DNA from: a candidate division WOR-3 bacterium
GTDB lineage: Bacteria > Hydrothermota > Tepidihabitantia > SM23-42
DNA: 56,436 nucleotides
Direction of reading: 5' to 3'
Assembly (NCBI GenBank): GCA_020341755.1
Contig: CP070834.1
Span: 1 to 56,436, forward strand
Part shown: one piece after another, positions 1-56,436 of the stretch
Numbering within the stretch: position 1 is the stretch's first letter
How the letters are laid out: the number at the start of each line of letters is the position of its first letter
Made by a program: the position numbers and the translations under genes
The notes under the pieces: model-generated
What the model saw: the letters and a program-made list of their open reading frames with translations, nothing else
Database searches by the model: none
What the model was told of the DNA's origin: nothing

Positions 1-1526
1 TGATTGTACAGCGTCTCGGAATTCTCGGCGAACCAGACGAGACCGCCGTCGCCGGTATCTTTCAGGAGGAACCCTCCGTATCGCTTGGCAATCTCTGCCA
101 TTTCCTTGGCGAATTTGTATTTTATCCTCTGTTCCTTTACCGCGTTGTGCAATTTGGTCCCCATATATGAGGATCCTCTAATATCGTAAACGAGGATGGT
201 CACGCATTTGCGGAACTGTTCCACCGCCTTCGTGATGTCTTTATTGGTTTTCTGGTCTTGTTCCTCCAGTTCCAGGATGTTTTTACCCTTCAACGATAGA
301 ATTGTCAGATGTGCAGCATCGTCGACCACCTTTTGCGGTTGTTTCGGAGCTGGTGGTAGACAGGTGACGATCTCTAAAAGAATGTGCTTGAGCGCGTGTG
401 GAATAATAACTTCTTTCATGAAGGTATGATACACTGTTGTCAGTCCGCTGAAATCGAGTTCTACCGACAACAGACCCTTTTTCTCAAAGCTCTTCAACAG
501 GGAAACACTACGATCCTTGCGTCGATGCAACTCTTCTAATTCAAACGTCGCAGTTTTTATGAACAGCTTCTCCTCATCTTTGTTCAACGGTCCGAAGTTA
601 TGGAAGAACAGGTACTCCTCATACAGTTCGCTGATAGACTTACGTTTGTTAAATACCCGTTTCTCGGCACTATAGCGGTAGTCTTCTGACTGCTGCAGCT
701 GACGCTTTATTTCATTCCAGCGTTTTTCATATTCCTTAAGATGATAGATATTACCAAGAAACAATCTGTCCAGACGTGAAAAAAGATTCGATGTCTTCTG
801 CGTTATCGTACTTATATCGCTCCCTGCGGCCACATCATTCTCAATGATCTCTTTCAAGCCCCTATCTGCATCGAGGTATAATTCCTGCAGCTGTTCCTTC
901 AGCCTCAAACTGTACAGGTCTATATTCTTCAGCTCCTCCTCGAGTTTCTGTGTTACCTCACGCATTCGCGAGGCGATCTTCTTGATCAGGCGGACGAGCG
1001 ATCCGTCTGAAAGATATTCCATGAACACAGCAGGTATCTGCTTTACCGCATCTTCCATATTGATAAAACTGATCTGATCGATGTTGTTTAGCTGATCGCC
1101 CAACAGGTGTTCTGTGCGGGCGTGCATACAGCTCCTGTGCAGCGCAAGGAATATTTCTGGAGTGAAAGAGATTTCCTTCATTTCCTTTCGGTAATCATGT
1201 ATATAGGGGTGATCGCCTTTGTTCTCGATAATCCTTACTATCTCCGGAGGACACTTTTTTACCAGCTCTTCTGAAACGGGAAGCCCCATCTTTTTATGTC
1301 CGAGATAGACAGCCAGTTCATGCCCCGTATACTCTGTCAATCTTCGACCAAGCCAGACAATCAAATGTTTTCTGTTCTCAATGCTCCTGAGATGCGTTAC
1401 CGGAATACCGAGTACATTGAATCCTTTCTTAATAGCACGCATAGTACGTGCATACACCTCTGGATTGCTGAACCGATCCCGGAGCAATTGCGCATAGCGG
1501 CTCTTTGCTTCAATATAATGCTGCAT
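1..1526 (-). CDS. Large cytoplasmic protein with C-terminal class III nucleotidyl-cyclase-like (palm) domain. The 3' end runs off the window. Paralog of the adjacent 805-aa gene.
   Basis: My own minus-strand translation from ATG 1526 is open all the way to position 1. An alternative in-frame GTG at 1550 overlaps the upstream stop as GTGA. The translation reads MQHYIEAKSRYAQLL ... TILVYDIRGSSYMGTKL ... KRYGGFLLKDTGDGGLVWFAEN. It is absent from the ORF track because no stop lies in the window. The last ~70 aa parallel LIYDIRGSTFMGTKL / KYGGIPIKDTGDGGIVLFTAN of the neighbouring gene. Confidence 0.75.
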   Translation of the reverse strand, partial: MQHYIEAKSRYAQLLRDRFSNPEVYARTMRAIKKGFNVLGIPVTHLRSIENRKHLIVWLGRRLTEYTGHELAVYLGHKKMGLPVSEELVKKCPPEIVRIIENKGDHPYIHDYRKEMKEISFTPEIFLALHRSCMHARTEHLLGDQLNNIDQISFINMEDAVKQIPAVFMEYLSDGSLVRLIKKIASRMREVTQKLEEELKNIDLYSLRLKEQLQELYLDADRGLKEIIENDVAAGSDISTITQKTSNLFSRLDRLFLGNIYHLKEYEKRWNEIKRQLQQSEDYRYSAEKRVFNKRKSISELYEEYLFFHNFGPLNKDEEKLFIKTATFELEELHRRKDRSVSLLKSFEKKGLLSVELDFSGLTTVYHTFMKEVIIPHALKHILLEIVTCLPPAPKQPQKVVDDAAHLTILSLKGKNILELEEQDQKTNKDITKAVEQFRKCVTILVYDIRGSSYMGTKLHNAVKEQRIKYKFAKEMAEIAKRYGGFLLKDTGDGGLVWFAENSETLYN

Positions 1527-1546
1527 TTCACTGTATGTGTACTTGT

Positions 1547-3964
1547 TCACTTAAGGGTCTCCGTTGTGATCTCAAACAGGAATTTACCCCGGCCACCTTT
1601 ACTGTCCTTTATTTCACCGGTTTCATCTATTTCCAGGTCGTACATGCCCAGCATGATCTTCAAACTCCCCGCGCGCGTGTACTCCTGTCCTATCTGACTC
1701 ACAAATATTTTGTACAGATCGAGGATAAATCCCCGTCTGGAGAATTTCTGGTTGATCCAGTACTCGAGCCCCTGTTCCACATCAAGCAACAGCGGATCTA
1801 TGCTCAGACCGGCATCGCTCAGGAATGAAAATTTGTTGACGTTCAGCAGAAGATTGTACACCGTTGCGTCATCGCACATTACGGTCGATTTTGATTTTGC
1901 CTTCACCTTCGAATAGAAATTCGCTTCCCTGACGAGCATGCCCGTCAGATCGAGCTCTTCAAAAGCATTTTTCTCTAAATATAACTCTTTTGGGTATACA
2001 CCTGATGCAATACCTACTCCGATCTGGAAAATCGATTGGTATGCCGGTGGAAGGGTCGCATACGTTGCTCCCTCAAAACTAATCTTTCGCTCCTCACCCT
2101 CACGGAACCAGTCCTTGTATCTATCGATGTTATCCTGAACGAATGCCCGTGCCTGTTTCACCATTTCGATCCCGCTTCGCACTGCGTTAAGGGCACTTCC
2201 CGGTTTCAGTTCGGACGTTTCACCCCGCTTTATCTCATTGTGGTTCGCTGTGAACAGAACGATTCCGCCGTCACCGGTATCTTTTATTGGAATACCACCA
2301 TACTTCTCTACTGCCGAAAGCATTGACTCCTGGAAGAAATTCCTTATTTCACTCTCGACCTTTGCATCTCTCAGCTTCGTACCCATGAATGTTGAACCAC
2401 GGATGTCATAAATGAGGACCGAGACGAGATCCTTGTAACGGTTAACCGTGAGTTCGGAAACCTTGTGAGGAGTATCAATGACCTTAACGTCTTTTTCGAT
2501 AACATTTACACGCCCGGCAAGGGCCTCCTCGGCGACATAGCGCACGCTGTCCTGCGAAACGACACCTGAAAGTTTTGGATAATACTCAACAAGTTCCTCC
2601 ATAAGCAATGTTCTGATGAGAGGTCGTATCACACGTTGGGTAATACTTCGGAATGTTTCCATGATCAATCGTGTATCATAACGATCTTTCAAGAACCCGG
2701 TCACCCGGTACTTGTATAATACGTCGGTCCCGTGCTTTTCTGCTTTGATCTCCGACATGACATTTTTTACGAGAACCTGCATCTGTTCATCGGTGACGGT
2801 CAGGTCAGGATTATGCAACAAAATGATAAAAGGATCCCATTCATTTTTCACGACGAACTGCAGTAGATCGGTTGTTTTAAAATCCACGATCGCCTTCAAC
2901 TCTTTCTCTTTATTTACGTAATCAAGATACTGATTCCTCAGAATACGCAGATCGTACCCGTTCGTGATAAGATTGCGTCGCAGATTTTTAATTTTATTAT
3001 CGATCGCTGTTTCATTCGAAAATTTTTCCACCAGAATCGTGAGCTGTTCCTTCATTGATTCGGTGACATCTTTCGTTTTCTGCTTTATCGCACGCATCTG
3101 CTGTTCAACGGATTCCTTTCGCTGCACGATATCGCTGAGCATTTCCCGTGCTCTCACTCTCAAAAGATTGAGAACTTCTTCGAGTGTCTTCTCGTCAGGA
3201 AAGAAAAAGTGAGACCGGAAGACATCGAGAATTGCTGCCTTGCTCAAAAGCGGCACCCGCTCAATGCTATTTATCACGGTTGTCTTTGTGTCGGTATAGT
3301 ACGTAGTCATAATGGCTTTTGCTACCGCCGTATAAAGGGCGCCCGGCAATCCCTTGTCGAGAAAGGATTTCGCCAGAAGGCGCATCGTCTCGGAATAACC
3401 GCAGCGCGGTATGAAGGGTATTTTTTCATAGCTGTTACTGATGAGTTCATCGACAGCGGCATTATCTTTGGAACTGGCATGCCTGAGGTAACTGAATAGC
3501 TGGTTCACGACCACCCCGAAGCGCTCTGCTATAACGATCTTCCGATCGATCGGATCGCTCACGATGTGCTGGGTGATAAGATCTCGTATGAGTTTGCGGG
3601 TCACGATCTCAAAAATGATCATCCGGTCGGTAATGCCCTCCACGAATCTCTGATAGATCTCGGATAATTGTGAACTGTACCGTTCAAAAAAACTTTCCCA
3701 TTGGTCTACCGAGCACTCATCGGATATAAAACTTCTGTACTGCGCGACGAATTCCTGCTGAAGCGCAAAAATCTTGCGTCCAAGAAAAACCAATTCCTTG
3801 CCGCCGCGTTCACTCACCCGTGCGATAAAACCGTCACTCTTTGAGATGTTCCGTAGAATAGCGACATATCGGTTGAAGGTCTTTGTATCCCGGTAGGTCT
3901 CTGTCATCTGCCGGTAGTATGGTGTATCGAGTATCAGGATGTCTTCGAATTCAGTTCTTCGCAT
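1547..3964 (-). CDS. Large cytoplasmic protein: ~550-aa uncharacterised helical/coiled-coil N-terminal region plus a divergent class III adenylate/guanylate cyclase-like catalytic domain
   Basis: 812-aa ORF in the track. I prefer ATG 3964 (MRRTEF...), which has AAGGA 7 nt upstream, over TTG 3985. Cyclase-homology signatures are LIYDIRGST (first metal Asp), KDTGDGGIVLF (second metal Asp) and IGVGIASGVY. No TM segments. Confidence 0.7.
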   Translation of the reverse strand: MRRTEFEDILILDTPYYRQMTETYRDTKTFNRYVAILRNISKSDGFIARVSERGGKELVFLGRKIFALQQEFVAQYRSFISDECSVDQWESFFERYSSQLSEIYQRFVEGITDRMIIFEIVTRKLIRDLITQHIVSDPIDRKIVIAERFGVVVNQLFSYLRHASSKDNAAVDELISNSYEKIPFIPRCGYSETMRLLAKSFLDKGLPGALYTAVAKAIMTTYYTDTKTTVINSIERVPLLSKAAILDVFRSHFFFPDEKTLEEVLNLLRVRAREMLSDIVQRKESVEQQMRAIKQKTKDVTESMKEQLTILVEKFSNETAIDNKIKNLRRNLITNGYDLRILRNQYLDYVNKEKELKAIVDFKTTDLLQFVVKNEWDPFIILLHNPDLTVTDEQMQVLVKNVMSEIKAEKHGTDVLYKYRVTGFLKDRYDTRLIMETFRSITQRVIRPLIRTLLMEELVEYYPKLSGVVSQDSVRYVAEEALAGRVNVIEKDVKVIDTPHKVSELTVNRYKDLVSVLIYDIRGSTFMGTKLRDAKVESEIRNFFQESMLSAVEKYGGIPIKDTGDGGIVLFTANHNEIKRGETSELKPGSALNAVRSGIEMVKQARAFVQDNIDRYKDWFREGEERKISFEGATYATLPPAYQSIFQIGVGIASGVYPKELYLEKNAFEELDLTGMLVREANFYSKVKAKSKSTVMCDDATVYNLLLNVNKFSFLSDAGLSIDPLLLDVEQGLEYWINQKFSRRGFILDLYKIFVSQIGQEYTRAGSLKIMLGMYDLEIDETGEIKDSKGGRGKFLFEITTETLK

Positions 3965-4919
3965 TATATTTCCTTTTTGCGGCAAGATGCTCCTGAAAGG
4001 TCTCAGAGAAATGGTGTCGGCCGTTCCCCATCGAAACGAAATAGAGATAATCTGCTTCTGCCGGGTTCACGACCGCCCTGATTGAACTTTCTCCTGGAGA
4101 GCAGATCGGTCCCGGAGGTAAACCTGTATGCAGGTATGTATTGTACGGCGAGTCGAGTTTAAGGTCTCGCTCAAGTAGCCGCTGTTTGGAATGGTACTTC
4201 TCGAAATCCAGCAACTTGAGGGCATACAGTATCGTTGCGCACGACTCCAGCGGTCTGTCCTTCACGAGCCGGTTAATGAAGACCCTGGCGATAAGCGCTC
4301 GTTCCTCATCGACCTGCGCCTCTTTCTCAACCAACGATGCGAGGGTCACTACGGAAAAAAGACTGTCAGGTTCATCGAAAGATAGATCTCCACAGTGCCG
4401 CTTAAAGTTACTGACAAATGCCTTCACGACATCGCTGTCATTCTGACGATGACTGAAACTATAGGTATCGGGGAACAGATAACCCTCGAGTGATGCGGCG
4501 GGTACGCCGAGTTCCTGTGCAAACACAGGATTTGTGCACAGCGATAAGAATGTCTCCCGATCGATAATTCCTTCGACGGCAAGAATATCGGCAACCTGAT
4601 GCATGGTCAATCCTTCAGGGATGGTCACCATAATATCGGAACGTCCGCCGCGCGTCAGGTGGGATATCACGTACAGGGGATTTCTATACGTATCGAGTTC
4701 ATACATCCCTGATTTTAATTTCTTTTCATTACCGGTAAGCCGGAGCCAGAAAAGGAACTCATCACGGTCCCTGACAGCGTGTTGTGAAGACAGGTAATCG
4801 GTTATTTCCTTTGCACTGGCACCCTCGGGTATTGTTACCGCCGTCCTTCCGACCCGTATCGGTTGCCACCACACGATCAAAATGATCAGGAGTACGCCGA
4901 GGGCAATGAGTTGTTTCAT
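3951..4919 (-). CDS. mltG: Endolytic murein transglycosylase MltG (YceG family)
   Basis: N-terminal TM helix, LASLVEKEA and YNTYLHTGLPPGPICSPG motifs. ATG 4919 overlaps the ruvX stop as ATGA. The track ORF extends to 4931. Confidence 0.9.
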   Translation of the reverse strand: MKQLIALGVLLIILIVWWQPIRVGRTAVTIPEGASAKEITDYLSSQHAVRDRDEFLFWLRLTGNEKKLKSGMYELDTYRNPLYVISHLTRGGRSDIMVTIPEGLTMHQVADILAVEGIIDRETFLSLCTNPVFAQELGVPAASLEGYLFPDTYSFSHRQNDSDVVKAFVSNFKRHCGDLSFDEPDSLFSVVTLASLVEKEAQVDEERALIARVFINRLVKDRPLESCATILYALKLLDFEKYHSKQRLLERDLKLDSPYNTYLHTGLPPGPICSPGESSIRAVVNPAEADYLYFVSMGNGRHHFSETFQEHLAAKRKYNAKN

Positions 4920-5329
4920 GATACCTGACACTTTTTTTTCAAATACTCATCGAGCATGATACAGGCGGCGACCTGGTCGACCGTGTCCTTGTGTCGGCGA
5001 ATGCCCATAGTCTTAAGAGTAGTATGAGCATATTTACTCGTTAATCGCTCATCCCACAATTCTATAGTGACCTTGACCTTTTTCTTCAACTGTTTGATAA
5101 ACCGTTCAATTTCATGTGTCATCTCTGTCGGCATACCGTCTAATGAACAGGGATAACCAACAATTACACGATGTATGTCCAGTTCTTTGATCAAACCGCT
5201 CAATCGCTGCACCACCTGATGGCGCGAGATAACCTTAAGTGTAGAAAGTGGCTGCGAGATAGTGCATTGTGGGTCAGTGACTGCTATTCCGACCCGTTTT
5301 CTGCCATAATCAACCGCCATTATTCTCAT
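4916..5329 (-). CDS. ruvX: Putative pre-16S rRNA nuclease / Holliday junction resolvase-like YqgF (RuvX)
   Basis: MRIMAVDYGRKRVGIAVTD N-terminus typical of YqgF. GGAG lies 4 nt upstream of ATG 5329. The longer TTG-initiated extension to 5362 looks non-native. Confidence 0.88.
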   Translation of the reverse strand: MRIMAVDYGRKRVGIAVTDPQCTISQPLSTLKVISRHQVVQRLSGLIKELDIHRVIVGYPCSLDGMPTEMTHEIERFIKQLKKKVKVTIELWDERLTSKYAHTTLKTMGIRRHKDTVDQVAACIMLDEYLKKKCQVS

Positions 5330-5367
5330 ATTTCTCCATGATGTTGTGCCACACGTGCACAAAGAGA

Positions 5368-5395
5368 ATTATAGTGAAATAAAAATATTTGTCAA
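5368..5395 (-). promoter_or_regulatory. Sigma70-type promoter for ruvX-mltG-cyclase-like operon
   Basis: Minus strand reads TTGACA (5395-5390), 16 nt, TATAAT (5373-5368). Confidence 0.7.
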
Positions 5396-5473
5396 GAATT
5401 AGTACCATAAAACCCTGCAGACAGCCACGAAATCACGACCTTGTGGACAATTCTCACCCCGTGCCCTGTACCG

Positions 5474-5501
5474 TTGACTTTACACAACATATCAATACAA
5501 T
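5474..5501 (+). promoter_or_regulatory. Sigma70-type promoter, leaderless configuration, for UbiA-family gene
   Basis: TTGACT 5474-5479, 16 nt, TACAAT 5496-5501. ATG at 5507 is only 5 nt downstream. Confidence 0.65.
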
Positions 5502-5506
5502 CTCCC

Positions 5507-6316
5507 ATGGGTTATCTCCGATTAATCCGCCCGGTCAACTGCATCATCGCATTCAGCGCCGTCTATGTCGGTGCCTGGATTGGAAAATCCGTTATCTTCA
5601 ACTTCCAGTTGCTCTGTGCCGGGACGGCGGCATTTCTGGTCTGTGCTTTCGGCAACATCGTGAACGACCTCAAAGATATCGAGATCGATAGGATCAATAA
5701 TCCCCACCGACCACTGCCTTCGGGTTCAGCCAGCAAGACAATGACGATACTACTTGCCGTTTTTCTCTTTTTTGCCGCCAGCACATGCTCTTTCAGCCTC
5801 GGGTTGTATCCATCACTCCTGGTGATCGGAGCGCTGATCATGCTGCTCGCCTATGCTTACTCTTTTAAAAAGACCGTGTTGGGGAATTTTGTGGTTGCCC
5901 TGGTCAGCGGATTGAGTTTTATCCTGGGGGGGATCATTACCCATAATCCTGTATGCCTGGTTCCCTTTATTTTTTCTTTTTTCATACACATACCGCGCGA
6001 GATACTGAAGGATGTCATGGACATGGAAGGTGACCGAGCAGGTGGTGTTTTATCCGTTCCGATCATATACGGTACGGTACCCTCTTTCCGCATCAGTGCG
6101 CTGCTTTTATGCAGCCTTTGCATCTTAGTACCGGTACCATTTTTCATGAACCTGCTCGGCAGTATGTATCTCACCTTCATGGTCATCGGTGCATACCCGA
6201 TTTTGATCTTCCTGATCGTTCAACTCTTAAAGAATCCCCAGCACAAAGATCTCCTGAGGTTCAGTTCACTCTTAAAACTGGTCATGATCATCGGTCTCGT
6301 CGGGATGATAGTGTGA
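5507..6316 (+). CDS. UbiA-family polyprenyltransferase (integral membrane)
   Basis: NDLKDIEIDRINNPHRPLPSG Asp-rich motif and multiple TM helices. Start chosen at MGYLRLIRPVNC, directly after the promoter. The track ORF begins at 5441. Confidence 0.85.
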   Translation: MGYLRLIRPVNCIIAFSAVYVGAWIGKSVIFNFQLLCAGTAAFLVCAFGNIVNDLKDIEIDRINNPHRPLPSGSASKTMTILLAVFLFFAASTCSFSLGLYPSLLVIGALIMLLAYAYSFKKTVLGNFVVALVSGLSFILGGIITHNPVCLVPFIFSFFIHIPREILKDVMDMEGDRAGGVLSVPIIYGTVPSFRISALLLCSLCILVPVPFFMNLLGSMYLTFMVIGAYPILIFLIVQLLKNPQHKDLLRFSSLLKLVMIIGLVGMIV

Positions 6317-7065
6317 TAGTATTAGCCATCATCCTCGGCATACTGCAAGGACTGACCGAATTTCTGCCGATATCGAGTTCCGGTCATCTCGCCATACTGG
6401 AACATTATTTCGGTGTTGCCGAACCCGTCACCCTGGCTGTATTTCTTCATTTTGGCACGTTCCTGGCAACACTCGTTTACTTTTCCCGTCCTATCCGGGA
6501 TCTCATGCGAGGCATGGTGAGGCGTGACCGACAGAGCATTGGATACATAAGAAATATCTGCATCGGAACAATCCCCATCGTTATTTTTGCATTCCTGTTC
6601 AAGAGGTATATTGAACAGTCCTTCACCAATCTAACGCTCGTTGCCTTGCTTCTCGGTATCACCGGAGCAATCCTTATCCTCACGGGCGTGGTTGTCAGAG
6701 GGACTAAAAAGATTACCCTAGTGTCGGCTGTCCTTATTGGCGTGAGCCAGATGTTCGCGGTATTCCCTGGTATATCCAGATCAGGCGTAACGATCGCCAG
6801 CGGTCTTTTCCTCAAGGTGAAACCGGATAAGGTATTTACCTTTTCTTTCCTCCTTTCACTGCCGGCAATAGCCGGAGCGTTCTTTCTGGAAGCAGTGTCG
6901 ATATCCTCGCTCGAAAATATTCCGAGTCTTTTTATCGGTATGGTCTTCAGTTTTCTTTCAGGTCTTGTTGCACTGAAAATATTACGATTACTCGTTGAAA
7001 AGTATTTCCACCTGTTCGGTATTTACTGTTTGGTGATCAGCCTTATCATCTATTTAGCACAATGA
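6313..7065 (+). CDS. uppP: Undecaprenyl-diphosphate phosphatase
   Basis: GILQGLTEFLPISSSGHL and PGISRSG motifs. GTG 6313 overlaps the upstream stop (GTGTGA). The 5' part of the track ORF (6109-6312) overlaps the UbiA-family gene and is rejected. Confidence 0.9.
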   Translation: MIVLAIILGILQGLTEFLPISSSGHLAILEHYFGVAEPVTLAVFLHFGTFLATLVYFSRPIRDLMRGMVRRDRQSIGYIRNICIGTIPIVIFAFLFKRYIEQSFTNLTLVALLLGITGAILILTGVVVRGTKKITLVSAVLIGVSQMFAVFPGISRSGVTIASGLFLKVKPDKVFTFSFLLSLPAIAGAFFLEAVSISSLENIPSLFIGMVFSFLSGLVALKILRLLVEKYFHLFGIYCLVISLIIYLAQ

Positions 7066-8990
7066 AGGTATACCTTATTACTCTCATCCCGTTTGTGCTG
7101 TCACTGGTCACCAGCGACGCTTCAGTACGCAGACAGGGGAATCTCGTGATCGATAACATTCCCGGGATACCGGATGACCTCGCGCATAGGTTACGTGGGT
7201 ACGAAAATGCACGCTATGCCCATTTCTGCGATTGGTTTCATGACGGAGGCATCCTGATACGAACCCGTTTTGCGGACGTTGCGCAGTTGCACCGGGTCGA
7301 TATACCTGGTGGCATGCGCCGGCAACTGACATTTTCCGAGGATGCAACCGGTTATGGGCAGATATGTCCGGATCGTAAAACGTCATTCCTCTTGTTCACC
7401 AGGGATTCAGCCGGCAATGAGAAACACCAGATTTTCAAGTACAATTATCACAGCGGTGCAGAAACCATGCTGACCGATGGACGATCAAAACACATGGCGG
7501 TGGTCTGGACGAACTCGGGAACTTCCTTTGCATTTGCCAGCACCATGAGAAATGGTAAGGATTTTGACATATACACTGGGACCCTGACGGGTAGGCAGAG
7601 TTTTATCCGGGTCCTCCAGAATGAGGGATACTGGTATCCGATGGATTTTTCCCCGGATGACCGGCGGTTGCTCATCAAACAGTACCTTTCGTCTGATGAA
7701 TCATATTTATACATACTTGATCTCGCGACCCGCGTACTCGACCAGGTCAATCCGACCGACCAGACAGTTTCGTACGGTCAGACACAATGGACACCGGACG
7801 GCAAGGGCATATATTATATTTCAGATCAATTCAGTGAATTCCGACAATTGATATACTACGACATCGCAACGAAACAAAATAAGGTTCTCACCGAGCAGAT
7901 ACCGTGGGATATAACCGAATTCGATATTGCCCCCTCAGGTGCAATCGCCCTGCTCAGCCGCGAGGAATTCAGGAGCAAACTGTATTTTCTTGATGCAGAG
8001 AGCGGCGCCCTCACTTCAGCACAGATGCCATACGGTATGATCACCGATGTGTCGTTCAGCCGGGATGGAAACCTCCTCGCCCTGCGTCTGAATACACCGA
8101 CTTCACCGAGTGACGTCTTTGCCCTGAACCTGAAGAATAAAGCTTTTATCCGATGGACATACAGTGAAATCGGACAGATCGATACGACACGGTGCGGTGT
8201 CGCGGAGCTCATCTATTATCCGACGTTCGACTCCGCAGAGGGCAGCGCTCGTATGATCCCTGCACTGTACTATGTTCCCACCGATGCACATCCCCCTCAT
8301 CCCGTCATCGTCTTCTGTCACGGAGGACCGGCATCACAAGCGAATCCATGGTTCTCGCCACTCTTACAGTACTACTTGATCGAGATGGGCATTGCCCTTA
8401 TCCGACCTAATATACGGGGATCGACGGGTATGGGAAAGACCTTCATGAACCTTGATGATGGCTACCTGCGGGAAGACGCAGTGCGTGATATCGGCACGCT
8501 CATCGACTGGATCCAGCAGCAGCCTGAACTCGATGCATCGCGTATCGCCATTGCCGGCGGATCATATGGCGGTTATATGGTGCTGGCATCGCTCATTCAT
8601 CACGGCGATCGCCTGCGCTGCGGCATATCATCGTCCGGGATCAGCAACTTTGTCACCTTTCTGGAAAATACCGGCGCATACCGGCAGGACTTGAGGCGCA
8701 GCGAGTACGGCGATGAACGGGACCCGGCAATGCGCGAGTTCCTGACGAACATCTCACCGCTCACGAATGCACACAACATCACACGACCGCTCTTCGTCGC
8801 ACAGGGACTGAACGATCCGCGTGTCCCGGTATCAGAAGCCGAGCAGATAGTTCAGGCGGTCCGCAAAAACGGGATCGATGTATGGTATCTACTCGCCGAA
8901 GATGAAGGACATGGCTTCAGCAAGAAACCGAACCGGGAATTCCTGCACCAGGCGGAAATCTTATTTTTACAGAGACACCTGCTCGAATGA
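7062..8990 (+). CDS. S9-family serine peptidase (prolyl oligopeptidase / acylaminoacyl peptidase type) with N-terminal beta-propeller
   Basis: Signal peptide, GGSYGGYM nucleophile elbow, DPRVP and EGHGF (Asp/His of the triad). Confidence 0.88.
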   Translation: MKVYLITLIPFVLSLVTSDASVRRQGNLVIDNIPGIPDDLAHRLRGYENARYAHFCDWFHDGGILIRTRFADVAQLHRVDIPGGMRRQLTFSEDATGYGQICPDRKTSFLLFTRDSAGNEKHQIFKYNYHSGAETMLTDGRSKHMAVVWTNSGTSFAFASTMRNGKDFDIYTGTLTGRQSFIRVLQNEGYWYPMDFSPDDRRLLIKQYLSSDESYLYILDLATRVLDQVNPTDQTVSYGQTQWTPDGKGIYYISDQFSEFRQLIYYDIATKQNKVLTEQIPWDITEFDIAPSGAIALLSREEFRSKLYFLDAESGALTSAQMPYGMITDVSFSRDGNLLALRLNTPTSPSDVFALNLKNKAFIRWTYSEIGQIDTTRCGVAELIYYPTFDSAEGSARMIPALYYVPTDAHPPHPVIVFCHGGPASQANPWFSPLLQYYLIEMGIALIRPNIRGSTGMGKTFMNLDDGYLREDAVRDIGTLIDWIQQQPELDASRIAIAGGSYGGYMVLASLIHHGDRLRCGISSSGISNFVTFLENTGAYRQDLRRSEYGDERDPAMREFLTNISPLTNAHNITRPLFVAQGLNDPRVPVSEAEQIVQAVRKNGIDVWYLLAEDEGHGFSKKPNREFLHQAEILFLQRHLLE

Positions 8991-9048
8991 CATCGTTGTT
9001 CATAGCACAGTGTTCGGGCACGATCACACACTTCTGTAAGGAGGTTAT

Positions 9049-9525
9049 ATGAAAATATTGATCGGCTATTACTCACGATCGGGTCATACAAAAAAAATGG
9101 CGGACGCGATCGCCCGGGGTGTTAAAAAAGAGAATATCACGGTCGCGGTCAAGACATTCGACCGTATCACCGTCGATGAGCTGCTTGATTACGAGGCGAT
9201 CATTTTCGGCTCACCTACGTACTATGGTCTCATGGCTGCCGAGGTGAAGCGATTATTCGATGAGAGCGTAAAAATCCATGGCAAGCTTTCCGGGAAAGTC
9301 GGCGGCGCCTTCTCATCGAGCGGCATGATGGGCGGCGGCGGTGAAACGACGATCATGAGTATTTTAGAGGCATTTATGGTACATGGTATGATCATCGTCG
9401 GTGATGCTCGGCTTCAGCATATGGGACCGCTGGCGATCGGGGATCCAGACGGGAATGCGATCGATACCTGTGAAAAATACGGGCAGAAGATCGCCGAACT
9501 GGCAAAAAAGGTCTTCACGGAGTAA
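9049..9525 (+). CDS. Flavodoxin-like fold protein (WrbA/NAD(P)H:quinone oxidoreductase-like)
   Basis: MKILIGYYSRSGHTKKMA N-terminus and GSPTYYG motif. AGGAGG-type SD upstream. Confidence 0.8.
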   Translation: MKILIGYYSRSGHTKKMADAIARGVKKENITVAVKTFDRITVDELLDYEAIIFGSPTYYGLMAAEVKRLFDESVKIHGKLSGKVGGAFSSSGMMGGGGETTIMSILEAFMVHGMIIVGDARLQHMGPLAIGDPDGNAIDTCEKYGQKIAELAKKVFTE

Positions 9526-9535
9526 GTATCCTGTA

Positions 9536-10201
9536 TCAATCCTGTAAAACGGGATATCCTACCGACTGGGCAAGGATTATTTTCTGATCGGTCTTCAGCG
9601 CCAATTTCTCGGCGAGCATGTCGCGATCCACAAGCCCGCGCACGACCGTAGCCAGTCCCTCTGATGCACAGAAAAGATACACGTTCTGGCTGATAAAACC
9701 GGCATCGGCTGCCGAGTAGAATGTTTTCTGATCCTCTGCCGCACCATGCATACGAGAAAAATCGGCAATATACACGAGATTGACCGGTACCTTCGCCACG
9801 AAAGACTGCGAACCCGTACAGGACCGTATATCCTCGGCAAGTATCGGCACCAGCACATGTTCGGCGGCATCGTAGAAATAGCAGCCCCTTTCCAGGCAGA
9901 CATAGATATCTATTTCCTGCCAGTTCCGCGCCGACGGAGCCGTACGTTTGCCAGACTCTGACCGGTTCACGCCAAAGGCTGCCCAGAGCAAGTTTGACAA
10001 TACCTGGTCTGATAACGTGTCCTCACGGAACGATCTCGTCGATCTTCGTTCGTTCAACACCTCCATCAATGGTCTGCCGCCCGTGTTCTCGGGTGCTGGA
10101 AGATAGAGTGTGTCCAGGTCCGTTGAGGTAAGCATCATGGGTACTGCCAATCCCCATATGCATAATACCCCGAGCCGTACCAAACAAGTTCTAGAGTTCA
10201 T
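9536..10201 (-). CDS. Nitroreductase-family (SagB-type) oxidoreductase with N-terminal signal/TM segment
   Basis: RRSTRSF ... LLWAAFGVNR motifs typical of the nitroreductase fold. Confidence 0.75.
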   Translation of the reverse strand: MNSRTCLVRLGVLCIWGLAVPMMLTSTDLDTLYLPAPENTGGRPLMEVLNERRSTRSFREDTLSDQVLSNLLWAAFGVNRSESGKRTAPSARNWQEIDIYVCLERGCYFYDAAEHVLVPILAEDIRSCTGSQSFVAKVPVNLVYIADFSRMHGAAEDQKTFYSAADAGFISQNVYLFCASEGLATVVRGLVDRDMLAEKLALKTDQKIILAQSVGYPVLQD

Positions 10202-10233
10202 TGTGTTCCTCCTTGTGTCCGCTACCGTAATGC

Positions 10234-10698
10234 TTACAGCTTACGGTGAACGATATATGCCGCTGTATTTTTGTAGACGGTCTGCTCAAGCAGCGACCAT
10301 CCTCCGGCAGTATAGAACGGAATATGCCGGTGGTTCAGCGTGTACAGGTATAATCGATCGAGACCGAGCTTTTGTGCTTGTTCGATGCCCCTATCCACCA
10401 ACACCCTTCCGACTCCCTGGACTCGACAGTGTGCACACACGTACAACGATGCAAGCCACGGTGAATACTGAGGCCTGGTATCCATATCGTGTATTTTTAG
10501 ACTCACCGTGCCTATAACCTGACTCTTATCGAGTGCCACGAGGGCCAGTGGCAGAACGGTTTTGTGTGTTCGAGCCCTGAACCGGTCCTCGATATCCTGG
10601 ACCGTCAATTCAGGATAGAACCATCCCCATTCACGATGAAACCACTTCGCGATCGCGGATATCTGGTCTTGATGATCTTTCAAGAAACCTATTTCCAT
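10234..10698 (-). CDS. GNAT-family N-acetyltransferase
   Basis: VQGVGRVLVDRGIEQAQKLG acetyl-CoA binding motif, ~150 aa. Confidence 0.8.
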   Translation of the reverse strand: MEIGFLKDHQDQISAIAKWFHREWGWFYPELTVQDIEDRFRARTHKTVLPLALVALDKSQVIGTVSLKIHDMDTRPQYSPWLASLYVCAHCRVQGVGRVLVDRGIEQAQKLGLDRLYLYTLNHRHIPFYTAGGWSLLEQTVYKNTAAYIVHRKL

Positions 10699-10720
10699 AG
10701 TATTGAGTTACTGTTAACAG

Positions 10721-10748
10721 ATTGTATGCACTCGCGTATAGGTGTCAA
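10721..10748 (-). promoter_or_regulatory. Sigma70-type promoter for GNAT/nitroreductase operon
   Basis: Minus strand reads TTGACA (10748-10743), 16 nt, TACAAT (10726-10721). Confidence 0.65.
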
Positions 10749-10783
10749 CCGGACACTATGATGTCTGCACATACATTCGACCC

Positions 10784-10811
10784 TTGACAATGTCCGCTGC
10801 GTCATTATAAT
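10784..10811 (+). promoter_or_regulatory. Perfect consensus sigma70 promoter driving an unannotated ~130-nt RNA / leader
   Basis: TTGACA 10784-10789, 16 nt, TATAAT 10806-10811. Divergent from the GNAT promoter. Confidence 0.7.
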
Positions 10812-10817
10812 GCAGGG

Positions 10818-10949
10818 TCATGAATAGAACAGAAAATCGTTATTCAGTGTCAAACGTTATTGTGATCCTCAACGAGGGCCGAATGCCGCCCTGGTAAACA
10901 GGTTTGTACAGGCAAAGGCCCATCATGATAATGATGGGTCTTTTTTTTT
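10818..10949 (+). ncRNA. Candidate small RNA or riboswitch-like leader (family not recognised)
   Basis: Bounded by the consensus promoter and an intrinsic terminator. Contains hairpin TGAATA(10821-26)/TATTCA(10841-46). Also contains mutually exclusive pairings AGGGC(10875-79):GCCCT(10888-92) versus GGGCC(10876-80):GGCCC(10917-21), the latter invading the terminator stem. Confidence 0.45.
10919..10949 (+). terminator. Rho-independent terminator
   Basis: CCCATCAT-GATA-ATGATGGG stem-loop followed by TC and a T9 run (10941-10949). Confidence 0.8.
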
Positions 10950-10979
10950 ACCCACCCATACGGTGGAAAGGAGAATACT

Positions 10980-11150
10980 ATGAAAGATCAAACGTGGGAC
11001 GACCGGTTCACTGCCGAGGGTATACCCATGACCGCTCCGACTAACGCGGGCATGACAGGATCCCAGGTCTGGCAGTATGAACATCAAAAATGGAAAGACG
11101 GTCGCGATCGAAACAAAACCGAACCGCAGATGGCATGCCGTTCGTCTTAA
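10980..11150 (+). CDS. Small hypothetical protein, 56 aa (MKDQTWDDRFTAEGIPMTAPTNAG...)
   Basis: Below the ORF-track length cutoff. GGAAAGGAG SD lies 7 nt upstream of ATG 10980. My own translation ends at TAA 11148-11150. No family recognised. Confidence 0.45.
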   Translation: MKDQTWDDRFTAEGIPMTAPTNAGMTGSQVWQYEHQKWKDGRDRNKTEPQMACRSS

Positions 11151-11232
11151 GGACGATAGGTGCTACTATATGGTCACGACCTTCTCGATGAGGGCTGCCA
11201 GCGGGTATTGTGTGCATCTGGGATGCAGCAGA

Positions 11233-12849
11233 TTACAGTCCCATTGCCCGCTGTATCAATACGACCGGTATTGAACCGAAGCTGAGCAGTTCATCATGGA
11301 AGTCTCTCAGCCTGAATGCTGTGCCCGCCTTCTTTTGGTATGCGCTGCGCAGCGCCAGGATCTGTTTCTTGCCAATCACATAACTCAACGGTTGAGTGGG
11401 GCTGAGCGTGTACCTGGTAACCTCTTTTTCCGCATGCACAGGTTCTACCAGTGCATCCCGCACCAGGAAATCAACTGCCTGCTGATAGCTCATGGTCCTG
11501 GTATGCAGCCCGACGTCTATGAGCACCCGGCAGGCTCGCCATAATTCTGCTAACCATTTCATGAACACGATCCTCGGATCAGTGTAGTAACCGGCCTCAT
11601 ACATCATCTCCTCACAGTATAATGCCCACCCCTCCACGAACACCGTCGTCCGTAGCAGTTTGCGCAGCATGCTCCCTGCCCGGCTGGCATGGGTCAGCTG
11701 AAGATGATGTCCCGGGTATCCTTCATGTAGTGCGATGATCGGTATCTTATATTTGCTATGCCCCTGTAATTGTTTTTCTTTCTGCTCGTCGGTCAGTCTT
11801 CTGCCGATTGGTGTAACGTAGAAAAATCCCACCTGCTCCTCTTCCAGAGGCGCGACCGGCATATATGCCGCAAATGGCAGCAAGGATCTCTGGAACAGGG
11901 GTGTCGGTACGACCCGCAGGGTCTCATTCGGAGGTATGGCAACGAGCTTCTGGTCCTTCACGAACCTTTTGACCTTTTTCATCTCACGCCGGTACGCCGT
12001 GGTGAGCTGCCCCTGCTCAGGATGCTGTTTCTTGAGATCTGCGGCAACCGCCTTCCATGATTTCTTCTTATGTATGGTGCGGGCGAGTTGCTTTAACTCG
12101 CGCTGTGCGTTTCTCTTCGCAGCTTTGCCGATGTCGGCGATATCATGCATCCCATACGGAAGCATGTGATCGTTCTTCAGCATGAAATCGAAAAGACGCG
12201 CTCCGATCGCGAAACCGCGCCTTTGCGTTCTTATCTTTGTACTCAAGAATTGTGCGTAGCCGTCAAACGCCGAGAGCAGTTTCGGCCGTATTCTATCCAG
12301 GTCTTTACCGATACACGGCACCGTGCTGGCGATCCGTGTGATCATGTGCTGGGAGAAATGCACAGCACTGCCTGTCTGCTCCAGCGCTACTCGTGTGAAT
12401 ACGGCGGGTGATTCTTCAAGACTATGCTGTGCCGTCCGCAGCAAACCGGGTATTTTTTTCGCTCTCTGCAAAAAGGCTTCTGCCCGTTGCTCGACGGGTG
12501 CGTAATCGCGGTACAACAGTGTGTACAAACCGTGCATACACAGCCTGATGTACCGGACAGGATTTGTCTGCCATGGTCGGAGTGCCTCTTCGGTTCGGAT
12601 GTCACTCTGTAGGGCACCCACTATGAGCTGCAGATCAATGTGCTCATCATCCGTCAGGGTTTCCTGTGCGATATCCTGGAGTTGCCGCAAGAAATCCTTG
12701 CGCTGACCGTGCCTTTCCAGTATTGAATCAAGATCGACAGTGTCCAATTCATGATCATAGAGGTGACAGCCAACGTGGGTTGCCTGGACGGGTGAACTCC
12801 TCAATATGAATTTTACGATTTTATCGGCAAGGTGTTTGAATGTTTTCAA
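11233..12849 (-). CDS. DUF885-family protein (putative metallopeptidase-like)
   Basis: HEGYPGHHLQ motif and the ~540 aa length characteristic of DUF885. Confidence 0.75.
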   Translation of the reverse strand: MKTFKHLADKIVKFILRSSPVQATHVGCHLYDHELDTVDLDSILERHGQRKDFLRQLQDIAQETLTDDEHIDLQLIVGALQSDIRTEEALRPWQTNPVRYIRLCMHGLYTLLYRDYAPVEQRAEAFLQRAKKIPGLLRTAQHSLEESPAVFTRVALEQTGSAVHFSQHMITRIASTVPCIGKDLDRIRPKLLSAFDGYAQFLSTKIRTQRRGFAIGARLFDFMLKNDHMLPYGMHDIADIGKAAKRNAQRELKQLARTIHKKKSWKAVAADLKKQHPEQGQLTTAYRREMKKVKRFVKDQKLVAIPPNETLRVVPTPLFQRSLLPFAAYMPVAPLEEEQVGFFYVTPIGRRLTDEQKEKQLQGHSKYKIPIIALHEGYPGHHLQLTHASRAGSMLRKLLRTTVFVEGWALYCEEMMYEAGYYTDPRIVFMKWLAELWRACRVLIDVGLHTRTMSYQQAVDFLVRDALVEPVHAEKEVTRYTLSPTQPLSYVIGKKQILALRSAYQKKAGTAFRLRDFHDELLSFGSIPVVLIQRAMGL

Positions 12850-12866
12850 TCAGGACCTGCCGTTCA

Positions 12867-13703
12867 TCACGGGACATCTTTTGGGGGACCCAGGGCATCG
12901 AGTTCGCGAAGTTGTTCCGGTGTCAACCCTTCGGGCTCATACCCGGCACGGCGGCAGATAAAGAAGATCTCCGCGGCTTTTTCAGCGCAAGCGATGATAT
13001 CGAATGCTTCATGCACATCACGCCCCCATGCTACACAACCGTGTTTTTCCCAAATAATCAATGGCTGGTCGGTGAAGACTCTTTGGGTAGCGCACGCTAA
13101 CTCCTGCGTGCCCGGACATGTGTAGGGCACATACCCGATGCCGGTCGGTGCCACAATCTTCATTTCCGGATACATAGACCACAACAGTTTATTGAGGGGT
13201 TCAGGTGTGGTATAGCGGGCTATCTGGGTCAATGCCACCAGATGCGGAGGATGTACATGTACTACGGCCCGCGCATCCAGGGACTGCTGTACGAAAACTG
13301 CATGCATGCCAAGATGTGCACCGATTTCCGAGGTTACACGGCTCTCCTCGCCTCCCCGGAGTATATAATATTCCTCTCCTGAGGCGGCAATGCAGATAAG
13401 AAGCAGGGCTTCATCCGGACGATGGGCGAGTTCCCGGAATCGTGCTCCGTGAGCAGTGACAAAGAAGTACCGATGCGCAAGGACACCAAAGGCATGATCC
13501 AGAGATGTCTTCCTGTATTCTTGAAGGCGGTCAGGTTCATTGATTAAAAGTCGGGTCACGTCAACCGAGATATTGCCGGCACTGCTTTCTGCCCACCCGC
13601 GTTCCCAGAGACAGTATGCGGTTTCTGCAATCGCATCTGCTTCGTTGCGCAGGGCGGTACTCAGACTGAACCGCTTTGAATCACTGTCAGGCACCCGATG
13701 CAT
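12867..13703 (-). CDS. Class II aldolase/adducin-family protein
   Basis: GNISV and VVHVHPPH metal-binding His motifs. Confidence 0.75.
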   Translation of the reverse strand: MHRVPDSDSKRFSLSTALRNEADAIAETAYCLWERGWAESSAGNISVDVTRLLINEPDRLQEYRKTSLDHAFGVLAHRYFFVTAHGARFRELAHRPDEALLLICIAASGEEYYILRGGEESRVTSEIGAHLGMHAVFVQQSLDARAVVHVHPPHLVALTQIARYTTPEPLNKLLWSMYPEMKIVAPTGIGYVPYTCPGTQELACATQRVFTDQPLIIWEKHGCVAWGRDVHEAFDIIACAEKAAEIFFICRRAGYEPEGLTPEQLRELDALGPPKDVP

Positions 13704-13734
13704 ATCAGAGACCTACTTGTCCACCGTCATCGTA

Positions 13735-14562
13735 TCAGCCCTTTTCTGGTCCCAGAATACCGTAAACGCATGATTCGTATTCGATCCTCTCGCCTCGGTA
13801 CATACGCAGAGACGGTTGCGTATACAGAAATCCATTACCCAGCATGACATCGACTGCGCGGCGTGCGACACCAGGAACACCGACTACGACCCGTTCATGC
13901 GCGGCGCGACTGAGCAACCGACGCACGAGCTCATCAGCATAGGTGTCATCTTCAGCGACGAGGGGTCCTATCATAGAGAACCCGCCCTCTCGCTGCCTGA
14001 TCAGACCGTAACCGCGTATTCCCTCATCATATACCGCACAGATACCTTCAGAATATTCCTGCAACAATCGATATAGCACGGCACTGCGCTCTATGCCGGT
14101 TTTCGCCAGGTCGAATCTCACTATCTCCGGTATATCCACCGGAGGGAACGGTGCTGCAGCACTATTCCGGTGCTCGTCGATACTCATACGGTACGACAGA
14201 TACTTATCTTTGAATCCCAGTTTCCGGTACATCAGTACTGCAGCGATTACACCATCGAGTTCAATGGTCGTGATATTTTTTTTATCGAGATATTGGATCG
14301 CAGTTTGCATAAGCATGCGACCAACGTCTCGACCTCGTGCTTCCCGTTTCACGATCAAGCAGCCGATGAATGCATGCGTACCGTACGATGCGGTGCACAC
14401 CATGCCAACGCGTACTCCCTCACGACGTGCAATAAAACATCCCTCAGGATCGAGTGCCACGAGCCTTTGGAAATCAACATCATAAAATCCCCAGCCTTCA
14501 GCAGTACTGAGATCCGCAGCAAAGCGCACATCATTATCGGTCATACATTCCACCCCGATCAT
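13735..14562 (-). CDS. Two-domain GNAT acetyltransferase (YitH-like)
   Basis: GCLIVKREARGRDVGRMLMQ acetyl-CoA motif plus a C-terminal GNAT-like extension. The start may be ATG 14544, which has a better SD. Confidence 0.7.
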   Translation of the reverse strand: MIGVECMTDNDVRFAADLSTAEGWGFYDVDFQRLVALDPEGCFIARREGVRVGMVCTASYGTHAFIGCLIVKREARGRDVGRMLMQTAIQYLDKKNITTIELDGVIAAVLMYRKLGFKDKYLSYRMSIDEHRNSAAAPFPPVDIPEIVRFDLAKTGIERSAVLYRLLQEYSEGICAVYDEGIRGYGLIRQREGGFSMIGPLVAEDDTYADELVRRLLSRAAHERVVVGVPGVARRAVDVMLGNGFLYTQPSLRMYRGERIEYESCVYGILGPEKG

Positions 14563-14706
14563 TACTCACGCCCCGTCAACACAGTCAATGTCATACTATA
14601 GAAATATTGAAGAACTGCCCCGCCACGTCGTGGTTTTCTTTTAAACTGTTTGTGTAAGATTTCACGCTCGCGGTACATGACATGGGGAGAGCAAGTGGCA
14701 AACCGG

Positions 14707-14922
14707 CTACTTCGACCGGCGCTTTGCCGGCTGCAGTATCATGACAAATCCGACCACGGACAGCAATCCACCCAGAATACCAATAATTATGAACGGCACA
14801 TCATTTTTCGGTGTTTGCGAATAATTTTCTATGTTGTAATCGTGGATGGCATTGGTCTGCCGAACACCCCAGATAAATAATATGATGCTCACGATAATAA
14901 TGATGAATCCCAGTATTTTCAT
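14707..14922 (-). CDS. Small two-TM membrane protein, 71 aa
   Basis: AAGGAGG lies 5 nt upstream of ATG 14922. Two hydrophobic helices flank a polar loop. Confidence 0.6.
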   Translation of the reverse strand: MKILGFIIIIVSIILFIWGVRQTNAIHDYNIENYSQTPKNDVPFIIIGILGGLLSVVGFVMILQPAKRRSK

Positions 14923-14993
14923 GCAACCTCCTTTGACCGGACATGATTATTCTATAATCGTGCGGTTGAAAGTCAAGGGCGGCGGCACACACC

Positions 14994-15021
14994 TTGACCT
15001 GCAGCACTTTATGGCTATAAT
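14994..15021 (+). promoter_or_regulatory. Sigma70-type promoter for tdh operon
   Basis: TTGACC 14994-14999, 16 nt, TATAAT 15016-15021. Confidence 0.6.
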
Positions 15022-15037
15022 AAAAGCTGGAACTCCT

Positions 15038-16093
15038 ATGGCGAAAATGAAAGCCGTGGTCAAAACTAAGCGTGCCCCAGGCGCAGAATTATGCGATATC
15101 GACATACCACGACCAGGACCGAATGAAATCCTGGTCAAGGTGCTTGCGACGTCGATCTGCGGCACGGACCTGCACATATTTCTATGGAACGAATGGGCAG
15201 ACCACCGCATTCACAGGATCCCCCAGATCATGGGACATGAAGTATGCGGTCAAGTACTCGATATCGGAGATCAGGTAAAACATATAAAAAAAGACGATAT
15301 AATCTCGGCAGAAACACATATTGCATGCGGTCATTGTTATCTCTGTCAGACCGGCAATGGTCATATTTGCATCAACGGCAGTATATTCGGGGTCGATATC
15401 GACGGTGTATTCGCTGAATACGCCGTGGTACCAGCCAATAATGCCTGGCTCATCGATGCGAACATTCCCCGGGATTACGGCTCTATAATGGAACCCCTGG
15501 GCAATGCCGTGCATACCACACTTGCCGGTAATATTGCGGCACAAACCGTACTCGTTACCGGCTGTGGTCCTATCGGCATCATGAGCATCGCGGTCGCACG
15601 GGCATGCGGAGCAACAACCATTATCGCCACCGAGATCAATGAGTTTCGCAAACAACTCGCCCGGCAGGCTGGTGCTGACCTGGTCCTCGACCCTACCGCC
15701 GACGATGTCGCCAAACAGATAAAACTGGCGACCGATGGCCTGGGCGTCGATGTCGTTATCGAGATGTCGGGTAATCCTTCGGCAATCCGACAGGGGCTGG
15801 ATGCGATACGACCGGGCGGTCGGTTTTCCATTCTCGGTATTCCTGACAAACCGCTCGAGATCGATTGGGGCCCGAACATCATCTTTAAATATATAACGGT
15901 GCAGGGTATTAACGGTCGACTCATGTTTTCAACATGGCATCAAACCGCCCGTCTTTTACGTTCGGGTAGACTCGACCTGGAACCGATAATCACCCATCGC
16001 TTCCGCCTCGAGGAATTCGAAAAAGGCATGGACCTCATGAAATCCGGGAACTGCGGCAAGATTTTGCTCTATCCTCATGAGAATGTACCTTGA
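15038..16093 (+). CDS. tdh: L-threonine 3-dehydrogenase (zinc-dependent MDR family)
   Basis: MKAVVKTKRAPG..., ICGTDLHIF, GHEVCG and the structural-zinc motif CGHCYLCQTGNGHIC. The start is 15038 or 15047. The track ORF's upstream extension from 14846 crosses the promoter and is rejected. Confidence 0.88.
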   Translation: MAKMKAVVKTKRAPGAELCDIDIPRPGPNEILVKVLATSICGTDLHIFLWNEWADHRIHRIPQIMGHEVCGQVLDIGDQVKHIKKDDIISAETHIACGHCYLCQTGNGHICINGSIFGVDIDGVFAEYAVVPANNAWLIDANIPRDYGSIMEPLGNAVHTTLAGNIAAQTVLVTGCGPIGIMSIAVARACGATTIIATEINEFRKQLARQAGADLVLDPTADDVAKQIKLATDGLGVDVVIEMSGNPSAIRQGLDAIRPGGRFSILGIPDKPLEIDWGPNIIFKYITVQGINGRLMFSTWHQTARLLRSGRLDLEPIITHRFRLEEFEKGMDLMKSGNCGKILLYPHENVP

Positions 16094-16099
16094 GCAGGT

Positions 16100-16447
16100 A
16101 TGATAAAAGGGATTGGAATCGATATTGTTGACCGCATCCGTTTTGAAAACGTGTCGGACCGACCGCGAATCTTTAAAGAATTATTCACAGAAAAAGAACT
16201 GCAGGAAGGCTATGCTTTTCATGATCCATCACACTGGGCCGGATGTTTTGCCCTAAAGGAGGCAGTCATGAAAGCCTTCTGTGTCGGGCTCCACATGGGA
16301 TCATACTGGCATGACATAGAAATTCTGCACGACGGGATCACGGTATCGGGGATATTCAATCCCTGCCGGGACAGGAAGGCGACCGTACGTGCGTCCCAGA
16401 CACGTTCAAGGCAGTATGCACTTGGCCTTGTGCTACTACAGGAGTGA
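16100..16447 (+). CDS. acpS: Holo-[acyl-carrier-protein] synthase (4'-phosphopantetheinyl transferase)
   Basis: MIKGIGIDIVDRIRF N-terminus, ~115 aa. Confidence 0.85.
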   Translation: MIKGIGIDIVDRIRFENVSDRPRIFKELFTEKELQEGYAFHDPSHWAGCFALKEAVMKAFCVGLHMGSYWHDIEILHDGITVSGIFNPCRDRKATVRASQTRSRQYALGLVLLQE

Positions 16448-16459
16448 AAGGAAAACATC

Positions 16460-18160
16460 ATGGGTAATATCGGCAATTATGACGAAAAATATTCCTCGTT
16501 TAGATGGAAAATGTCAGAACAAGAACTTTCCTACGGTAAAGACGGTATGTTCAACCTGGCGTATTACTGTTCAGATCTGATCTGTGAACGTGGTCACGGT
16601 GACAAACTCGCTTTCCTATGGCAGGGATTCAAGGGCGAAAAAAAAGAATATACCTATCATGACCTGTCGGTCGCTTCAAACACGATAGCACAGTATCTTG
16701 CCGGGCACGGCATGAAACCGCAGGACCGCGTATGCCTGTTCATGGATAAGATCCCTGAACTCTACATTTCCTTTCTCGGTGTACTCAAGATGGGCGGCAT
16801 TGTCCAGCCGCTGTTCTCCGCTTTTGGTGAGGATGCGCTTTTTACCCGGCTCGAGGATGCACAGACACGGGCGATCTTCACGACCATGAAACATGTCCGC
16901 AAAATTAGGCGGATCCGGGATAAACTTCCGGATCTCCAGTTTGTCTTTGTCGTCAATGCCGGCGATAAGAAATTAGAAAAAGGTGAGTATGCATTCTCTC
17001 TTGCCGGTATACCCCGGGTCGATACCTTCGACATCTACAAAGCAGACCCCGAAGCACCGTCGGTCCTGCATTACACCTCGGGAACGACGGGCAAGCCGAA
17101 AGGTGCCCAGCATGTCCATTCATCGATCATTGCACAACACGTCACCGCCCGGTGGGCACTCGACATCACACCGGATGATATCTACTGGTGCACTGCCGAT
17201 CCCGGATGGGTGACCGGGACATCGTACGGCATCATTGGTCCCTGGTCGAACGGCGTCACCCAGGTTATCCTGGATGCGGGCTTCAGTTCGGAGAAATGGT
17301 ACCAGTTCATACAGCAGCACAAGGTGACCGTGTGGTACACGGCACCCACCGCCATACGGCTGCTCATGAAAGACGGAACCTCCATGGTAGAGAAATTCGA
17401 CCTCTCATCGCTCAGGCATCTCATTAGTGTCGGTGAACCGTTAAACGCCGAAGCCGTTATCTGGTCAGAAAAGGCATTCGGTAAACCGTTCTATGATTCC
17501 TACTGGCAGACCGAGACCGGAGCCATCGTAATCACCAATTTCCCCGGGATGAAAGTGAAACCCGGTTCCATGGGGAAACCATTCCCGGGTATCACGGCAA
17601 CCGTGATCGATGAAAAGACCCTGGAACCGATCACCACGCCCGGACGGGTCGGTCTCATCGCCCTTAAACCCGGCTGGCCGTCGATGTTCAGAACCTACTG
17701 GAACAATAAGGAGATGTACGATAGTAAGTTCAAGAACAACTGGTACATATGTGGCGACCGGGCGAGTATCGATCAAGATGGATATTTCTGGTTCGTAGGA
17801 CGCGACGATGATGTGATCAATACCGGTGGCCACCTCGTCGGTCCCTTTGAAATCGAATCGGCGCTCCTTGAACACGAAGCCGTTGCCGAATCCGCAGCCG
17901 TGGGCAAGCCCGATCCGGTCAATATGGAGGTTGTGAAGGCATTCGTTGCGTTGAAATCCGGTTTTCAGCCGAGTGCCGATGTTGAGCTGAGCATCATGAA
18001 CTTTATCAGAAAGAAATTATCACCGCTTGCCATGCCCCAGGAGATCGAGTTCGTCGATTCATTGCCCAAGACGCGAAGCGGAAAGATCATGCGCCGTTTG
18101 CTCAGGGCAAAAGAATGGGGCGAAGAAATCGGTGACACATCAACATTGGAGAACGATTGA
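16460..18160 (+). CDS. acsA: Acetyl-CoA synthetase-type AMP-forming ligase (short AcsA type)
   Basis: LHYTSGTTGKPKG, YWCTADPGWVTG, WQTETG and SGKIMRRLLR motifs typical of Acs-family enzymes. Confidence 0.85.
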   Translation: MGNIGNYDEKYSSFRWKMSEQELSYGKDGMFNLAYYCSDLICERGHGDKLAFLWQGFKGEKKEYTYHDLSVASNTIAQYLAGHGMKPQDRVCLFMDKIPELYISFLGVLKMGGIVQPLFSAFGEDALFTRLEDAQTRAIFTTMKHVRKIRRIRDKLPDLQFVFVVNAGDKKLEKGEYAFSLAGIPRVDTFDIYKADPEAPSVLHYTSGTTGKPKGAQHVHSSIIAQHVTARWALDITPDDIYWCTADPGWVTGTSYGIIGPWSNGVTQVILDAGFSSEKWYQFIQQHKVTVWYTAPTAIRLLMKDGTSMVEKFDLSSLRHLISVGEPLNAEAVIWSEKAFGKPFYDSYWQTETGAIVITNFPGMKVKPGSMGKPFPGITATVIDEKTLEPITTPGRVGLIALKPGWPSMFRTYWNNKEMYDSKFKNNWYICGDRASIDQDGYFWFVGRDDDVINTGGHLVGPFEIESALLEHEAVAESAAVGKPDPVNMEVVKAFVALKSGFQPSADVELSIMNFIRKKLSPLAMPQEIEFVDSLPKTRSGKIMRRLLRAKEWGEEIGDTSTLEND

Positions 18161-18174
18161 TATAAGGAGGAACA

Positions 18175-18429
18175 ATGAGTGAAGATCTGAAGAAAACGAT
18201 TATCGATTATGTAAAGAAAGAATACCTCGAGGAAGACTCTGAAGAAGATGTCGACGAAAATACCCCGCTTATATCAAGTGGCATCGTTGACAGCTTCTCC
18301 ATGGTCTCTCTGAAGACCTTCCTCGAGAAAAAATTCGATATAAAGATCCCCGATGAGAAAGCTACAACCGAGGCATTCGATTCCGTGAATAACATCATTG
18401 CGCTCCTCACTGAATTTAAAGTGACCTGA
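18175..18429 (+). CDS. Stand-alone acyl/peptidyl carrier protein (acidic, 84 aa)
   Basis: GIVDSFSMVSL places the Ser at the expected phosphopantetheine attachment site. Acidic four-helix-sized protein. AGGAGG SD. Confidence 0.7.
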   Translation: MSEDLKKTIIDYVKKEYLEEDSEEDVDENTPLISSGIVDSFSMVSLKTFLEKKFDIKIPDEKATTEAFDSVNNIIALLTEFKVT

Positions 18430-18438
18430 GGGGGAGCG

Positions 18439-19686
18439 ATGGCATACAGCAACAAAGCAAAGGATTTTTTTTCCGCCGAGCTGACCGGTATCCGTGATGC
18501 CGGTACCTATAAAGAAGAACGGTACATTGAATCACCGCAAGGAGCCATGATCACGGTCGAATACCCTGAAGGCGCTCCCCAGAAAGAGGTTATTAACTTC
18601 TGTGCCAATAATTATCTCGGACTGTCGAGTCATCCCGATGTCATCCGTGCAGCTGAAGAAGGCCTGCAAAAACGGGGGTATGGCATGTCATCGGTCAGAT
18701 TCATCTGCGGTACTCAGGATATCCACAACGAGCTCGAGAAAAAACTCACTGCATTTCTCGGTACTGAGGATACCGTACTCTTTGCATCGTGCATGGACGC
18801 CAATGCCGGGGTCTTTGACGTTGCCCTCGGTAAGGAAGATGCGATGATCGCCGATCGGCTGGTCCACGCCTCTATCGTCGACGGCATGAGACTGTGCAAG
18901 GCACAACTCTATAATTACAAGCACGCCAATATGGAACACCTTGAAGAAAAGCTGAAGGAAACGCAGGAGTGCCGATTCCGAATGATCATCACCGACGGTG
19001 TATTCTCCATGGATGGCGATATTGCCCCGCTCGATAAAATCGTTGCGCTCGCCGAACGGTACGATGCGATGGTCATGGTAGATGACAGTCATGCCACTGG
19101 CTTCATGGGCAAGACCGGCCGCGGTACGCACGAGCACTGCGGTGTTTTTGGTAAGATCGATGTGATAACAACCACCCTCGGTAAGGCACTCGGTGGAGCA
19201 TCGGGCGGCTGCGTCAGTGGTAGAAAGGAAATTGTCGAACTGTGCCGCCAGCGCGCCCGGCCATACCTCTTCTCGAACACGGTTCCGCCGGTCATCATCA
19301 CGGCTGCGAATACGGTACTCGATCTGATCTCGAAAACCACTGACCGCCGTGATCTGCTCGAAAAAAATACATTGTATTTCAGAAAAAAAATGACCGAGGC
19401 AGGGTTCGATATACGCGAAGGAGTACACCCGATCGTACCGATCATGCTTTACAATGCCAAACTCGCCCAGGACATGGCCCGTGATCTTTACGACGAAGGC
19501 ATCTATGTCATCGGCTTCTCGTTCCCCGTCGTGCCCAAGGGACAAGCCCGGATCAGGGTGCAGATTTCCGCGGCTCACGAAAAGGAACATCTCGATAAGG
19601 CTATCGCGGCATTCACAAAGATTGGTGGTAAATACACTATTCTGGGCAAGAGTAAGAAAGAAATCATTGAACTTTACGGTTATTGA
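18439..19686 (+). CDS. kbl: 2-amino-3-ketobutyrate CoA ligase (glycine C-acetyltransferase), PLP-dependent alpha-oxoamine synthase
   Basis: VINFCANNYLGL, SVRFICGTQD, DGVFSMDGDIAPL, VMVDDSHATGF, TLGKALGGASGG and VVPKGQARIRVQISAAH match my recollection of E. coli Kbl along the full length. Confidence 0.88.
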   Translation: MAYSNKAKDFFSAELTGIRDAGTYKEERYIESPQGAMITVEYPEGAPQKEVINFCANNYLGLSSHPDVIRAAEEGLQKRGYGMSSVRFICGTQDIHNELEKKLTAFLGTEDTVLFASCMDANAGVFDVALGKEDAMIADRLVHASIVDGMRLCKAQLYNYKHANMEHLEEKLKETQECRFRMIITDGVFSMDGDIAPLDKIVALAERYDAMVMVDDSHATGFMGKTGRGTHEHCGVFGKIDVITTTLGKALGGASGGCVSGRKEIVELCRQRARPYLFSNTVPPVIITAANTVLDLISKTTDRRDLLEKNTLYFRKKMTEAGFDIREGVHPIVPIMLYNAKLAQDMARDLYDEGIYVIGFSFPVVPKGQARIRVQISAAHEKEHLDKAIAAFTKIGGKYTILGKSKKEIIELYGY

Positions 19687-19768
19687 CGGCTGATGTATAA
19701 ACAAAGACAGTACGCACAGCCTGGATTCTATTTCACGACCGAGCGACAAGTGCAGAAAAGTACCTATA

Positions 19769-20898
19769 ATGAAAAACTATACGGCTGACGCTATTATCAT
19801 CGGCGGCGGCATAATCGGATGTGCTGCTGGCTATTATCTCAGCAGGAAAGGTCTTAAGGTATTTCTTTTTGAAAAAGATTATCTGACCGCAGGATCAACA
19901 GGACGCTGCATCTGCGGTATACGACAGCAGTTCTCAACTCCCCTGAGCATTAAGGTGGCAATGGAATCGATGAAGAAATTCCAGGAATTCCACGATACGC
20001 TAGAAAAAGATATCGAATTTCATCAGGGCGGTTATCTATTCCTTGCCCATGATGAGGATAAGGTCGGAACCTATAAGAAACTCATAGCACTACAGAACAG
20101 CATGGGGCTCGATGTCGAATACATCGACGTACCCCAGATCGAGAAACTTGTCCCCGGTATTAATACTGATGGTCTGCTCGGCGGTGCATACTGCCCGAGT
20201 GACGCTCAGGCGAATCCGTTCCTGGTAGTCGACGGCTATGCTCACGGCATTCAGAAAACCGGCAGGGTGCTTGCCTATACTGAGGTAACCGGTATCAACA
20301 TCGAACACGAGCGGGTCGTTTCCATAACCACGCATGACGGGAATGAATACTTTGCGCCCATCATTGTCAATGCCGCCGGGCCCTTCATCAGTAAGGTCGC
20401 TCGAATGCTCGACCTTGATATACCCATATATCCCGAACGGCACGAGGCAATGATCACCGAACAGATGGAACGATTCTTTGATATGATGATCGTGGACTAC
20501 CGGGCAGATGGTTGCTATTTCAATCAGAAATGGGGCAAGGGAAGCATTATCGGATGCTATACCCCGGTCCCCAATGTCCCGGGGCAGGACACGGGAACAT
20601 CATTCGACTTTGCAAAAGAAATAGGTAGACGTATGGCGCGGCTCATCCCGAAATTAGCCAACATCAAGATCATCCGGCAATGGTCGGGTAGCTATGAAAT
20701 GACACCCGACGGCAATCCCATCGTCGACAAGACCGATATCGAAGGATTCTGGATCGCGGGAGGGATGTGCGGTCACGGGTTCATGCTCGGTCCGGAAATC
20801 GGCTGGGTCGCTGCCGAATATATCACCGAGGGCAAAACACCCTATGACATGAGCTCCTTTGCCCTGAAACGCGATTTTGCGAGCCGGGAAGTCATGAA

Positions 20899-20902
<4 letters not shown>
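19769..20902 (+). CDS. FAD-dependent oxidoreductase (DAO family; sarcosine oxidase beta / glycine oxidase-like)
   Basis: AIIIGGGIIGCAAGYYLSRKG dinucleotide-binding motif, ~377 aa. Confidence 0.8.
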
Positions 20903-22004
<1,102 letters not shown>

Positions 22005-22163
22005 CCGCGATCCAGGTTGATTATCATCAATATTCTTTCAAGTAGCCAGCAGGAGGTCTATACGTAACCTGATTGTGCCAAATTGTTACAGTAAAATTTA
22101 CTACATGCACAGCATGCTAAACCTTATCTTTAAGTGATTTGCTACATTTTCCCAAATTATCTC

Positions 22164-22191
22164 TTGACACATAAATAATAATATATATAAT
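22164..22191 (+). promoter_or_regulatory. Perfect consensus sigma70 promoter for pilMNOPQ
   Basis: TTGACA 22164-22169, 16 nt, TATAAT 22186-22191, in an AT-rich intergenic region. Confidence 0.7.
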
Positions 22192-22223
22192 AACACAAAA
22201 TATGACAACACAAAGGAGTGCTT

Positions 22224-23264
22224 ATGTTTGGGAGAAAGAAAAAGGTTATCGGGCTTGACATTGGATCCAGTCAAACCAAGATGGTGGAGTTGAGTTCTGG
22301 TAAGGGTAAAAAATTGCTAAATTACGGAATTTCAAAAGTATTACCTGATGCGATCGTTGAAGGCGAAATAATTGACCGGGAAGCAGTGCTCGATTCGGTC
22401 CGGAGCCTCATTGAAAGTAAAGGCTTTACAACCAAGGATGTTGTCATCGGCATTGCAGGCAGAGATGTCATAATCAAACGCATTGCTATGGATCGTATGA
22501 GTGAAGCCGATACCAAAGAACAGATCAAATGGGAGGCAGAACAGTATGTTCCCTTTGATATCAATGAGGTGACGCTCGATTTCGATGTTGTAAATCCCAA
22601 CTTTGGTGAGAACCAACAGGAAGTCATACTGGTCGCTGCGAAAAATGAACTCATAAACAACCTCACCGTCCTCTTGCGCGAACTCAACCTCAATCCAATC
22701 ATCGTTGATACGACTGCCTTTGCCGTCCAGAATGTTTTTGAGTATAATTATTCACCTCCACCAGATGAAACAACCTGTTTGATACATATCGGTGCGGGAA
22801 TGACCGTGATAAACGTGGTCAAAGCCGGTTCATCTCTGTCGGCTCGAGATGTATACTACGGAGTGAACGCGTTCATCAGTAAACTTCAGAAAGAAGTTGG
22901 TTTTAATTATGAAGACGCCGCGAATGCCGTTAAAGGAACTATCCCTGTCGGCGCGTCTCAGGATTCCGTACAGGGAGTCTTCGAAACATTCGTGGGTGAT
23001 CTGGGTACCCAGATCGAACGCAGTCTTCAGTTTCTTTCGAGTGTCACAGGTGAAGAAAAAGTTTCCCGCATGTATCTCTCAGGAGGTGGCTCACTAATTC
23101 CTAATCTCTTAGACTATTTAAAAAGAAGGCTTGGGGTGCCAATCGAATTACTTAATCCGTTCAAGAACATCGTGTATGATCCCACTATTTTTGGCCCTGA
23201 AGGAGCTGATGTCGTGGGACCGATACTTGCCCAAGCCTGTGGTTTGGCCCTAAGGGGGGAATGA
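22224..23264 (+). CDS. pilM: Type IV pilus assembly ATPase-like protein PilM
   Basis: VIGLDIGSSQTKMVEL actin-like fold N-terminus. AAGGAG lies 5 nt before ATG 22224. The track begins at GTG 22218. Confidence 0.88.
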   Translation: MFGRKKKVIGLDIGSSQTKMVELSSGKGKKLLNYGISKVLPDAIVEGEIIDREAVLDSVRSLIESKGFTTKDVVIGIAGRDVIIKRIAMDRMSEADTKEQIKWEAEQYVPFDINEVTLDFDVVNPNFGENQQEVILVAAKNELINNLTVLLRELNLNPIIVDTTAFAVQNVFEYNYSPPPDETTCLIHIGAGMTVINVVKAGSSLSARDVYYGVNAFISKLQKEVGFNYEDAANAVKGTIPVGASQDSVQGVFETFVGDLGTQIERSLQFLSSVTGEEKVSRMYLSGGGSLIPNLLDYLKRRLGVPIELLNPFKNIVYDPTIFGPEGADVVGPILAQACGLALRGE

Positions 23265-23869
23265 TGATAAAGATAAATTTGACGCCAAGTGCCAAAAAAG
23301 GACGCGTCCCAAAGCGCAAGGCACCGAGGGCAGCACGACCGGGCATCAAACTCCCAGCGATTCAGACGACACTCATCTATATAATCGGTATTGTCGTCGT
23401 GGTCGTCATCGCCGGAGCCCTCTATTTTATACAGGTGAATCAGATCGGAAGCCTCAATAGAAATATCACACAATTAGATGCAAAACTTGAGGAACTGAAG
23501 GTTTACAAGGCGACCGTCGACAGTCTCGAACGGCGCGAACGAGAACTGGCCGGACTGATTGCTCCCATAAAAGAACTTAATAAGAACAGATTCTTCATTG
23601 CCCACGTTCTTGATGAGATCGCCGGACGGATCCCGGAGTTCACCTGGCTCTCATCACTGAATATTACACAGGCGAACATGAATCTCCAGGGGATAACCGC
23701 ATCTAATCTCCTCGTTGCCGAATTCATGAACCGACTCGAAGAATCTCCGTACGTATACAGCGTCGATCTAACAGTACTGGAAAAGAAGACGGTAGAGAAT
23801 GAAGAGATGATGCAATTCACCTTAACAGCAAATGTCGGGGTCACAACACCAATCAAGGGGCTACAATGA
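23261..23869 (+). CDS. pilN: Type IV pilus assembly protein PilN
   Basis: Single TM after a basic N-terminus, coiled coil, position after pilM, ATGA overlap. Confidence 0.8.
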   Translation: MMIKINLTPSAKKGRVPKRKAPRAARPGIKLPAIQTTLIYIIGIVVVVVIAGALYFIQVNQIGSLNRNITQLDAKLEELKVYKATVDSLERRERELAGLIAPIKELNKNRFFIAHVLDEIAGRIPEFTWLSSLNITQANMNLQGITASNLLVAEFMNRLEESPYVYSVDLTVLEKKTVENEEMMQFTLTANVGVTTPIKGLQ

Positions 23870-24438
23870 ATCTGAGAGAATCAAAAACACAACAACTTGT
23901 TTTATTCTTTTTCATCCTGATACTTCTGCTGGTCGTTTTCTTCCTCGTTCCCCACAAGAATAATAGGGTGAAAATAGCACAGTTGACATCGACCAGAGAC
24001 TCACTCCAGATCGAGGTGCAGAAGGCGGAACAGGCACGAGCACGTCTTCCTGAGCTTCAGGCAAAAATCGCGCGACTCGAGATAGAGTGGGAGAAAGCCC
24101 AGGAGATGTTACCGCAAGAAAAAGAAATCCCGTCGCTCATCCAGCAGATCTCGAATTCTGGAACCAAAGCAGGGGTGAGTTTCCTGCTGTTCAAACCGAG
24201 CGGTCCCGTGCAGAAACAGAATTATTCGGAAATACCCGTCCAGATTAAAGTTCAGTGCGGGTATCATCAGCTGGGTAAATTCTTGAGCAACATCGGCAAT
24301 CTCGCACGGATCGTCAACGTGCCGTCGGTTAAGATAAAAACCGGACAAAAAAAGAGCATTGAAGCAGATTTAAGCGCAATTACCTACACAGTAGCAAGAG
24401 GAAAGGAGGTGCAGCGTGCTGTCCCACCTCGTAAGTAA
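23866..24438 (+). CDS. pilO: Type IV pilus assembly protein PilO
   Basis: Single TM, coiled coil, conserved operon position. Confidence 0.78.
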   Translation: MNLRESKTQQLVLFFFILILLLVVFFLVPHKNNRVKIAQLTSTRDSLQIEVQKAEQARARLPELQAKIARLEIEWEKAQEMLPQEKEIPSLIQQISNSGTKAGVSFLLFKPSGPVQKQNYSEIPVQIKVQCGYHQLGKFLSNIGNLARIVNVPSVKIKTGQKKSIEADLSAITYTVARGKEVQRAVPPRK

Positions 24439-24826
24439 CGTCTTAGTTCAAGTAATGCTCATATCCCAAGTACCAGCAGAGCCAATGGAGATGGATACGC
24501 TCTTCCCGGTTGAGAAATGGGAATATAAACAATCGGGACGCAGAGATCCATTCGTTCCACTGCTCGGTTTGAGTTTATCAGGTGGTGGAAAATCTGGACA
24601 CCTGAGCGTCGAAAACCTAACACTGGTTGGTGTCCTGTGGGGCGACCGAGGATACTACGCACTGGTCAAAGACGGGCAGAACAAAGGTTACATTCTTAAG
24701 AAAGGTGATAAGGTTGCCAGTGGCAGAGTCACCGAGATTAGTCGTCGTGCTATAAATTTCGAAATAGTCCATGCAGGTGTCAAGACAAAATATGAATTAC
24801 CGCTCCAAGAGAAGGAAAGGAGGTAG
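24416..24826 (+). CDS. pilP: PilP-like pilus assembly protein
   Basis: RRDPFVPL motif and position between pilO and pilQ. Confidence 0.65.
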   Translation: MLSHLVSNVLVQVMLISQVPAEPMEMDTLFPVEKWEYKQSGRRDPFVPLLGLSLSGGGKSGHLSVENLTLVGVLWGDRGYYALVKDGQNKGYILKKGDKVASGRVTEISRRAINFEIVHAGVKTKYELPLQEKERR

Positions 24827-24829
24827 AAT

Positions 24830-26428
24830 ATGAGGTATGTTGTTATCCTCACATTAGCAATATCATTGGCAGCTGGTGCGGTTATCACAGATTTAGCAGT
24901 CGAAGCAGAAGGAGTCAATACAAAATTAATTATCAAGGCGGACGCACCATTTGTTGCCACTACGTACACGCTCAAAAACCCTCCCCGAATAGTGGTAGAT
25001 TGCTCGGGTGTGACCAGCGAACTCGTTGGCAAGCGCTATATGGTACACAAAGGCGGTCTGCAGCAAGTTTCTGTCACGAGTTTCACCGAGCAGGCCGACC
25101 TCATCCGTATCGTGGGGACACTCGATAGCGATTATTCCTATCTAACACTGACCGAAGGCAACGACTATGCGATCACGCTGCTTACTGGACTGACATCACC
25201 GTTCGCCGGATGGCAGGCATCCATGAGTTCTGAAGTCACAACCGCACCGTCGGACGTGACGAGCCCGCCGGTCACTCCGCCAACTGCACCATCGGTCACG
25301 ACGGGACGACCGATTTCTTTCAATCTCGAGGATGCACCGATCATAAGTGTACTGCGTCTGTTGGCAGAATATGTCGGTATCAATATCGTTGCCGGTAAAG
25401 ATGTGACCGGTACGGTCACCGTCAGGTTGCACAATGTACCCTGGCGTCAGGCACTCGAGATCATCTTGAAAGCAGCCGGTTATGCCTACCGAGAAGATCC
25501 TGGCGTGATCCGGGTCGATACTGCCGAAAATCTCGACAAACAGGATTACGATCTACCAACAACTTCCAAGATTTACAAACTCGAATTTGCCGATCCCCAG
25601 GATATGCTTGCCAAGATCCAGGCAATGCTCTCTCCGAAAGGCAAAGCAAACGTCGATACACGAACAAACTCAGTGGTGGTAACGGAAGTTGCACCGGTAC
25701 ATGATAAGATAAAACAACTCGTTAAACTTCTCGATACACCGACACCTCAGGTCGAGATCATGGCAAAGGTTGTGGACATCGACGTATCGGCATCCCAGGG
25801 ACTGGGTATCGACTGGACACTCAAGGGACTGCAGTCGAGGATCGTGAGGGCAGAGGTCACGAGTAATGCACTGCCCGCAATATCCGGCTTTGGTCAATTC
25901 AATATCGCAACCGTGCCATCGCTTGCGCAGATCAATGCGGTCATCAATCTCCTCGAGGAGAACGGCAAGGCGCAGACAGTCAGCGCACCACGAATAGCGG
26001 CGGCAGATAACGAAGACGCAAAGATCCTTGGTGGACAGCGTTTCGGTATCCCCACGCGCGACCTCTCGGGCAACACCGTCGTGCAGTTCTATACGGTCGG
26101 TACAAAACTCGAGGTTACGCCGCATATTAACAGCCTCGAAGAGATCACCATGGAAATCCATGCCGAGGTCAGTGAACTCGACCGTGCATCGGCTCTCGCC
26201 GGTAGACCGATCATCACGACCTCTGAAGCCGATAGCAAGGTCCTGGTGAAGGACGGTAATACCGTCGTCATCGGAGGATTTATCCGCAGGAAAGAAACAA
26301 AATCTGAACGAGGCATACCCGTGCTCAAGAGCATACCTATACTCGGTGTTCTGTTCCGGGAAACGACAACCACGGTGGAGGATCGCGAACTGCTTATCTT
26401 CATTACGCCGACCATTATAAAGGGCTGA
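24830..26428 (+). CDS. pilQ: Type IV pilus secretin PilQ (AMIN domain + secretin)
   Basis: Signal peptide, AMIN-like N-terminal domain, T/P-rich linker, and C-terminal secretin motifs (VVIGGFIRRKET...GIPVLKSIPILGVLF). Confidence 0.88.
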   Translation: MRYVVILTLAISLAAGAVITDLAVEAEGVNTKLIIKADAPFVATTYTLKNPPRIVVDCSGVTSELVGKRYMVHKGGLQQVSVTSFTEQADLIRIVGTLDSDYSYLTLTEGNDYAITLLTGLTSPFAGWQASMSSEVTTAPSDVTSPPVTPPTAPSVTTGRPISFNLEDAPIISVLRLLAEYVGINIVAGKDVTGTVTVRLHNVPWRQALEIILKAAGYAYREDPGVIRVDTAENLDKQDYDLPTTSKIYKLEFADPQDMLAKIQAMLSPKGKANVDTRTNSVVVTEVAPVHDKIKQLVKLLDTPTPQVEIMAKVVDIDVSASQGLGIDWTLKGLQSRIVRAEVTSNALPAISGFGQFNIATVPSLAQINAVINLLEENGKAQTVSAPRIAAADNEDAKILGGQRFGIPTRDLSGNTVVQFYTVGTKLEVTPHINSLEEITMEIHAEVSELDRASALAGRPIITTSEADSKVLVKDGNTVVIGGFIRRKETKSERGIPVLKSIPILGVLFRETTTTVEDRELLIFITPTIIKG

Positions 26429-26477
26429 TCAGGACACGTGCTCCCGGGATCACGCCGCATTTGGATTGTTCGTTTTG

Positions 26478-27059
26478 ATGAGAATTGTCGGTGGTTTAAA
26501 CAAAGGTTCGCGCCTGAGGGTGTCGAAGAGAGGTGTTAGACCTACAAAGGCTATTGTCCGCGAAGCGATTTTTAACATTATTGGAAATCTGATTCCCGGA
26601 GCTGATGTCCTCGATATTTTCGCAGGGAGCGGCGCACTCGGGCTGGAGTCTATTTCCCGCGGTGCGCAACACTGCGTGTTCATCGACAAAAACACCAGTA
26701 CCCTCAAGAAAAACATCGTCGCTCTGAACGTTTCGGACAAATGTCGGATCATCAAAGCCGATTTCGTCCATGGAATCAGAAGGCTAAGATCGGTCTCGTT
26801 CGACATCATCTTTCTCGATCCCCCTTACCATGGCAGCTACATCGAGAGAACGATGAATGCCATTGGCAAATACAATATCCTGAGGGCGAATGGGATCGTC
26901 GTGGCAGAACACGGTATTGACCAGGCAATTACTGTACCGCCCGAATTCATCGTGAGTAAAAAGAGGACATACGGTGATACTGCTGTACTTTTCATATCGT
27001 CACCCAACTCCGAATCCGAGGAACATACGGGCGCATCGTTTTCACAAATGAGATCATGA
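26478..27059 (+). CDS. rsmD: 16S rRNA (guanine966-N2)-methyltransferase
   Basis: MRIVGG...RPT...REAIFNI, DIFAGSGALGLESISRGA and LDPPY motifs. Confidence 0.85.
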   Translation: MRIVGGLNKGSRLRVSKRGVRPTKAIVREAIFNIIGNLIPGADVLDIFAGSGALGLESISRGAQHCVFIDKNTSTLKKNIVALNVSDKCRIIKADFVHGIRRLRSVSFDIIFLDPPYHGSYIERTMNAIGKYNILRANGIVVAEHGIDQAITVPPEFIVSKKRTYGDTAVLFISSPNSESEEHTGASFSQMRS

Positions 27060-27538
27060 AAAAGGCAATATACGCGGGTACATTTGATCCCATAACCTAT
27101 GGTCACATCGATGTTATAACGAGAGCGCTGACCATCTTCGATCGTATAGTCATCGGAGTAAGTGCTCGCCCCAAGAAAACGATGTTCAGCCAGAAAGAAC
27201 GAATCTCTCTCGTCGAAGCGGTTTTCGAAGACACCGATATCGGCAAGATCGAGGTCACTGGATTTTCGACCTTGCTCGTGAATTTTGCTCGTGAAATCGG
27301 TGCCCGTGCTATTATCCGCGGCATTCGAGCTGTTTCTGATTTTGATTATGAACTCCAGATGACGCTCATGAACCGGAACCTCTCACCAGATATCGAAACG
27401 ATATTTCTTATGCCATCAGAACAATACATCTTCATAAGCTCATCGCTCGTAAAAGAGATCGCTACCCTCGGTGGTGATGTGAGCCGTCTTGTTCCAGAGA
27501 TCGTCGCAAAGGCGCTTCAGAAAAAAATCAGTTCGTGA
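27056..27538 (+). CDS. coaD: Phosphopantetheine adenylyltransferase
   Basis: AIYAGTFDPITYGHIDVI and ISSSLVKEI motifs. Confidence 0.92.
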   Translation: MKKAIYAGTFDPITYGHIDVITRALTIFDRIVIGVSARPKKTMFSQKERISLVEAVFEDTDIGKIEVTGFSTLLVNFAREIGARAIIRGIRAVSDFDYELQMTLMNRNLSPDIETIFLMPSEQYIFISSSLVKEIATLGGDVSRLVPEIVAKALQKKISS

Positions 27539-27622
27539 TATACACCGAGTGATCATCATCCCTCTTTCCTGTATGGTTTCTTCATTATTTATTGTATATT
27601 TGTTTCGCAAAAGGATGAAGTA

Positions 27623-28165
27623 ATGAAAAATGTATTCATGGCACTCCTTGCTGCGCTGCTTCTCATATCATGCGCTGAGAAAAAAAACGAACCACCGAAA
27701 CACCGAGCGCAACACGAGGTCGAGACAATCGTCCTGGATTTTGTCAAGAACGTCAAGCAAGACCGTTACCGGAATGATCCCTATTTTTTCCTGGCCGATA
27801 CCGAATTTACTACCGATGAGAGAGTGAATTATTTCCGCCGGCTGGAGAAATACATGAAGAATAATCAGTGGGATCTTCACTTCACCATAATCGAGGTGTA
27901 TGATGGGACCGACGACATGGCGGATGTCATTCTTAAAGCACGATCTGGCGATCTTGTCGTATTCATACTCGGTTACTGGTATGATACTGAACGGTGGGAA
28001 CTCGATGCCTATGAATTTCCCGCACTTACCTTTGATCGACCGCTTGACCAATCATATGATGACTATGTGAAGCAGATTATCGACGAAACAAAGGAATATG
28101 GAGTGCCGGTTTCGGAAAAGTATACCATAGAAAACAGCGGTATTTATTATATAGAGCACAAGTAG
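27623..28165 (+). CDS. Hypothetical lipoprotein
   Basis: Signal peptide with lipobox LLISC. No recognised domain. Confidence 0.6.
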   Translation: MKNVFMALLAALLLISCAEKKNEPPKHRAQHEVETIVLDFVKNVKQDRYRNDPYFFLADTEFTTDERVNYFRRLEKYMKNNQWDLHFTIIEVYDGTDDMADVILKARSGDLVVFILGYWYDTERWELDAYEFPALTFDRPLDQSYDDYVKQIIDETKEYGVPVSEKYTIENSGIYYIEHK

Positions 28166-28213
28166 AAACGATCTCGCTTACGTAAGTACCCGTTCACGTG
28201 TCGACCTTTTTTG

Positions 28214-28242
28214 TTGACTCGCAGAGCGCAATCAATTATAAT
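28214..28242 (+). promoter_or_regulatory. Sigma70-type promoter, leaderless configuration, for obg
   Basis: TTGACT 28214-28219, 17 nt, TATAAT 28237-28242. ATG 28249 is 6 nt downstream. Confidence 0.65.
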
Positions 28243-28248
28243 TTCCAG

Positions 28249-29211
28249 ATGCAATTCGTGGACGAAGTTCGGATATTTGTCACTGGTGGTAACGGCGGCA
28301 ACGGATGTGTATCATTCCGCCGGGAGAAATTCGTGCCGAAGGGTGGTCCAGACGGCGGGGATGGTGGAAACGGCGGTTCTGTGTATCTCGCTGGTAATAA
28401 GAAACTCATGACCTTATACGATTTGAAAATCAAGCCACATTACCGGGCCGGTCGTGGTGGGCACGGCAAAGGGAAAAAGATGCACGGCAGGAAAGGAAAA
28501 GATATATTCATACCGGTCCCAGTCGGTGTGGTCGCACGGAATGACACGGACCTGCTCGGTGAAATAATGTATCATGGGGAGAATTTACTCATCGCACGGG
28601 GTGGCAGGGGCGGTCGTGGTAATGTGCATTTTGTCTCTTCACGCAACCGTGCCCCACGTCGTGCAGAAGAAGGGTCTGCGGGTGAAGATACGACGGTGCA
28701 TATTGTACTTAAACTCATCTCGGATATCGGCCTGGTTGGTTTTCCGAATTCCGGGAAATCGACACTCCTTGCTGCGATGAGTAACGCACAGCCGAAGATA
28801 GCAGATTACCCGTTTACCACGCTCAATCCCAATCTCGGGGTGCTCGCGCACGATCTCAACAATATCGTAATCGCCGACATGCCCGGTATCATCGAGGGTG
28901 CTCACCAGGGTAAAGGTCTCGGTTTCCAGTTTCTCCGCCACATAGAGCGAACCAGGCTGCTCGTTCTTGTCATTGATATCTCGGGTGATCCGCTGGCACA
29001 CTACCACGGTCTCCTGGAGGAATTCCGGGCGTACAATCCTCAGCTGGTACAAAAACCGCGGATCGTCGTGTTTAACAAAATAGACCTTGTCAAAGATATT
29101 CCCCGATTCGATGTATCCGAGAAAACGTTCTATGTCTCTGCACGCGATGGTACCCATATTGATGATTTAATAAAATACTTGAGCAATGAAAATACAATTC
29201 AAACGCAATAA
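28249..29211 (+). CDS. obg: GTPase Obg/CgtA
   Basis: MQFVDEVRIFVTGGNGGNGCVSFRREKF Obg fold and the GFPNSGKST G1 motif. The start is supported by the promoter position. The track ORF starts at 28198. Confidence 0.92.
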   Translation: MQFVDEVRIFVTGGNGGNGCVSFRREKFVPKGGPDGGDGGNGGSVYLAGNKKLMTLYDLKIKPHYRAGRGGHGKGKKMHGRKGKDIFIPVPVGVVARNDTDLLGEIMYHGENLLIARGGRGGRGNVHFVSSRNRAPRRAEEGSAGEDTTVHIVLKLISDIGLVGFPNSGKSTLLAAMSNAQPKIADYPFTTLNPNLGVLAHDLNNIVIADMPGIIEGAHQGKGLGFQFLRHIERTRLLVLVIDISGDPLAHYHGLLEEFRAYNPQLVQKPRIVVFNKIDLVKDIPRFDVSEKTFYVSARDGTHIDDLIKYLSNENTIQTQ

Positions 29212-29701
29212 GCGGACAGTCCTGAAGTTACTTCGAACAGCGAGTACAGAAAAAAAACTGCGCGTACTGAATCGTCTGGATGGCATGAACGATACCGATA
29301 CCATCAAGATCCTGCTAAAGGTACTCGAAGATACATCCTGGGTCATGAGAGAAAAAGCCGCCTACAAACTTGCTCGCTATGGTAAACGTGTTGTGCCGCG
29401 CCTGGTGAAATTGCTTGACCGGGGATTCTGGTACACACGTGCAGCAGCATGTATCGCTCTCGGTGAAATTGCCGATGCAAAGACCGTCGGGCCCATCGTG
29501 ACGGTTTTTCTCAATGATGGAAATCCCACCGTCCAGCAGGAGGCGGTCACCGCACTGATAAAAATTGCCCGGAAAAAACCGCCATTGTTTTCCGCTGCTC
29601 TCAAGGCACTCAAACTCGACGAAACGAGCAGCCTCAGGCTCATGCTCGCAATAGAGACGAACGATGCAGAGATCTATCAGAATATCAAAGATATTTCATG
29701 A
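29186..29701 (+). CDS. HEAT-repeat (PBS lyase-like) protein
   Basis: Repeated helical units with the WxxRxxAAxALGEI pattern. The start is uncertain because the ORF overlaps the obg 3' end. Confidence 0.6.
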   Translation: MKIQFKRNKRTVLKLLRTASTEKKLRVLNRLDGMNDTDTIKILLKVLEDTSWVMREKAAYKLARYGKRVVPRLVKLLDRGFWYTRAAACIALGEIADAKTVGPIVTVFLNDGNPTVQQEAVTALIKIARKKPPLFSAALKALKLDETSSLRLMLAIETNDAEIYQNIKDIS

Positions 29702-30781
29702 ATGAATGAAACGTTCGACCTTATCCATTTACTCACGGTCGAAAAACTGACCGAAACGAAACTACTCACACTTCTGGAGAAATTCAAGACTCCAGCAGCA
29801 ATAAAAAATGCGCCGACGGGCACCGTCGCCGAACTCGTCGGAAAAAATATCGCCTCCATGATTGCTTCGCTGAAGATAGATGATACGGTTAAACGTCGAT
29901 ACGAACTCGTCCAGCGGCTCAACATCCGTGTCGTTACGTATACCTCACCGTGGTACCCCGCATGGCTGAGGACCGTCGATCACTTCCCGCCGGTCCTGTT
30001 CATTAGGGGTGAAATTACCGCCGCTGATGAGACGGCAGTCGGCGTAATAGGTACGCGGGGCGCTACGGTTTACGGCAAGCATATTGCCGAGACCTTTTCA
30101 GAAACGTTTGCCCGGGCACGGGTGACCGTGGTGAGTGGCATGGCACGGGGTGTCGATACAGCCTCCCATAGAGGCGCGCTCAAGGCCGGCGGACGTACCA
30201 TTGCGGTTCTGGGGTGCGGCGTTGACCGGTGCTATCCACCCGAGAACAGAAAATTGATGGACGAGATAATAATGAGCGGTGCGGTCATCTCTGAATTCGC
30301 GGTCGGTACACCACCGCGGCCCCAGAATTTTCCAAAACGGAATCGCATTATTTCCGCTCTATCGAAAGCGATCGTCGCTATCGAAGCAAAAGAAAAGAGC
30401 GGGGTCATGAATACGGTAAGCTGGGCTGTACAGCAGAACAAAGACGTCTATGCGATTCCCGGGAACATCTACTCACGAACGTCGACCGGGACCAACCGGC
30501 TCATCAAAGAAGGCGCCATCCCGGTCACTTCGGCTGAAGAGATCCTTGAGCTCATGGGCATTACACACCAGGCAGTAGCATTAGATGAAAAACAGATATC
30601 GCTCACAGAATCCGAGCAGACCGTATGGGACCACTTGACCTGCGAGCCGATCTATCTCGATGTGCTTTCAGAAAAACTAGATCAACCGACCGGTTCGATC
30701 CTCAATGTCTTACTGGGGTTGGAAATAAAGGGATTGGTGCGGCAACTTCCCGGAATGATGTTCGTAAAGAATTTCGAGTAG
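29702..30781 (+). CDS. dprA: DNA-processing protein DprA (Smf)
   Basis: VVSGMARGVDTASHRGAL Rossmann-like DprA core and a C-terminal winged-helix-like tail. Confidence 0.88.
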   Translation: MNETFDLIHLLTVEKLTETKLLTLLEKFKTPAAIKNAPTGTVAELVGKNIASMIASLKIDDTVKRRYELVQRLNIRVVTYTSPWYPAWLRTVDHFPPVLFIRGEITAADETAVGVIGTRGATVYGKHIAETFSETFARARVTVVSGMARGVDTASHRGALKAGGRTIAVLGCGVDRCYPPENRKLMDEIIMSGAVISEFAVGTPPRPQNFPKRNRIISALSKAIVAIEAKEKSGVMNTVSWAVQQNKDVYAIPGNIYSRTSTGTNRLIKEGAIPVTSAEEILELMGITHQAVALDEKQISLTESEQTVWDHLTCEPIYLDVLSEKLDQPTGSILNVLLGLEIKGLVRQLPGMMFVKNFE

Positions 30782-30818
30782 CGACCTTACGCAGAACCGA
30801 TCGCTCATCTCACAACAC

Positions 30819-32060
30819 TTACGTACCGATCTTCCAGGAGCTTAAGTATTCCTTTTGCTCTGGCGTGAGCCGGTCTATCTTTATCCTCATTGATTTGAGT
30901 TTCAGCCGAGCGATACGTTCGTCAATGCTATGCGGCAGGTTGTACACCTTTGATTCGAGACCTGGATGTTTCAAGATGAATTCCACTGCCAATGCCTGGT
31001 TCGCGAACGACATATCCATAACCATTGCCGGATGCCCCTCAGCCGCTGAAAGATTGACCAGCCGTCCCTCGGCAAGAAGATAAATGCGCTTTCCATTTTT
31101 AAGCATGTATTCTTCACAGAAGTCCCGCATGATGCGTTTCTTTTTCGTAAGCAAACGCAGCGCCTCTTTGTCTATCTCGACATCGAAATGGCCGGAATTG
31201 CAGATAACTGCACCGTCTTTCATTTTCCGCATATGTTCTTTCCTGATGACGTGAATATCTCCGGTCACCGTAACGAAAACGTCACCGAGTTCAGCCGCCC
31301 GGTTCATAGGCAACACCGTATACCCGTCCATCCGTGCTTCCAGTGCCTTCACCGGGTCTACCTCTGTCACGACCACGCTGGCCCCCAAACCCTTTGCCCT
31401 CATCGCGAGACCTCGACCGCACCAGCCGTACCCTGCAACCACAAACGTACAGCCACTAATCAGGATATTTGTTGCCCGCAAGATGCCATCGATGGTCGAC
31501 TGTCCCGTACCGTAGCGATTATCGAAAAGATGCTTTGTCAGAGAATCGTTTACTGCAATGATCGGGAACCGAAGGACCCGGTCACGCTCCATCTGCTTCA
31601 ATCGGATGACACCGGTCGTCGTCTCTTCGGTACCGCCGAGTAACCCCTCTTTTTTCTTTTTATGCAACGTTGATATTAGATCTGCTCCATCATCGATAAC
31701 GACCTCAGGACCACGTTTGATCACCTGAGACATATGCCGGTAGTAATCGGTCCGGGATTCACCCTTGCATGCAAATACCGCGATACCATCCTGTGCCAGG
31801 GCAGCGGCAACATCATCCTGTGTCGAAAGGGGATTCGATGCGGTCAGCGAAACCTCGGCACCCCCTGTTTTCAGCGTTCTTATAAGGTTTGCTGTTTCAG
31901 TGGTGACGTGAAGACAGCAGCCGATCCGTCTCTTTCTCAATGGCTTTTCTTTCGCGAAGCGTTTGCGGATCAATCTGAGTACGGGCATCATGGATTCTGC
32001 CCATTCGATCTTCCGTCGTCCCTGAGGTGCTAACTTTTTATCCCGGATATGGTATTTCAT
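30819..32060 (-). CDS. ahcY: Adenosylhomocysteinase (short type)
   Basis: [13 protein letters not shown] and the [11 protein letters not shown]-binding motif. Confidence 0.92.
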
Positions 32061-32115
32061 ATCTCTCCTTTCATCAAACCTGTATCTGACACGATATGAG
32101 AAACGTGATGTGCCT

Positions 32116-33255
32116 TTACATGAGTTCCCGTTTCAAGGCATCCGCCATATCGGTGATTTCCCAGGTAAATCCGTCTTCATCGCGACCAAAATGACCATAG
32201 CACGCAGTACGCGTGTATATCGGTCTGCGCAGCATTAATTTGTCAATGATCCCCTGTGGTGTGAAATCGAACATCTTTTTCACGACCTCCTCAATCCGCT
32301 TGTCATCGACCTTACCTGTACCATTGGTATCGACCGAAACGGCGATCGGTTCCTTGACGCCTATGGCGTAGGACAGTGCAATGTCGACTTTCCTGCATAC
32401 CCCGGATGCTACGATATTCTTGGCAACATAACGAGCCATATATGAAGCCGAGCGGTCCACCTTGGTCGGGTCTTTACCGGAAAAACACCCTCCGCCGTGA
32501 TGACCGATGCCGCCGTACGTATCAACCATGATCTTGCGACCGGTCACACCGGTATCGCCCTGCGGGCCACCGATGACAAACCTGCCGGTCGGATTAATAA
32601 GTATTTTTGTCTTCCCGTCCAGCAATTCCCTGGGCACGATCTCACCAATAACGTGGCGTTTAACATCTTCGAAAATCGTTTCATATTTCACATCGGTATG
32701 GTGCTGAGCCGATACAATGATCGTATGGATCCGCTGCGGTTTTCCATCCTCATATTCAACGGTAACCTGTGCCTTACCATCAGGGTGCAGGTAATCTACG
32801 ACACGCGTTTTCCTTATCCTGGTGAGTTGTCGAACGAGCTTGTGGGCGAGCATGATTGGAAGCGGCATGAGTTCTTCTGTTTCGTTAACGGCGAACCCGT
32901 ACATCATTCCCTGGTCACCCGCACCGCCAATATCCACACCCAGCGCGATGTCTTTTGATTGTTCCTGGATTGCCTCGATCACCGCACAGGTATCAGCATC
33001 GATACCCATGTCGGTATCACTATACCCTATTTCACAGAGCAGAGACCGTACGATATCGGGGATCGAGACATAGCAATCGGTCGAGATCTCGCCAGCCACA
33101 AATATCAAACCACGGGTGGCGAGTGTTTCCAGCGCAACCCGACCCTCGGGATCCTCTTTCATTATCGAATCGAGCACGGCATCAGAAACCTGATCGCAGA
33201 TTTTGTCCGGGTGTCCTTCGGTAACAGATTCTGACGTCACTAAGTATCGAGCCAT
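32116..33255 (-). CDS. metK: S-adenosylmethionine synthase
   Basis: [32 protein letters not shown] and [16 protein letters not shown]. The start at 33255 is preceded by AAGGAG. The track extension to 33342 is rejected. Confidence 0.93.
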
Positions 33256-33271
33256 GTGTCTCCTTTCGTGA

Positions 33272-33299
33272 ATTATATATGGAATATGCAATAAATCAA
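33272..33299 (-). promoter_or_regulatory. Sigma70-type promoter for metK-ahcY
   Basis: Minus strand reads TTGATT (33299-33294), 16 nt, TATAAT (33277-33272). ATG lies 17 nt downstream, with an SD in between. Confidence 0.65.
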
Positions 33300-33303
33300 G
33301 GGG

Positions 33304-33427
33304 ACAGGCTACTTTTTGAAATACCGTGATTGAACAATTCATGTACGGACATTCTTACGTCCTGCGGGAGCTATGGTTTAGAGAATAGTGTATCCTAATC
33401 CATTTGAGTTCACAAAAAGTAGCCTGT
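33304..33427. repeat. Perfect 15-bp inverted repeat (ACAGGCTACTTTTTG / CAAAAAGTAGCCTGT) separated by 94 bp, between divergent promoters
   Basis: Arms at 33304-33318 and 33413-33427, verified base by base. Confidence 0.9.
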
Positions 33428-33441
33428 ATCCTCTTGTCGCC

Positions 33442-33469
33442 TTGACAGAGTAGAAGGCACCCGTATAAT
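33442..33469 (+). promoter_or_regulatory. Perfect consensus sigma70 promoter for the TonB-dependent receptor block
   Basis: TTGACA 33442-33447, 16 nt, TATAAT 33464-33469. AAGGAGG SD before ATG 33491. Confidence 0.7.
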
Positions 33470-33490
33470 ATAGCGACAAAAGGAGGATTA

Positions 33491-36079
33491 ATGATACATG
33501 GTCTCATTGCCCTTGCCATCATAAGCAGTATCAGCGGTAAGATCCAGGGCACCGTAACCGATGAGCAAACCGGCGAGCCCATTGCCTATGTCGATGTCAT
33601 GCTGGTCGGCACCGAACGAGGCGCTGCAACAGATGAACGAGGTAACTTTTACTTACTCGATGTTCAGGCAGGAACATACACGGTCGAAGTGTCCTGCCTG
33701 GGTTACGGCACGAAGATCATCGAAGACGTTCGTGTTGAAATTGACCAGACTGCACGCTTGTACGTTTCTCTAAAACAAACACCTATCGAGATCGCCCCCG
33801 TTACCGTCACCAGCGAACTGCCACCCGTGAAAAAAGATATGATCGGTACAACCTATATCGTCCGGAAAGACGAACTCACGACACTACCGATCGATTACAC
33901 GACCGAACTCGTTGCTTTCCAACCGGCGGTGGCGCGCGCCGATACGGCACTCCATGTCCGCGGTGGACGGGCGACCGAGGTTCTGTATCTGATCGACAAT
34001 GTCTCGATCCTCGACCCCCAAACCGGTGACCCCGCTATCTATGTCTCGAAAGGCGTGATCGACGAGATCATCTTCCTGCCCGGCGGATTCGATGTGGAAT
34101 ACGGCAGGGCGATGTCCGGCGTGATCAATCTGATAACAACATTCCCCTCGGACAGACTCCGCGCTCGGGTCTACGGAAAAACCGAGCGCATCATGCCGTT
34201 TTACTATGATTTTGGATATGAAACCTATCAGGGATCCGTGCATCTTCCGATAACAAAGTGGCTGCGCGGATTCGTAGCTGCCGATATGATGCATACTGAC
34301 GACTGGAACCCGCGCTTGTATATTCGGCCCCACAAACAGCGTGACGATTACTCCTTGTATGGCAAACTGTTCATAACGCCTTCCAACAACCTCAAACTCA
34401 CGGCAAGTACTGCCCTGTCGCGCATGCAGTTCGACCGGTACAACACACGATGGATGTTCAATCTCGACAATTACCGTTCAGACATGCGAAAGGGTGACCT
34501 CGAGGTCGTGACCATGAGATTCCTGCCGGACCAGCGCAAGCTCTTTTCACTCACCCTGAGCCGGCTTAATACCACGCGCACGTACGGTGTGAGAGAACCC
34601 GGTGATACTGACCCGTTTACAGATTTCACGTTCAAGGAGTATCAAACACTGCAATGGCCCCACAGCAGTAACAATAATCCGTTCGGTGCGGATTTGCCCG
34701 CTCTTCCGATCGAGGGTGACTATCAAGAGTATCAGGTAAAAACATCAGAAGTCATGAGGGCAAACTTCAATTCAATCCTCCAGCTCCATGAATATCATGA
34801 ATTTAAAATAGGTGGTGAGTACACCTATCAGGAGTTCGATAATTTCACCTATTTCATCAGTGATTCTGTGAATCCCACTATTGACGAGTATCAATATGCT
34901 CCGCGGGAATACGCTGCGTATATTCAGGATAACATCGATTACCAGGGGCTCTATGCAAAACTGGGATGCCGGATCGATTATTTTGATAAGGACCCCCGGG
35001 ATGTCATTCTACCGGGCAGCAATGACACCGTGAATGTAGAGCCGGTTCTCGCGGTCTCGCCGCGCATCGGTTTTTCTTTCCTCGTGACGGAGAATTTTTT
35101 GTTCCGGGCAAATATCGGCCGTTATGTCCAACCGCCTCTCTACGATTACATGTACAGTTACTACAGTTTAGTACCATTTCCTCCCTATATTAATTTCGTA
35201 CCGCTCATCGGTAATCCCCTGCTCGAACCCGAGATCACCATGAGCTATGAGATCGGTCTCCAGGGTCAGGTTACGGAGAACATGAGTCTTACGGTTAATG
35301 CCTTTAACAAAGATGTCAGCAATCTTATCGGTTCTGTATTCACAGAATATGATGTCGATCAGCACTATGCGCAGTACGGAAATATCGAGTTTGCCAATGT
35401 CAGGGGTATCGAGACGATCTTCGAGTTCGTCGATAATATCTTCGCTGGTAAAATATCGTACACCCTGTCCTGGGCGCGCGGCACGAGCTCCTATGCATCC
35501 GAGGTCTGGTTTCAGTATTATTACTATCAAGACTACGATCCGGAAATGCTGTTCACGCCTGCTTCCCAGGATTATTACCTTGATTTTGACCAGCGCCACC
35601 GCATCTTCCTCCAGGGTATGGTCAATCTTCCGGCTCAGTTCCAATTCTTCGTGCTCGGGTATCTGGGCAGCGGATTTCCCTACACACCGCCTGGTGAGAT
35701 CGGCAAGACCGAGGACCGCAACACCCTCCGGCTCACATTCCAGCGCCAGATCGACTGCGTACTGAGCAAGACGTTCACTATCGCCGGCCTGAAACTAGAT
35801 GCCCAGTTCGAAGTCATCAATCTCCTCGACGCCCGCTATGAAATCACTACGCATTATCCCATCATCAGACTCGAGGCCATTAAACCCTGGGATTTTGAAG
35901 ATTTCATTCCGATCGGCAATCCATACTACCACCCGGCAGCCGATGAGAATCATGACGGCCTGGTCACGCCTGACGAGGATTACCGCGCGTACAGGGATTG
36001 TGTTGCCGCGACCGATGACTGGATCAATGCAAATTCTGCGCCGCGCAGGGCACGCATAGGAGTCTCTGTGCAACTGTAA
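33491..36079 (+). CDS. TonB-dependent receptor-like outer-membrane beta-barrel with N-terminal CarboxypepD_reg domain
   Basis: GKIQGTVTDEQTGEPIAYVDVMLVGTERGAATDERGNFYLLDVQAGTYTVEVSCLGYG (carboxypeptidase-regulatory-like fold), a plug-like region, and a long aromatic-rich barrel. Confidence 0.8.
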   Translation: MIHGLIALAIISSISGKIQGTVTDEQTGEPIAYVDVMLVGTERGAATDERGNFYLLDVQAGTYTVEVSCLGYGTKIIEDVRVEIDQTARLYVSLKQTPIEIAPVTVTSELPPVKKDMIGTTYIVRKDELTTLPIDYTTELVAFQPAVARADTALHVRGGRATEVLYLIDNVSILDPQTGDPAIYVSKGVIDEIIFLPGGFDVEYGRAMSGVINLITTFPSDRLRARVYGKTERIMPFYYDFGYETYQGSVHLPITKWLRGFVAADMMHTDDWNPRLYIRPHKQRDDYSLYGKLFITPSNNLKLTASTALSRMQFDRYNTRWMFNLDNYRSDMRKGDLEVVTMRFLPDQRKLFSLTLSRLNTTRTYGVREPGDTDPFTDFTFKEYQTLQWPHSSNNNPFGADLPALPIEGDYQEYQVKTSEVMRANFNSILQLHEYHEFKIGGEYTYQEFDNFTYFISDSVNPTIDEYQYAPREYAAYIQDNIDYQGLYAKLGCRIDYFDKDPRDVILPGSNDTVNVEPVLAVSPRIGFSFLVTENFLFRANIGRYVQPPLYDYMYSYYSLVPFPPYINFVPLIGNPLLEPEITMSYEIGLQGQVTENMSLTVNAFNKDVSNLIGSVFTEYDVDQHYAQYGNIEFANVRGIETIFEFVDNIFAGKISYTLSWARGTSSYASEVWFQYYYYQDYDPEMLFTPASQDYYLDFDQRHRIFLQGMVNLPAQFQFFVLGYLGSGFPYTPPGEIGKTEDRNTLRLTFQRQIDCVLSKTFTIAGLKLDAQFEVINLLDARYEITTHYPIIRLEAIKPWDFEDFIPIGNPYYHPAADENHDGLVTPDEDYRAYRDCVAATDDWINANSAPRRARIGVSVQL

Positions 36080-36080
36080 G

Positions 36081-36527
36081 ATGGAAGTATTTATGAGAGA
36101 ATCTTGTTCATTAAAGAACCACAGGTACGCAGCTTGTATTATAATAGTTTTAATAAGCATATCGATTCTGGCGTGCCGGGACCCACAAGATTTCCAGCCA
36201 GATGACCCGTACACAGAAGCACCTGCGCCGCCCGACTTCATATATCCGCTCCCGGACACGACGGTCAATGGTACGGTGGTCAGTGTCTATTTCAGCTGGA
36301 ACGCAGTTGCCAGGGCAGAATCGTACGAGATACAATACGACACGTCTTTGACCTGGCCCAGTGACTGGCGGCAGACCGCGACCGCATCACCGTGTTATAT
36401 CTCGGTACGCCGATATGCTTATACCACGGTGTATTACTGCCGCATTCGTGCGCTCAGCGCATCCTGGCTGGAGGGACACACCGAGTGGTCGCAAACAAGA
36501 AAGTTCTTCGTAAAACCTGAGGGATAA
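36081..36527 (+). CDS. Fn3-like lipoprotein, paralog A
   Basis: Lipobox ISILAC. PDDPY...WNAVARAESYEIQYDTSL...YYCRIRALSASWLEGHTEWSQTRKFFVKPE aligns closely with the next gene. Confidence 0.7.
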   Translation: MEVFMRESCSLKNHRYAACIIIVLISISILACRDPQDFQPDDPYTEAPAPPDFIYPLPDTTVNGTVVSVYFSWNAVARAESYEIQYDTSLTWPSDWRQTATASPCYISVRRYAYTTVYYCRIRALSASWLEGHTEWSQTRKFFVKPEG

Positions 36528-36593
36528 GAGCATTATGTGTAATACTATAATAAAGGATATGATCAAATCATTTTCAGGAGGTGCAATATTTAT

Positions 36594-37013
36594 TTGAGGA
36601 AGAAAATCATCTGGACATGCTTTGCGTTGTATATGGCTCTGGCACTGAGTTGTAAGGACCCGACCGGCTATGAACCTGACGATCCCTATGTTCCTACGCC
36701 TGATCCGCCGACCATTGTGTATCCCGTCGCTGATACATCATTCAATGCTACAATCGGAGTACCGATCATGGTCCTGTTCGACTGGACCGCGGTCTCAGGT
36801 GCAGAAGCATATGAAATACAGCACGATACCGCACTAACCTTCCCCACAGATACGAGTGATGTCGTCCAGGCAGCACCTGCGTACCTTGCGTTTTACCGAT
36901 ATACCTATATCACCACCAGTTACTACAGGATCAGAGCGCTCAGTGCTTCGTGGGAAGAAGGGCATACCGAATGGTCGGAAACACGGAGATTTTATATCAA
37001 ACCAGAATCCTGA
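36594..37013 (+). CDS. Fn3-like lipoprotein, paralog B
   Basis: Lipobox ALALSC. PDDPY...WTAVSGAEAYEIQHDTAL...YYRIRALSASWEEGHTEWSETRRFYIKPE. TTG start after AGGAGG. Confidence 0.7.
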   Translation: MRKKIIWTCFALYMALALSCKDPTGYEPDDPYVPTPDPPTIVYPVADTSFNATIGVPIMVLFDWTAVSGAEAYEIQHDTALTFPTDTSDVVQAAPAYLAFYRYTYITTSYYRIRALSASWEEGHTEWSETRRFYIKPES

Positions 37014-37037
37014 TGTATTGTCTTGGAGATCATGAGT

Positions 37038-37889
37038 ATGACCCTTGGCGAGCCTGTCTTTCTGCGTAATTTAAAACTATTCCCGATCCATGACGACCAC
37101 CCCTCTTCGGGTAACGGCAACTATACCACTGTTGATGAAGTGCTGAAGTCTAAAAAAGGAGCATTTCACGAACTCGATACTCCCGACATCAACACGATCA
37201 GTTTCGAGAATGATTCTGACTCACCGGTCGTCATGATCGATGGCGAGGAAATCACCGGAGCATTCCAGAACCGCATCATCGCTGCGTCATCCCTCGTTGA
37301 GAGCCACACTTCCCGTGAGCTAGCCGTAATCTGCGCAGAGGAAGGACGTTGGAACGAGATCGGCGGCTTTCGCAGCGGACAGTGTTCGTATCCCCGGCTG
37401 CGTTCGGTCTTGGCCAAATCCCGTAGTCAGAAAAAGGATGCACAGCAGCATGTCTGGAACGAGATCGAAAGAAAACTGACCGTCACGAAGACCCGTTCGA
37501 CAACATCATCCATGCATGACATCTTTGTCTCGCTCGATGACGAAGTCCATCGTTACCTGGAAGGATTCACGGGTCTCGATGGTCAAACGGTCGGCTTCAT
37601 AGGCTGTGCCGGTGACCGCATTCTCGGATGTGATATTTTCTGCCAACCCTCGCTGTACCGCAATTTTGAAAAAAAACTCATCAGAAGTTATGCACTCGAT
37701 GCACTCGAATACCAACGGACTGCGAACCGCCCACTGGATGTCACTCGTTTCCTTGACAGCATTAGCAAAGCGCTTCACGCCAGAAGTATCCGCAGACGTC
37801 ACATGCACATAACGACGAAGATTGTGAGAGGACAGGCCCTCGTGCACAATAAGCGACCCGTCCATGTTTCGGCGTTCCCTGCACGGTGA
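37038..37889 (+). CDS. ARPP-1 / DUF6569-like protein (assignment from remembered motif pattern)
   Basis: NLKLFPI, VVMIDGEEITGAFQNRI, ICAEEGRWN, VWNEIERKL, GQTVGFIGCAGDRILGCDIF and KLIRSYALDALEY follow the motif order I associate with this family. The start is ambiguous (TTG 37023, ATG 37032, ATG 37038). GGAG lies 9 nt before 37038. Confidence 0.6.
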   Translation: MTLGEPVFLRNLKLFPIHDDHPSSGNGNYTTVDEVLKSKKGAFHELDTPDINTISFENDSDSPVVMIDGEEITGAFQNRIIAASSLVESHTSRELAVICAEEGRWNEIGGFRSGQCSYPRLRSVLAKSRSQKKDAQQHVWNEIERKLTVTKTRSTTSSMHDIFVSLDDEVHRYLEGFTGLDGQTVGFIGCAGDRILGCDIFCQPSLYRNFEKKLIRSYALDALEYQRTANRPLDVTRFLDSISKALHARSIRRRHMHITTKIVRGQALVHNKRPVHVSAFPAR

Positions 37890-37934
37890 AACGCTTCACC
37901 CTGCAGGATGTTACCATAAACGACCCCTCATGCC

Positions 37935-40472
37935 ATGCTGGCGAAGAAACTCGGTAAGTACGAAATAATAGATTGGCTCGGGGGCGGTCGGTTTGGTGAT
38001 GTCTTTCTTGCCCGTGATACACTGCTCGATCAACAGTTCGCTCTGAAGATCGCCCGAATGAGAAAAGAAGAAATATCCATGCTACAGGATGAGGCGAAGC
38101 TCCTGTCCGGGCTCAATCACGTCGGGATCGTACGCTTCTACAATATCGATTTCATCGATGAAAAATTCGTCCTGGTGATGGAGTATGTGAAGGGAGCGTC
38201 GTTGCGTGAGATCATACCGGAACAGGGGCTTACAGTGGACCAGGCATGCTCGATCGGTCAACAAATTTCTGACGCGGTAGCATACGCCCATAATAAAAAG
38301 GTACTTCATCGTGATCTCAAACCCGAGAACATCCTGCAGGAGGGTTCCGGAGAGCCCGTGGTGAAGATAACAGACTTTGGTCTGGCGCGCTTCATAAAAT
38401 CAGGTTCACTCTCGGCATCGACGGCAGGAACACCGATCTATATGGCGCCAGAGGTATGGTCTGGTGATTTTTCTGACAGATCTGACATATGGAGCATTGG
38501 CGCTATACTCTATGAAATGCTCACCGGCGTGCCGCCATTTCTCTCGGACAATCTAACCGACTTGCAGCGAAAAATCGAGATGAATAAATTCCTCCTGCCG
38601 ACAATGGTTCGTTCAGCCGTTCCGGAGTACCTGGAACATATCATAGCAAAATGTCTGAAATCCAATCCCGATGCACGACCAACAGCCGAGGAATTGTCCG
38701 CGATGATGAACTATCAGGGGACTCCGATACGGGTTACGCCGGCCATTCGTGGAACCGAAAAAGAATCCCCCGCCTTGGATCTCACACCAGCCCAGCGGGA
38801 AATAATGGAATCTGTACCAGGAAAAGTACTGCTCCTGGGGCAGGCTGGTTGTGGCAAAACAACCACACTCACCCACGCAGTCCTCAAACTGCTGGACAGT
38901 GGCGTTCCCGATTCCAACATCCTCATCTCCACGTTCACCAACAAAGCGGCTCATGATATTAAAAACAGGCTCACCCGGCACATCGGAACCGTTTCACATG
39001 AGCTATGGCTGGGAACACTACACACCCTGGCACTGAGAATACTGCGTCGTGATGCCGCGCGGCTTGACCTGAGCGATGACTTCACGATCGTGCATCCCGC
39101 AGATGTTGTATCGGGGATGAAAACCAAACCAGGGAAGCATCAGGTACGAGCTATGCTCCAGTACATCGGCAAGCTAAAAGCCCACAATATTCTCCCTGAA
39201 CGGTTTACCCCAAAAACCAAATGGGAAAAAGCGTGTCACCTGTTTTACCGCCAATACCAGGATCGCCTGTCAGCGGGCAGCATGGCCGACTTCGATGATC
39301 TCATCATATTGGCGGTGCGCCTTCTCCAGGACCACGAGGATGTACGTTCATTCTATCAGAACCGGTTCAATCATGTTTTTGTTGACGAACTGCAGGATAT
39401 CAACCCTGCTCAGTATCGCTTGATCACGCTCCTGGCGGACAGTTCGGTATTCATGACCGGTGATGAGGATCAATCGATCTATGGATGGCGGGGAGCGGAT
39501 AGAACTATCCTCCATCATGTCGATGATGATTTTCCCGGCATCAAGACCTTTACCCTGACAAAAAGTTTCAGGCTGCCGCAGGCGATACTCGAAATAGCAA
39601 ACCATCTCATGCTCCGCAGTGCAACCGCTGTCCCGACATATGAAACCGGTGATATCCTGGTATATGCAGCCAAGACCGAGAATGACGAGGCGAACTATAT
39701 TATCAATGAAATTAAACGCCTGACAAAAAAACAATTCAGCTATGGTGATATCGCGGTACTCTACCGCGTTAATTACATATCGCGAATCTATGAAGAGGCC
39801 TTTGTCAAGGCACGCATTCCCCATACATTGATCGGCGGTTCCTCATTTTATGACCGTTCTGACATAAAACCGCTGATAGAATATCTAGAGTTGATCGAAC
39901 GTCGTGCAGCGGAAACTCCATCTCCTAAAGAAAATACCGGGACGTTACTTCCTCTTGCACTTGCCCTGTTTAAGATCGGCAAGCAGAAAAAAGACCGTGC
40001 TGCCGCAATCATAACGTACCATCTTGAGCATCGCAACATGCTTGCGCCGGCACGCGTGATCGGTGATATCGTCGATGTGGTCGGGCTGCGCGGTGAGAAC
40101 ATCGATGAACTCATAGCGCTTGCCCGAGGATTCAGTCATCTCGGACTCTCGGATTTTCTCAATGAAGTTCGCCTCGTGCAGGAACTGGATCTGTCTGAGT
40201 GGGGTAAGAATACGGTCAAACTGCTGACCGTCCATAGTGCAAAGGGTCTCGAGTTCCCCGTAGTGTTCCTTGTCGACCTGATCGAAGATGTCTTCCCGCT
40301 CACCAAGAAAATGGCGTCCGGAGAGGACATCGACGAAGAACGGCGGCTGTGTTATGTAGCGCTCACCCGTGCGCAGAAGAAACTATACCTCCTCTACCCG
40401 AAAAGGAGATATGGTCGTTTTCAGCAACCGTCCCGTTTCCTGCTCGATATGTTCAAAAAGGATACACAGTAG
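37935..40472 (+). CDS. Fusion protein: N-terminal Hanks-type Ser/Thr protein kinase + C-terminal UvrD/Rep-family SF1 helicase
   Basis: Kinase motifs: LGGGRFGDVF, FALKIA, HRDLKPENIL, DFGLARF, GTPIYMAPE. Helicase motifs: GQAGCGKTT (Walker A), FVDELQDINPAQ (motif II), TKSFRLPQ, TVHSAKGLEFPVVFL, CYVALTRAQKKLYL (motif VI). One uninterrupted 845-aa ORF. Confidence 0.85.
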   Translation: MLAKKLGKYEIIDWLGGGRFGDVFLARDTLLDQQFALKIARMRKEEISMLQDEAKLLSGLNHVGIVRFYNIDFIDEKFVLVMEYVKGASLREIIPEQGLTVDQACSIGQQISDAVAYAHNKKVLHRDLKPENILQEGSGEPVVKITDFGLARFIKSGSLSASTAGTPIYMAPEVWSGDFSDRSDIWSIGAILYEMLTGVPPFLSDNLTDLQRKIEMNKFLLPTMVRSAVPEYLEHIIAKCLKSNPDARPTAEELSAMMNYQGTPIRVTPAIRGTEKESPALDLTPAQREIMESVPGKVLLLGQAGCGKTTTLTHAVLKLLDSGVPDSNILISTFTNKAAHDIKNRLTRHIGTVSHELWLGTLHTLALRILRRDAARLDLSDDFTIVHPADVVSGMKTKPGKHQVRAMLQYIGKLKAHNILPERFTPKTKWEKACHLFYRQYQDRLSAGSMADFDDLIILAVRLLQDHEDVRSFYQNRFNHVFVDELQDINPAQYRLITLLADSSVFMTGDEDQSIYGWRGADRTILHHVDDDFPGIKTFTLTKSFRLPQAILEIANHLMLRSATAVPTYETGDILVYAAKTENDEANYIINEIKRLTKKQFSYGDIAVLYRVNYISRIYEEAFVKARIPHTLIGGSSFYDRSDIKPLIEYLELIERRAAETPSPKENTGTLLPLALALFKIGKQKKDRAAAIITYHLEHRNMLAPARVIGDIVDVVGLRGENIDELIALARGFSHLGLSDFLNEVRLVQELDLSEWGKNTVKLLTVHSAKGLEFPVVFLVDLIEDVFPLTKKMASGEDIDEERRLCYVALTRAQKKLYLLYPKRRYGRFQQPSRFLLDMFKKDTQ

Positions 40473-40481
40473 AAACGCCTG

Positions 40482-41108
40482 CTACATCATTTTTCTCTTT
40501 CTGACATACAGGATAATTAATATGGCTGCCAGTGGAATGAGGGCGGCGGTCACGATGAGGTTGTACTGTTTGAGAAAACGTGCGGCTTCCTGCCAGGACG
40601 AACCAACATAGAACCCTGCGGATACCAGGAAGAGATTCCACAGCATAACACTCAGAAGGCTCAGCCAGAAAAACACGGTACTCTTCACATCGACCATACC
40701 TGCAGCAAAACAGATCGGCGCACGCATGCCCGGCAGGAAACGGTTGAGAAAGACGACTACCGGACCGCGCCGAGAAAATGCCCTCTGCGCCCTTTCGATC
40801 ATCTTGAGTGGAAAGAACCTGCTCATCCATGATGTGGTCATTATGTGAACAAGCCGCTCGCCCTTTTTCTTACCCAGCCAGTACAATATCATGATACCGG
40901 TTATGCTTCCAATGACCGTACCGAAATATACTGCAAAGGGATTAAAACTTCCACGACCGGCAAGGTAGGCAAAAATGAGTACGACCGCATCTGACGGGTA
41001 GGGAGGGAAAAGGCTCTCGACGCATGCATTGCACAGCAGGAACAGATAGACGACGAGGGGATCTCGACCAGCTATCCAATCAAATACAGAAACGAGCCAA
41101 TCAAACAC
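40482..41108 (-). CDS. DedA-family (VTT domain) membrane protein
   Basis: ESLFPPYPSDAVVLIFAYLAG and FLPGMRAPICFAAG motifs, multiple TM helices. Confidence 0.82.
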   Translation of the reverse strand: MFDWLVSVFDWIAGRDPLVVYLFLLCNACVESLFPPYPSDAVVLIFAYLAGRGSFNPFAVYFGTVIGSITGIMILYWLGKKKGERLVHIMTTSWMSRFFPLKMIERAQRAFSRRGPVVVFLNRFLPGMRAPICFAAGMVDVKSTVFFWLSLLSVMLWNLFLVSAGFYVGSSWQEAARFLKQYNLIVTAALIPLAAILIILYVRKRKMM

Positions 41109-41195
41109 TGCTGCACGCTCTACGGTTGACTAGTGCTGCGCTTCTTGAAGTATACGGTCATTGCAGGCTGCCGTCCCGTTTCCGAACCGGTTTTT

Positions 41196-42926
41196 TCATA
41201 AAGTAATATCAAGCTGGACGCCGATATGTTTTTCCAGGGCAGCCTCTTGGTCGCGGAGTGAATATTTTATGCTGAATTTCAAACCATCTATCGGTTTAGC
41301 CGACAGGTAAAGAAATCCATAGTAACCGCTGTAGTATAACATTCGATTATTGATGATACCTGGCAGATCGATCTCGTAGGCGTAAATGCGCGAGGCATAT
41401 GAATCCGTGTCGAAATGACCGAACCTCACCCGGAGGTCCCACCGCCGGAAATCCAGACCGCATTCCAGAGCCCCAAACAGTCCTCGTTCGAGTACGCCGT
41501 CTTCATATACGTATTTATCCTCGAGCCGGACATCGAAGAAGAATACCCGGAACGGTTTAACCCGGAAGAAAACCCGTGAACCCGAGCGCTGGCTTTCATC
41601 TTCGGTAAACCGCCAGCGCAGCTGCAGTTTCGCATAGGCGATACCCAGCGAACGTTCGACACTCACCTGTACACCATAGCGTTGTGGATCCTCATCTGTG
41701 GCGTCGTCAAGGGTGAAGAGGAAACCGATATCTGCGATCGGTAGATGACCATCCACCGCGAGTTGACCGCCGACATAATCATCGCGAGCCTCGATTCCTT
41801 TTGGAGAGTAAAATCCAGCCGGGAAGTATTTAGCCGCGAGATTGACATCCAGTATCGAATAATATCCGCTGATCCCGAAAACACCCCCGACCCGATTGCG
41901 GAACGAACGTGCGCACTCAGCGAACATAACCATTAACTCATCATTATATTTCAAACCGACGCTGGTAAGCCAGAATCTGGAGCCGTAAAATTTTGCGCTC
42001 GAATCATCACACACAAAACCAGGAGTGTATGAGCACCAGTATGTTCTATTCGCGATCTCCCACTGCGGCTGTCGATACGTAACATTATACCCGATAATTT
42101 CCTCATTGATCCTGTCCTTCTTAGCTTCTGTCAGGGAATCGACATGGTCGCCCGAAAGATAAAACGAGGTCGCGTTACCTGCACTGTCGACGGTCCCGTC
42201 CATATCCTGGTTCGAATAGAACAGGGTGTAGCCTATCACAGACGTATCGCTCAGCGCCGCGCCAAAGAACCCACTATTTTCGTTCACCGAGGTATACGGC
42301 AGAACACCACGTTCTTTCGTGAGCACGCGGAAATCAACCGTTTGGAAAAAAGACCCCAGGGGCGACAGCGCAACACCCGACCCGAAATCGAGATTATATT
42401 TGCCCAGTACGAAAGAACGCCCGCCATCCGTGTGCAAGATACCTCCTGCATAATAATCGAACAGATTATCCTCCAGAGGATCTCTTTCCGTAAGAAAATA
42501 TACGTGATATCCGCCCAGATATACTTCTGACCGTGTATAGTACTCATGGACTGCTTGTTCCGATGGGATATCGGTCGTGCCGCGCATTCTCATCGAAAAT
42601 TTCTTGAACTCCAGAGACTTCCTTCCGACGGTCACGTAGGATCTGATACGTTCGATAAACATGTTATCGATACCGGGGATATTCTTCAGGTCATCCAACG
42701 AATGATATGGCCCATGAGCCTGGCGGTACTCGATGATCCTCATACAATCGGACACCGTAAAATAAGGAATGGCACCAAGTTCCTCAAGGCCTGCTGTATT
42801 GATGTCGACCGGTCGGAGCATCAGATATTCAAGGTCGCGAACGATTATTTCCAGGTCTCGTGGATCGTCGGTCTGGAACAGTTCGTGACCATCGACAGAC
42901 AGGACGATGAGGAACAGAATTATCAT
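41196..42926 (-). CDS. ComEA-like helix-hairpin-helix domain fused to a large predicted beta-barrel/beta-rich domain
   Basis: INTAGLEELGAIPYFTVSDCMRIIEYRQAHGPYHSLDDLKNIPGIDNMFIERI (tandem HhH). The remaining ~470 aa are rich in alternating aromatic/Gly beta-strand patterns. ATGA overlap with the upstream gene. Confidence 0.65.
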   Translation of the reverse strand: MIILFLIVLSVDGHELFQTDDPRDLEIIVRDLEYLMLRPVDINTAGLEELGAIPYFTVSDCMRIIEYRQAHGPYHSLDDLKNIPGIDNMFIERIRSYVTVGRKSLEFKKFSMRMRGTTDIPSEQAVHEYYTRSEVYLGGYHVYFLTERDPLEDNLFDYYAGGILHTDGGRSFVLGKYNLDFGSGVALSPLGSFFQTVDFRVLTKERGVLPYTSVNENSGFFGAALSDTSVIGYTLFYSNQDMDGTVDSAGNATSFYLSGDHVDSLTEAKKDRINEEIIGYNVTYRQPQWEIANRTYWCSYTPGFVCDDSSAKFYGSRFWLTSVGLKYNDELMVMFAECARSFRNRVGGVFGISGYYSILDVNLAAKYFPAGFYSPKGIEARDDYVGGQLAVDGHLPIADIGFLFTLDDATDEDPQRYGVQVSVERSLGIAYAKLQLRWRFTEDESQRSGSRVFFRVKPFRVFFFDVRLEDKYVYEDGVLERGLFGALECGLDFRRWDLRVRFGHFDTDSYASRIYAYEIDLPGIINNRMLYYSGYYGFLYLSAKPIDGLKFSIKYSLRDQEAALEKHIGVQLDITL

Positions 42927-43639
42927 TGAAAAAACGTGATCAGGAAAAGATGTGACAGTCCAAGGTATTGATGGTTTGTCCCGCTATACTGGATGCTGAT
43001 GGCGCCGACGATGAAGGTCGCGCTGCAATCGATATACAGGGGATCGCTGTTGACCCCGATGCCGAACATCACGGCATGATACGGCGCATAGGTTGCACCA
43101 AATGAGAAAAATGGCATCGACAGTTCAATGCTACTGACGGCGCACCGCACGGTCAGGAACTGCTCGGGTTGGTACATGACATTCATCGAATAACATGGCG
43201 GGATGTAATCGATCGAGGATAACCGCGGAACCGTCAGATTCCGTACCCACGCACCCGCGAAAAAGATTGTACTCTGGAAATGTGCTCCGAGATGAGCCGA
43301 ATAGGTCGACTGATCTTCGCTCTCGAACACGGATTGTTGATAGAGCACCAGTTCACCTCCGAGCGACATACCGTAGGCCGTAGAGAAACATCCCCCTGCG
43401 GTCAGCATGTTTTCACGGTACAGATCATCCCCGAAACTCTGCATACCGATATGAAAGCGGCTTACGCTGACATGACCGCTGTAGGTACGCAGACCCGGAA
43501 TGCCGAAATGGCTGCGGGTACCGAACTGAAAAGCGAAACGACCAGACGACGGTACTGCCGGGTTATAATATTCCTCCAGGATGATGCTGCGGGGAAACAG
43601 CATCGATTCAAATGCAGCGACGAGTGCGATAATAAACAT
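42923..43639 (-). CDS. Hypothetical beta-rich (putative outer-membrane) protein
   Basis: 238-aa ORF with short alternating hydrophobic strands and an aromatic C-terminal region (...LFLITFFQ). No family recognised. Confidence 0.5.
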   Translation of the reverse strand: MFIIALVAAFESMLFPRSIILEEYYNPAVPSSGRFAFQFGTRSHFGIPGLRTYSGHVSVSRFHIGMQSFGDDLYRENMLTAGGCFSTAYGMSLGGELVLYQQSVFESEDQSTYSAHLGAHFQSTIFFAGAWVRNLTVPRLSSIDYIPPCYSMNVMYQPEQFLTVRCAVSSIELSMPFFSFGATYAPYHAVMFGIGVNSDPLYIDCSATFIVGAISIQYSGTNHQYLGLSHLFLITFFQ

Positions 43640-43666
43640 GGTGGGAAGATTACAGCACAGCGGCGA

Positions 43667-44923
43667 TCAGACAGAATCCTCACACTCGACGTGTAAGGTC
43701 ATCTCCGATACGCTCGTGACTTTAATCTTGCTGTTCTTCTTTATGGGACTGTCACTCACCGCACTCCAGAATTCTCCATGAACAAACACGGTCCCTCCTT
43801 TGGCTGATATGTCGGTCCTGGCAACGCCGATCTCGCCGACAATCCCCTCCTTTCCCGTTACCCGTTTCTTGAACTGAGCACGTATTCCCAGAAGTGCGAT
43901 GATCAAAAATATACCAGCAACTACAGCAACTACGACCACGATTACCTCCCATGATATTCTTAAGAACGGAACATCACTCTCAAACAGAATTAATGAGCCA
44001 ATAATGAGCGACACGATGCCGCCGATCGTTAAAATGCCGTGCGACGTGATGTATATCTCCAGTATGAACAAAATAGCAGAGAGGACGATGAGTGCGACTC
44101 CTGCATAGTTCACGGGGAGCACATGCAGTGCATAGAACGCCAGTATGAGGCTGATACCTCCAACCACACCGGGGAAAATCATGCCGGGACGCTGCAGTTC
44201 GAAGAATAGACCGTAGAAACCCAGTATCAAAAGTATGTACGCTATATTCGGATTCGTCAGAAGCAGGAGCAAGCGCTCCTTGAGCGTCATGGAAATTACG
44301 CGCGGGGTGATCCCCTGTGTCCTGAAGGTATATGTTTCTTCCGCCACATCAACAGTCCGACCATCGAGTTTCGCTAATAGTTCATCAATATCCTTCGCCA
44401 GTATTTCGCATACGCCTAGTTTCACAGCAGTTTCTGCATCGACCGAGGCACTCTCCCTAACAGATTGTTCGGCCCACTGTATATTGCGGCCCCGCTCCCT
44501 GGCGATCGACTGCAGATAGGCAACGGCATCATTGGTCACTTTCTCGACCATCACGCTGTCGATCTCTCCTCCACCCATGTTTACCGGGTGAGCCGCACCG
44601 GTATTCGTTCCCGGAGCCATAGCGGCTATGTGGCTCGCATATAATATGAACACTCCCGCCGATGCCGCCCGCGCACCGCTCGGTGCTATGTATACGGTAA
44701 CCGGGATTTTGGCATTGAGTAGCGCCTTGGTGATCTCGCGCATGGAAACATCGAGACCACCGGGCGTATCGAGGGTGATGATCAAACATTGAGCACGATC
44801 TTCTTCTGCAATGCGTAATGCTCTCAGCAGGTATGAACTGCTTGCGGGACTGATTACGCCCTCGAGCTCGGCGACCACTACGCTGCCGGTTGCGAACATC
44901 AACCACAGATGTAATAATGCCAT
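43667..44923 (-). CDS. nfeD: NfeD-family membrane-bound ClpP-class serine protease
   Basis: LDTPGGLDVSMREI and the ClpP-like fold, central TM block, C-terminal OB-fold NfeD domain. ATG 44923 (MALLHLWLMF...) is favoured by the promoter position. The track starts at TTG 44947. Confidence 0.85.
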   Translation of the reverse strand: MALLHLWLMFATGSVVVAELEGVISPASSSYLLRALRIAEEDRAQCLIITLDTPGGLDVSMREITKALLNAKIPVTVYIAPSGARAASAGVFILYASHIAAMAPGTNTGAAHPVNMGGGEIDSVMVEKVTNDAVAYLQSIARERGRNIQWAEQSVRESASVDAETAVKLGVCEILAKDIDELLAKLDGRTVDVAEETYTFRTQGITPRVISMTLKERLLLLLTNPNIAYILLILGFYGLFFELQRPGMIFPGVVGGISLILAFYALHVLPVNYAGVALIVLSAILFILEIYITSHGILTIGGIVSLIIGSLILFESDVPFLRISWEVIVVVVAVVAGIFLIIALLGIRAQFKKRVTGKEGIVGEIGVARTDISAKGGTVFVHGEFWSAVSDSPIKKNSKIKVTSVSEMTLHVECEDSV

Positions 44924-44929
44924 CAAAAA

Positions 44930-44957
44930 ATGATAGTCAAATATCAAAACAAGTCAA
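44930..44957 (-). promoter_or_regulatory. Sigma70-type promoter, leaderless configuration, for nfeD operon
   Basis: Minus strand reads TTGACT (44957-44952), 16 nt, TATCAT (44935-44930). ATG 44923 is 6 nt downstream. Confidence 0.6.
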
Positions 44958-45068
44958 GCGTACCTGGTTCCGATAAAAAAAATTATTTGTTGCCTCATCT
45001 ACCGTATAATCCGGCGACGTCGAAAGCTGCGACTGACAATAGTATTGATGTTACACGTAAAATATCTC

Positions 45069-45096
45069 TTGACAAAAAATAAATAATGACTATAAT
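45069..45096 (+). promoter_or_regulatory. Perfect consensus sigma70 promoter for the lysine-rich mini-ORF
   Basis: TTGACA 45069-45074, 16 nt, TATAAT 45091-45096. Confidence 0.7.
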
Positions 45097-45117
45097 AATC
45101 AATAAAAGGAGGTACTA

Positions 45118-45270
45118 ATGCCCAAGTGCGGTTCAAGAACTAAAAAGAAACCAAAGAAAAAGAAAGTAACAAAGAAAAAGAAGAAAGTAGCAAAGAAAAA
45201 GAAGACAACAAAGAAAAAGAAGACAACAAAGAAAAAGAAGACAACAAAGAAAAAGAAGAAAAAGAGATAA
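45118..45270 (+). CDS. Extremely lysine-rich 50-aa protein (MPKCGSRTKKKPKKKKVTKKKKKVAKKKKTTKKKKTTKKKKTTKKKKKKR)
   Basis: Below the track cutoff. AAAGGAGG lies 6 nt before ATG 45118. My own translation ends at TAA 45268-45270. Flanked by a consensus promoter and a G7/C7 hairpin. Confidence 0.55.
   Translation: MPKCGSRTKKKPKKKKVTKKKKKVAKKKKTTKKKKTTKKKKTTKKKKKKR
45205..45258 (+). repeat. Three perfect tandem copies of an 18-bp unit ACAACAAAGAAAAAGAAG (in-frame TTKKKK), preceded by degenerate copies
   Basis: Units at 45205-45222, 45223-45240 and 45241-45258. They are embedded in a ~130-bp almost pure polypurine tract on the + strand. Confidence 0.9.
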
Positions 45271-45283
45271 CACTGTGACATGA

Positions 45284-45312
45284 GGGGGGGAGTAATCCCC
45301 CCCTTGTCTTTA
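45284..45312 (+). terminator. Probable intrinsic terminator
   Basis: G7 (45284-45290), loop AGTAAT, C7 (45297-45303), followed by TTGTCTTTA. Confidence 0.55.
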
Positions 45313-45323
45313 TCACAACTTCA

Positions 45324-45351
45324 TTGACAACCAAGAGAGAAACAATATAAT
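45324..45351 (+). promoter_or_regulatory. Perfect consensus sigma70 promoter, leaderless configuration, for DUF86-like gene and pilD
   Basis: TTGACA 45324-45329, 16 nt, TATAAT 45346-45351. ATG 45357 is 5 nt downstream. Confidence 0.68.
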
Positions 45352-45356
45352 CTCGT

Positions 45357-45779
45357 ATGGATAGTGATACCTTCCTCCAGGTAAAAAAGAATCTCACAAA
45401 AAATATCGATGAAATCAAAGAGACGTTAAAAAGAAAAAATCTCCTTAACGCTCCGGACACGGGAAAGACCATTGAACGGATGAAGTACCTCCTGTACAGT
45501 ATTACCAAGACGCTTATCGATATCGGTCACAGTATTATGCTAGAGAAAGACCTGCTCCCGCCACGTAATCGTGCAGATATCTTTATTTGCCTTGCCGAAC
45601 TCGAGATCATCATGTCGAATATCGTTCCCGGTGTGAAGAAAGCGGTCATCGCATTCCCAAAGATGAACACGTATTCACCGGAAGACACCGTCCGTCTTGT
45701 AACGTCAAGCATCGGAGATCTTCATGCCTGCCTTGATTCATTTGCTGCTTACTTTGCGGTCAGAGATACAACGATATGA
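45357..45779 (+). CDS. DUF86 (HepT/YutE-like, HEPN-superfamily) protein lacking an obvious RxxxxH motif
   Basis: The helical pattern ...LLYSITKTLIDIGHSIMLEK...PRNRADIFICLAELEII resembles YutE-type DUF86. ATGA overlap with pilD. Confidence 0.5.
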   Translation: MDSDTFLQVKKNLTKNIDEIKETLKRKNLLNAPDTGKTIERMKYLLYSITKTLIDIGHSIMLEKDLLPPRNRADIFICLAELEIIMSNIVPGVKKAVIAFPKMNTYSPEDTVRLVTSSIGDLHACLDSFAAYFAVRDTTI

Positions 45780-46549
45780 ATATTATCTTTGTCGTATTTG
45801 CATTTCTCTTCGGCGCGGCGATCGGGAGTTTCCTCAATGTCATCATATACCGGCTGCCGCTTGGTGCCTCCATCGTTGCACCGCGATCGTTCTGTCCTCA
45901 CTGCAAGAAACCCATCCCGGCAAAGGAAAACATCCCCATCCTCAGCTATATCCTTCTTAAAGGTAGATGTTCGGGCTGCGGGACATCCATATCCATCCAT
46001 TATCCTGCCATTGAACTCATAACCGGCGTTCTCTTTGTGTATTTCTATTTACGATATAATATAAGTCTTGAATTCTTCGCGTATGTTACCTTCAGCTGTG
46101 CGCTCATTATCATATCGGGTATCGATTTTTCTTTCCAGATCATTCCCGATGTGATTTCCATACCGGGTATTTTCGCAGGATTGGTATTTCAGCTTGCGAA
46201 GGGGAATTTCCTTCCGGCACTGGTTGGCGCCATCTTCGGAGGCGGACTCATCCTTCTTATTCGTGTCGTGGGGGGAAAGGTTTACAAGAAAGAGGTCATG
46301 GGTATGGGCGATGTATATCTCACAGCAATGATCGGAGCGTTTGTCGGATGGCCGCTCATTATTGTCGCCGTATTCCTGGCTGCCCTGACCGGCTCAATTC
46401 TAGGTATTATCTTTATAGTATCAACGCGCCAGAGCCGTGAGAGTCCCATTCCGTTTGGTCCTTTCCTGAGTATCGGAGGGCTCGGAGTAATCGTCTTTTA
46501 TTCCATCATCATAAAATTCTTTGCTATGCTCGGTGTCTATCTCCGTTAA
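45776..46549 (+). CDS. pilD: Prepilin peptidase / N-methyltransferase (A24 family)
   Basis: GSFLNVIIYRLP, the CPHC...CSGCG zinc motif, GMGDVYL catalytic Asp, multiple TM helices. Confidence 0.9.
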   Translation: MNIIFVVFAFLFGAAIGSFLNVIIYRLPLGASIVAPRSFCPHCKKPIPAKENIPILSYILLKGRCSGCGTSISIHYPAIELITGVLFVYFYLRYNISLEFFAYVTFSCALIIISGIDFSFQIIPDVISIPGIFAGLVFQLAKGNFLPALVGAIFGGGLILLIRVVGGKVYKKEVMGMGDVYLTAMIGAFVGWPLIIVAVFLAALTGSILGIIFIVSTRQSRESPIPFGPFLSIGGLGVIVFYSIIIKFFAMLGVYLR

Positions 46550-46588
46550 TCCATGCCGGGCTGACAAATCGATCCTGGCACTATACCC

Positions 46589-47506
46589 ATGAACCGTATA
46601 CTGACCATCGTCGGTCCTACCGCATCGGGTAAGACCGATCTTGCCATACGTATCGCACAAAAAACTCTCGGCGAGATAATTTCTGCGGACTCCAGGCAGA
46701 TCTACCGATATCTGAACATTGGTACTGCAAAACCGGACCGCGCCCAGCAGAAGAGTGTTACGTTCCATCTCATCGATTTCATCGAACCGGATGCACGTTA
46801 CTCGTGTGGTCAATTTGCGCGTGATGCAGAGCAGAGAATCTCATCCATCCGTCACAAGGGCAGTATCCCTATCGTATGTGGCGGCACAGGACTGTATATC
46901 AAGGCACTCTTCGAGCCTTTACATGAACTGCCGGCGTCTGACAACGAGGTTAAGACGCGATTAATCCAGCAGCTGCGCGATCGCGGAATAAACCATCTCT
47001 ACCAAAAACTCCTTGACGTCGATCCCGTGTGGGCACAGCGTGTCGGACCTCGTGACACGCAGAGGATCCTCAGAGGCCTCGAGATATATGAGATGACGGG
47101 TAAACCGCTCAGCACCCTGCTGAAAGGTAAGAGAAATATTCCAAAATACCTGCCATATTATATCGGGCTCGACCTGCCCCGTGAAGAACTCTACAAACGG
47201 ATCGATAGCCGGTTCGATACTATGATAGCAGCCGGTTTCGTGAATGAGGTGAGAGCATTATTGAAAAAAGGATTCGACCCGGGGAAAAATGCCCTCAGGA
47301 CCATCGGCTACAAAGAAATCATTGAACATCTAAGGGGTAAATGCTCTCTCCCGGATGCGGTCGCGAAGGCAAAACGGCGAACACGGAATTTCGCAAAAAG
47401 ACAGCTCACCTGGTTTGCCAGAATTCCTGGAGTCGGATGGTATGACCCGCGCGATCCGCATCTCGTCGCGCATGTGGTTAATGTTGTCAGGACGGAGATT
47501 GGGTAG
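46589..47506 (+). CDS. miaA: tRNA dimethylallyltransferase
   Basis: IVGPTASGKTDLAI P-loop, SADSRQIYR and KRQLTWF motifs. Confidence 0.92.
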   Translation: MNRILTIVGPTASGKTDLAIRIAQKTLGEIISADSRQIYRYLNIGTAKPDRAQQKSVTFHLIDFIEPDARYSCGQFARDAEQRISSIRHKGSIPIVCGGTGLYIKALFEPLHELPASDNEVKTRLIQQLRDRGINHLYQKLLDVDPVWAQRVGPRDTQRILRGLEIYEMTGKPLSTLLKGKRNIPKYLPYYIGLDLPREELYKRIDSRFDTMIAAGFVNEVRALLKKGFDPGKNALRTIGYKEIIEHLRGKCSLPDAVAKAKRRTRNFAKRQLTWFARIPGVGWYDPRDPHLVAHVVNVVRTEIG

Positions 47507-48179
47507 GGGACATTTTTTCCAGAACGATCTTTCTTACCAGGGCAATTTCCTCTTCAATTGAGAGCAGCGTAGTATCTACCTCGATCGCATCATCGGCTTT
47601 TTTTAAAGGCGAATGCTTCCGGCCCGAGTCGTAGTTATCCCGGAACTTTAAGTTTTCCACGACTTCATCAAGGGTGGCTGGTATCTCTTTTTCGGCACAT
47701 TCCCTTACTCTGCGCTGCGCTCGGACTTCCAGGTCGGCATACATGAAGATCTTGACCTGGGCATGGGGAAACACGACGGTCCCGATATCCCTGCCTTCGC
47801 ACACAACGTTCTTATCCCGGGCGACCAGACGCTGAAGGTTGACCATCCACTCGCGTACTTCACGAACAGCAGATATCGGTGATACCATTTTGTTGACCTC
47901 GGGCATTCTGATATCCAGGGTAACATCCCTCCCGTCAAGATATACCCGATTGTCATCATTGTGGGCTACGAGATCGATATGCGTGCTCCCGATTATTTCC
48001 TGCACGAGTTTCATATCAAGGGGTTCTGAACCGCCGCACCGTATGTATTTCAGAGTCACTGCACGATACATGGCGCCGGTATCAAGGTAGAAAAAGTTGA
48101 GTTCCCGAGCAACGCCCTTTGCCGTCGTGCTCTTTCCGGATCCAGCCCCGCCGTCAATGGCTACGATGATGCTTGGCAT
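47487..48179 (-). CDS. cmk: Cytidylate kinase
   Basis: IVAIDGGAGSGKSTTAKGVA P-loop and the GRDIGTVVFP motif. Confidence 0.92.
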   Translation of the reverse strand: MPSIIVAIDGGAGSGKSTTAKGVARELNFFYLDTGAMYRAVTLKYIRCGGSEPLDMKLVQEIIGSTHIDLVAHNDDNRVYLDGRDVTLDIRMPEVNKMVSPISAVREVREWMVNLQRLVARDKNVVCEGRDIGTVVFPHAQVKIFMYADLEVRAQRRVRECAEKEIPATLDEVVENLKFRDNYDSGRKHSPLKKADDAIEVDTTLLSIEEEIALVRKIVLEKMSPTQSPS

Positions 48180-49312
48180 TGATGGATGTGTCGTATCACG
48201 GTTTCCTGCTGAGGGGACATCGTCACGCCACGCCGTTCCATGACGGTCCGGGCTGTAGCGATCGCCTTATCGAGATCGTACCCGGTATGCTCCTGCGGAC
48301 TGAGCCATCGGAAACATGGTGCGTTCCTCGGCATCATACCGCCACCAAAGAAATTAACAAAGCATCCAATCACGGCTCCGGTTGGTATCAGGGTGCCGAT
48401 ACCCGTCTTGGTATGATCACCGATAAAACATCCCAGTTTCGTCATCCCACTGCTCATCGACTTACCGGCGATCTCCAGCCGCACCGGACCGTAGTTGTTC
48501 TTCAGATCGGAATTGGTGGTCAGGGCACCCAGGTTGACCCATTCGCCAATAAAAGAGTGCCCGATGAATCCCTCATGATATTTATTTGCATACCCTTGAA
48601 AAATACACTCCTCTACCTCACCGCCGATCCTGCATGACGGTCCTATGGTCGACCTCGTTATCTTTGCACGGTCAATGACACTGTTCTTACCGATATAGGT
48701 AGGACCCGAGATACTCGTGAACGGACGGATCTCGGCGCCTTCGTCGATATAGATCGGGCCGTCGGTTACATCAAGTGCCACCTGTCGGTATAGGCGTGCA
48801 CTCGCTGCAATATGGACATGCGTGCTGCTGCCGATGATATATATGTTTCGAGACGGCTTGCGCGTTTTCACACTGCTAAAGCGGGACGTGATGAGTTCGC
48901 CATTTTGGGCGATGATATCCCAGATGTGCTCAAGCACCACACCCTTGACCTCGAGCGAATCCTGCATCTGTTGCTGCGCGTCAGCGATCTCATCCAGGGT
49001 AGCAGGGTATGGTGGTTTGTGCCGAACAAAACCAACCAAACGCCCGTCATTCACGAGTTTAACATCACGCTTCACCACCGGCAGCCTTTTTGTCGGGATA
49101 AACGATGAAGCAAGATACACCTTGGGTCCATGTGATGAGATTTTTTTCTGCTGGAAATATTCACGGCAAATGAATTCTGTTGGGTTGTTAGCGTTACACC
49201 ACGCGAGTTGTTCGGCAATCGTTGCCAGTCCGATCCTCAACAGATACTGCGGATATAGGTACACAAGCGGCAGGAAATCCCCTGCCCGGTTTTCATATAT
49301 AACCGTATTCAT
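48161..49312 (-). CDS. GlmU-like sugar-nucleotidyltransferase with C-terminal left-handed beta-helix (hexapeptide repeat) domain
   Basis: N-terminal nucleotidyltransferase-like region and C-terminal hexapeptide repeats (IGKNSVI, IGPSCRIGGEV, IGDHTKTGIGTLI). ATG 49312 overlaps the upstream stop as ATGA. Confidence 0.7.
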   Translation of the reverse strand: MNTVIYENRAGDFLPLVYLYPQYLLRIGLATIAEQLAWCNANNPTEFICREYFQQKKISSHGPKVYLASSFIPTKRLPVVKRDVKLVNDGRLVGFVRHKPPYPATLDEIADAQQQMQDSLEVKGVVLEHIWDIIAQNGELITSRFSSVKTRKPSRNIYIIGSSTHVHIAASARLYRQVALDVTDGPIYIDEGAEIRPFTSISGPTYIGKNSVIDRAKITRSTIGPSCRIGGEVEECIFQGYANKYHEGFIGHSFIGEWVNLGALTTNSDLKNNYGPVRLEIAGKSMSSGMTKLGCFIGDHTKTGIGTLIPTGAVIGCFVNFFGGGMMPRNAPCFRWLSPQEHTGYDLDKAIATARTVMERRGVTMSPQQETVIRHIHQCQASS

Positions 49313-49710
49313 ATAGATAGCAATACACATGCCACAATGGCGCATGCGATACCGATAATCCTGGTGATGGTGATCGATTCCTGTAGTACGATAAAACCGT
49401 AAAGTACTGGAAACAGAACGTACAGATTGGTGAATGGCAGTACAACCGATGCGGGACCAATCCTGAGTGCTTCGTAAAATGCCAGCATAGCAATGAGCAC
49501 CACGAACCCAACCGGTATTCCATAGAAAATGTACTTATTTATCATAAGATTTCTGCGTATTAGGAGATATATGATCATGAAGAGCATGCTGGATATAGTT
49601 ATCCAGAACGTTGTACTCACTGCATTGAGGTGTTTGGCCATGATCTTACCGCCGATCGCCCATGCGCCCCATGCCACGAGGGTAATGAGGGCATATTTCA
49701 GATAATGCAT
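49309..49710 (-). CDS. Small EamA-domain (DMT superfamily) membrane protein
   Basis: 133 aa, four TM helices, single EamA-like domain. Confidence 0.7.
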   Translation of the reverse strand: MHYLKYALITLVAWGAWAIGGKIMAKHLNAVSTTFWITISSMLFMIIYLLIRRNLMINKYIFYGIPVGFVVLIAMLAFYEALRIGPASVVLPFTNLYVLFPVLYGFIVLQESITITRIIGIACAIVACVLLSI

Positions 49711-49715
49711 GGGAA

Positions 49716-49743
49716 ATTATAGTGAATACACTATCAAAGTCAA
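49716..49743 (-). promoter_or_regulatory. Sigma70-type promoter, leaderless configuration, for EamA/GlmU-like/cmk operon
   Basis: Minus strand reads TTGACT (49743-49738), 16 nt, TATAAT (49721-49716). ATG 49710 is 5 nt downstream. Confidence 0.65.
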
Positions 49744-49849
49744 GTGCAAGCATATTCCCGTAAATACATGGTTTTTAGACATATTTCACCGGTGCCCGGG
49801 GTCACGTGTGATCATCCATATACTCTGGATATGGCAAAAAGCGCCAGCC

Positions 49850-49877
49850 TTGACAAATTTCAAAATTACTCTATAAT
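49850..49877 (+). promoter_or_regulatory. Perfect consensus sigma70 promoter, leaderless configuration, for thrS-infC-rpmI
   Basis: TTGACA 49850-49855, 16 nt, TATAAT 49872-49877. ATG 49884 is 6 nt downstream. Confidence 0.68.
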
Positions 49878-49883
49878 TGACTC

Positions 49884-51779
49884 ATGATGGTCGTTTTAGA
49901 GGGAAAAAATATCGAAGTTGCCAAGGGTACGCTGGTGAGCGATCTCGTTCACGGAGAGCATGTTCTGGCAGCATATATGAATGGGCATCTCGTCGATCTG
50001 AATGCTGAAATACCGGACGGCGCTGAGCTCCGATTTGTCGATTTTTCCCACAAAGAAGGTAAGAAAGTATACTGGCATTCAGCATCGCACGTCATGGCCA
50101 TGGCAGTAAAATCACTCTTTCCCGAAGCGAAGCTGGCGATTGGACCGTCGATTGATCAAGGATTCTACTATGATTTCGATACAGAAAAGCCATTTTCACA
50201 GGATGATCTTGTACTCATTGAGAAGAAAATGGGAGAAATAGTTCAGAAAAAAATGCCATTTCAGCGGGTAGTCATGAGAAAAGATGAAGCGATCAAGCTT
50301 TTCTCACAAAAAAACGAGTCGTATAAGGTCGAATTGCTACAGGAAATTGAGGATGAACATGTCACACTCTACCAAAACGACGATTTCATCGACTTATGCA
50401 GGGGACCTCATGTACCGCATACCGGTGTCATACACGCATTTAAACTGCTGAGTGTCGCGGGTGCGTACTGGCATGGAGATGTGGAGCAACCCATGCTATC
50501 GCGTATTTATGGCATCGCCTTTACCCAAAAAGCAGACCTCAACGTATATCTTGAGAAACTCGAAGATGCGCGGCAGCGAGATCATCGCAAATTAGGGAGT
50601 GAACTTGAACTGTTCACGATATTCGAAGAAGCAGGCGCCGGGCTCGTATACTGGCATCCAAAAGGAGCTTTCATCAAACGTTCCATAGAAGAGTATTGGA
50701 TAGAAGAGCATATTGCAGCAGGCTACCAACTGGTCTCTACCCCACACATTGCACGCGGTCATCTCTGGCATCGGTCTGGACATTACGATTATTATCGCGA
50801 CAACATGTTCGTGGTACCGGTTGATAAGGAAGAATACATCCTGAAACCGATGAACTGCCCAGGCCACATTTTGATTTTTAAATCAAAGGTGCGTAGTTAT
50901 AAGGACCTTCCCCTGAAATTCGCCGAGCTGGGACAGGTCTATCGTCACGAACTGTCCGGTACTCTCCATGGGCTGCTGCGTGTGCGCGGCATCACCATCG
51001 ACGACGGACATATTTTCTGTCAGCCGCAGCAGATCGAGGATGAGATCGTCAAGGTACTCGAATTGACGATGAGAATGCTCCGGAAATACGGTTTCGAGAA
51101 TTTCAAAATTGATCTCTCAGTGCGCGATGAGCATAAAAAGGATAAATACCTCGGCACTGATGAGGAATGGGCACAAGCCGAACAAGGCTTGATCTCGGCG
51201 TTGCAGCGCACAGGTCTCGAGTACGAGAAGCAAGAAGGTGAAGCGGTCTTTTATGGACCGAAGATAGACATAAAACTACTCGATGCGCTCGGACGGGAAT
51301 GGCAGGCAACAACGATTCAATTCGATTTCAATCTGCCAAAACGCTTCAAGATCGAGTACATGGACCAGGGCGGCAAGCTCAAGGAAGTCGTTGCGATCCA
51401 CCGTGCAATATACGGGTCGCTGGAGCGCTTCATCGGGTGTCTTATCGAACATTACAAGGGTTCGTTCCCGCTCTGGTTAGCGCCGATACAGATCATGGTT
51501 CTGCCGATCACGGATAAACAGGCAGTCTATGCCGGCACGGTCCTGCAGGAATGTCTGAACATGGGACTCCGGGCTGAGTTGAATAACAAATCTGAGCGCA
51601 TTGGTCAGAAAATACGGGAAGCCGAGGTGCAAAAAATACCCTACATACTCATCGTCGGCAAAAAAGAGGTGGAAAATTCCACGGTTGCGGTGAGAAAGCA
51701 CGGGAAAGGAGATATCGGTGCAATGCCGTTAAAGGATTTTCTGAACGTGATAAAGGAGGAACAAGGAGGTGACAATTAA
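49884..51779 (+). CDS. thrS: Threonine--tRNA ligase
   Basis: TGS domain N-terminus, class II motifs (FAELGQVYRHELSG, RGITIDDGHIF), anticodon-binding C-terminus. Confidence 0.95.
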   Translation: MMVVLEGKNIEVAKGTLVSDLVHGEHVLAAYMNGHLVDLNAEIPDGAELRFVDFSHKEGKKVYWHSASHVMAMAVKSLFPEAKLAIGPSIDQGFYYDFDTEKPFSQDDLVLIEKKMGEIVQKKMPFQRVVMRKDEAIKLFSQKNESYKVELLQEIEDEHVTLYQNDDFIDLCRGPHVPHTGVIHAFKLLSVAGAYWHGDVEQPMLSRIYGIAFTQKADLNVYLEKLEDARQRDHRKLGSELELFTIFEEAGAGLVYWHPKGAFIKRSIEEYWIEEHIAAGYQLVSTPHIARGHLWHRSGHYDYYRDNMFVVPVDKEEYILKPMNCPGHILIFKSKVRSYKDLPLKFAELGQVYRHELSGTLHGLLRVRGITIDDGHIFCQPQQIEDEIVKVLELTMRMLRKYGFENFKIDLSVRDEHKKDKYLGTDEEWAQAEQGLISALQRTGLEYEKQEGEAVFYGPKIDIKLLDALGREWQATTIQFDFNLPKRFKIEYMDQGGKLKEVVAIHRAIYGSLERFIGCLIEHYKGSFPLWLAPIQIMVLPITDKQAVYAGTVLQECLNMGLRAELNNKSERIGQKIREAEVQKIPYILIVGKKEVENSTVAVRKHGKGDIGAMPLKDFLNVIKEEQGGDN

Positions 51780-52290
51780 GCATTTACCAAGAGTAAACAG
51801 GCAAATTAGAGCCCAGCGAGTCAAGCTCATCGGTAAGGACGGTCAGGTGCTTGGTGAGTTCCACATCAGGGAAGCAATGAATATGGCGCGTCAGGAAAAG
51901 CTCGATCTGGTCGAAGTGGCACCAAATGCACGACCACCAGTATGTAAATTGCTCGATTTCGGTAAATATGTATATGAAAAAAAACGACAGGAGCGTCTCG
52001 CACGCAAGCATCAGCACAAAACCACTGCCCGGGGAATGAGATTTTCCTTGAAAATCAGCGAACACGATTATCAGGTGAAGCTCACAAAGGTCAAGGAGTT
52101 CCTTATGGACGGCGACCGTGTCAAGGTCACCCTGCGGCTGAGAGGCAGAGAAATGGTCCATGCTGATATGGGGATGAAGGTTATCGAAAGGGTCGTTACA
52201 GATCTCGCAGACCTGGGAAAAATGGAAAAACCTCCAATGAGAGAACGTAATTTCATCTTCGTGACCATTCTCCCGGACAAAAGGAGATAG
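51769..52290 (+). CDS. infC: Translation initiation factor IF-3
   Basis: RVNRQIRAQRVKLIGKDGQVLG..., PPVCKLLDFGKY. The start is either GTG 51769 or in-frame ATT 51775. Confidence 0.92.
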   Translation: MTIKHLPRVNRQIRAQRVKLIGKDGQVLGEFHIREAMNMARQEKLDLVEVAPNARPPVCKLLDFGKYVYEKKRQERLARKHQHKTTARGMRFSLKISEHDYQVKLTKVKEFLMDGDRVKVTLRLRGREMVHADMGMKVIERVVTDLADLGKMEKPPMRERNFIFVTILPDKRR

Positions 52291-52294
52291 ACAT

Positions 52295-52483
52295 ATGGCA
52301 AAGCAAAAAACAAAAAGGGCACTGGCAAAAAGGGTGAAAAAGAAGAAAAGTGGCGTAATTATGCGCAGTAGGGCAGGAAAAGGTCATTTATTAACCGGAA
52401 AAACTAAGAAACGTAAACGAAGATTACGCCAAAAAACGACTATTTCAAAGTCCGATGCCAAGAAAATCAAGGGTCTGATATAG
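52295..52483 (+). CDS. rpmI: 50S ribosomal protein L35
   Basis: MAKQKTKRALAKRVKKKKSG...GKGHLLTGK, conserved position after infC. Confidence 0.93.
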   Translation: MAKQKTKRALAKRVKKKKSGVIMRSRAGKGHLLTGKTKKRKRRLRQKTTISKSDAKKIKGLI

Positions 52484-52489
52484 CGATAA

Positions 52490-52517
52490 TTGACAAAAAT
52501 AGCGTTATGTATATAAT
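52490..52517 (+). promoter_or_regulatory. Perfect consensus sigma70 promoter (internal) for rplT-pheST
   Basis: TTGACA 52490-52495, 16 nt, TATAAT 52512-52517. Confidence 0.65.
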
Positions 52518-52537
52518 TTGAGAAAGGAGTACTTTTT

Positions 52538-52891
52538 ATGCCGAGAACGAAAAATACGCCCACAACCCGCAAAAGAAGGAAAAAGTGGCTGAAAGAAGCC
52601 AAAGGCTACTGGGGTGGCAAACACAAACTGTATAAAACTGCTCGTCTGGCGGTCATGAAAGCATGGTTATCTGCCTATCGGGAAAGAAAACGCAAAAAAC
52701 GGGTATTTCGGAGCCTCTGGATCACACGCATTAATGCTGCCCTCAAGCAGCATGATGTAAAATACTCCGAGTTCATCCACGCTTTGAAAAAAAATGAGAT
52801 AGACCTGGACAGAAAAACGCTCGCTGCGCTCGCGTACGAGCACCCCGATGCGTTCGACCGTCTGGTCGTGCTCTGTAAAGGTAAAGCATAA
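52538..52891 (+). CDS. rplT: 50S ribosomal protein L20
   Basis: MPRTKNTPTTRKRRKKWLKEAKGYWG... Confidence 0.95.
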   Translation: MPRTKNTPTTRKRRKKWLKEAKGYWGGKHKLYKTARLAVMKAWLSAYRERKRKKRVFRSLWITRINAALKQHDVKYSEFIHALKKNEIDLDRKTLAALAYEHPDAFDRLVVLCKGKA

Positions 52892-52906
52892 CAGGTAAGG
52901 CGTACT

Positions 52907-53908
52907 GTGGAAGAAAAACTCGAACAGCTGAAGCGAGCGATTCAAGAATCCCTGGAAACGGCACACAATCAGGACGAACTCGAGACGGTAAGAATTCAAT
53001 ACCTGGGCAGAAAAGGTGAGATAAATCGGCTGTTCAAGGAAATGGCACAGTATTCCGAACAGGAACGCAAGATGTATGGTCAGAAGATCAACGCACTGAA
53101 AACAGAACTCATGACCTCGATCACTGATCGCGTGAAACAGTTTGGGGTCACATCCGGAGATGAGTATGATCTTCTCTTACCCGGGAAAATACCCTTTGTT
53201 GGTCACGCCCATCCACTAACCCAGGTATTCAACGAACTGGTCACATTTTTCACGAGTTTTGGTTTCAGCGTCGCGACCGGTCCTGAGATCGAATATGATT
53301 GGTACAATTTCGAAGCACTCAACATCCCAAGGGACCACCCGGCACGCGACATGTTCTCGAGTTTCTATATTCAAGACGATCTGCTCTTGCGCAGCCATAC
53401 ATCCCCAGTACAGGTCCGGGTCATGGAAAAACAGAAACCTCCGGTAAAGATCGTATGTCCTGGAAGATGTTACCGATACGATGCATTCGACGCAAGTCAC
53501 TCACCGGTTTTTCACCAGCTCGAGGCACTCTACGTAGACAAAAATGTCAGTTTCGGAGAACTCAAGTGGATATTGTGCGAATTTGTCAAGTTCATGTTCG
53601 GACCTAAAACCAAATATGAACTGCGGCCGTCTTTCTTTCCATTTACCGAACCATCGGGCGAGCTGGCGATCAGTTGCACGATCTGCAACGGTGATGGGTG
53701 TTCGGTCTGCGGAAACACCGGCTGGCTCGAACTGATGGGTTGTGGTATGGTGCATCCTGAAGTCCTGAAGAGCGTGAAGATCTCACCAAAACAGTATACA
53801 GGATATGCCCTGGGCATGGGAATAGAGCGGGTTGCCATTATCAAATATGTTATCGATGATATCAGAACGTTTTATAACAACGATATGAGATTTCTGGAGC
53901 AATTTTAA
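52907..53908 (+). CDS. pheS: Phenylalanine--tRNA ligase alpha subunit
   Basis: HPLTQV, DHPARDM, FRPSFFPFTEPS and GMGIERVAI motifs. GTG start. Confidence 0.95.
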   Translation: MEEKLEQLKRAIQESLETAHNQDELETVRIQYLGRKGEINRLFKEMAQYSEQERKMYGQKINALKTELMTSITDRVKQFGVTSGDEYDLLLPGKIPFVGHAHPLTQVFNELVTFFTSFGFSVATGPEIEYDWYNFEALNIPRDHPARDMFSSFYIQDDLLLRSHTSPVQVRVMEKQKPPVKIVCPGRCYRYDAFDASHSPVFHQLEALYVDKNVSFGELKWILCEFVKFMFGPKTKYELRPSFFPFTEPSGELAISCTICNGDGCSVCGNTGWLELMGCGMVHPEVLKSVKISPKQYTGYALGMGIERVAIIKYVIDDIRTFYNNDMRFLEQF

Positions 53909-56239
53909 ATGCTGGTATCTTTACGTTGGCTTGAAGAGCTGCTCAATACACACATAAATGCCGACCATCTCAGGAAACAGGTACTTTCCCTGGGATTGGA
54001 AATAGAGGACGTGCAGCATACTGCGCCAGAGGGCATACTGATCGGTGCGATAGACTCGATGCAGCCGCATCCTGGTAAGAAGAATCTCAGTGTCCTTGAT
54101 ATCGTGATTGACAAACACTATCAGATCGTAACCGCGGCAAAAAATGTGAAACCCGGTGACCGGCTACTCGTTGGACTCGCAGGAGTTACGCTCGCAGGGC
54201 AACGTGTTGCCGAGAAAAAATTCGGCGGTATCACATCACACGGTGTGCTTGTGAGTGAGCAGGAACTGGGTCTTGCCGAACGTTCGACCGGGGTCATCAC
54301 GTTGGAACGCGGTTCAGCAGGTCAGCGTTTTACAGACGTCTTTGATGATTGTATTCTCGACATGAGCACGACACCGAATCGCCCGGACTGGTTATCGGTC
54401 GAAGGTATCGCGCGTGACCTGGCAACCCTGTTCGACATCGATTACGCAAAACGGTCTTCAACAGAAAAATTCTACAAACAGCCGCAGCGCAACCGTATCG
54501 GTAACTATAAGCTTAAAATAAGTGACAAAAAGGGATGCCCGCGCTATACGGCACGCATTTTCGAGGATATCACGGTCGCTCAGTCTCCGTTCTGGATGAA
54601 GTGGCGTCTGCACTGTATGGGTATGAATGCGGTCAATAATGTCGTCGACATTACAAACATCTGCATGCTTCTCACCGGTCAGCCCCTCCATCCCTTTGAT
54701 CTCGATCTGTTGACCGGCGGTATAACCATACGCAGAGCGCATGCCGGCGAGACCTTCACCACCCTTGAAGGTACTCGTCACACGCTGGACAAGAACGACC
54801 TTTTAATTGCCGATAAACAGAATCCCATCGCCCTTGCCGGTGTTATCGGAGCTCAGCGTGCTCAGATATCACCGAAAACGACGCGGGTACTTCTGGAAAG
54901 CGCGTATTTCGATCCCAAGAGGATCGCGCATACCGCGCGTCGCCTGGGCATCACGACCGAAGCCTCGACACGCTTCGAAGAAACTGCCGACCTTGCGGTC
55001 ATCGATGCGGTATCGGCGATGGCAGGTGGACTGTTCAAAAAATATTGCAGTGCGAAAGAAAAAGAATTCGTCGCATCGGGTGAACGTGCACGTTCGGTCC
55101 GCATACGGTTCTCTCCTGCACGCATGAATACCGTTCTCTCCCTCAAACTGTCAGTGCCGCAGACGAAACGGTTGCTGAAAAAAATTAATATCACAGCGAC
55201 CGGTAACACCACACTCGTCGCAAAAATACCGCATTACCGGCGCGATCTGCGCATCGAGGAAGATATTTTCGAGGAAGTTGGGCGTGTCTATGGTTACATG
55301 AATATACCAGAAGTACCGCCGAAGCGATGGGGTGGCCAGGTGACCATTAACCGACAGCGTCATCTCGAAGAGAAAATCATGCATCACCTCATCGGTCGAG
55401 GTTTCAGCGAGACATACACACTCTCGCTCCTGGCGAGCACACGACTTGAGGAAATGGGCTTCAATTCGTTCGTCAAACTCAGGAATCCACTCAACGAGCG
55501 CTTCGATGCCCTGCGCCCGTCTCTGTTCGTCGGTCTGCTCGACTGCGTGAATTTCAATTTGACAAAAGGCAATCGCTCCCTGCAGCTGTTTGAGATCGGC
55601 AACATATTGTTATCAGAGCCCCCATTCCAGGAAAAAAGACTCGGCGTTATCATGGGGGGTAAACGGTATCCGCATTTCTGGGATCAACACAACGCACCCA
55701 TTACCTACTATGATGCAAAAGGTGTTCTGGAAGGCATTTTTCACATGCTGCATATAGATGATATTGAATTCAAGCGTATGGACCAGCAGGGGTTCACCCA
55801 GGCAGTGAGGGTATGCCATGGAAGCAAAGATCTGGGCTACCTTGGGGTCATAGAACAAGATCTCATTGCTGAACCCTATTTCTATTTCGAGCTTTCGCTG
55901 GAATCCCTCTTTGCTCCGGTGAGTGAACCTTTCTATCTCCCGCCGGCAAAGTACCCGGCGAACACGAGAGATCTGTCCTTTCTCGTCAACGGCAATGTCG
56001 ATGTCCCTGATGTTATCAAGGTCATTAAAAAAGTCGGTGGACCGGTTCTGGAAAAAGTGATACTGTTTGATTATTACAAAGGAGAAGCCATCGAACGCCA
56101 CAAGAAGAATATCGGGTTCCGACTGTATTTCCGGGCACCGGACCGTACCCTCACAGATATGGAAGTGGACAGATTTGTAAAAAAAATCGAACATGACATC
56201 ACGCAGACATTTGATGCACATTTAAGAAAAAGGGAGTGA
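53909..56239 (+). CDS. pheT: Phenylalanine--tRNA ligase beta subunit
   Basis: MLVSLRWLEELL N-terminus, tRNA-binding, B3/4, B5 and FDX-ACB domain order, ~776 aa. Confidence 0.95.
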   Translation: MLVSLRWLEELLNTHINADHLRKQVLSLGLEIEDVQHTAPEGILIGAIDSMQPHPGKKNLSVLDIVIDKHYQIVTAAKNVKPGDRLLVGLAGVTLAGQRVAEKKFGGITSHGVLVSEQELGLAERSTGVITLERGSAGQRFTDVFDDCILDMSTTPNRPDWLSVEGIARDLATLFDIDYAKRSSTEKFYKQPQRNRIGNYKLKISDKKGCPRYTARIFEDITVAQSPFWMKWRLHCMGMNAVNNVVDITNICMLLTGQPLHPFDLDLLTGGITIRRAHAGETFTTLEGTRHTLDKNDLLIADKQNPIALAGVIGAQRAQISPKTTRVLLESAYFDPKRIAHTARRLGITTEASTRFEETADLAVIDAVSAMAGGLFKKYCSAKEKEFVASGERARSVRIRFSPARMNTVLSLKLSVPQTKRLLKKINITATGNTTLVAKIPHYRRDLRIEEDIFEEVGRVYGYMNIPEVPPKRWGGQVTINRQRHLEEKIMHHLIGRGFSETYTLSLLASTRLEEMGFNSFVKLRNPLNERFDALRPSLFVGLLDCVNFNLTKGNRSLQLFEIGNILLSEPPFQEKRLGVIMGGKRYPHFWDQHNAPITYYDAKGVLEGIFHMLHIDDIEFKRMDQQGFTQAVRVCHGSKDLGYLGVIEQDLIAEPYFYFELSLESLFAPVSEPFYLPPAKYPANTRDLSFLVNGNVDVPDVIKVIKKVGGPVLEKVILFDYYKGEAIERHKKNIGFRLYFRAPDRTLTDMEVDRFVKKIEHDITQTFDAHLRKRE

Positions 56240-56242
56240 ACG

Positions 56243-56419
56243 TTGGACGAACTAATTAAGTTGGAAGAAAAGATCGAATCGTTAGTAGCAGTTATAAATG
56301 ATTTGAAGCAAAAGGTCGAGGATTTTGAAGCAAAGAATTCGAGACTGCTCGCTCGAGATAAAGATATTAAATCTAAAATTGAAGGTCTGATCGAGAAGAT
56401 CGACAGCCTTCTTTTCTGA
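56243..56419 (+). CDS. Small coiled-coil protein, 58 aa (ZapB-like cell-division factor candidate)
   Basis: Below the track cutoff. GGGAG lies 6 nt before TTG 56243. My own translation is LDELIKLEEKIESLVAVINDLKQKVEDFEAKNSRLLARDKDIKSKIEGLIEKIDSLLF with heptad periodicity, ending at TGA 56417-56419. Confidence 0.45.
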   Translation: MDELIKLEEKIESLVAVINDLKQKVEDFEAKNSRLLARDKDIKSKIEGLIEKIDSLLF

Positions 56420-56436
56420 GGAGATAGTGTAATGCC

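Follow-up and report, generated by a model that had tools for sequence, protein, structure and literature searches.

Directly upstream of a gene that joins a protein kinase to a DNA helicase, the genome of a candidate division WOR-3 bacterium encodes a protein of the ARPP-1 family, which raises the question of whether the two genes form a biological-conflict or anti-phage system, as was originally predicted from the sequence, or serve the cell in another capacity. The locus was analyzed within a window of 56,436 nucleotides, that is, the whole stretch of DNA under study.

The two genes and their products

The following features were assigned, all of them on the plus strand:

33442..33469, +, candidate operon promoter TTGACA-16-TATAAT upstream of the TonB-receptor gene (consensus scan, 12/12)
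37032..37889, +, ARPP-1 (PF20208/DUF6569) gene, ORF A, 285 aa from ATG 37032
37239..37355, +, conserved ARPP-1 core, putative active site (DGEE..GAxQNR and CxExxRW)
37503..37517, +, TSSMH motif of ARPP-1, residues 157-161 counted from the Ser codon at 37035 (alignment of ARPP-1 clades)
37890..37934, +, spacer between ARPP-1 and fusion genes, exactly 45 nt
37935..40472, +, kinase–helicase fusion gene, ORF B, 845 aa from ATG
37959..38699, +, Hanks-type Ser/Thr kinase domain, residues 9-255 (Pfam Pkinase, E 2.1e-56)
38046-38048, +, kinase residue K38
38307-38330, +, kinase motif HRDLKPEN
38373-38453, +, kinase activation segment DFG…APE
38700..38780, +, flexible kinase-helicase linker, residues 256-282 (low pLDDT, poor conservation)
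38781..40469, +, predicted PcrA/UvrD-type SF1A helicase, residues 283-845 (Pfam UvrD-helicase, UvrD_C)
38838-38861, +, helicase Walker A motif
39384-39398, +, helicase motif DELQD
39459-39497, +, helicase motif III
40227-40253, +, helicase motif V
40335-40370, +, helicase motif VI

In the ORF table, ORF A extends over 37023..37889 (+), corresponding to 288 aa counted from a TTG. Besides TTG 37023, the ATG codons at 37032 (285 aa) and 37038 (283 aa) are candidate starts, with a GGAG at 37025-37028 near them; ATG 37032 is the most likely one because the closest ARPP-1 homologues are 285 aa long. The three starts span the predicted length of 283-288 aa, and the six motifs that had been read from the protein are all present in order (NLKLFPI, DGEEITGAFQNRI, EEGRWN, VWNEIERKL, GQTVGF..GDRILGCDIF, and KLIRSYALDALEY). 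Its originally proposed assignment to ARPP-1/DUF6569 was confirmed by a full-length match to Pfam PF20208 (E 2.7e-61; 207.9 bits at a cutoff of 27), in which residues 2-281 align with positions 2-297 of the 297 in the profile. The ARPP family is marked by a Cys and a Gln that are absolutely conserved (Iyer et al, 2022; PMC9503650). ORF A contains both, as C100 (ICAEEGRW; codon 37332-37334) and Q78 (GAFQNR; codon 37266-37268; numbered from the Ser codon at 37035), and keeps every other family-wide invariant residue. The residues of this core do not vary among 91 clade members, nor do they in more distant ARPP-1 proteins, whether HIRAN-fused or stand-alone, and ARPP-1 is predicted to be an enzyme with an invariant Cys/Gln/Glu/Arg/Trp centre. 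It has no signal peptide. Its AF2 model (pLDDT 83, pTM 0.85) found nothing at E ≤ 1e-3 when compared by Foldseek with PDB and BFVD, and neither did a sequence search of PDB; roadblock/Lamtor-like structural matches were discarded as weak. The TSSMH motif occurs in lineages with either gene order (ARPP-1 before the fusion or after it) and is replaced by THEMN in HIRAN-fused and by TDAMN in stand-alone ARPP-1. As conservation of S158, S159, and H161 is confined to kinase-linked clades in the alignment, the motif is a candidate phospho-acceptor or interface.

ORF B begins exactly 45 nt downstream and, at 845 aa, has the predicted size; it also unites a complete Hanks kinase with a complete UvrD helicase, as had been proposed. 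The Pkinase profile matches with 191.7 bits (cutoff 31.7), and the catalytic motifs K38, HRDLKPEN, DFG, and APE are invariant across 73 homologues, as are the helicase motifs GQAGCGKT (Walker A), DELQD, GDEDQSIYGWRGA, TVHSAKGLE, and EERRLCYVALTR. UvrD-helicase matches residues 283-534 (E 6.9e-64, 216.6 bits) and UvrD_C extends to residue 821 (E 4.1e-48, 165 bits), which, together with Walker A, DExQ, and motifs III, V, and VI, places this part in superfamily SF1A. Judged by their motifs, both enzymatic halves are intact, and the second is of the PcrA/UvrD type with predicted 3′→5′ polarity. In the structure model, the kinase activation loop (154-164) is disordered and residues 260-280 of the poorly conserved linker have a pLDDT below 50. 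These observations on ORFs, domains, and motifs are far above chance expectation.

More than 120 full-length clusters of fusion homologues were found, all of them of ∼790-875 aa and named WOR-3 or TA06, which marks the family, as far as sequences tell, as WOR-3-specific. Among solved structures, PcrA, UvrD, and Rep come closest to the helicase half; the fusions group as one clade apart from stand-alone PcrA-like helicases and appear to have arisen once. A contig profile search with the fusion alignment, which relied on generic motifs (HRDLKPEN, TxHxAKGxE), yielded, among the matches listed, only ordinary PcrA/UvrD loci of other phyla (L002-L081). The searchable literature on ARPP-1/DUF6569/PF20208 and on UvrD with Pkinase does not describe a kinase–UvrD fusion or its association with ARPP-1; the only description of ARPP found there is that of Iyer et al (2022).

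Linkage and inheritance of the pair

The conserved linkage to be expected from the original prediction was indeed found. Among 48 testable related metagenome loci (ARPP-1 identity at least 34%), the kinase–helicase gene lies directly downstream of ARPP-1 in 47, and the sole exception ends just past an IS200-like insertion 100% identical to that of L104, where the fusion comes next. In related loci, the spacer may be as long as about 90 nt or give way to an overlap of up to 4 nt (the coding sequences overlap by 1-4 nt in L083 and L148), and in four it has an IS200-like insertion inside it. Of the 12 fusion lineages inspected, 7 have ARPP-1 next to the fusion; the other five lack an adjacent ARPP-1, so that the fusion either works without it or is served by an ARPP-1 encoded elsewhere in those genomes. 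Two lineages (L143 and L147) have the inverse gene order, and there a deacetylase or PLD-like gene comes next (in L143, a PF01522 deacetylase after ARPP-1), and adjacency is retained despite complete turnover of the flanking genes. The distance matrices of the two proteins correlate with r = 0.935 (0 of 2,000 Mantel permutations as high), which shared vertical descent alone would also yield. The linkage in 47/48 loci, its persistence through flank turnover and order inversion, and the correlated distances imply that the adjacency is not due to chance and, by sequence comparison, that ARPP-1 and the fusion are a conserved functional pair.

Synteny of the neighborhood (AdoHcyase–MetK–TonB receptor–ARPP-1–fusion–DedA–ComEA-like–NfeD) extends across candidate division WOR-3, to a complete WOR-3 genome as well as to many metagenome loci. 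Identities of 46-57% for ARPP-1 and 49-62% for the fusion are similar to those of the adjoining TonB receptor, DedA, and ComEA-like proteins. Core genes fill the whole window, in agreement with the housekeeping neighbors noted originally, and the flanks in deep branches also consist of housekeeping genes (in L148, e.g., the pair stands beside rpsL-rpsG-fusA). Viral contigs scanned with ARPP-1 gave no match, and BFVD held no viral structural relative. In 11 of the 12 contexts examined, no recognized defence genes adjoin the fusion; in the ARPP-less fusion locus L151, a restriction-modification pair (MjaV-like endonuclease and N6/N4 methylase) is found nearby. With a syntenic core context, ordinary divergence, and no defence genes in the window, the locus does not resemble a mobile defence island. 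Passed on vertically amid housekeeping genes, the pair reads as lineage-specific DNA maintenance, not as a mobile anti-phage system.

No convincing terminator was found between the plus-strand genes from the TonB receptor to the fusion, and receptor, lipoproteins, ARPP-1, and fusion are probably co-transcribed. The TonB receptor and small lipoproteins lie directly upstream of the pair in many WOR-3 loci, possibly under a shared promoter; as the core of the module they were rejected, being absent from deeper lineages that keep the pair. A DedA/VTT gene adjoins the pair in many loci, including L083 and L136. It was rejected as a partner, being encoded on the opposite strand and inconsistently present. 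Within about 15 kb of the pair, the window also contains genes for PilM/N/O, a secretin, DprA, a 576-aa ComEA-like HhH protein, and a prepilin peptidase.

What the pair may do

The reading favored here, to which we would give an even chance of being correct, is that of a vertically inherited, functionally coupled two-gene operon of WOR-3 that forms a cellular DNA-maintenance or surveillance module and not a mobile defence cassette. The HIRAN domain binds 3′ ends of DNA. A DNA substrate of ARPP-1 is indicated by its near-obligate, phylum-conserved partnership with a UvrD-type helicase, and the HIRAN fusions concur. ARPP-1 would recognize or process a sugar-level DNA lesion or a DNA end (e.g., an abasic site, an ADP-ribosylated site, or a stalled 3′ end), a proposal in keeping with the HIRAN–ARPP-1 fusions of other lineages. 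At this site, the helicase would load and then unwind DNA or strip proteins, and the tethered kinase would turn helicase engagement into phosphorylation of its own activation loop, probably of ARPP-1 (with the clade-specific TSSMH serines as candidates), or of other targets. Phosphorylation, in turn, would serve to control repair or to signal it. In this lineage, the fusion may do the work of PcrA/UvrD. Nucleic-acid surveillance, the other half of the original prediction, is still a plausible role, and the helicase may reasonably be proposed as sensor, the kinase as signal or effector, and ARPP-1 as their partner. Weighing against DNA maintenance, the variable third gene (polysaccharide deacetylase, PLD-like) resembles the swapping of defence effectors, the ARPP contexts described by Iyer et al (2022; PMC9503650) are mostly predicted conflict systems, and five fusion lineages have no ARPP-1 beside the fusion. 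A bolder version, which has to be considered quite improbable, is that the WOR-3 phylum uses a new pathway of DNA-damage sensing and signaling, in which a PcrA/UvrD-derived helicase, permanently joined to a eukaryote-like Ser/Thr kinase as a prokaryotic parallel to checkpoint-kinase signaling, would act together with an ARPP-1 that covalently captures or processes sugar-level DNA lesions or 3′ ends via its invariant cysteine, and the fusion may have replaced UvrD/PcrA.

Alternatively, the pair could be a domesticated innate-immune or conflict system that is now core and vertically inherited in WOR-3. The helicase would then sense foreign or aberrant nucleic acid, the kinase would be effector or signal (as in Stk2 or PD-T4-6), and ARPP-1 would counter or read ADP-ribose-type modifications. 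It was in predicted anti-viral, ARG-centred systems that the family was defined (Iyer et al, 2022; PMC9503650), the two halves of the fusion match defence models domain by domain (GajB, mad6, and PD-T4-6), a variable third gene follows the pair in two lineages, and the ARPP-less fusion of L151 has its endonuclease and methylase neighbors. However, PADLOC returned no system-level match, the MADS6 equivalog threshold was missed (180 vs 460 bits), and no GajA, MADS partner, ARG, phosphatase, or WYL gene lies nearby; the context is syntenic core genome, the evolutionary rate ordinary, the distribution one that tracks lineage descent instead of being patchy, and viral or mobile copies were not found. 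On this evidence, domestication is rather unlikely. The conflict or anti-phage framing of the original prediction found no support in the syntenic locus, neighbor-like rate, co-inheritance, lack of viral copies, and 11/12 contexts free of defence genes; the conserved core gene pair that it had named as speaking against itself is, in conservation and synteny, largely what was found.

Processing of incoming DNA during natural transformation, together with the nearby uptake machinery, is a far weaker candidate. Pilus, secretin, DprA, ComEA-like, and prepilin peptidase genes do occur within about 15 kb, synteny of the ComEA-like gene extends to many WOR-3 loci, and in the basal locus L150 about 5.7 kb separate DprA from the pair. 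The uptake genes, however, belong to other strands or operons, L001 and most of the other loci have no DprA in their flanks, and the association appears to go no further than general synteny. It is even harder to believe that the adjacency is inherited synteny only and that ARPP-1 and the kinase–helicase are functionally unrelated. Vertical inheritance of both genes could explain correlated distances and shallow-clade adjacency, and would sit well with the five fusion lineages lacking an adjacent ARPP-1; the adjacency, however, outlasts both complete flank turnover and gene-order inversion, coding sequences overlap in some lineages, and the TSSMH variant is restricted to kinase-linked clades.

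ARPP-1 is a large family (about 7,600 clusters at 50% identity) with no known activity or solved structure, hitherto discussed only around ADP-ribose conflict systems, and a DNA substrate provides a concrete biochemical hypothesis for the purified proteins. As an architecture for a central repair helicase, the kinase–PcrA/UvrD fusion is undescribed, and it would be a rare case of a bacterial Hanks kinase tethered directly to DNA-repair machinery. It also advises caution, as a "defence-like" combination of domains may prove to be a vertically inherited housekeeping module.

Comparison with known families and systems

Consistent with the original statement that no known system combines the three domains, PADLOC matched the fusion only at the domain level (GajB, 1.3e-88; mad6, 8.7e-77; PD-T4-6, 1.2e-61), without a system match and without any hit for ARPP-1, and membership in Gabija, MADS, or PD-T4-6 was rejected. 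In Gabija, the GajB helicase is encoded beside GajA, an ATPase-TOPRIM nuclease. The helicase half resembles GajB in the PADLOC models (E 1.3e-88, a score from another library than those for PcrA and not directly comparable with them), but neither the window nor related loci contain a GajA-like neighbor, and a defence-island context is lacking. With Stk2, PD-T4-6, Mad6 of MADS, and PglW of BREX, the fusion shares a Hanks-type kinase domain, predicted to be active; the hits to PD-T4-6, Mad6, and PglW cover this domain only, the equivalog scores were low (MADS6, 179.7 bits vs 460; PglW, 99.1 vs 990), and no partner gene of MADS, PD-T4-6, or BREX is present in the window.

ARPP has been described in two-gene neighborhoods, HIRAN with ARPP and ARPP with a PF01522 deacetylase, with a sugar/SRAP-like proposal for the protein in addition to the HIRAN association (Iyer, Burroughs, Anantharaman & Aravind 2022, Viruses 14:1977; PMC9503650). 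A HIRAN–ARPP-1 fusion protein was found again in L140. The present locus resembles those neighborhoods in PF20208 membership, the invariant Cys/Gln, and the tight two-gene unit with a nucleic-acid-binding partner. It differs in the partner, a Hanks kinase–UvrD helicase fusion absent from that paper, in the missing signal peptide (compared with the exported deacetylase pairs), and in its core-genome position (compared with the conflict loci). ARG, rhodanese-type or other phosphatase, Nudix, and WYL genes, which would point to an ARG-centred system, were absent from the 56-kb window and the annotated flanks of 12 related loci.

The PcrA and UvrD equivalog thresholds were not reached by the fusion (TIGR01073, 423.8 bits vs 911.2; TIGR01075, 346.9 vs 1144). 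It aligns with PcrA 1pjr at 318 bits, over residues 12-403 and 507-640 only, of 724. A drastically truncated 2B domain was rejected, as this alignment shows the 2B region to be only about 40 aa shorter than that of PcrA. The fusion also lacks the ∼85-aa C-terminal extension that carries the PcrA/UvrD Tudor domain (PF21196) in stand-alone relatives. Like PcrA, UvrD, and Rep, it has all helicase motifs and keeps the 1A/1B/2A/2B architecture in the model; unlike PcrA/UvrD, it bears a kinase at its N-terminus.

The ARPP-1 gene and the kinase–helicase fusion gene

The original prediction described a gene for an ARPP-1/DUF6569-like protein directly upstream of a gene combining a Ser/Thr kinase with a UvrD-type helicase. 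The ORF table, Pfam searches and motif checks bear out both the two-gene module and its domain content, including the spacer of 45 nt:

37023..37889, + strand: ORF A, ARPP-1, 288 aa from a TTG start (ORF table)
37935..40472, + strand: ORF B, kinase–helicase fusion, 845 aa (ORF table)

In-frame ATG codons of ORF A at 37032 and 37038 give proteins of 285 and 283 aa, respectively; as the closest ARPP-1 homologues have 285 aa, the ATG at 37032 is the likeliest start. Protein A carries all motifs quoted for it, in the order claimed, and matches PF20208 (ARPP-1, the former DUF6569) along its whole length (E 2.7e-61; 207.9 bits vs a cutoff of 27; Pfam). Its AF2 model, made of β-sheets with helical inserts, is confident (pLDDT 83, pTM 0.85). 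A sequence search of the PDB yielded no relative, and Foldseek searches of the model against PDB and BFVD returned nothing at E ≤ 1e-3. When protein A was compared with distant members, namely, a HIRAN-ARPP-1 fusion (L140) and a stand-alone ARPP-1 (L141), the family-wide core (DGEE, GAxQNR, CxExxRW, DIF, SY, HxSxFP) proved to be kept. The motif TSSMH (residues 157-161) is confined in the alignment to the clades linked to a kinase, whichever their gene order, and the position reads THEMN or TDAMN in forms not linked to a kinase; S158 and S159 are thereby candidate phospho-acceptors. Within the whole family, which comprises 7,586 representatives at 50% identity (E ≤ 1e-3), the clade linked to a kinase is a minor branch.

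The fusion is, as predicted, one unbroken ORF, in which Pfam places Pkinase at residues 9-255, UvrD-helicase at 283-534 and UvrD_C up to residue 821. The catalytic elements of the kinase (K38, HRDLKPEN, DFG, APE) and those of the helicase (Walker A GQAGCGKT, DELQD, GDEDQSIYGWRGA, TVHSAKGLE, EERRLCYVALTR) are present and invariant in an alignment of 73 sequences. The helicase half aligned to residues 12-403 and 507-640 of PcrA (1pjr), the extent of which indicates that the 2B region is ∼40 aa shorter than in PcrA and that the final ∼85 residues are missing; in stand-alone relatives, this missing C-terminal region carries the PcrA/UvrD Tudor domain (PF21196). The fusion also scores well under the NCBIfam equivalog cutoffs (PcrA, 424 vs 911). 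Judged by sequence, the helicase half is a PcrA/UvrD-type motor, not a canonical orthologue. The AF2 model of the fusion (pLDDT 81, pTM 0.59) does not fix the placement of kinase versus helicase; its activation loop (154-164) is disordered and the linker (260-280) flexible.

Linkage of the two genes

A metagenome scan for ARPP-1 yielded 58 loci, 53 of them with at least 34% ARPP-1 identity; 48 of these 53 reach at least 150 nt downstream and, in 47 of the 48, a kinase domain follows directly. The kinase starts 2-177 nt after the end of the ARPP-1 alignment, or 757-1207 nt in three loci. These long spacers, and the lone exception (L110), are accounted for by an IS200/Y1-transposase-like gene inserted into the spacer (64-100% identity between loci):

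L086:2128-2883, IS200/Y1-transposase-like gene in the ARPP-1–fusion spacer
L092:3061-4266, the same
L104:6850-7687, the same
L110:6853-7725, the same

The insert of L110 is 100% identical to the copy in L104, where the fusion follows it. The insert resembles a REP-associated (RAYT-like) element recurring at one site. Short tandem-looking repeats border the insert in L092.

From the side of the fusion, twelve lineages were surveyed. ARPP-1 adjoins the fusion in seven (L001, L082, L083/84, L143, L147, L148, L150) and was not found in its flanks in five (L144, L145, L146, L149, L151). The pair is kept despite complete turnover of the flanks in L082, in L148 (by rpsL-rpsG-fusA) and in L150 (by fusA/CutA), and stands beside TldD/PmbA, MgtC or SurE in L132-L137. 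In L083 and L148, the end of one coding sequence runs 1-4 nt into the other. The order is inverted in L143 (also L138 and L139), where the fusion is followed by ARPP-1 and a polysaccharide deacetylase, and in L147, where the third gene encodes a PLD-like protein; this tight third gene may be a variable third component:

L143:11432-12079, PF01522 polysaccharide deacetylase, 14-nt gap after ARPP-1
L147:4706-5500, PLD-like (SACK1/PLDc_2) protein, 4-nt overlap with ARPP-1

Pairwise distance matrices of ARPP-1 and the fusion are strongly correlated (r = 0.935, n = 37 loci; none of 2000 Mantel permutations as high), which shows co-inheritance; by itself, the correlation cannot tell co-evolution from shared descent.

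Genomic setting and descent

The neighbours of the pair are housekeeping genes, as originally noted, and the window is core throughout its 56 kb: it encodes PheS/PheT, ThrRS, Obg, MiaA, Cmk, MetK and AdoHcyase, and also DprA, PilMNO, a secretin, BacA, YceG and others. No defence or mobility genes were recognisable in it. Two further features are an unassigned ORF and a split gene, the latter due to a frameshift, pseudogenization or misassembly:

1547-3985, − strand: 812-aa ORF, no Pfam match at E ≤ 1e-5
20899-22004, + strand: tgt (queuine tRNA-ribosyltransferase), split into two ORFs in different frames (20899-21450, covering TGT profile positions 2-166 of 357; 21540-22004, the C-terminal half as judged by eye)

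In the complete WOR-3 genome CP070664.1 (L001), the fusion is just 59% identical to that of the window, and the neighbourhood is kept: AdoHcyase–MetK–TonB receptor–ARPP-1–fusion–…–DedA/VTT–ComEA-like HhH–238-aa ORF–NfeD–…–prepilin peptidase–MiaA. The same synteny was seen again in many metagenome loci. The divergence of the pair is about equal to that of its neighbours, and the pair is thus not fast-evolving.

Identity of encoded proteins to the window, syntenic loci
ARPP-1: 46-57%
Fusion: 49-62%
TonB receptor: 51-62%
DedA: 44-57%
ComEA-like: 48-54%
MetK: 74-79%

The following elements lie next to the pair:

33442-33469, + strand: candidate σ70-type promoter (TTGACA-16-TATAAT), by a 12/12 consensus match only, 22 nt upstream of the TonB-receptor start
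36081-36527 and 36594-37013, + strand: two tandem paralogous small lipoproteins, between TonB receptor and ARPP-1
40482-41108, − strand (L083:9339-9944; L136:2605-3261): DedA/VTT-domain membrane protein gene

A consensus scan revealed no convincing + strand intergenic terminator between this promoter and the end of the fusion at 40472 which, together with the promoter match, makes a five-gene transcript possible. ARPP-1 and the fusion appear to form a real operon, and all its enzymes appear intact. The lipoproteins share 53% identity, and both have a signal peptide and Cys and no Pfam match; most related WOR-3 loci have a single copy at that site, and the copy of L001 lies downstream of the fusion. 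They probably belong with the TonB receptor. Most WOR-3 loci have the DedA/VTT gene adjoining the pair, in every case on the strand opposite to it; in the deep-branching L136, it is still adjacent, on the other side of the pair.

The fusion has homologues in more than 120 clusters (90% identity), nearly all of them full length, at 830-875 aa, and 47-96% identical to the window protein; their named sources are 'candidate division WOR-3' or TA06. The 181 ARPP-1 matches (49-92% identical among the 120 listed) have the same sources, and many of their contigs agree in length with those of the fusion. In a neighbour-joining tree of the helicase parts, built without support values and with stand-alone Tudor-bearing PcrA-like helicases from other phyla as outgroup, all kinase-helicase fusions form one group. 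ARPP-linked lineages occupy several branches, the basal P0282 included; one clade (P0257, P0260, P0263) lacks an adjacent ARPP-1, and the divergent-branch clusters also carry the WOR-3 label. The simplest reading of this tree would be one early fusion event in the lineage and an early partnership with ARPP-1, which was later lost or relocated in some branches. The operon is conserved and co-inherited across WOR-3, an uncultured phylum, in a core-genome setting, and is absent from viral collections.

Possible roles and relation to described systems

The ARPP domain takes its name from its occurrence alongside ADP-ribosylglycohydrolase and rhodanese-phosphatase genes in systems predicted to be anti-viral; its Cys and Gln are absolutely conserved, three other two-gene contexts exist (HIRAN, WYL, PF01522 deacetylase), and it was proposed to act on sugar moieties, possibly by SRAP-like covalent chemistry (Iyer, Burroughs, Anantharaman & Aravind, 2022; PMC9503650). 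We place at even chances the reading of a functionally coupled, vertically inherited pair that serves DNA maintenance or surveillance; the specific mechanistic steps are considerably more doubtful. The targets of ARPP-1 in DNA would be sugar lesions or 3′ ends, as suggested by its separate links to the DNA-end and unwinding partners HIRAN and UvrD-type helicase. The helicase would engage the same DNA substrate, and the tethered kinase would turn this engagement into phosphorylation, with its own activation loop as a target and possibly ARPP-1 as well.

The main rival, a fixed immune system, is rather unlikely. It draws on the conflict-system pedigree of ARPP, on the variable third genes, and on one locus near a restriction-modification pair: in L151 (fusion lineage P0247, without ARPP-1), the flanking genes encode an MjaV-like restriction endonuclease, an N6/N4 DNA methylase and a small HRDC-domain protein that stands alone (L151:1239-1928 and 8965-11123), the sole defence-like context seen. 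The syntenic setting, the ordinary evolutionary rate and the absence of mobility speak against it. The gene association of the original interpretation stands as genuine; its framing as a defence system finds no support, the locus behaving like core genome. Weaker than the immune reading, and a long shot, is a connection with natural transformation; genes of DNA-uptake or competence type occur here and there around the pair. The ComEA-like gene keeps its syntenic position in WOR-3 loci, and in L150, too, DprA is close to the pair:

22218-26428, 29702-30781, 41196-42926 (− strand), 45776-46549: PilM/N/O, secretin, DprA, 576-aa ComEA-like HhH protein, prepilin peptidase

Pure synteny, with ARPP-1 and the fusion sharing no function, is likewise weaker than the immune reading and has, if anything, a slightly poorer chance than the link to transformation: turnover of the flanks, inverted order and overlapping coding sequences speak for functional coupling and against a mere remnant of synteny.

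PADLOC gave no match for ARPP-1 or eight scanned neighbouring genes, and for the fusion, proposed as part of a conflict system, domain-level matches only. The pair falls outside the definitions of Gabija, MADS, PD-T4-6, BREX and the ARG-centred systems. A literature search on DUF6569, PF20208 and UvrD+Pkinase fusions returned nothing relevant; of the papers searched, PMC9503650 alone describes ARPP, with no mention of UvrD or Ser/Thr kinases. The association of ARPP-1 with a kinase-helicase is genuine, and no earlier description was found in the literature searched. Through the pair, a large uncharacterised family and an unusual repair helicase become open to concrete tests; compared with the systems described in the literature searched, its ARPP-1 context and its PcrA/UvrD architecture appear to be new.

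Follow-up and report, generated by a model that had tools for sequence, protein, structure and literature searches.

Bacterial Hanks-type Ser/Thr kinases usually take their input from sensors at the membrane or cell wall, and in helicases of the PcrA/UvrD type a Tudor domain mediates contacts with RNA polymerase and other partners. A Hanks kinase tied to DNA has been described in B. subtilis, where YabT is reported to be activated by DNA and to phosphorylate RecA (PMC3708118). ARPP proteins are predicted Cys/Gln enzymes proposed to act on or cross-link sugar moieties like SRAP, and their published gene neighborhoods comprise ARG-centred systems, HIRAN, a WYL transcription factor, and a sugar deacetylase (PMC9503650). 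Beyond that study, a literature search for ARPP-1/DUF6569 returned nothing relevant, with the name ARPP-1 being swamped by eukaryotic ARPP-16/19. Here, we describe an ARPP-1 gene followed by a gene for a kinase–helicase fusion protein as a previously undescribed, conserved two-gene module (operon) that probably acts on DNA.

The locus lies on contig CP070834.1 of a candidate division WOR-3 bacterium, of which a stretch of 56,436 nucleotides was analyzed (henceforth “the window”). The fusion gene (37935..40472, + strand) is a single open reading frame with an ATG start that encodes 845 amino acids plus stop codon, and its translation has zero internal stops and contains every motif quoted in the first-pass annotation. 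This annotation had proposed that a Hanks kinase and a helicase, both catalytically competent by appearance, are joined in one polypeptide without interruption at the junction. All of this is borne out: Pfam matches for Pkinase, UvrD-helicase, and UvrD_C fall within the same frame, the junction (nt 38700-38780) is open without any stop, and the catalytic residues that suggest competence of both halves are present and invariant among homologues. The protein is laid out as a Hanks-type kinase (residues 9–255), a linker, and an SF1A UvrD/PcrA-like helicase (residues 283–845). The flexible inter-domain linker (residues 256–282; 38700..38780, + strand) shows a mean pairwise identity of 24% across the family at a nearly fixed length of 27 to 34 residues, and its residues 261–280 have AF2 pLDDT values below 50, so that this segment of ca. 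25 amino acids is predicted to be disordered and conserves its length but not its sequence. The AF2 model of the whole fusion protein has a pTM of 0.59, at which the inter-domain geometry is not confident.

The kinase domain (37959..38699, + strand) matches Pkinase over residues 9–255 (PF00069; E 2e-56, 191.7 bits versus a cut-off of 31.7) and carries the motifs LGGGRFGDVF (15–24), FALKIA (35–40), HRDLKPENIL (125–134), DFGLARF (147–153), and GTPIYMAPE (165–173). Its catalytic set is complete, comprising G16/G18/G21, K38, E53, H125-R126-D127-K129-N132, D147-F148-G149, P172-E173, D184, and R248. Across the family, down to 31% identity, G16, G18, K38, E53, H125-R126-D127, K129, N132, D147, G149, T166, E173, D184, and R248 are invariant. 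By profile and catalytic residues, this half is a Hanks-type RD kinase with predicted Ser/Thr phosphotransfer activity. The activation loop (147–173) contains the Ser/Thr-rich stretch SGSLSAST, and it is similarly Ser/Thr-rich in most family members, whereas one subclade has an Asp/Glu-containing loop there instead. The mean pairwise identity of the kinase domain is 66%, compared to 57% for the N-terminal helicase part, and this higher conservation argues that the kinase is maintained by strong selection instead of decaying as an appendage.

The helicase half matches UvrD-helicase over residues 283–534 (PF00580; E 7e-64, 216.6 bits) and UvrD_C in a match that reaches residue 821 (PF13361; E 4e-48, 165 bits). 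Subdomains 1A/1B and the N-terminal part of 2A (residues 283–655; 38781..39899, + strand) align to PcrA 12–403 and contain the Q motif (Q287), motif I GQAGCGKT, motif Ia TFTNKAA, motif II DELQD, motif III TGDEDQSIYGWRGA, motif IV FR, and R611. A shortened, all-helical 2B-like subdomain follows (residues ~656–755; 39900..40199, + strand), with helices at 668–747 in the AF2 model, and then the C-terminal part of 2A (residues 756–845; 40200..40469, + strand), which aligns to PcrA 508–640 of 724 and carries motif V TVHSAKGLE and motif VI EERRLCYVALTR. The longer motifs of the first-pass annotation map to residues 302–310 (GQAGCGKTT), 482–488 (FVDELQD), 765–779 (TVHSAKGLEFPVVFL), and 807–819 (YVALTRAQKKLYL), and the conserved motif spans are Q287, G302-T309, T335-A338, D484-D488, G509-A521, F545-R546, T765-E773, and E801-R812. 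With both Pfam domains and motifs Q, I, Ia, and II to VI intact, this half is classed by its sequence as an SF1A helicase of the UvrD/Rep/PcrA group. What the first-pass annotation did not note is that this helicase is a trimmed relative of PcrA/UvrD and not a standard UvrD/Rep. Its 2B region has 63 unaligned residues compared to 104 in PcrA (PcrA 404–507) and is the least conserved folded part (35% pairwise identity), while the C-terminal 2A part reaches 72%. Foldseek comparison of the model to DNA-bound UvrD/PcrA structures gave target-normalized TM scores of 0.72 to 0.75, consistent with a 1A/1B/2A/2B fold with a short 2B. The protein ends 33 residues past R812, the last invariant residue of motif VI, and a Pfam search of it found no match to the PcrA_UvrD Tudor domain (PF21196). 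Scores against the NCBIfam equivalog models likewise remain below their cut-offs for pcrA (TIGR01073, 423.8 versus 911), uvrD (TIGR01075, 346.9 versus 1144), and rep (TIGR01074, 355.8 versus 951).

Full-length homologues with the same architecture form more than 120 clusters at 90% identity (831 to 873 amino acids), including members from complete genomes of 1.9 to 2.8 Mb. They are found in candidate division WOR-3, in TA06/Stahlbacteria, and in MAGs labelled Thermosulfidibacter takaii/Aquificota, and ca. 30 further clusters at 50% identity share the architecture down to 32% identity. Among 70 homologues at 48% to 84% identity and 20 that reach down to 31%, no catalytic residue of either enzyme varies. 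Public databases name these proteins generically (“UvrD-helicase domain-containing protein” or “DNA 3'-5' helicase”), and our literature search found no paper describing a kinase–UvrD fusion. The earlier impression of an unusual architecture thus stands insofar as the fusion seems undescribed, but it is not rare and is indeed the rule in WOR-3. The closest unfused relatives are ordinary PcrA/UvrD proteins that are 38% to 44% identical over residues 283–655; the best of them (P0282) belongs to Eremiobacterota and carries the PF21196 Tudor domain as a canonical PcrA, and the clusters of the ten top unfused matches are named as Brockia or metagenome proteins. A genome scan with the family alignment returned, among the matches listed, ordinary PcrA/UvrD/Rep proteins of other phyla at 30% to 35% identity over the helicase part only, and the patterns HRDLKPEN and DQ[AS]IYGWR used for genome scanning are generic. 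An evolutionary intermediate, i.e., an ARPP gene accompanied by kinase and helicase as two genes or by a compact helicase without fused kinase, was not found at the loci of P0282 (L098) and of a further unfused relative, P0327 (L101-L103), where neither an ARPP nor a kinase gene is nearby.

Directly upstream of the fusion gene, the window encodes an ARPP-1/DUF6569 protein of 285 amino acids (37032..37889, + strand; ATG at 37032 in a frame that opens with TTG at 37023) that matches PF20208 with an E value of 3e-61 (207.9 bits versus a cut-off of 27). This conserved gene, the strongest functional clue at the locus, had been missed by the first-pass annotation. In each of the 11 distinct lineages that were read, it immediately precedes the fusion gene on the same strand, while the other flanking genes vary. 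The two genes are separated by 45 nt in the window (37890..37934, + strand; read directly) and by anything from a 4-nt overlap to 90 nt across lineages, and this close spacing fits co-transcription. A promoter and terminator scan of 36400-40800 yielded nothing above shuffled expectation. The ARPP-1 orthologues (48% to 92% identity) track the fusion family, and over 10 loci the identities of ARPP and fusion protein drop together from 50/59% to 31/32%. Invariant ARPP-1 residues include G71, G76, Q79, R81, C101, E103, R106, W107, Q138, and W142; of these, C101 and Q79 are invariant even in comparison to distant plasmid ARPPs, and together with the profile match this Cys/Gln pair identifies the protein as an ARPP-1 member. 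A patch of S156-x-T158-S-S160-M-H162 is invariant in the kinase-linked ARPP subfamily but not kept in distant ARPPs, and it is modeled in a lower-confidence loop between two helices. The AF2 model of ARPP-1 has a pLDDT of 86; neither a sequence search of the PDB nor a Foldseek search of PDB and BFVD with the model (E ≤ 1e-3) found a match. Elsewhere, ARPP genes on plasmids lie beside a large helicase and RmuC or beside ARG and a RecB-like nuclease, and a Pimelobacter plasmid has ARPP followed by a small ORF and then ARG. Two small ORFs further upstream in the window (36081-36527 and 36594-37013) encode paralogous lipoproteins; we rejected them as members of the module since other lineages either lack them or carry different ones. 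The other window neighbor of the fusion gene has a VTT domain, and in one lineage an endonuclease V gene is found 59 nt downstream of the fusion gene on the same strand. Housekeeping genes surround the pair in the window, the GC content is even across the locus without sign of an island, the divergence of the pair resembles that of MiaA, DprA, and PilD, and no full-length copy of the fusion was found in 72,556 plasmid or 50,697 phage records. The ARPP-1/fusion pair is thus inherited in the WOR-3 core chromosome, and it occurs in TA06/Stahlbacteria and the Thermosulfidibacter takaii/Aquificota MAGs as well.

Tentatively, we favor reading the pair as a DNA-lesion processing and signaling module in which a translocase carries a kinase to DNA. 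The motor would load on single-stranded or damaged DNA and, by analogy to PcrA and UvrD, translocate in 3'→5' direction with the kinase carried along. Crowding or dimerization on DNA could then bring kinase domains together for trans-autophosphorylation of their Ser-rich activation loops, which would make activation DNA-dependent. The active kinase would phosphorylate DNA-bound partners, of which the co-encoded ARPP-1 is the first candidate, possibly at the exposed, subfamily-specific S-x-T-S-S-M-H loop, though this Ser/Thr patch may instead be catalytic or structural; the helicase itself is another candidate substrate. ARPP-1 in turn might tag a lesion in DNA, for instance an abasic or ADP-ribosylated site, or process it, and through the module such processing would be linked to a phospho-signal or to the removal of an ARPP–DNA adduct. 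The idea raised with the first description of the fusion, that translocation is coupled to phosphorylation or that autophosphorylation gates the helicase, is plausible. A more specific version, which we consider rather unlikely, is that of a bacterial DNA-damage checkpoint in which ARPP-1 covalently marks a sugar lesion (abasic or ADP-ribosylated), the translocase collides with this adduct, and collision or dimerization activates the kinase to send a phospho-signal to ARPP-1, itself, and proteins of repair or replication. If true, such a checkpoint, built on a UvrD motor, would be the functional counterpart of the lesion-activated kinases of eukaryotes, and ARPP would have a function assigned to it for the first time.

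Could the fusion simply be the housekeeping UvrD/PcrA orthologue of its lineage, acting in excision repair, mismatch repair, and fork clearance, with an N-terminal kinase that switches the helicase by autophosphorylation and with ARPP-1 as an unrelated neighbor or minor accessory? The ordinary PcrA/UvrD proteins found as its nearest unfused relatives, pcrA/uvrD/rep as its best NCBIfam models, and the location and evolutionary rate of a core gene would all fit, and no second UvrD-like gene was seen in the stretches of sequence that were read. Nevertheless, we regard this as somewhat unlikely given equivalog scores far under cut-off (424 versus 911 for PcrA), the short 2B, and the absence of the Tudor domain that canonical PcrA (P0282) keeps. 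Linkage to ARPP-1 also holds in 11 of 11 lineages although the flanks differ, and the stop codon of one gene often overlaps the start codon of the next, which is too strict for a chance neighbor.

Quite unlikely, in our view, is an anti-phage or conflict system in which the helicase would sense invading or ADP-ribose-modified DNA and the kinase would phosphorylate host or phage proteins to abort infection. Such a role is suggested by the description of ARPP within ARG-centred NAD/ADP-ribose conflict systems (PMC9503650), by plasmid ARPPs with genes for nucleases, helicases, and a DUF1156 protein beside them, and by PADLOC matches of the kinase half to PD-T4-6 (E 1e-61) and mad6 (E 9e-77) and of the helicase half to GajB (E 1e-88). 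Yet these matches are generic and at domain level, the MAD6 model (NF047741) scores 179.7 bits against a cut-off of 460 and covers the kinase domain only, and ARPP-1 and the neighboring genes have no PADLOC match. At none of the loci read is the pair joined by a gene for ARG, GajA, a nuclease, or a methylase (for ARG, this covers the Pfam matches of the window ORFs scanned and the gene lists of related loci), and its setting among housekeeping genes, core-gene rate, lack of a GC island, and absence from the plasmid and phage collections all speak against this role. An assignment to Gabija, MADS, or PD-T4-6 was rejected for the domain-level nature of the matches, the missed MAD6 cut-off, and the absent partners. 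Vanishingly improbable, finally, is an artefact, be it a chimeric assembly, a stop codon lost between two neighboring genes, or a pseudo-kinase appendage in decay. The sequence of the window is not free of errors, given at least one likely frameshift at a homopolymer, the poly-A run in tgt (~21421-21431). However, chimerism and a lost stop are excluded because the more than 120 full-length homologues with the same length and junction come from independent NCBI, JGI, ENA, and Logan assemblies. The ca. 30 additional 50%-identity clusters have the same architecture, and the kinase, with all catalytic residues invariant, ranks with the best-conserved regions of the protein; the artefact reading is therefore already refuted.

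A kinase that is permanently joined to a DNA translocase driven by ATP, and that keeps all catalytic residues across several deep lineages, would physically and directly link DNA transactions to bacterial Ser/Thr phospho-signaling. The strict pairing provides the first DNA-helicase context for ARPP-1/DUF6569 and makes its proposed SRAP-like role testable with a defined partner, while the fusion itself is a natural experiment on the regulation of a UvrD-family motor without Tudor domain and with a trimmed 2B.

Compared to the described systems, the kinase half resembles PknB and Stk1 (PDB 1o6y, 6b2p, and 4eqm) in fold, with Foldseek TM scores of 0.8 to 0.9. It is 33% identical to the kinase domain of PknB and has the full catalytic set of an RD kinase; hydrophobic L31 corresponds to PknB L33 in the alignment, and S158 and S160 correspond to T171 and T173, threonines of the PknB activation loop. 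Unlike PknB and Stk1, the fusion has neither a transmembrane segment nor PASTA or other sensor domains (scoring 200 against the PknB_PASTA_kin cut-off of 450), and its “sensor” is a DNA helicase joined on the C-terminal side. With PcrA, UvrD, and Rep (PDB 1pjr, 3pjr, 2is4, 4c2t, and 1uaa), it shares all SF1A motifs, which are invariant, but it differs from them by the N-terminal protein kinase, the shortened 2B, the lack of the last ~80 PcrA residues including the Tudor domain, and the pairing of its gene with ARPP-1 in all 11 lineages. The likeness to GajB of Gabija and other defense UvrD-like helicases and to the PD-T4-6 and MAD6 kinases is one of domain-level profile similarity, and in contrast to Gabija no GajA (OLD-family ATPase-nuclease) gene is adjacent to the fusion at the window or the 11 related loci. 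With respect to the ARPP systems of Iyer, Burroughs, and Aravind (PMC9503650), the upstream gene clearly belongs to ARPP-1 and retains the conserved Cys and Gln, and the published pairing with HIRAN likewise involves a DNA-acting partner, but a kinase–UvrD partner is absent among those neighborhoods and the fusion loci are without ARG. The likeness to YabT is one of concept, a Hanks kinase tied to DNA binding that targets DNA-repair proteins (PMC3708118), with homology claimed for the kinase domain at most. While YabT is a membrane protein that binds DNA by a short motif, the kinase described here sits covalently on an ATP-driven translocase and is paired with ARPP-1.

The kinase-helicase fusion gene (37935-40472, + strand) is a single ORF with an ATG start and no internal stop in its translation, encoding 845 amino acids with a Pkinase domain at residues 9-255 (Pfam E 2e-56), a UvrD-helicase domain at residues 283-534 (E 7e-64) and a UvrD_C domain reaching residue 821 (E 4e-48). 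These scores lie far over the Pfam thresholds, so that the architecture is genuine and no chance match, in agreement with the first-pass annotation, which had described an intact Hanks kinase and UvrD/Rep helicase in one polypeptide and whose quoted motifs all occur at their positions in the translation. A search of 5.8 billion proteins recovered more than 120 clusters (90% identity) of 831-873 aa matching at 100% query coverage and 47-96% identity, all with Pkinase and UvrD domains; their named members belong to candidate division WOR-3 or TA06. These full-length homologues come from independent assembly sources (NCBI, JGI, ENA and Logan, including complete genomes of 1.9-2.8 Mb), which excludes a chimeric assembly as well as a lost stop codon between the halves. 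Exhaustive HMMER searching of 1.8 billion cluster representatives added about 30 full-length clusters (50% identity), which measure 830-913 aa and reach as low as 32% identity; two of them have named members (Candidatus Stahlbacteria/TA06, and MAGs labelled Thermosulfidibacter takaii/Aquificota). Below the fused family in the ranking come ordinary PcrA/UvrD proteins, whose match is confined to the helicase part, along with giant multi-kinase proteins.

Alignments of 70 homologues at 48-84% identity and of 20 homologues reaching 31% identity indicate that both enzyme halves are under selection. Invariant in the deepest alignment are G16, G18, K38, E53, H125-R126-D127, K129, N132, D147, G149, T166, E173, D184 and R248 of the kinase and G302, G305, G307, K308, D484, Q487, D488, D510, F545-R546, R611, G771, E801-E802, R804 and T811-R812 of the helicase, bearing out the earlier impression that both halves look catalytically competent. 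Mean pairwise identity is 66% in the kinase, 57% in the N-terminal helicase part, 35% in the 2B-like region and 72% in the C-terminal 2A part; the linker averages 24% with its length fixed at 27-34 residues. An AlphaFold2 model built on the 70-sequence alignment has a mean pLDDT of 82, falling below 50 only at residues 151-164, in the activation loop, and 261-280, in the linker, a disordered tether. Its pTM is 0.59, so that the modules are predicted to be well folded with their mutual arrangement undefined in the model. Among the Foldseek matches, the helicase part resembles DNA-bound UvrD/PcrA/Rep (TM 0.72-0.75) and the kinase part PknB/Stk1 (TM 0.8-0.9), and no solved chain covers both.

The kinase belongs to the RD class and shares 33% identity with PknB, whose L33 aligns with L31 of the fusion protein and whose T171 and T173 align with S158 and S160. 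The activation loop is Ser/Thr-rich in most family members, in the form SGS[IL]SAS[TS]AGTP, while one subclade (e.g., P0104, P0107, P0117 and P0119) carries Asp/Glu-containing sequences instead (alignment A2, residues 153-166 of the fusion protein; …SGVLVDDRAGTP, …RLPEEGAAGTP). This pattern suggests that loop phosphorylation regulates the kinase in most of the family, and the Asp/Glu subclade may be independent of it.

The main rival explanation sees the fusion protein as the housekeeping UvrD of this lineage, to which a regulatory kinase was added. The helicase can be aligned with PcrA over residues 12-403 and 508-640 of the latter; it has 63 unaligned residues where PcrA has 104 inside 2B and lacks the last ~80 residues of PcrA. 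Pfam finds no PF21196 Tudor domain in the protein, which scores less than half of the NCBIfam cut-offs for the pcrA, uvrD and rep equivalogs. By these criteria the helicase is a trimmed PcrA/UvrD-like SF1A motor and no standard orthologue.

The ARPP-1/DUF6569 gene (37032-37889, + strand; PF20208, E 3e-61) lies 45 nt upstream of the fusion gene. We read the neighbourhoods of ten further lineages whose fusion proteins match that of the window at 59% (L001, complete WOR-3 genome CP070664.1; L005/6, TA06 DG_78), 53% (L090/1), 52% (L002-4, WOR-3-like contigs), 48% (L087), 47% (L088/9), 41% (L094, TA06 B3), 38% (L099), 36% (L100) and 34% identity (L092/3, the Thermosulfidibacter takaii/Aquificota-labelled MAGs). 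ARPP-1 is immediately upstream in 11/11 lineages including the window, with spacings from 4-nt or 1-nt overlaps up to 90 nt, and among deeper lineages the other flanks are wholly different (L100 has rpsL-rpsG-fusA there, L092 an ABC transporter and L087 glycosyltransferases). Orthologues of ARPP, at 48-92% identity, follow the fusion family, and across ten loci both identities drop in parallel from 50/59% to 31/32%. The two genes form a conserved operon.

Other neighbours are less constant. Two tandem paralogous small lipoprotein-like genes (36081-36527 and 36594-37013, +; signal peptide plus Cys, no Pfam match, shared tail …YEIQ.DT…RIRALSASW.EGHTEWS.TR.F.IKPE) sit between a TonB-dependent receptor gene (33491-36079) and ARPP-1; some relatives have unannotated ORFs of 142-273 aa there (L002-L006) and L001 has none, and we rejected the two lipoprotein-like genes as part of the module. 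Downstream on the opposite strand, a four-gene block (40482-44947, -) encodes a VTT/DedA-like membrane protein, a 576-aa protein with a ComEA-type HHH motif, a 238-aa protein without family and NfeD; it is syntenic in L001 and L005, and in most WOR-3 loci only its VTT gene still adjoins the fusion gene. In the 38%-identity lineage, an endonuclease V gene (PF04493; L099 8630-9235) follows 59 nt after the fusion gene on the same strand, a single additional link to DNA-lesion repair.

The only description of ARPP-1 that we found, by Iyer, Burroughs and Aravind in 2022 (PMC9503650), finds no relation of the domain to any characterised fold and counts a Cys and a Gln among its absolutely conserved residues; the authors propose sugar moieties as its target and suggest that it could cross-link covalently, like the SRAP domain. 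In our alignments, the residues invariant even against distant plasmid ARPPs are G71, G76, Q79, R81, C101, E103, R106, W107, Q138 and W142, and the kinase-linked subfamily alone has an invariant patch S156-x-T158-S159-S160-M-H162. This patch lies in a loop of lower confidence that connects two helices in an otherwise confident model (pLDDT 86, pTM 0.88). Foldseek matches the model to nothing in PDB or BFVD at E <= 1e-3, nor does the sequence match any PDB entry. The distant plasmid ARPPs of Ca. Fervidibacter and Pimelobacter adjoin DNA-acting genes, the latter in the order ARPP, small ORF, ARG and RecB-like nuclease. On Ca. Fervidibacter sacchari plasmid NZ_CP130455.1 (L095 5974-12936), the genes after ARPP/DUF6569, all on its strand, encode first a 1131-aa "helicase-related protein", next RmuC and last a DUF1156 protein; here too ARPP neighbours a helicase, in what looks like a DNA-targeting system carried by a plasmid.

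PADLOC matches the fusion protein to GajB, mad6 and PD-T4-6, at the domain level only and without reaching the MAD6 cut-off; ARPP-1 and the other neighbours have no PADLOC match. GC content is even across the locus, and the window is otherwise housekeeping (Obg, DprA, AhcY, MetK, ThrRS, IF3, PheST, MiaA, Cmk, the type IV pilus proteins PilMNOQ/PilD, RuvX and YceG). When the window is compared with two other lineages, the fusion protein (59% identity) and ARPP-1 (50-52%) diverge much like MiaA (58-62%), DprA (62%) and PilD (63-71%), with the TonB-dependent receptor at 58% and MetK and AhcY at about 75%. No fusion protein at >=80% coverage occurs in 72,556 plasmid or 50,697 phage records, and ARPP-1 has no match in the phage records. 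On these data a core module passed on vertically is more likely than a mobile defence system, though the pair may still have an immune role. Elsewhere in the window, tgt (tRNA-guanine transglycosylase; 20899-22004, +) is split into one ORF at 20899-21450, covering Pfam TGT positions 2-166, and another at 21540-22004, covering positions 207-354, with a third frame carrying on the TGT sequence through a poly-A run at ~21421-21431, a homopolymer frameshift that is either a sequencing/assembly error or a real pseudogene. An 812-aa ORF (1547-3985, -) matches neither Pfam nor NCBIfam models at the thresholds applied.

In the best-supported reading, the SF1A motor would bring the kinase to the DNA, single-stranded or damaged, on which ARPP-1 would work. 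Molecules that associate with each other on DNA could autophosphorylate in trans at the Ser-rich activation loop, and the kinase could then phosphorylate ARPP-1, with the subfamily-specific Ser/Thr loop as candidate site, or else the helicase itself or other DNA-bound proteins. We infer that kinase activation depends on DNA, which proteins are its substrates and what type of lesion is involved, and translocation polarity would follow from homology to PcrA/UvrD. Such a protein is of interest for physically tying Ser/Thr signalling to a DNA motor, and the pairing gives ARPP-1 a testable partner. Literature searches found no paper on a Hanks kinase-UvrD fusion or its ARPP pairing; neither the two domain families nor the ARPP domain is new, and public databases already contain the fused proteins, under generic names. 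The four ARPP contexts described previously are ARG-centred ADP-ribose systems, HIRAN (a DNA 3'-end binder), a WYL transcription factor and a sugar deacetylase (PMC9503650), and the kinase-UvrD partner differs from all of those listed.
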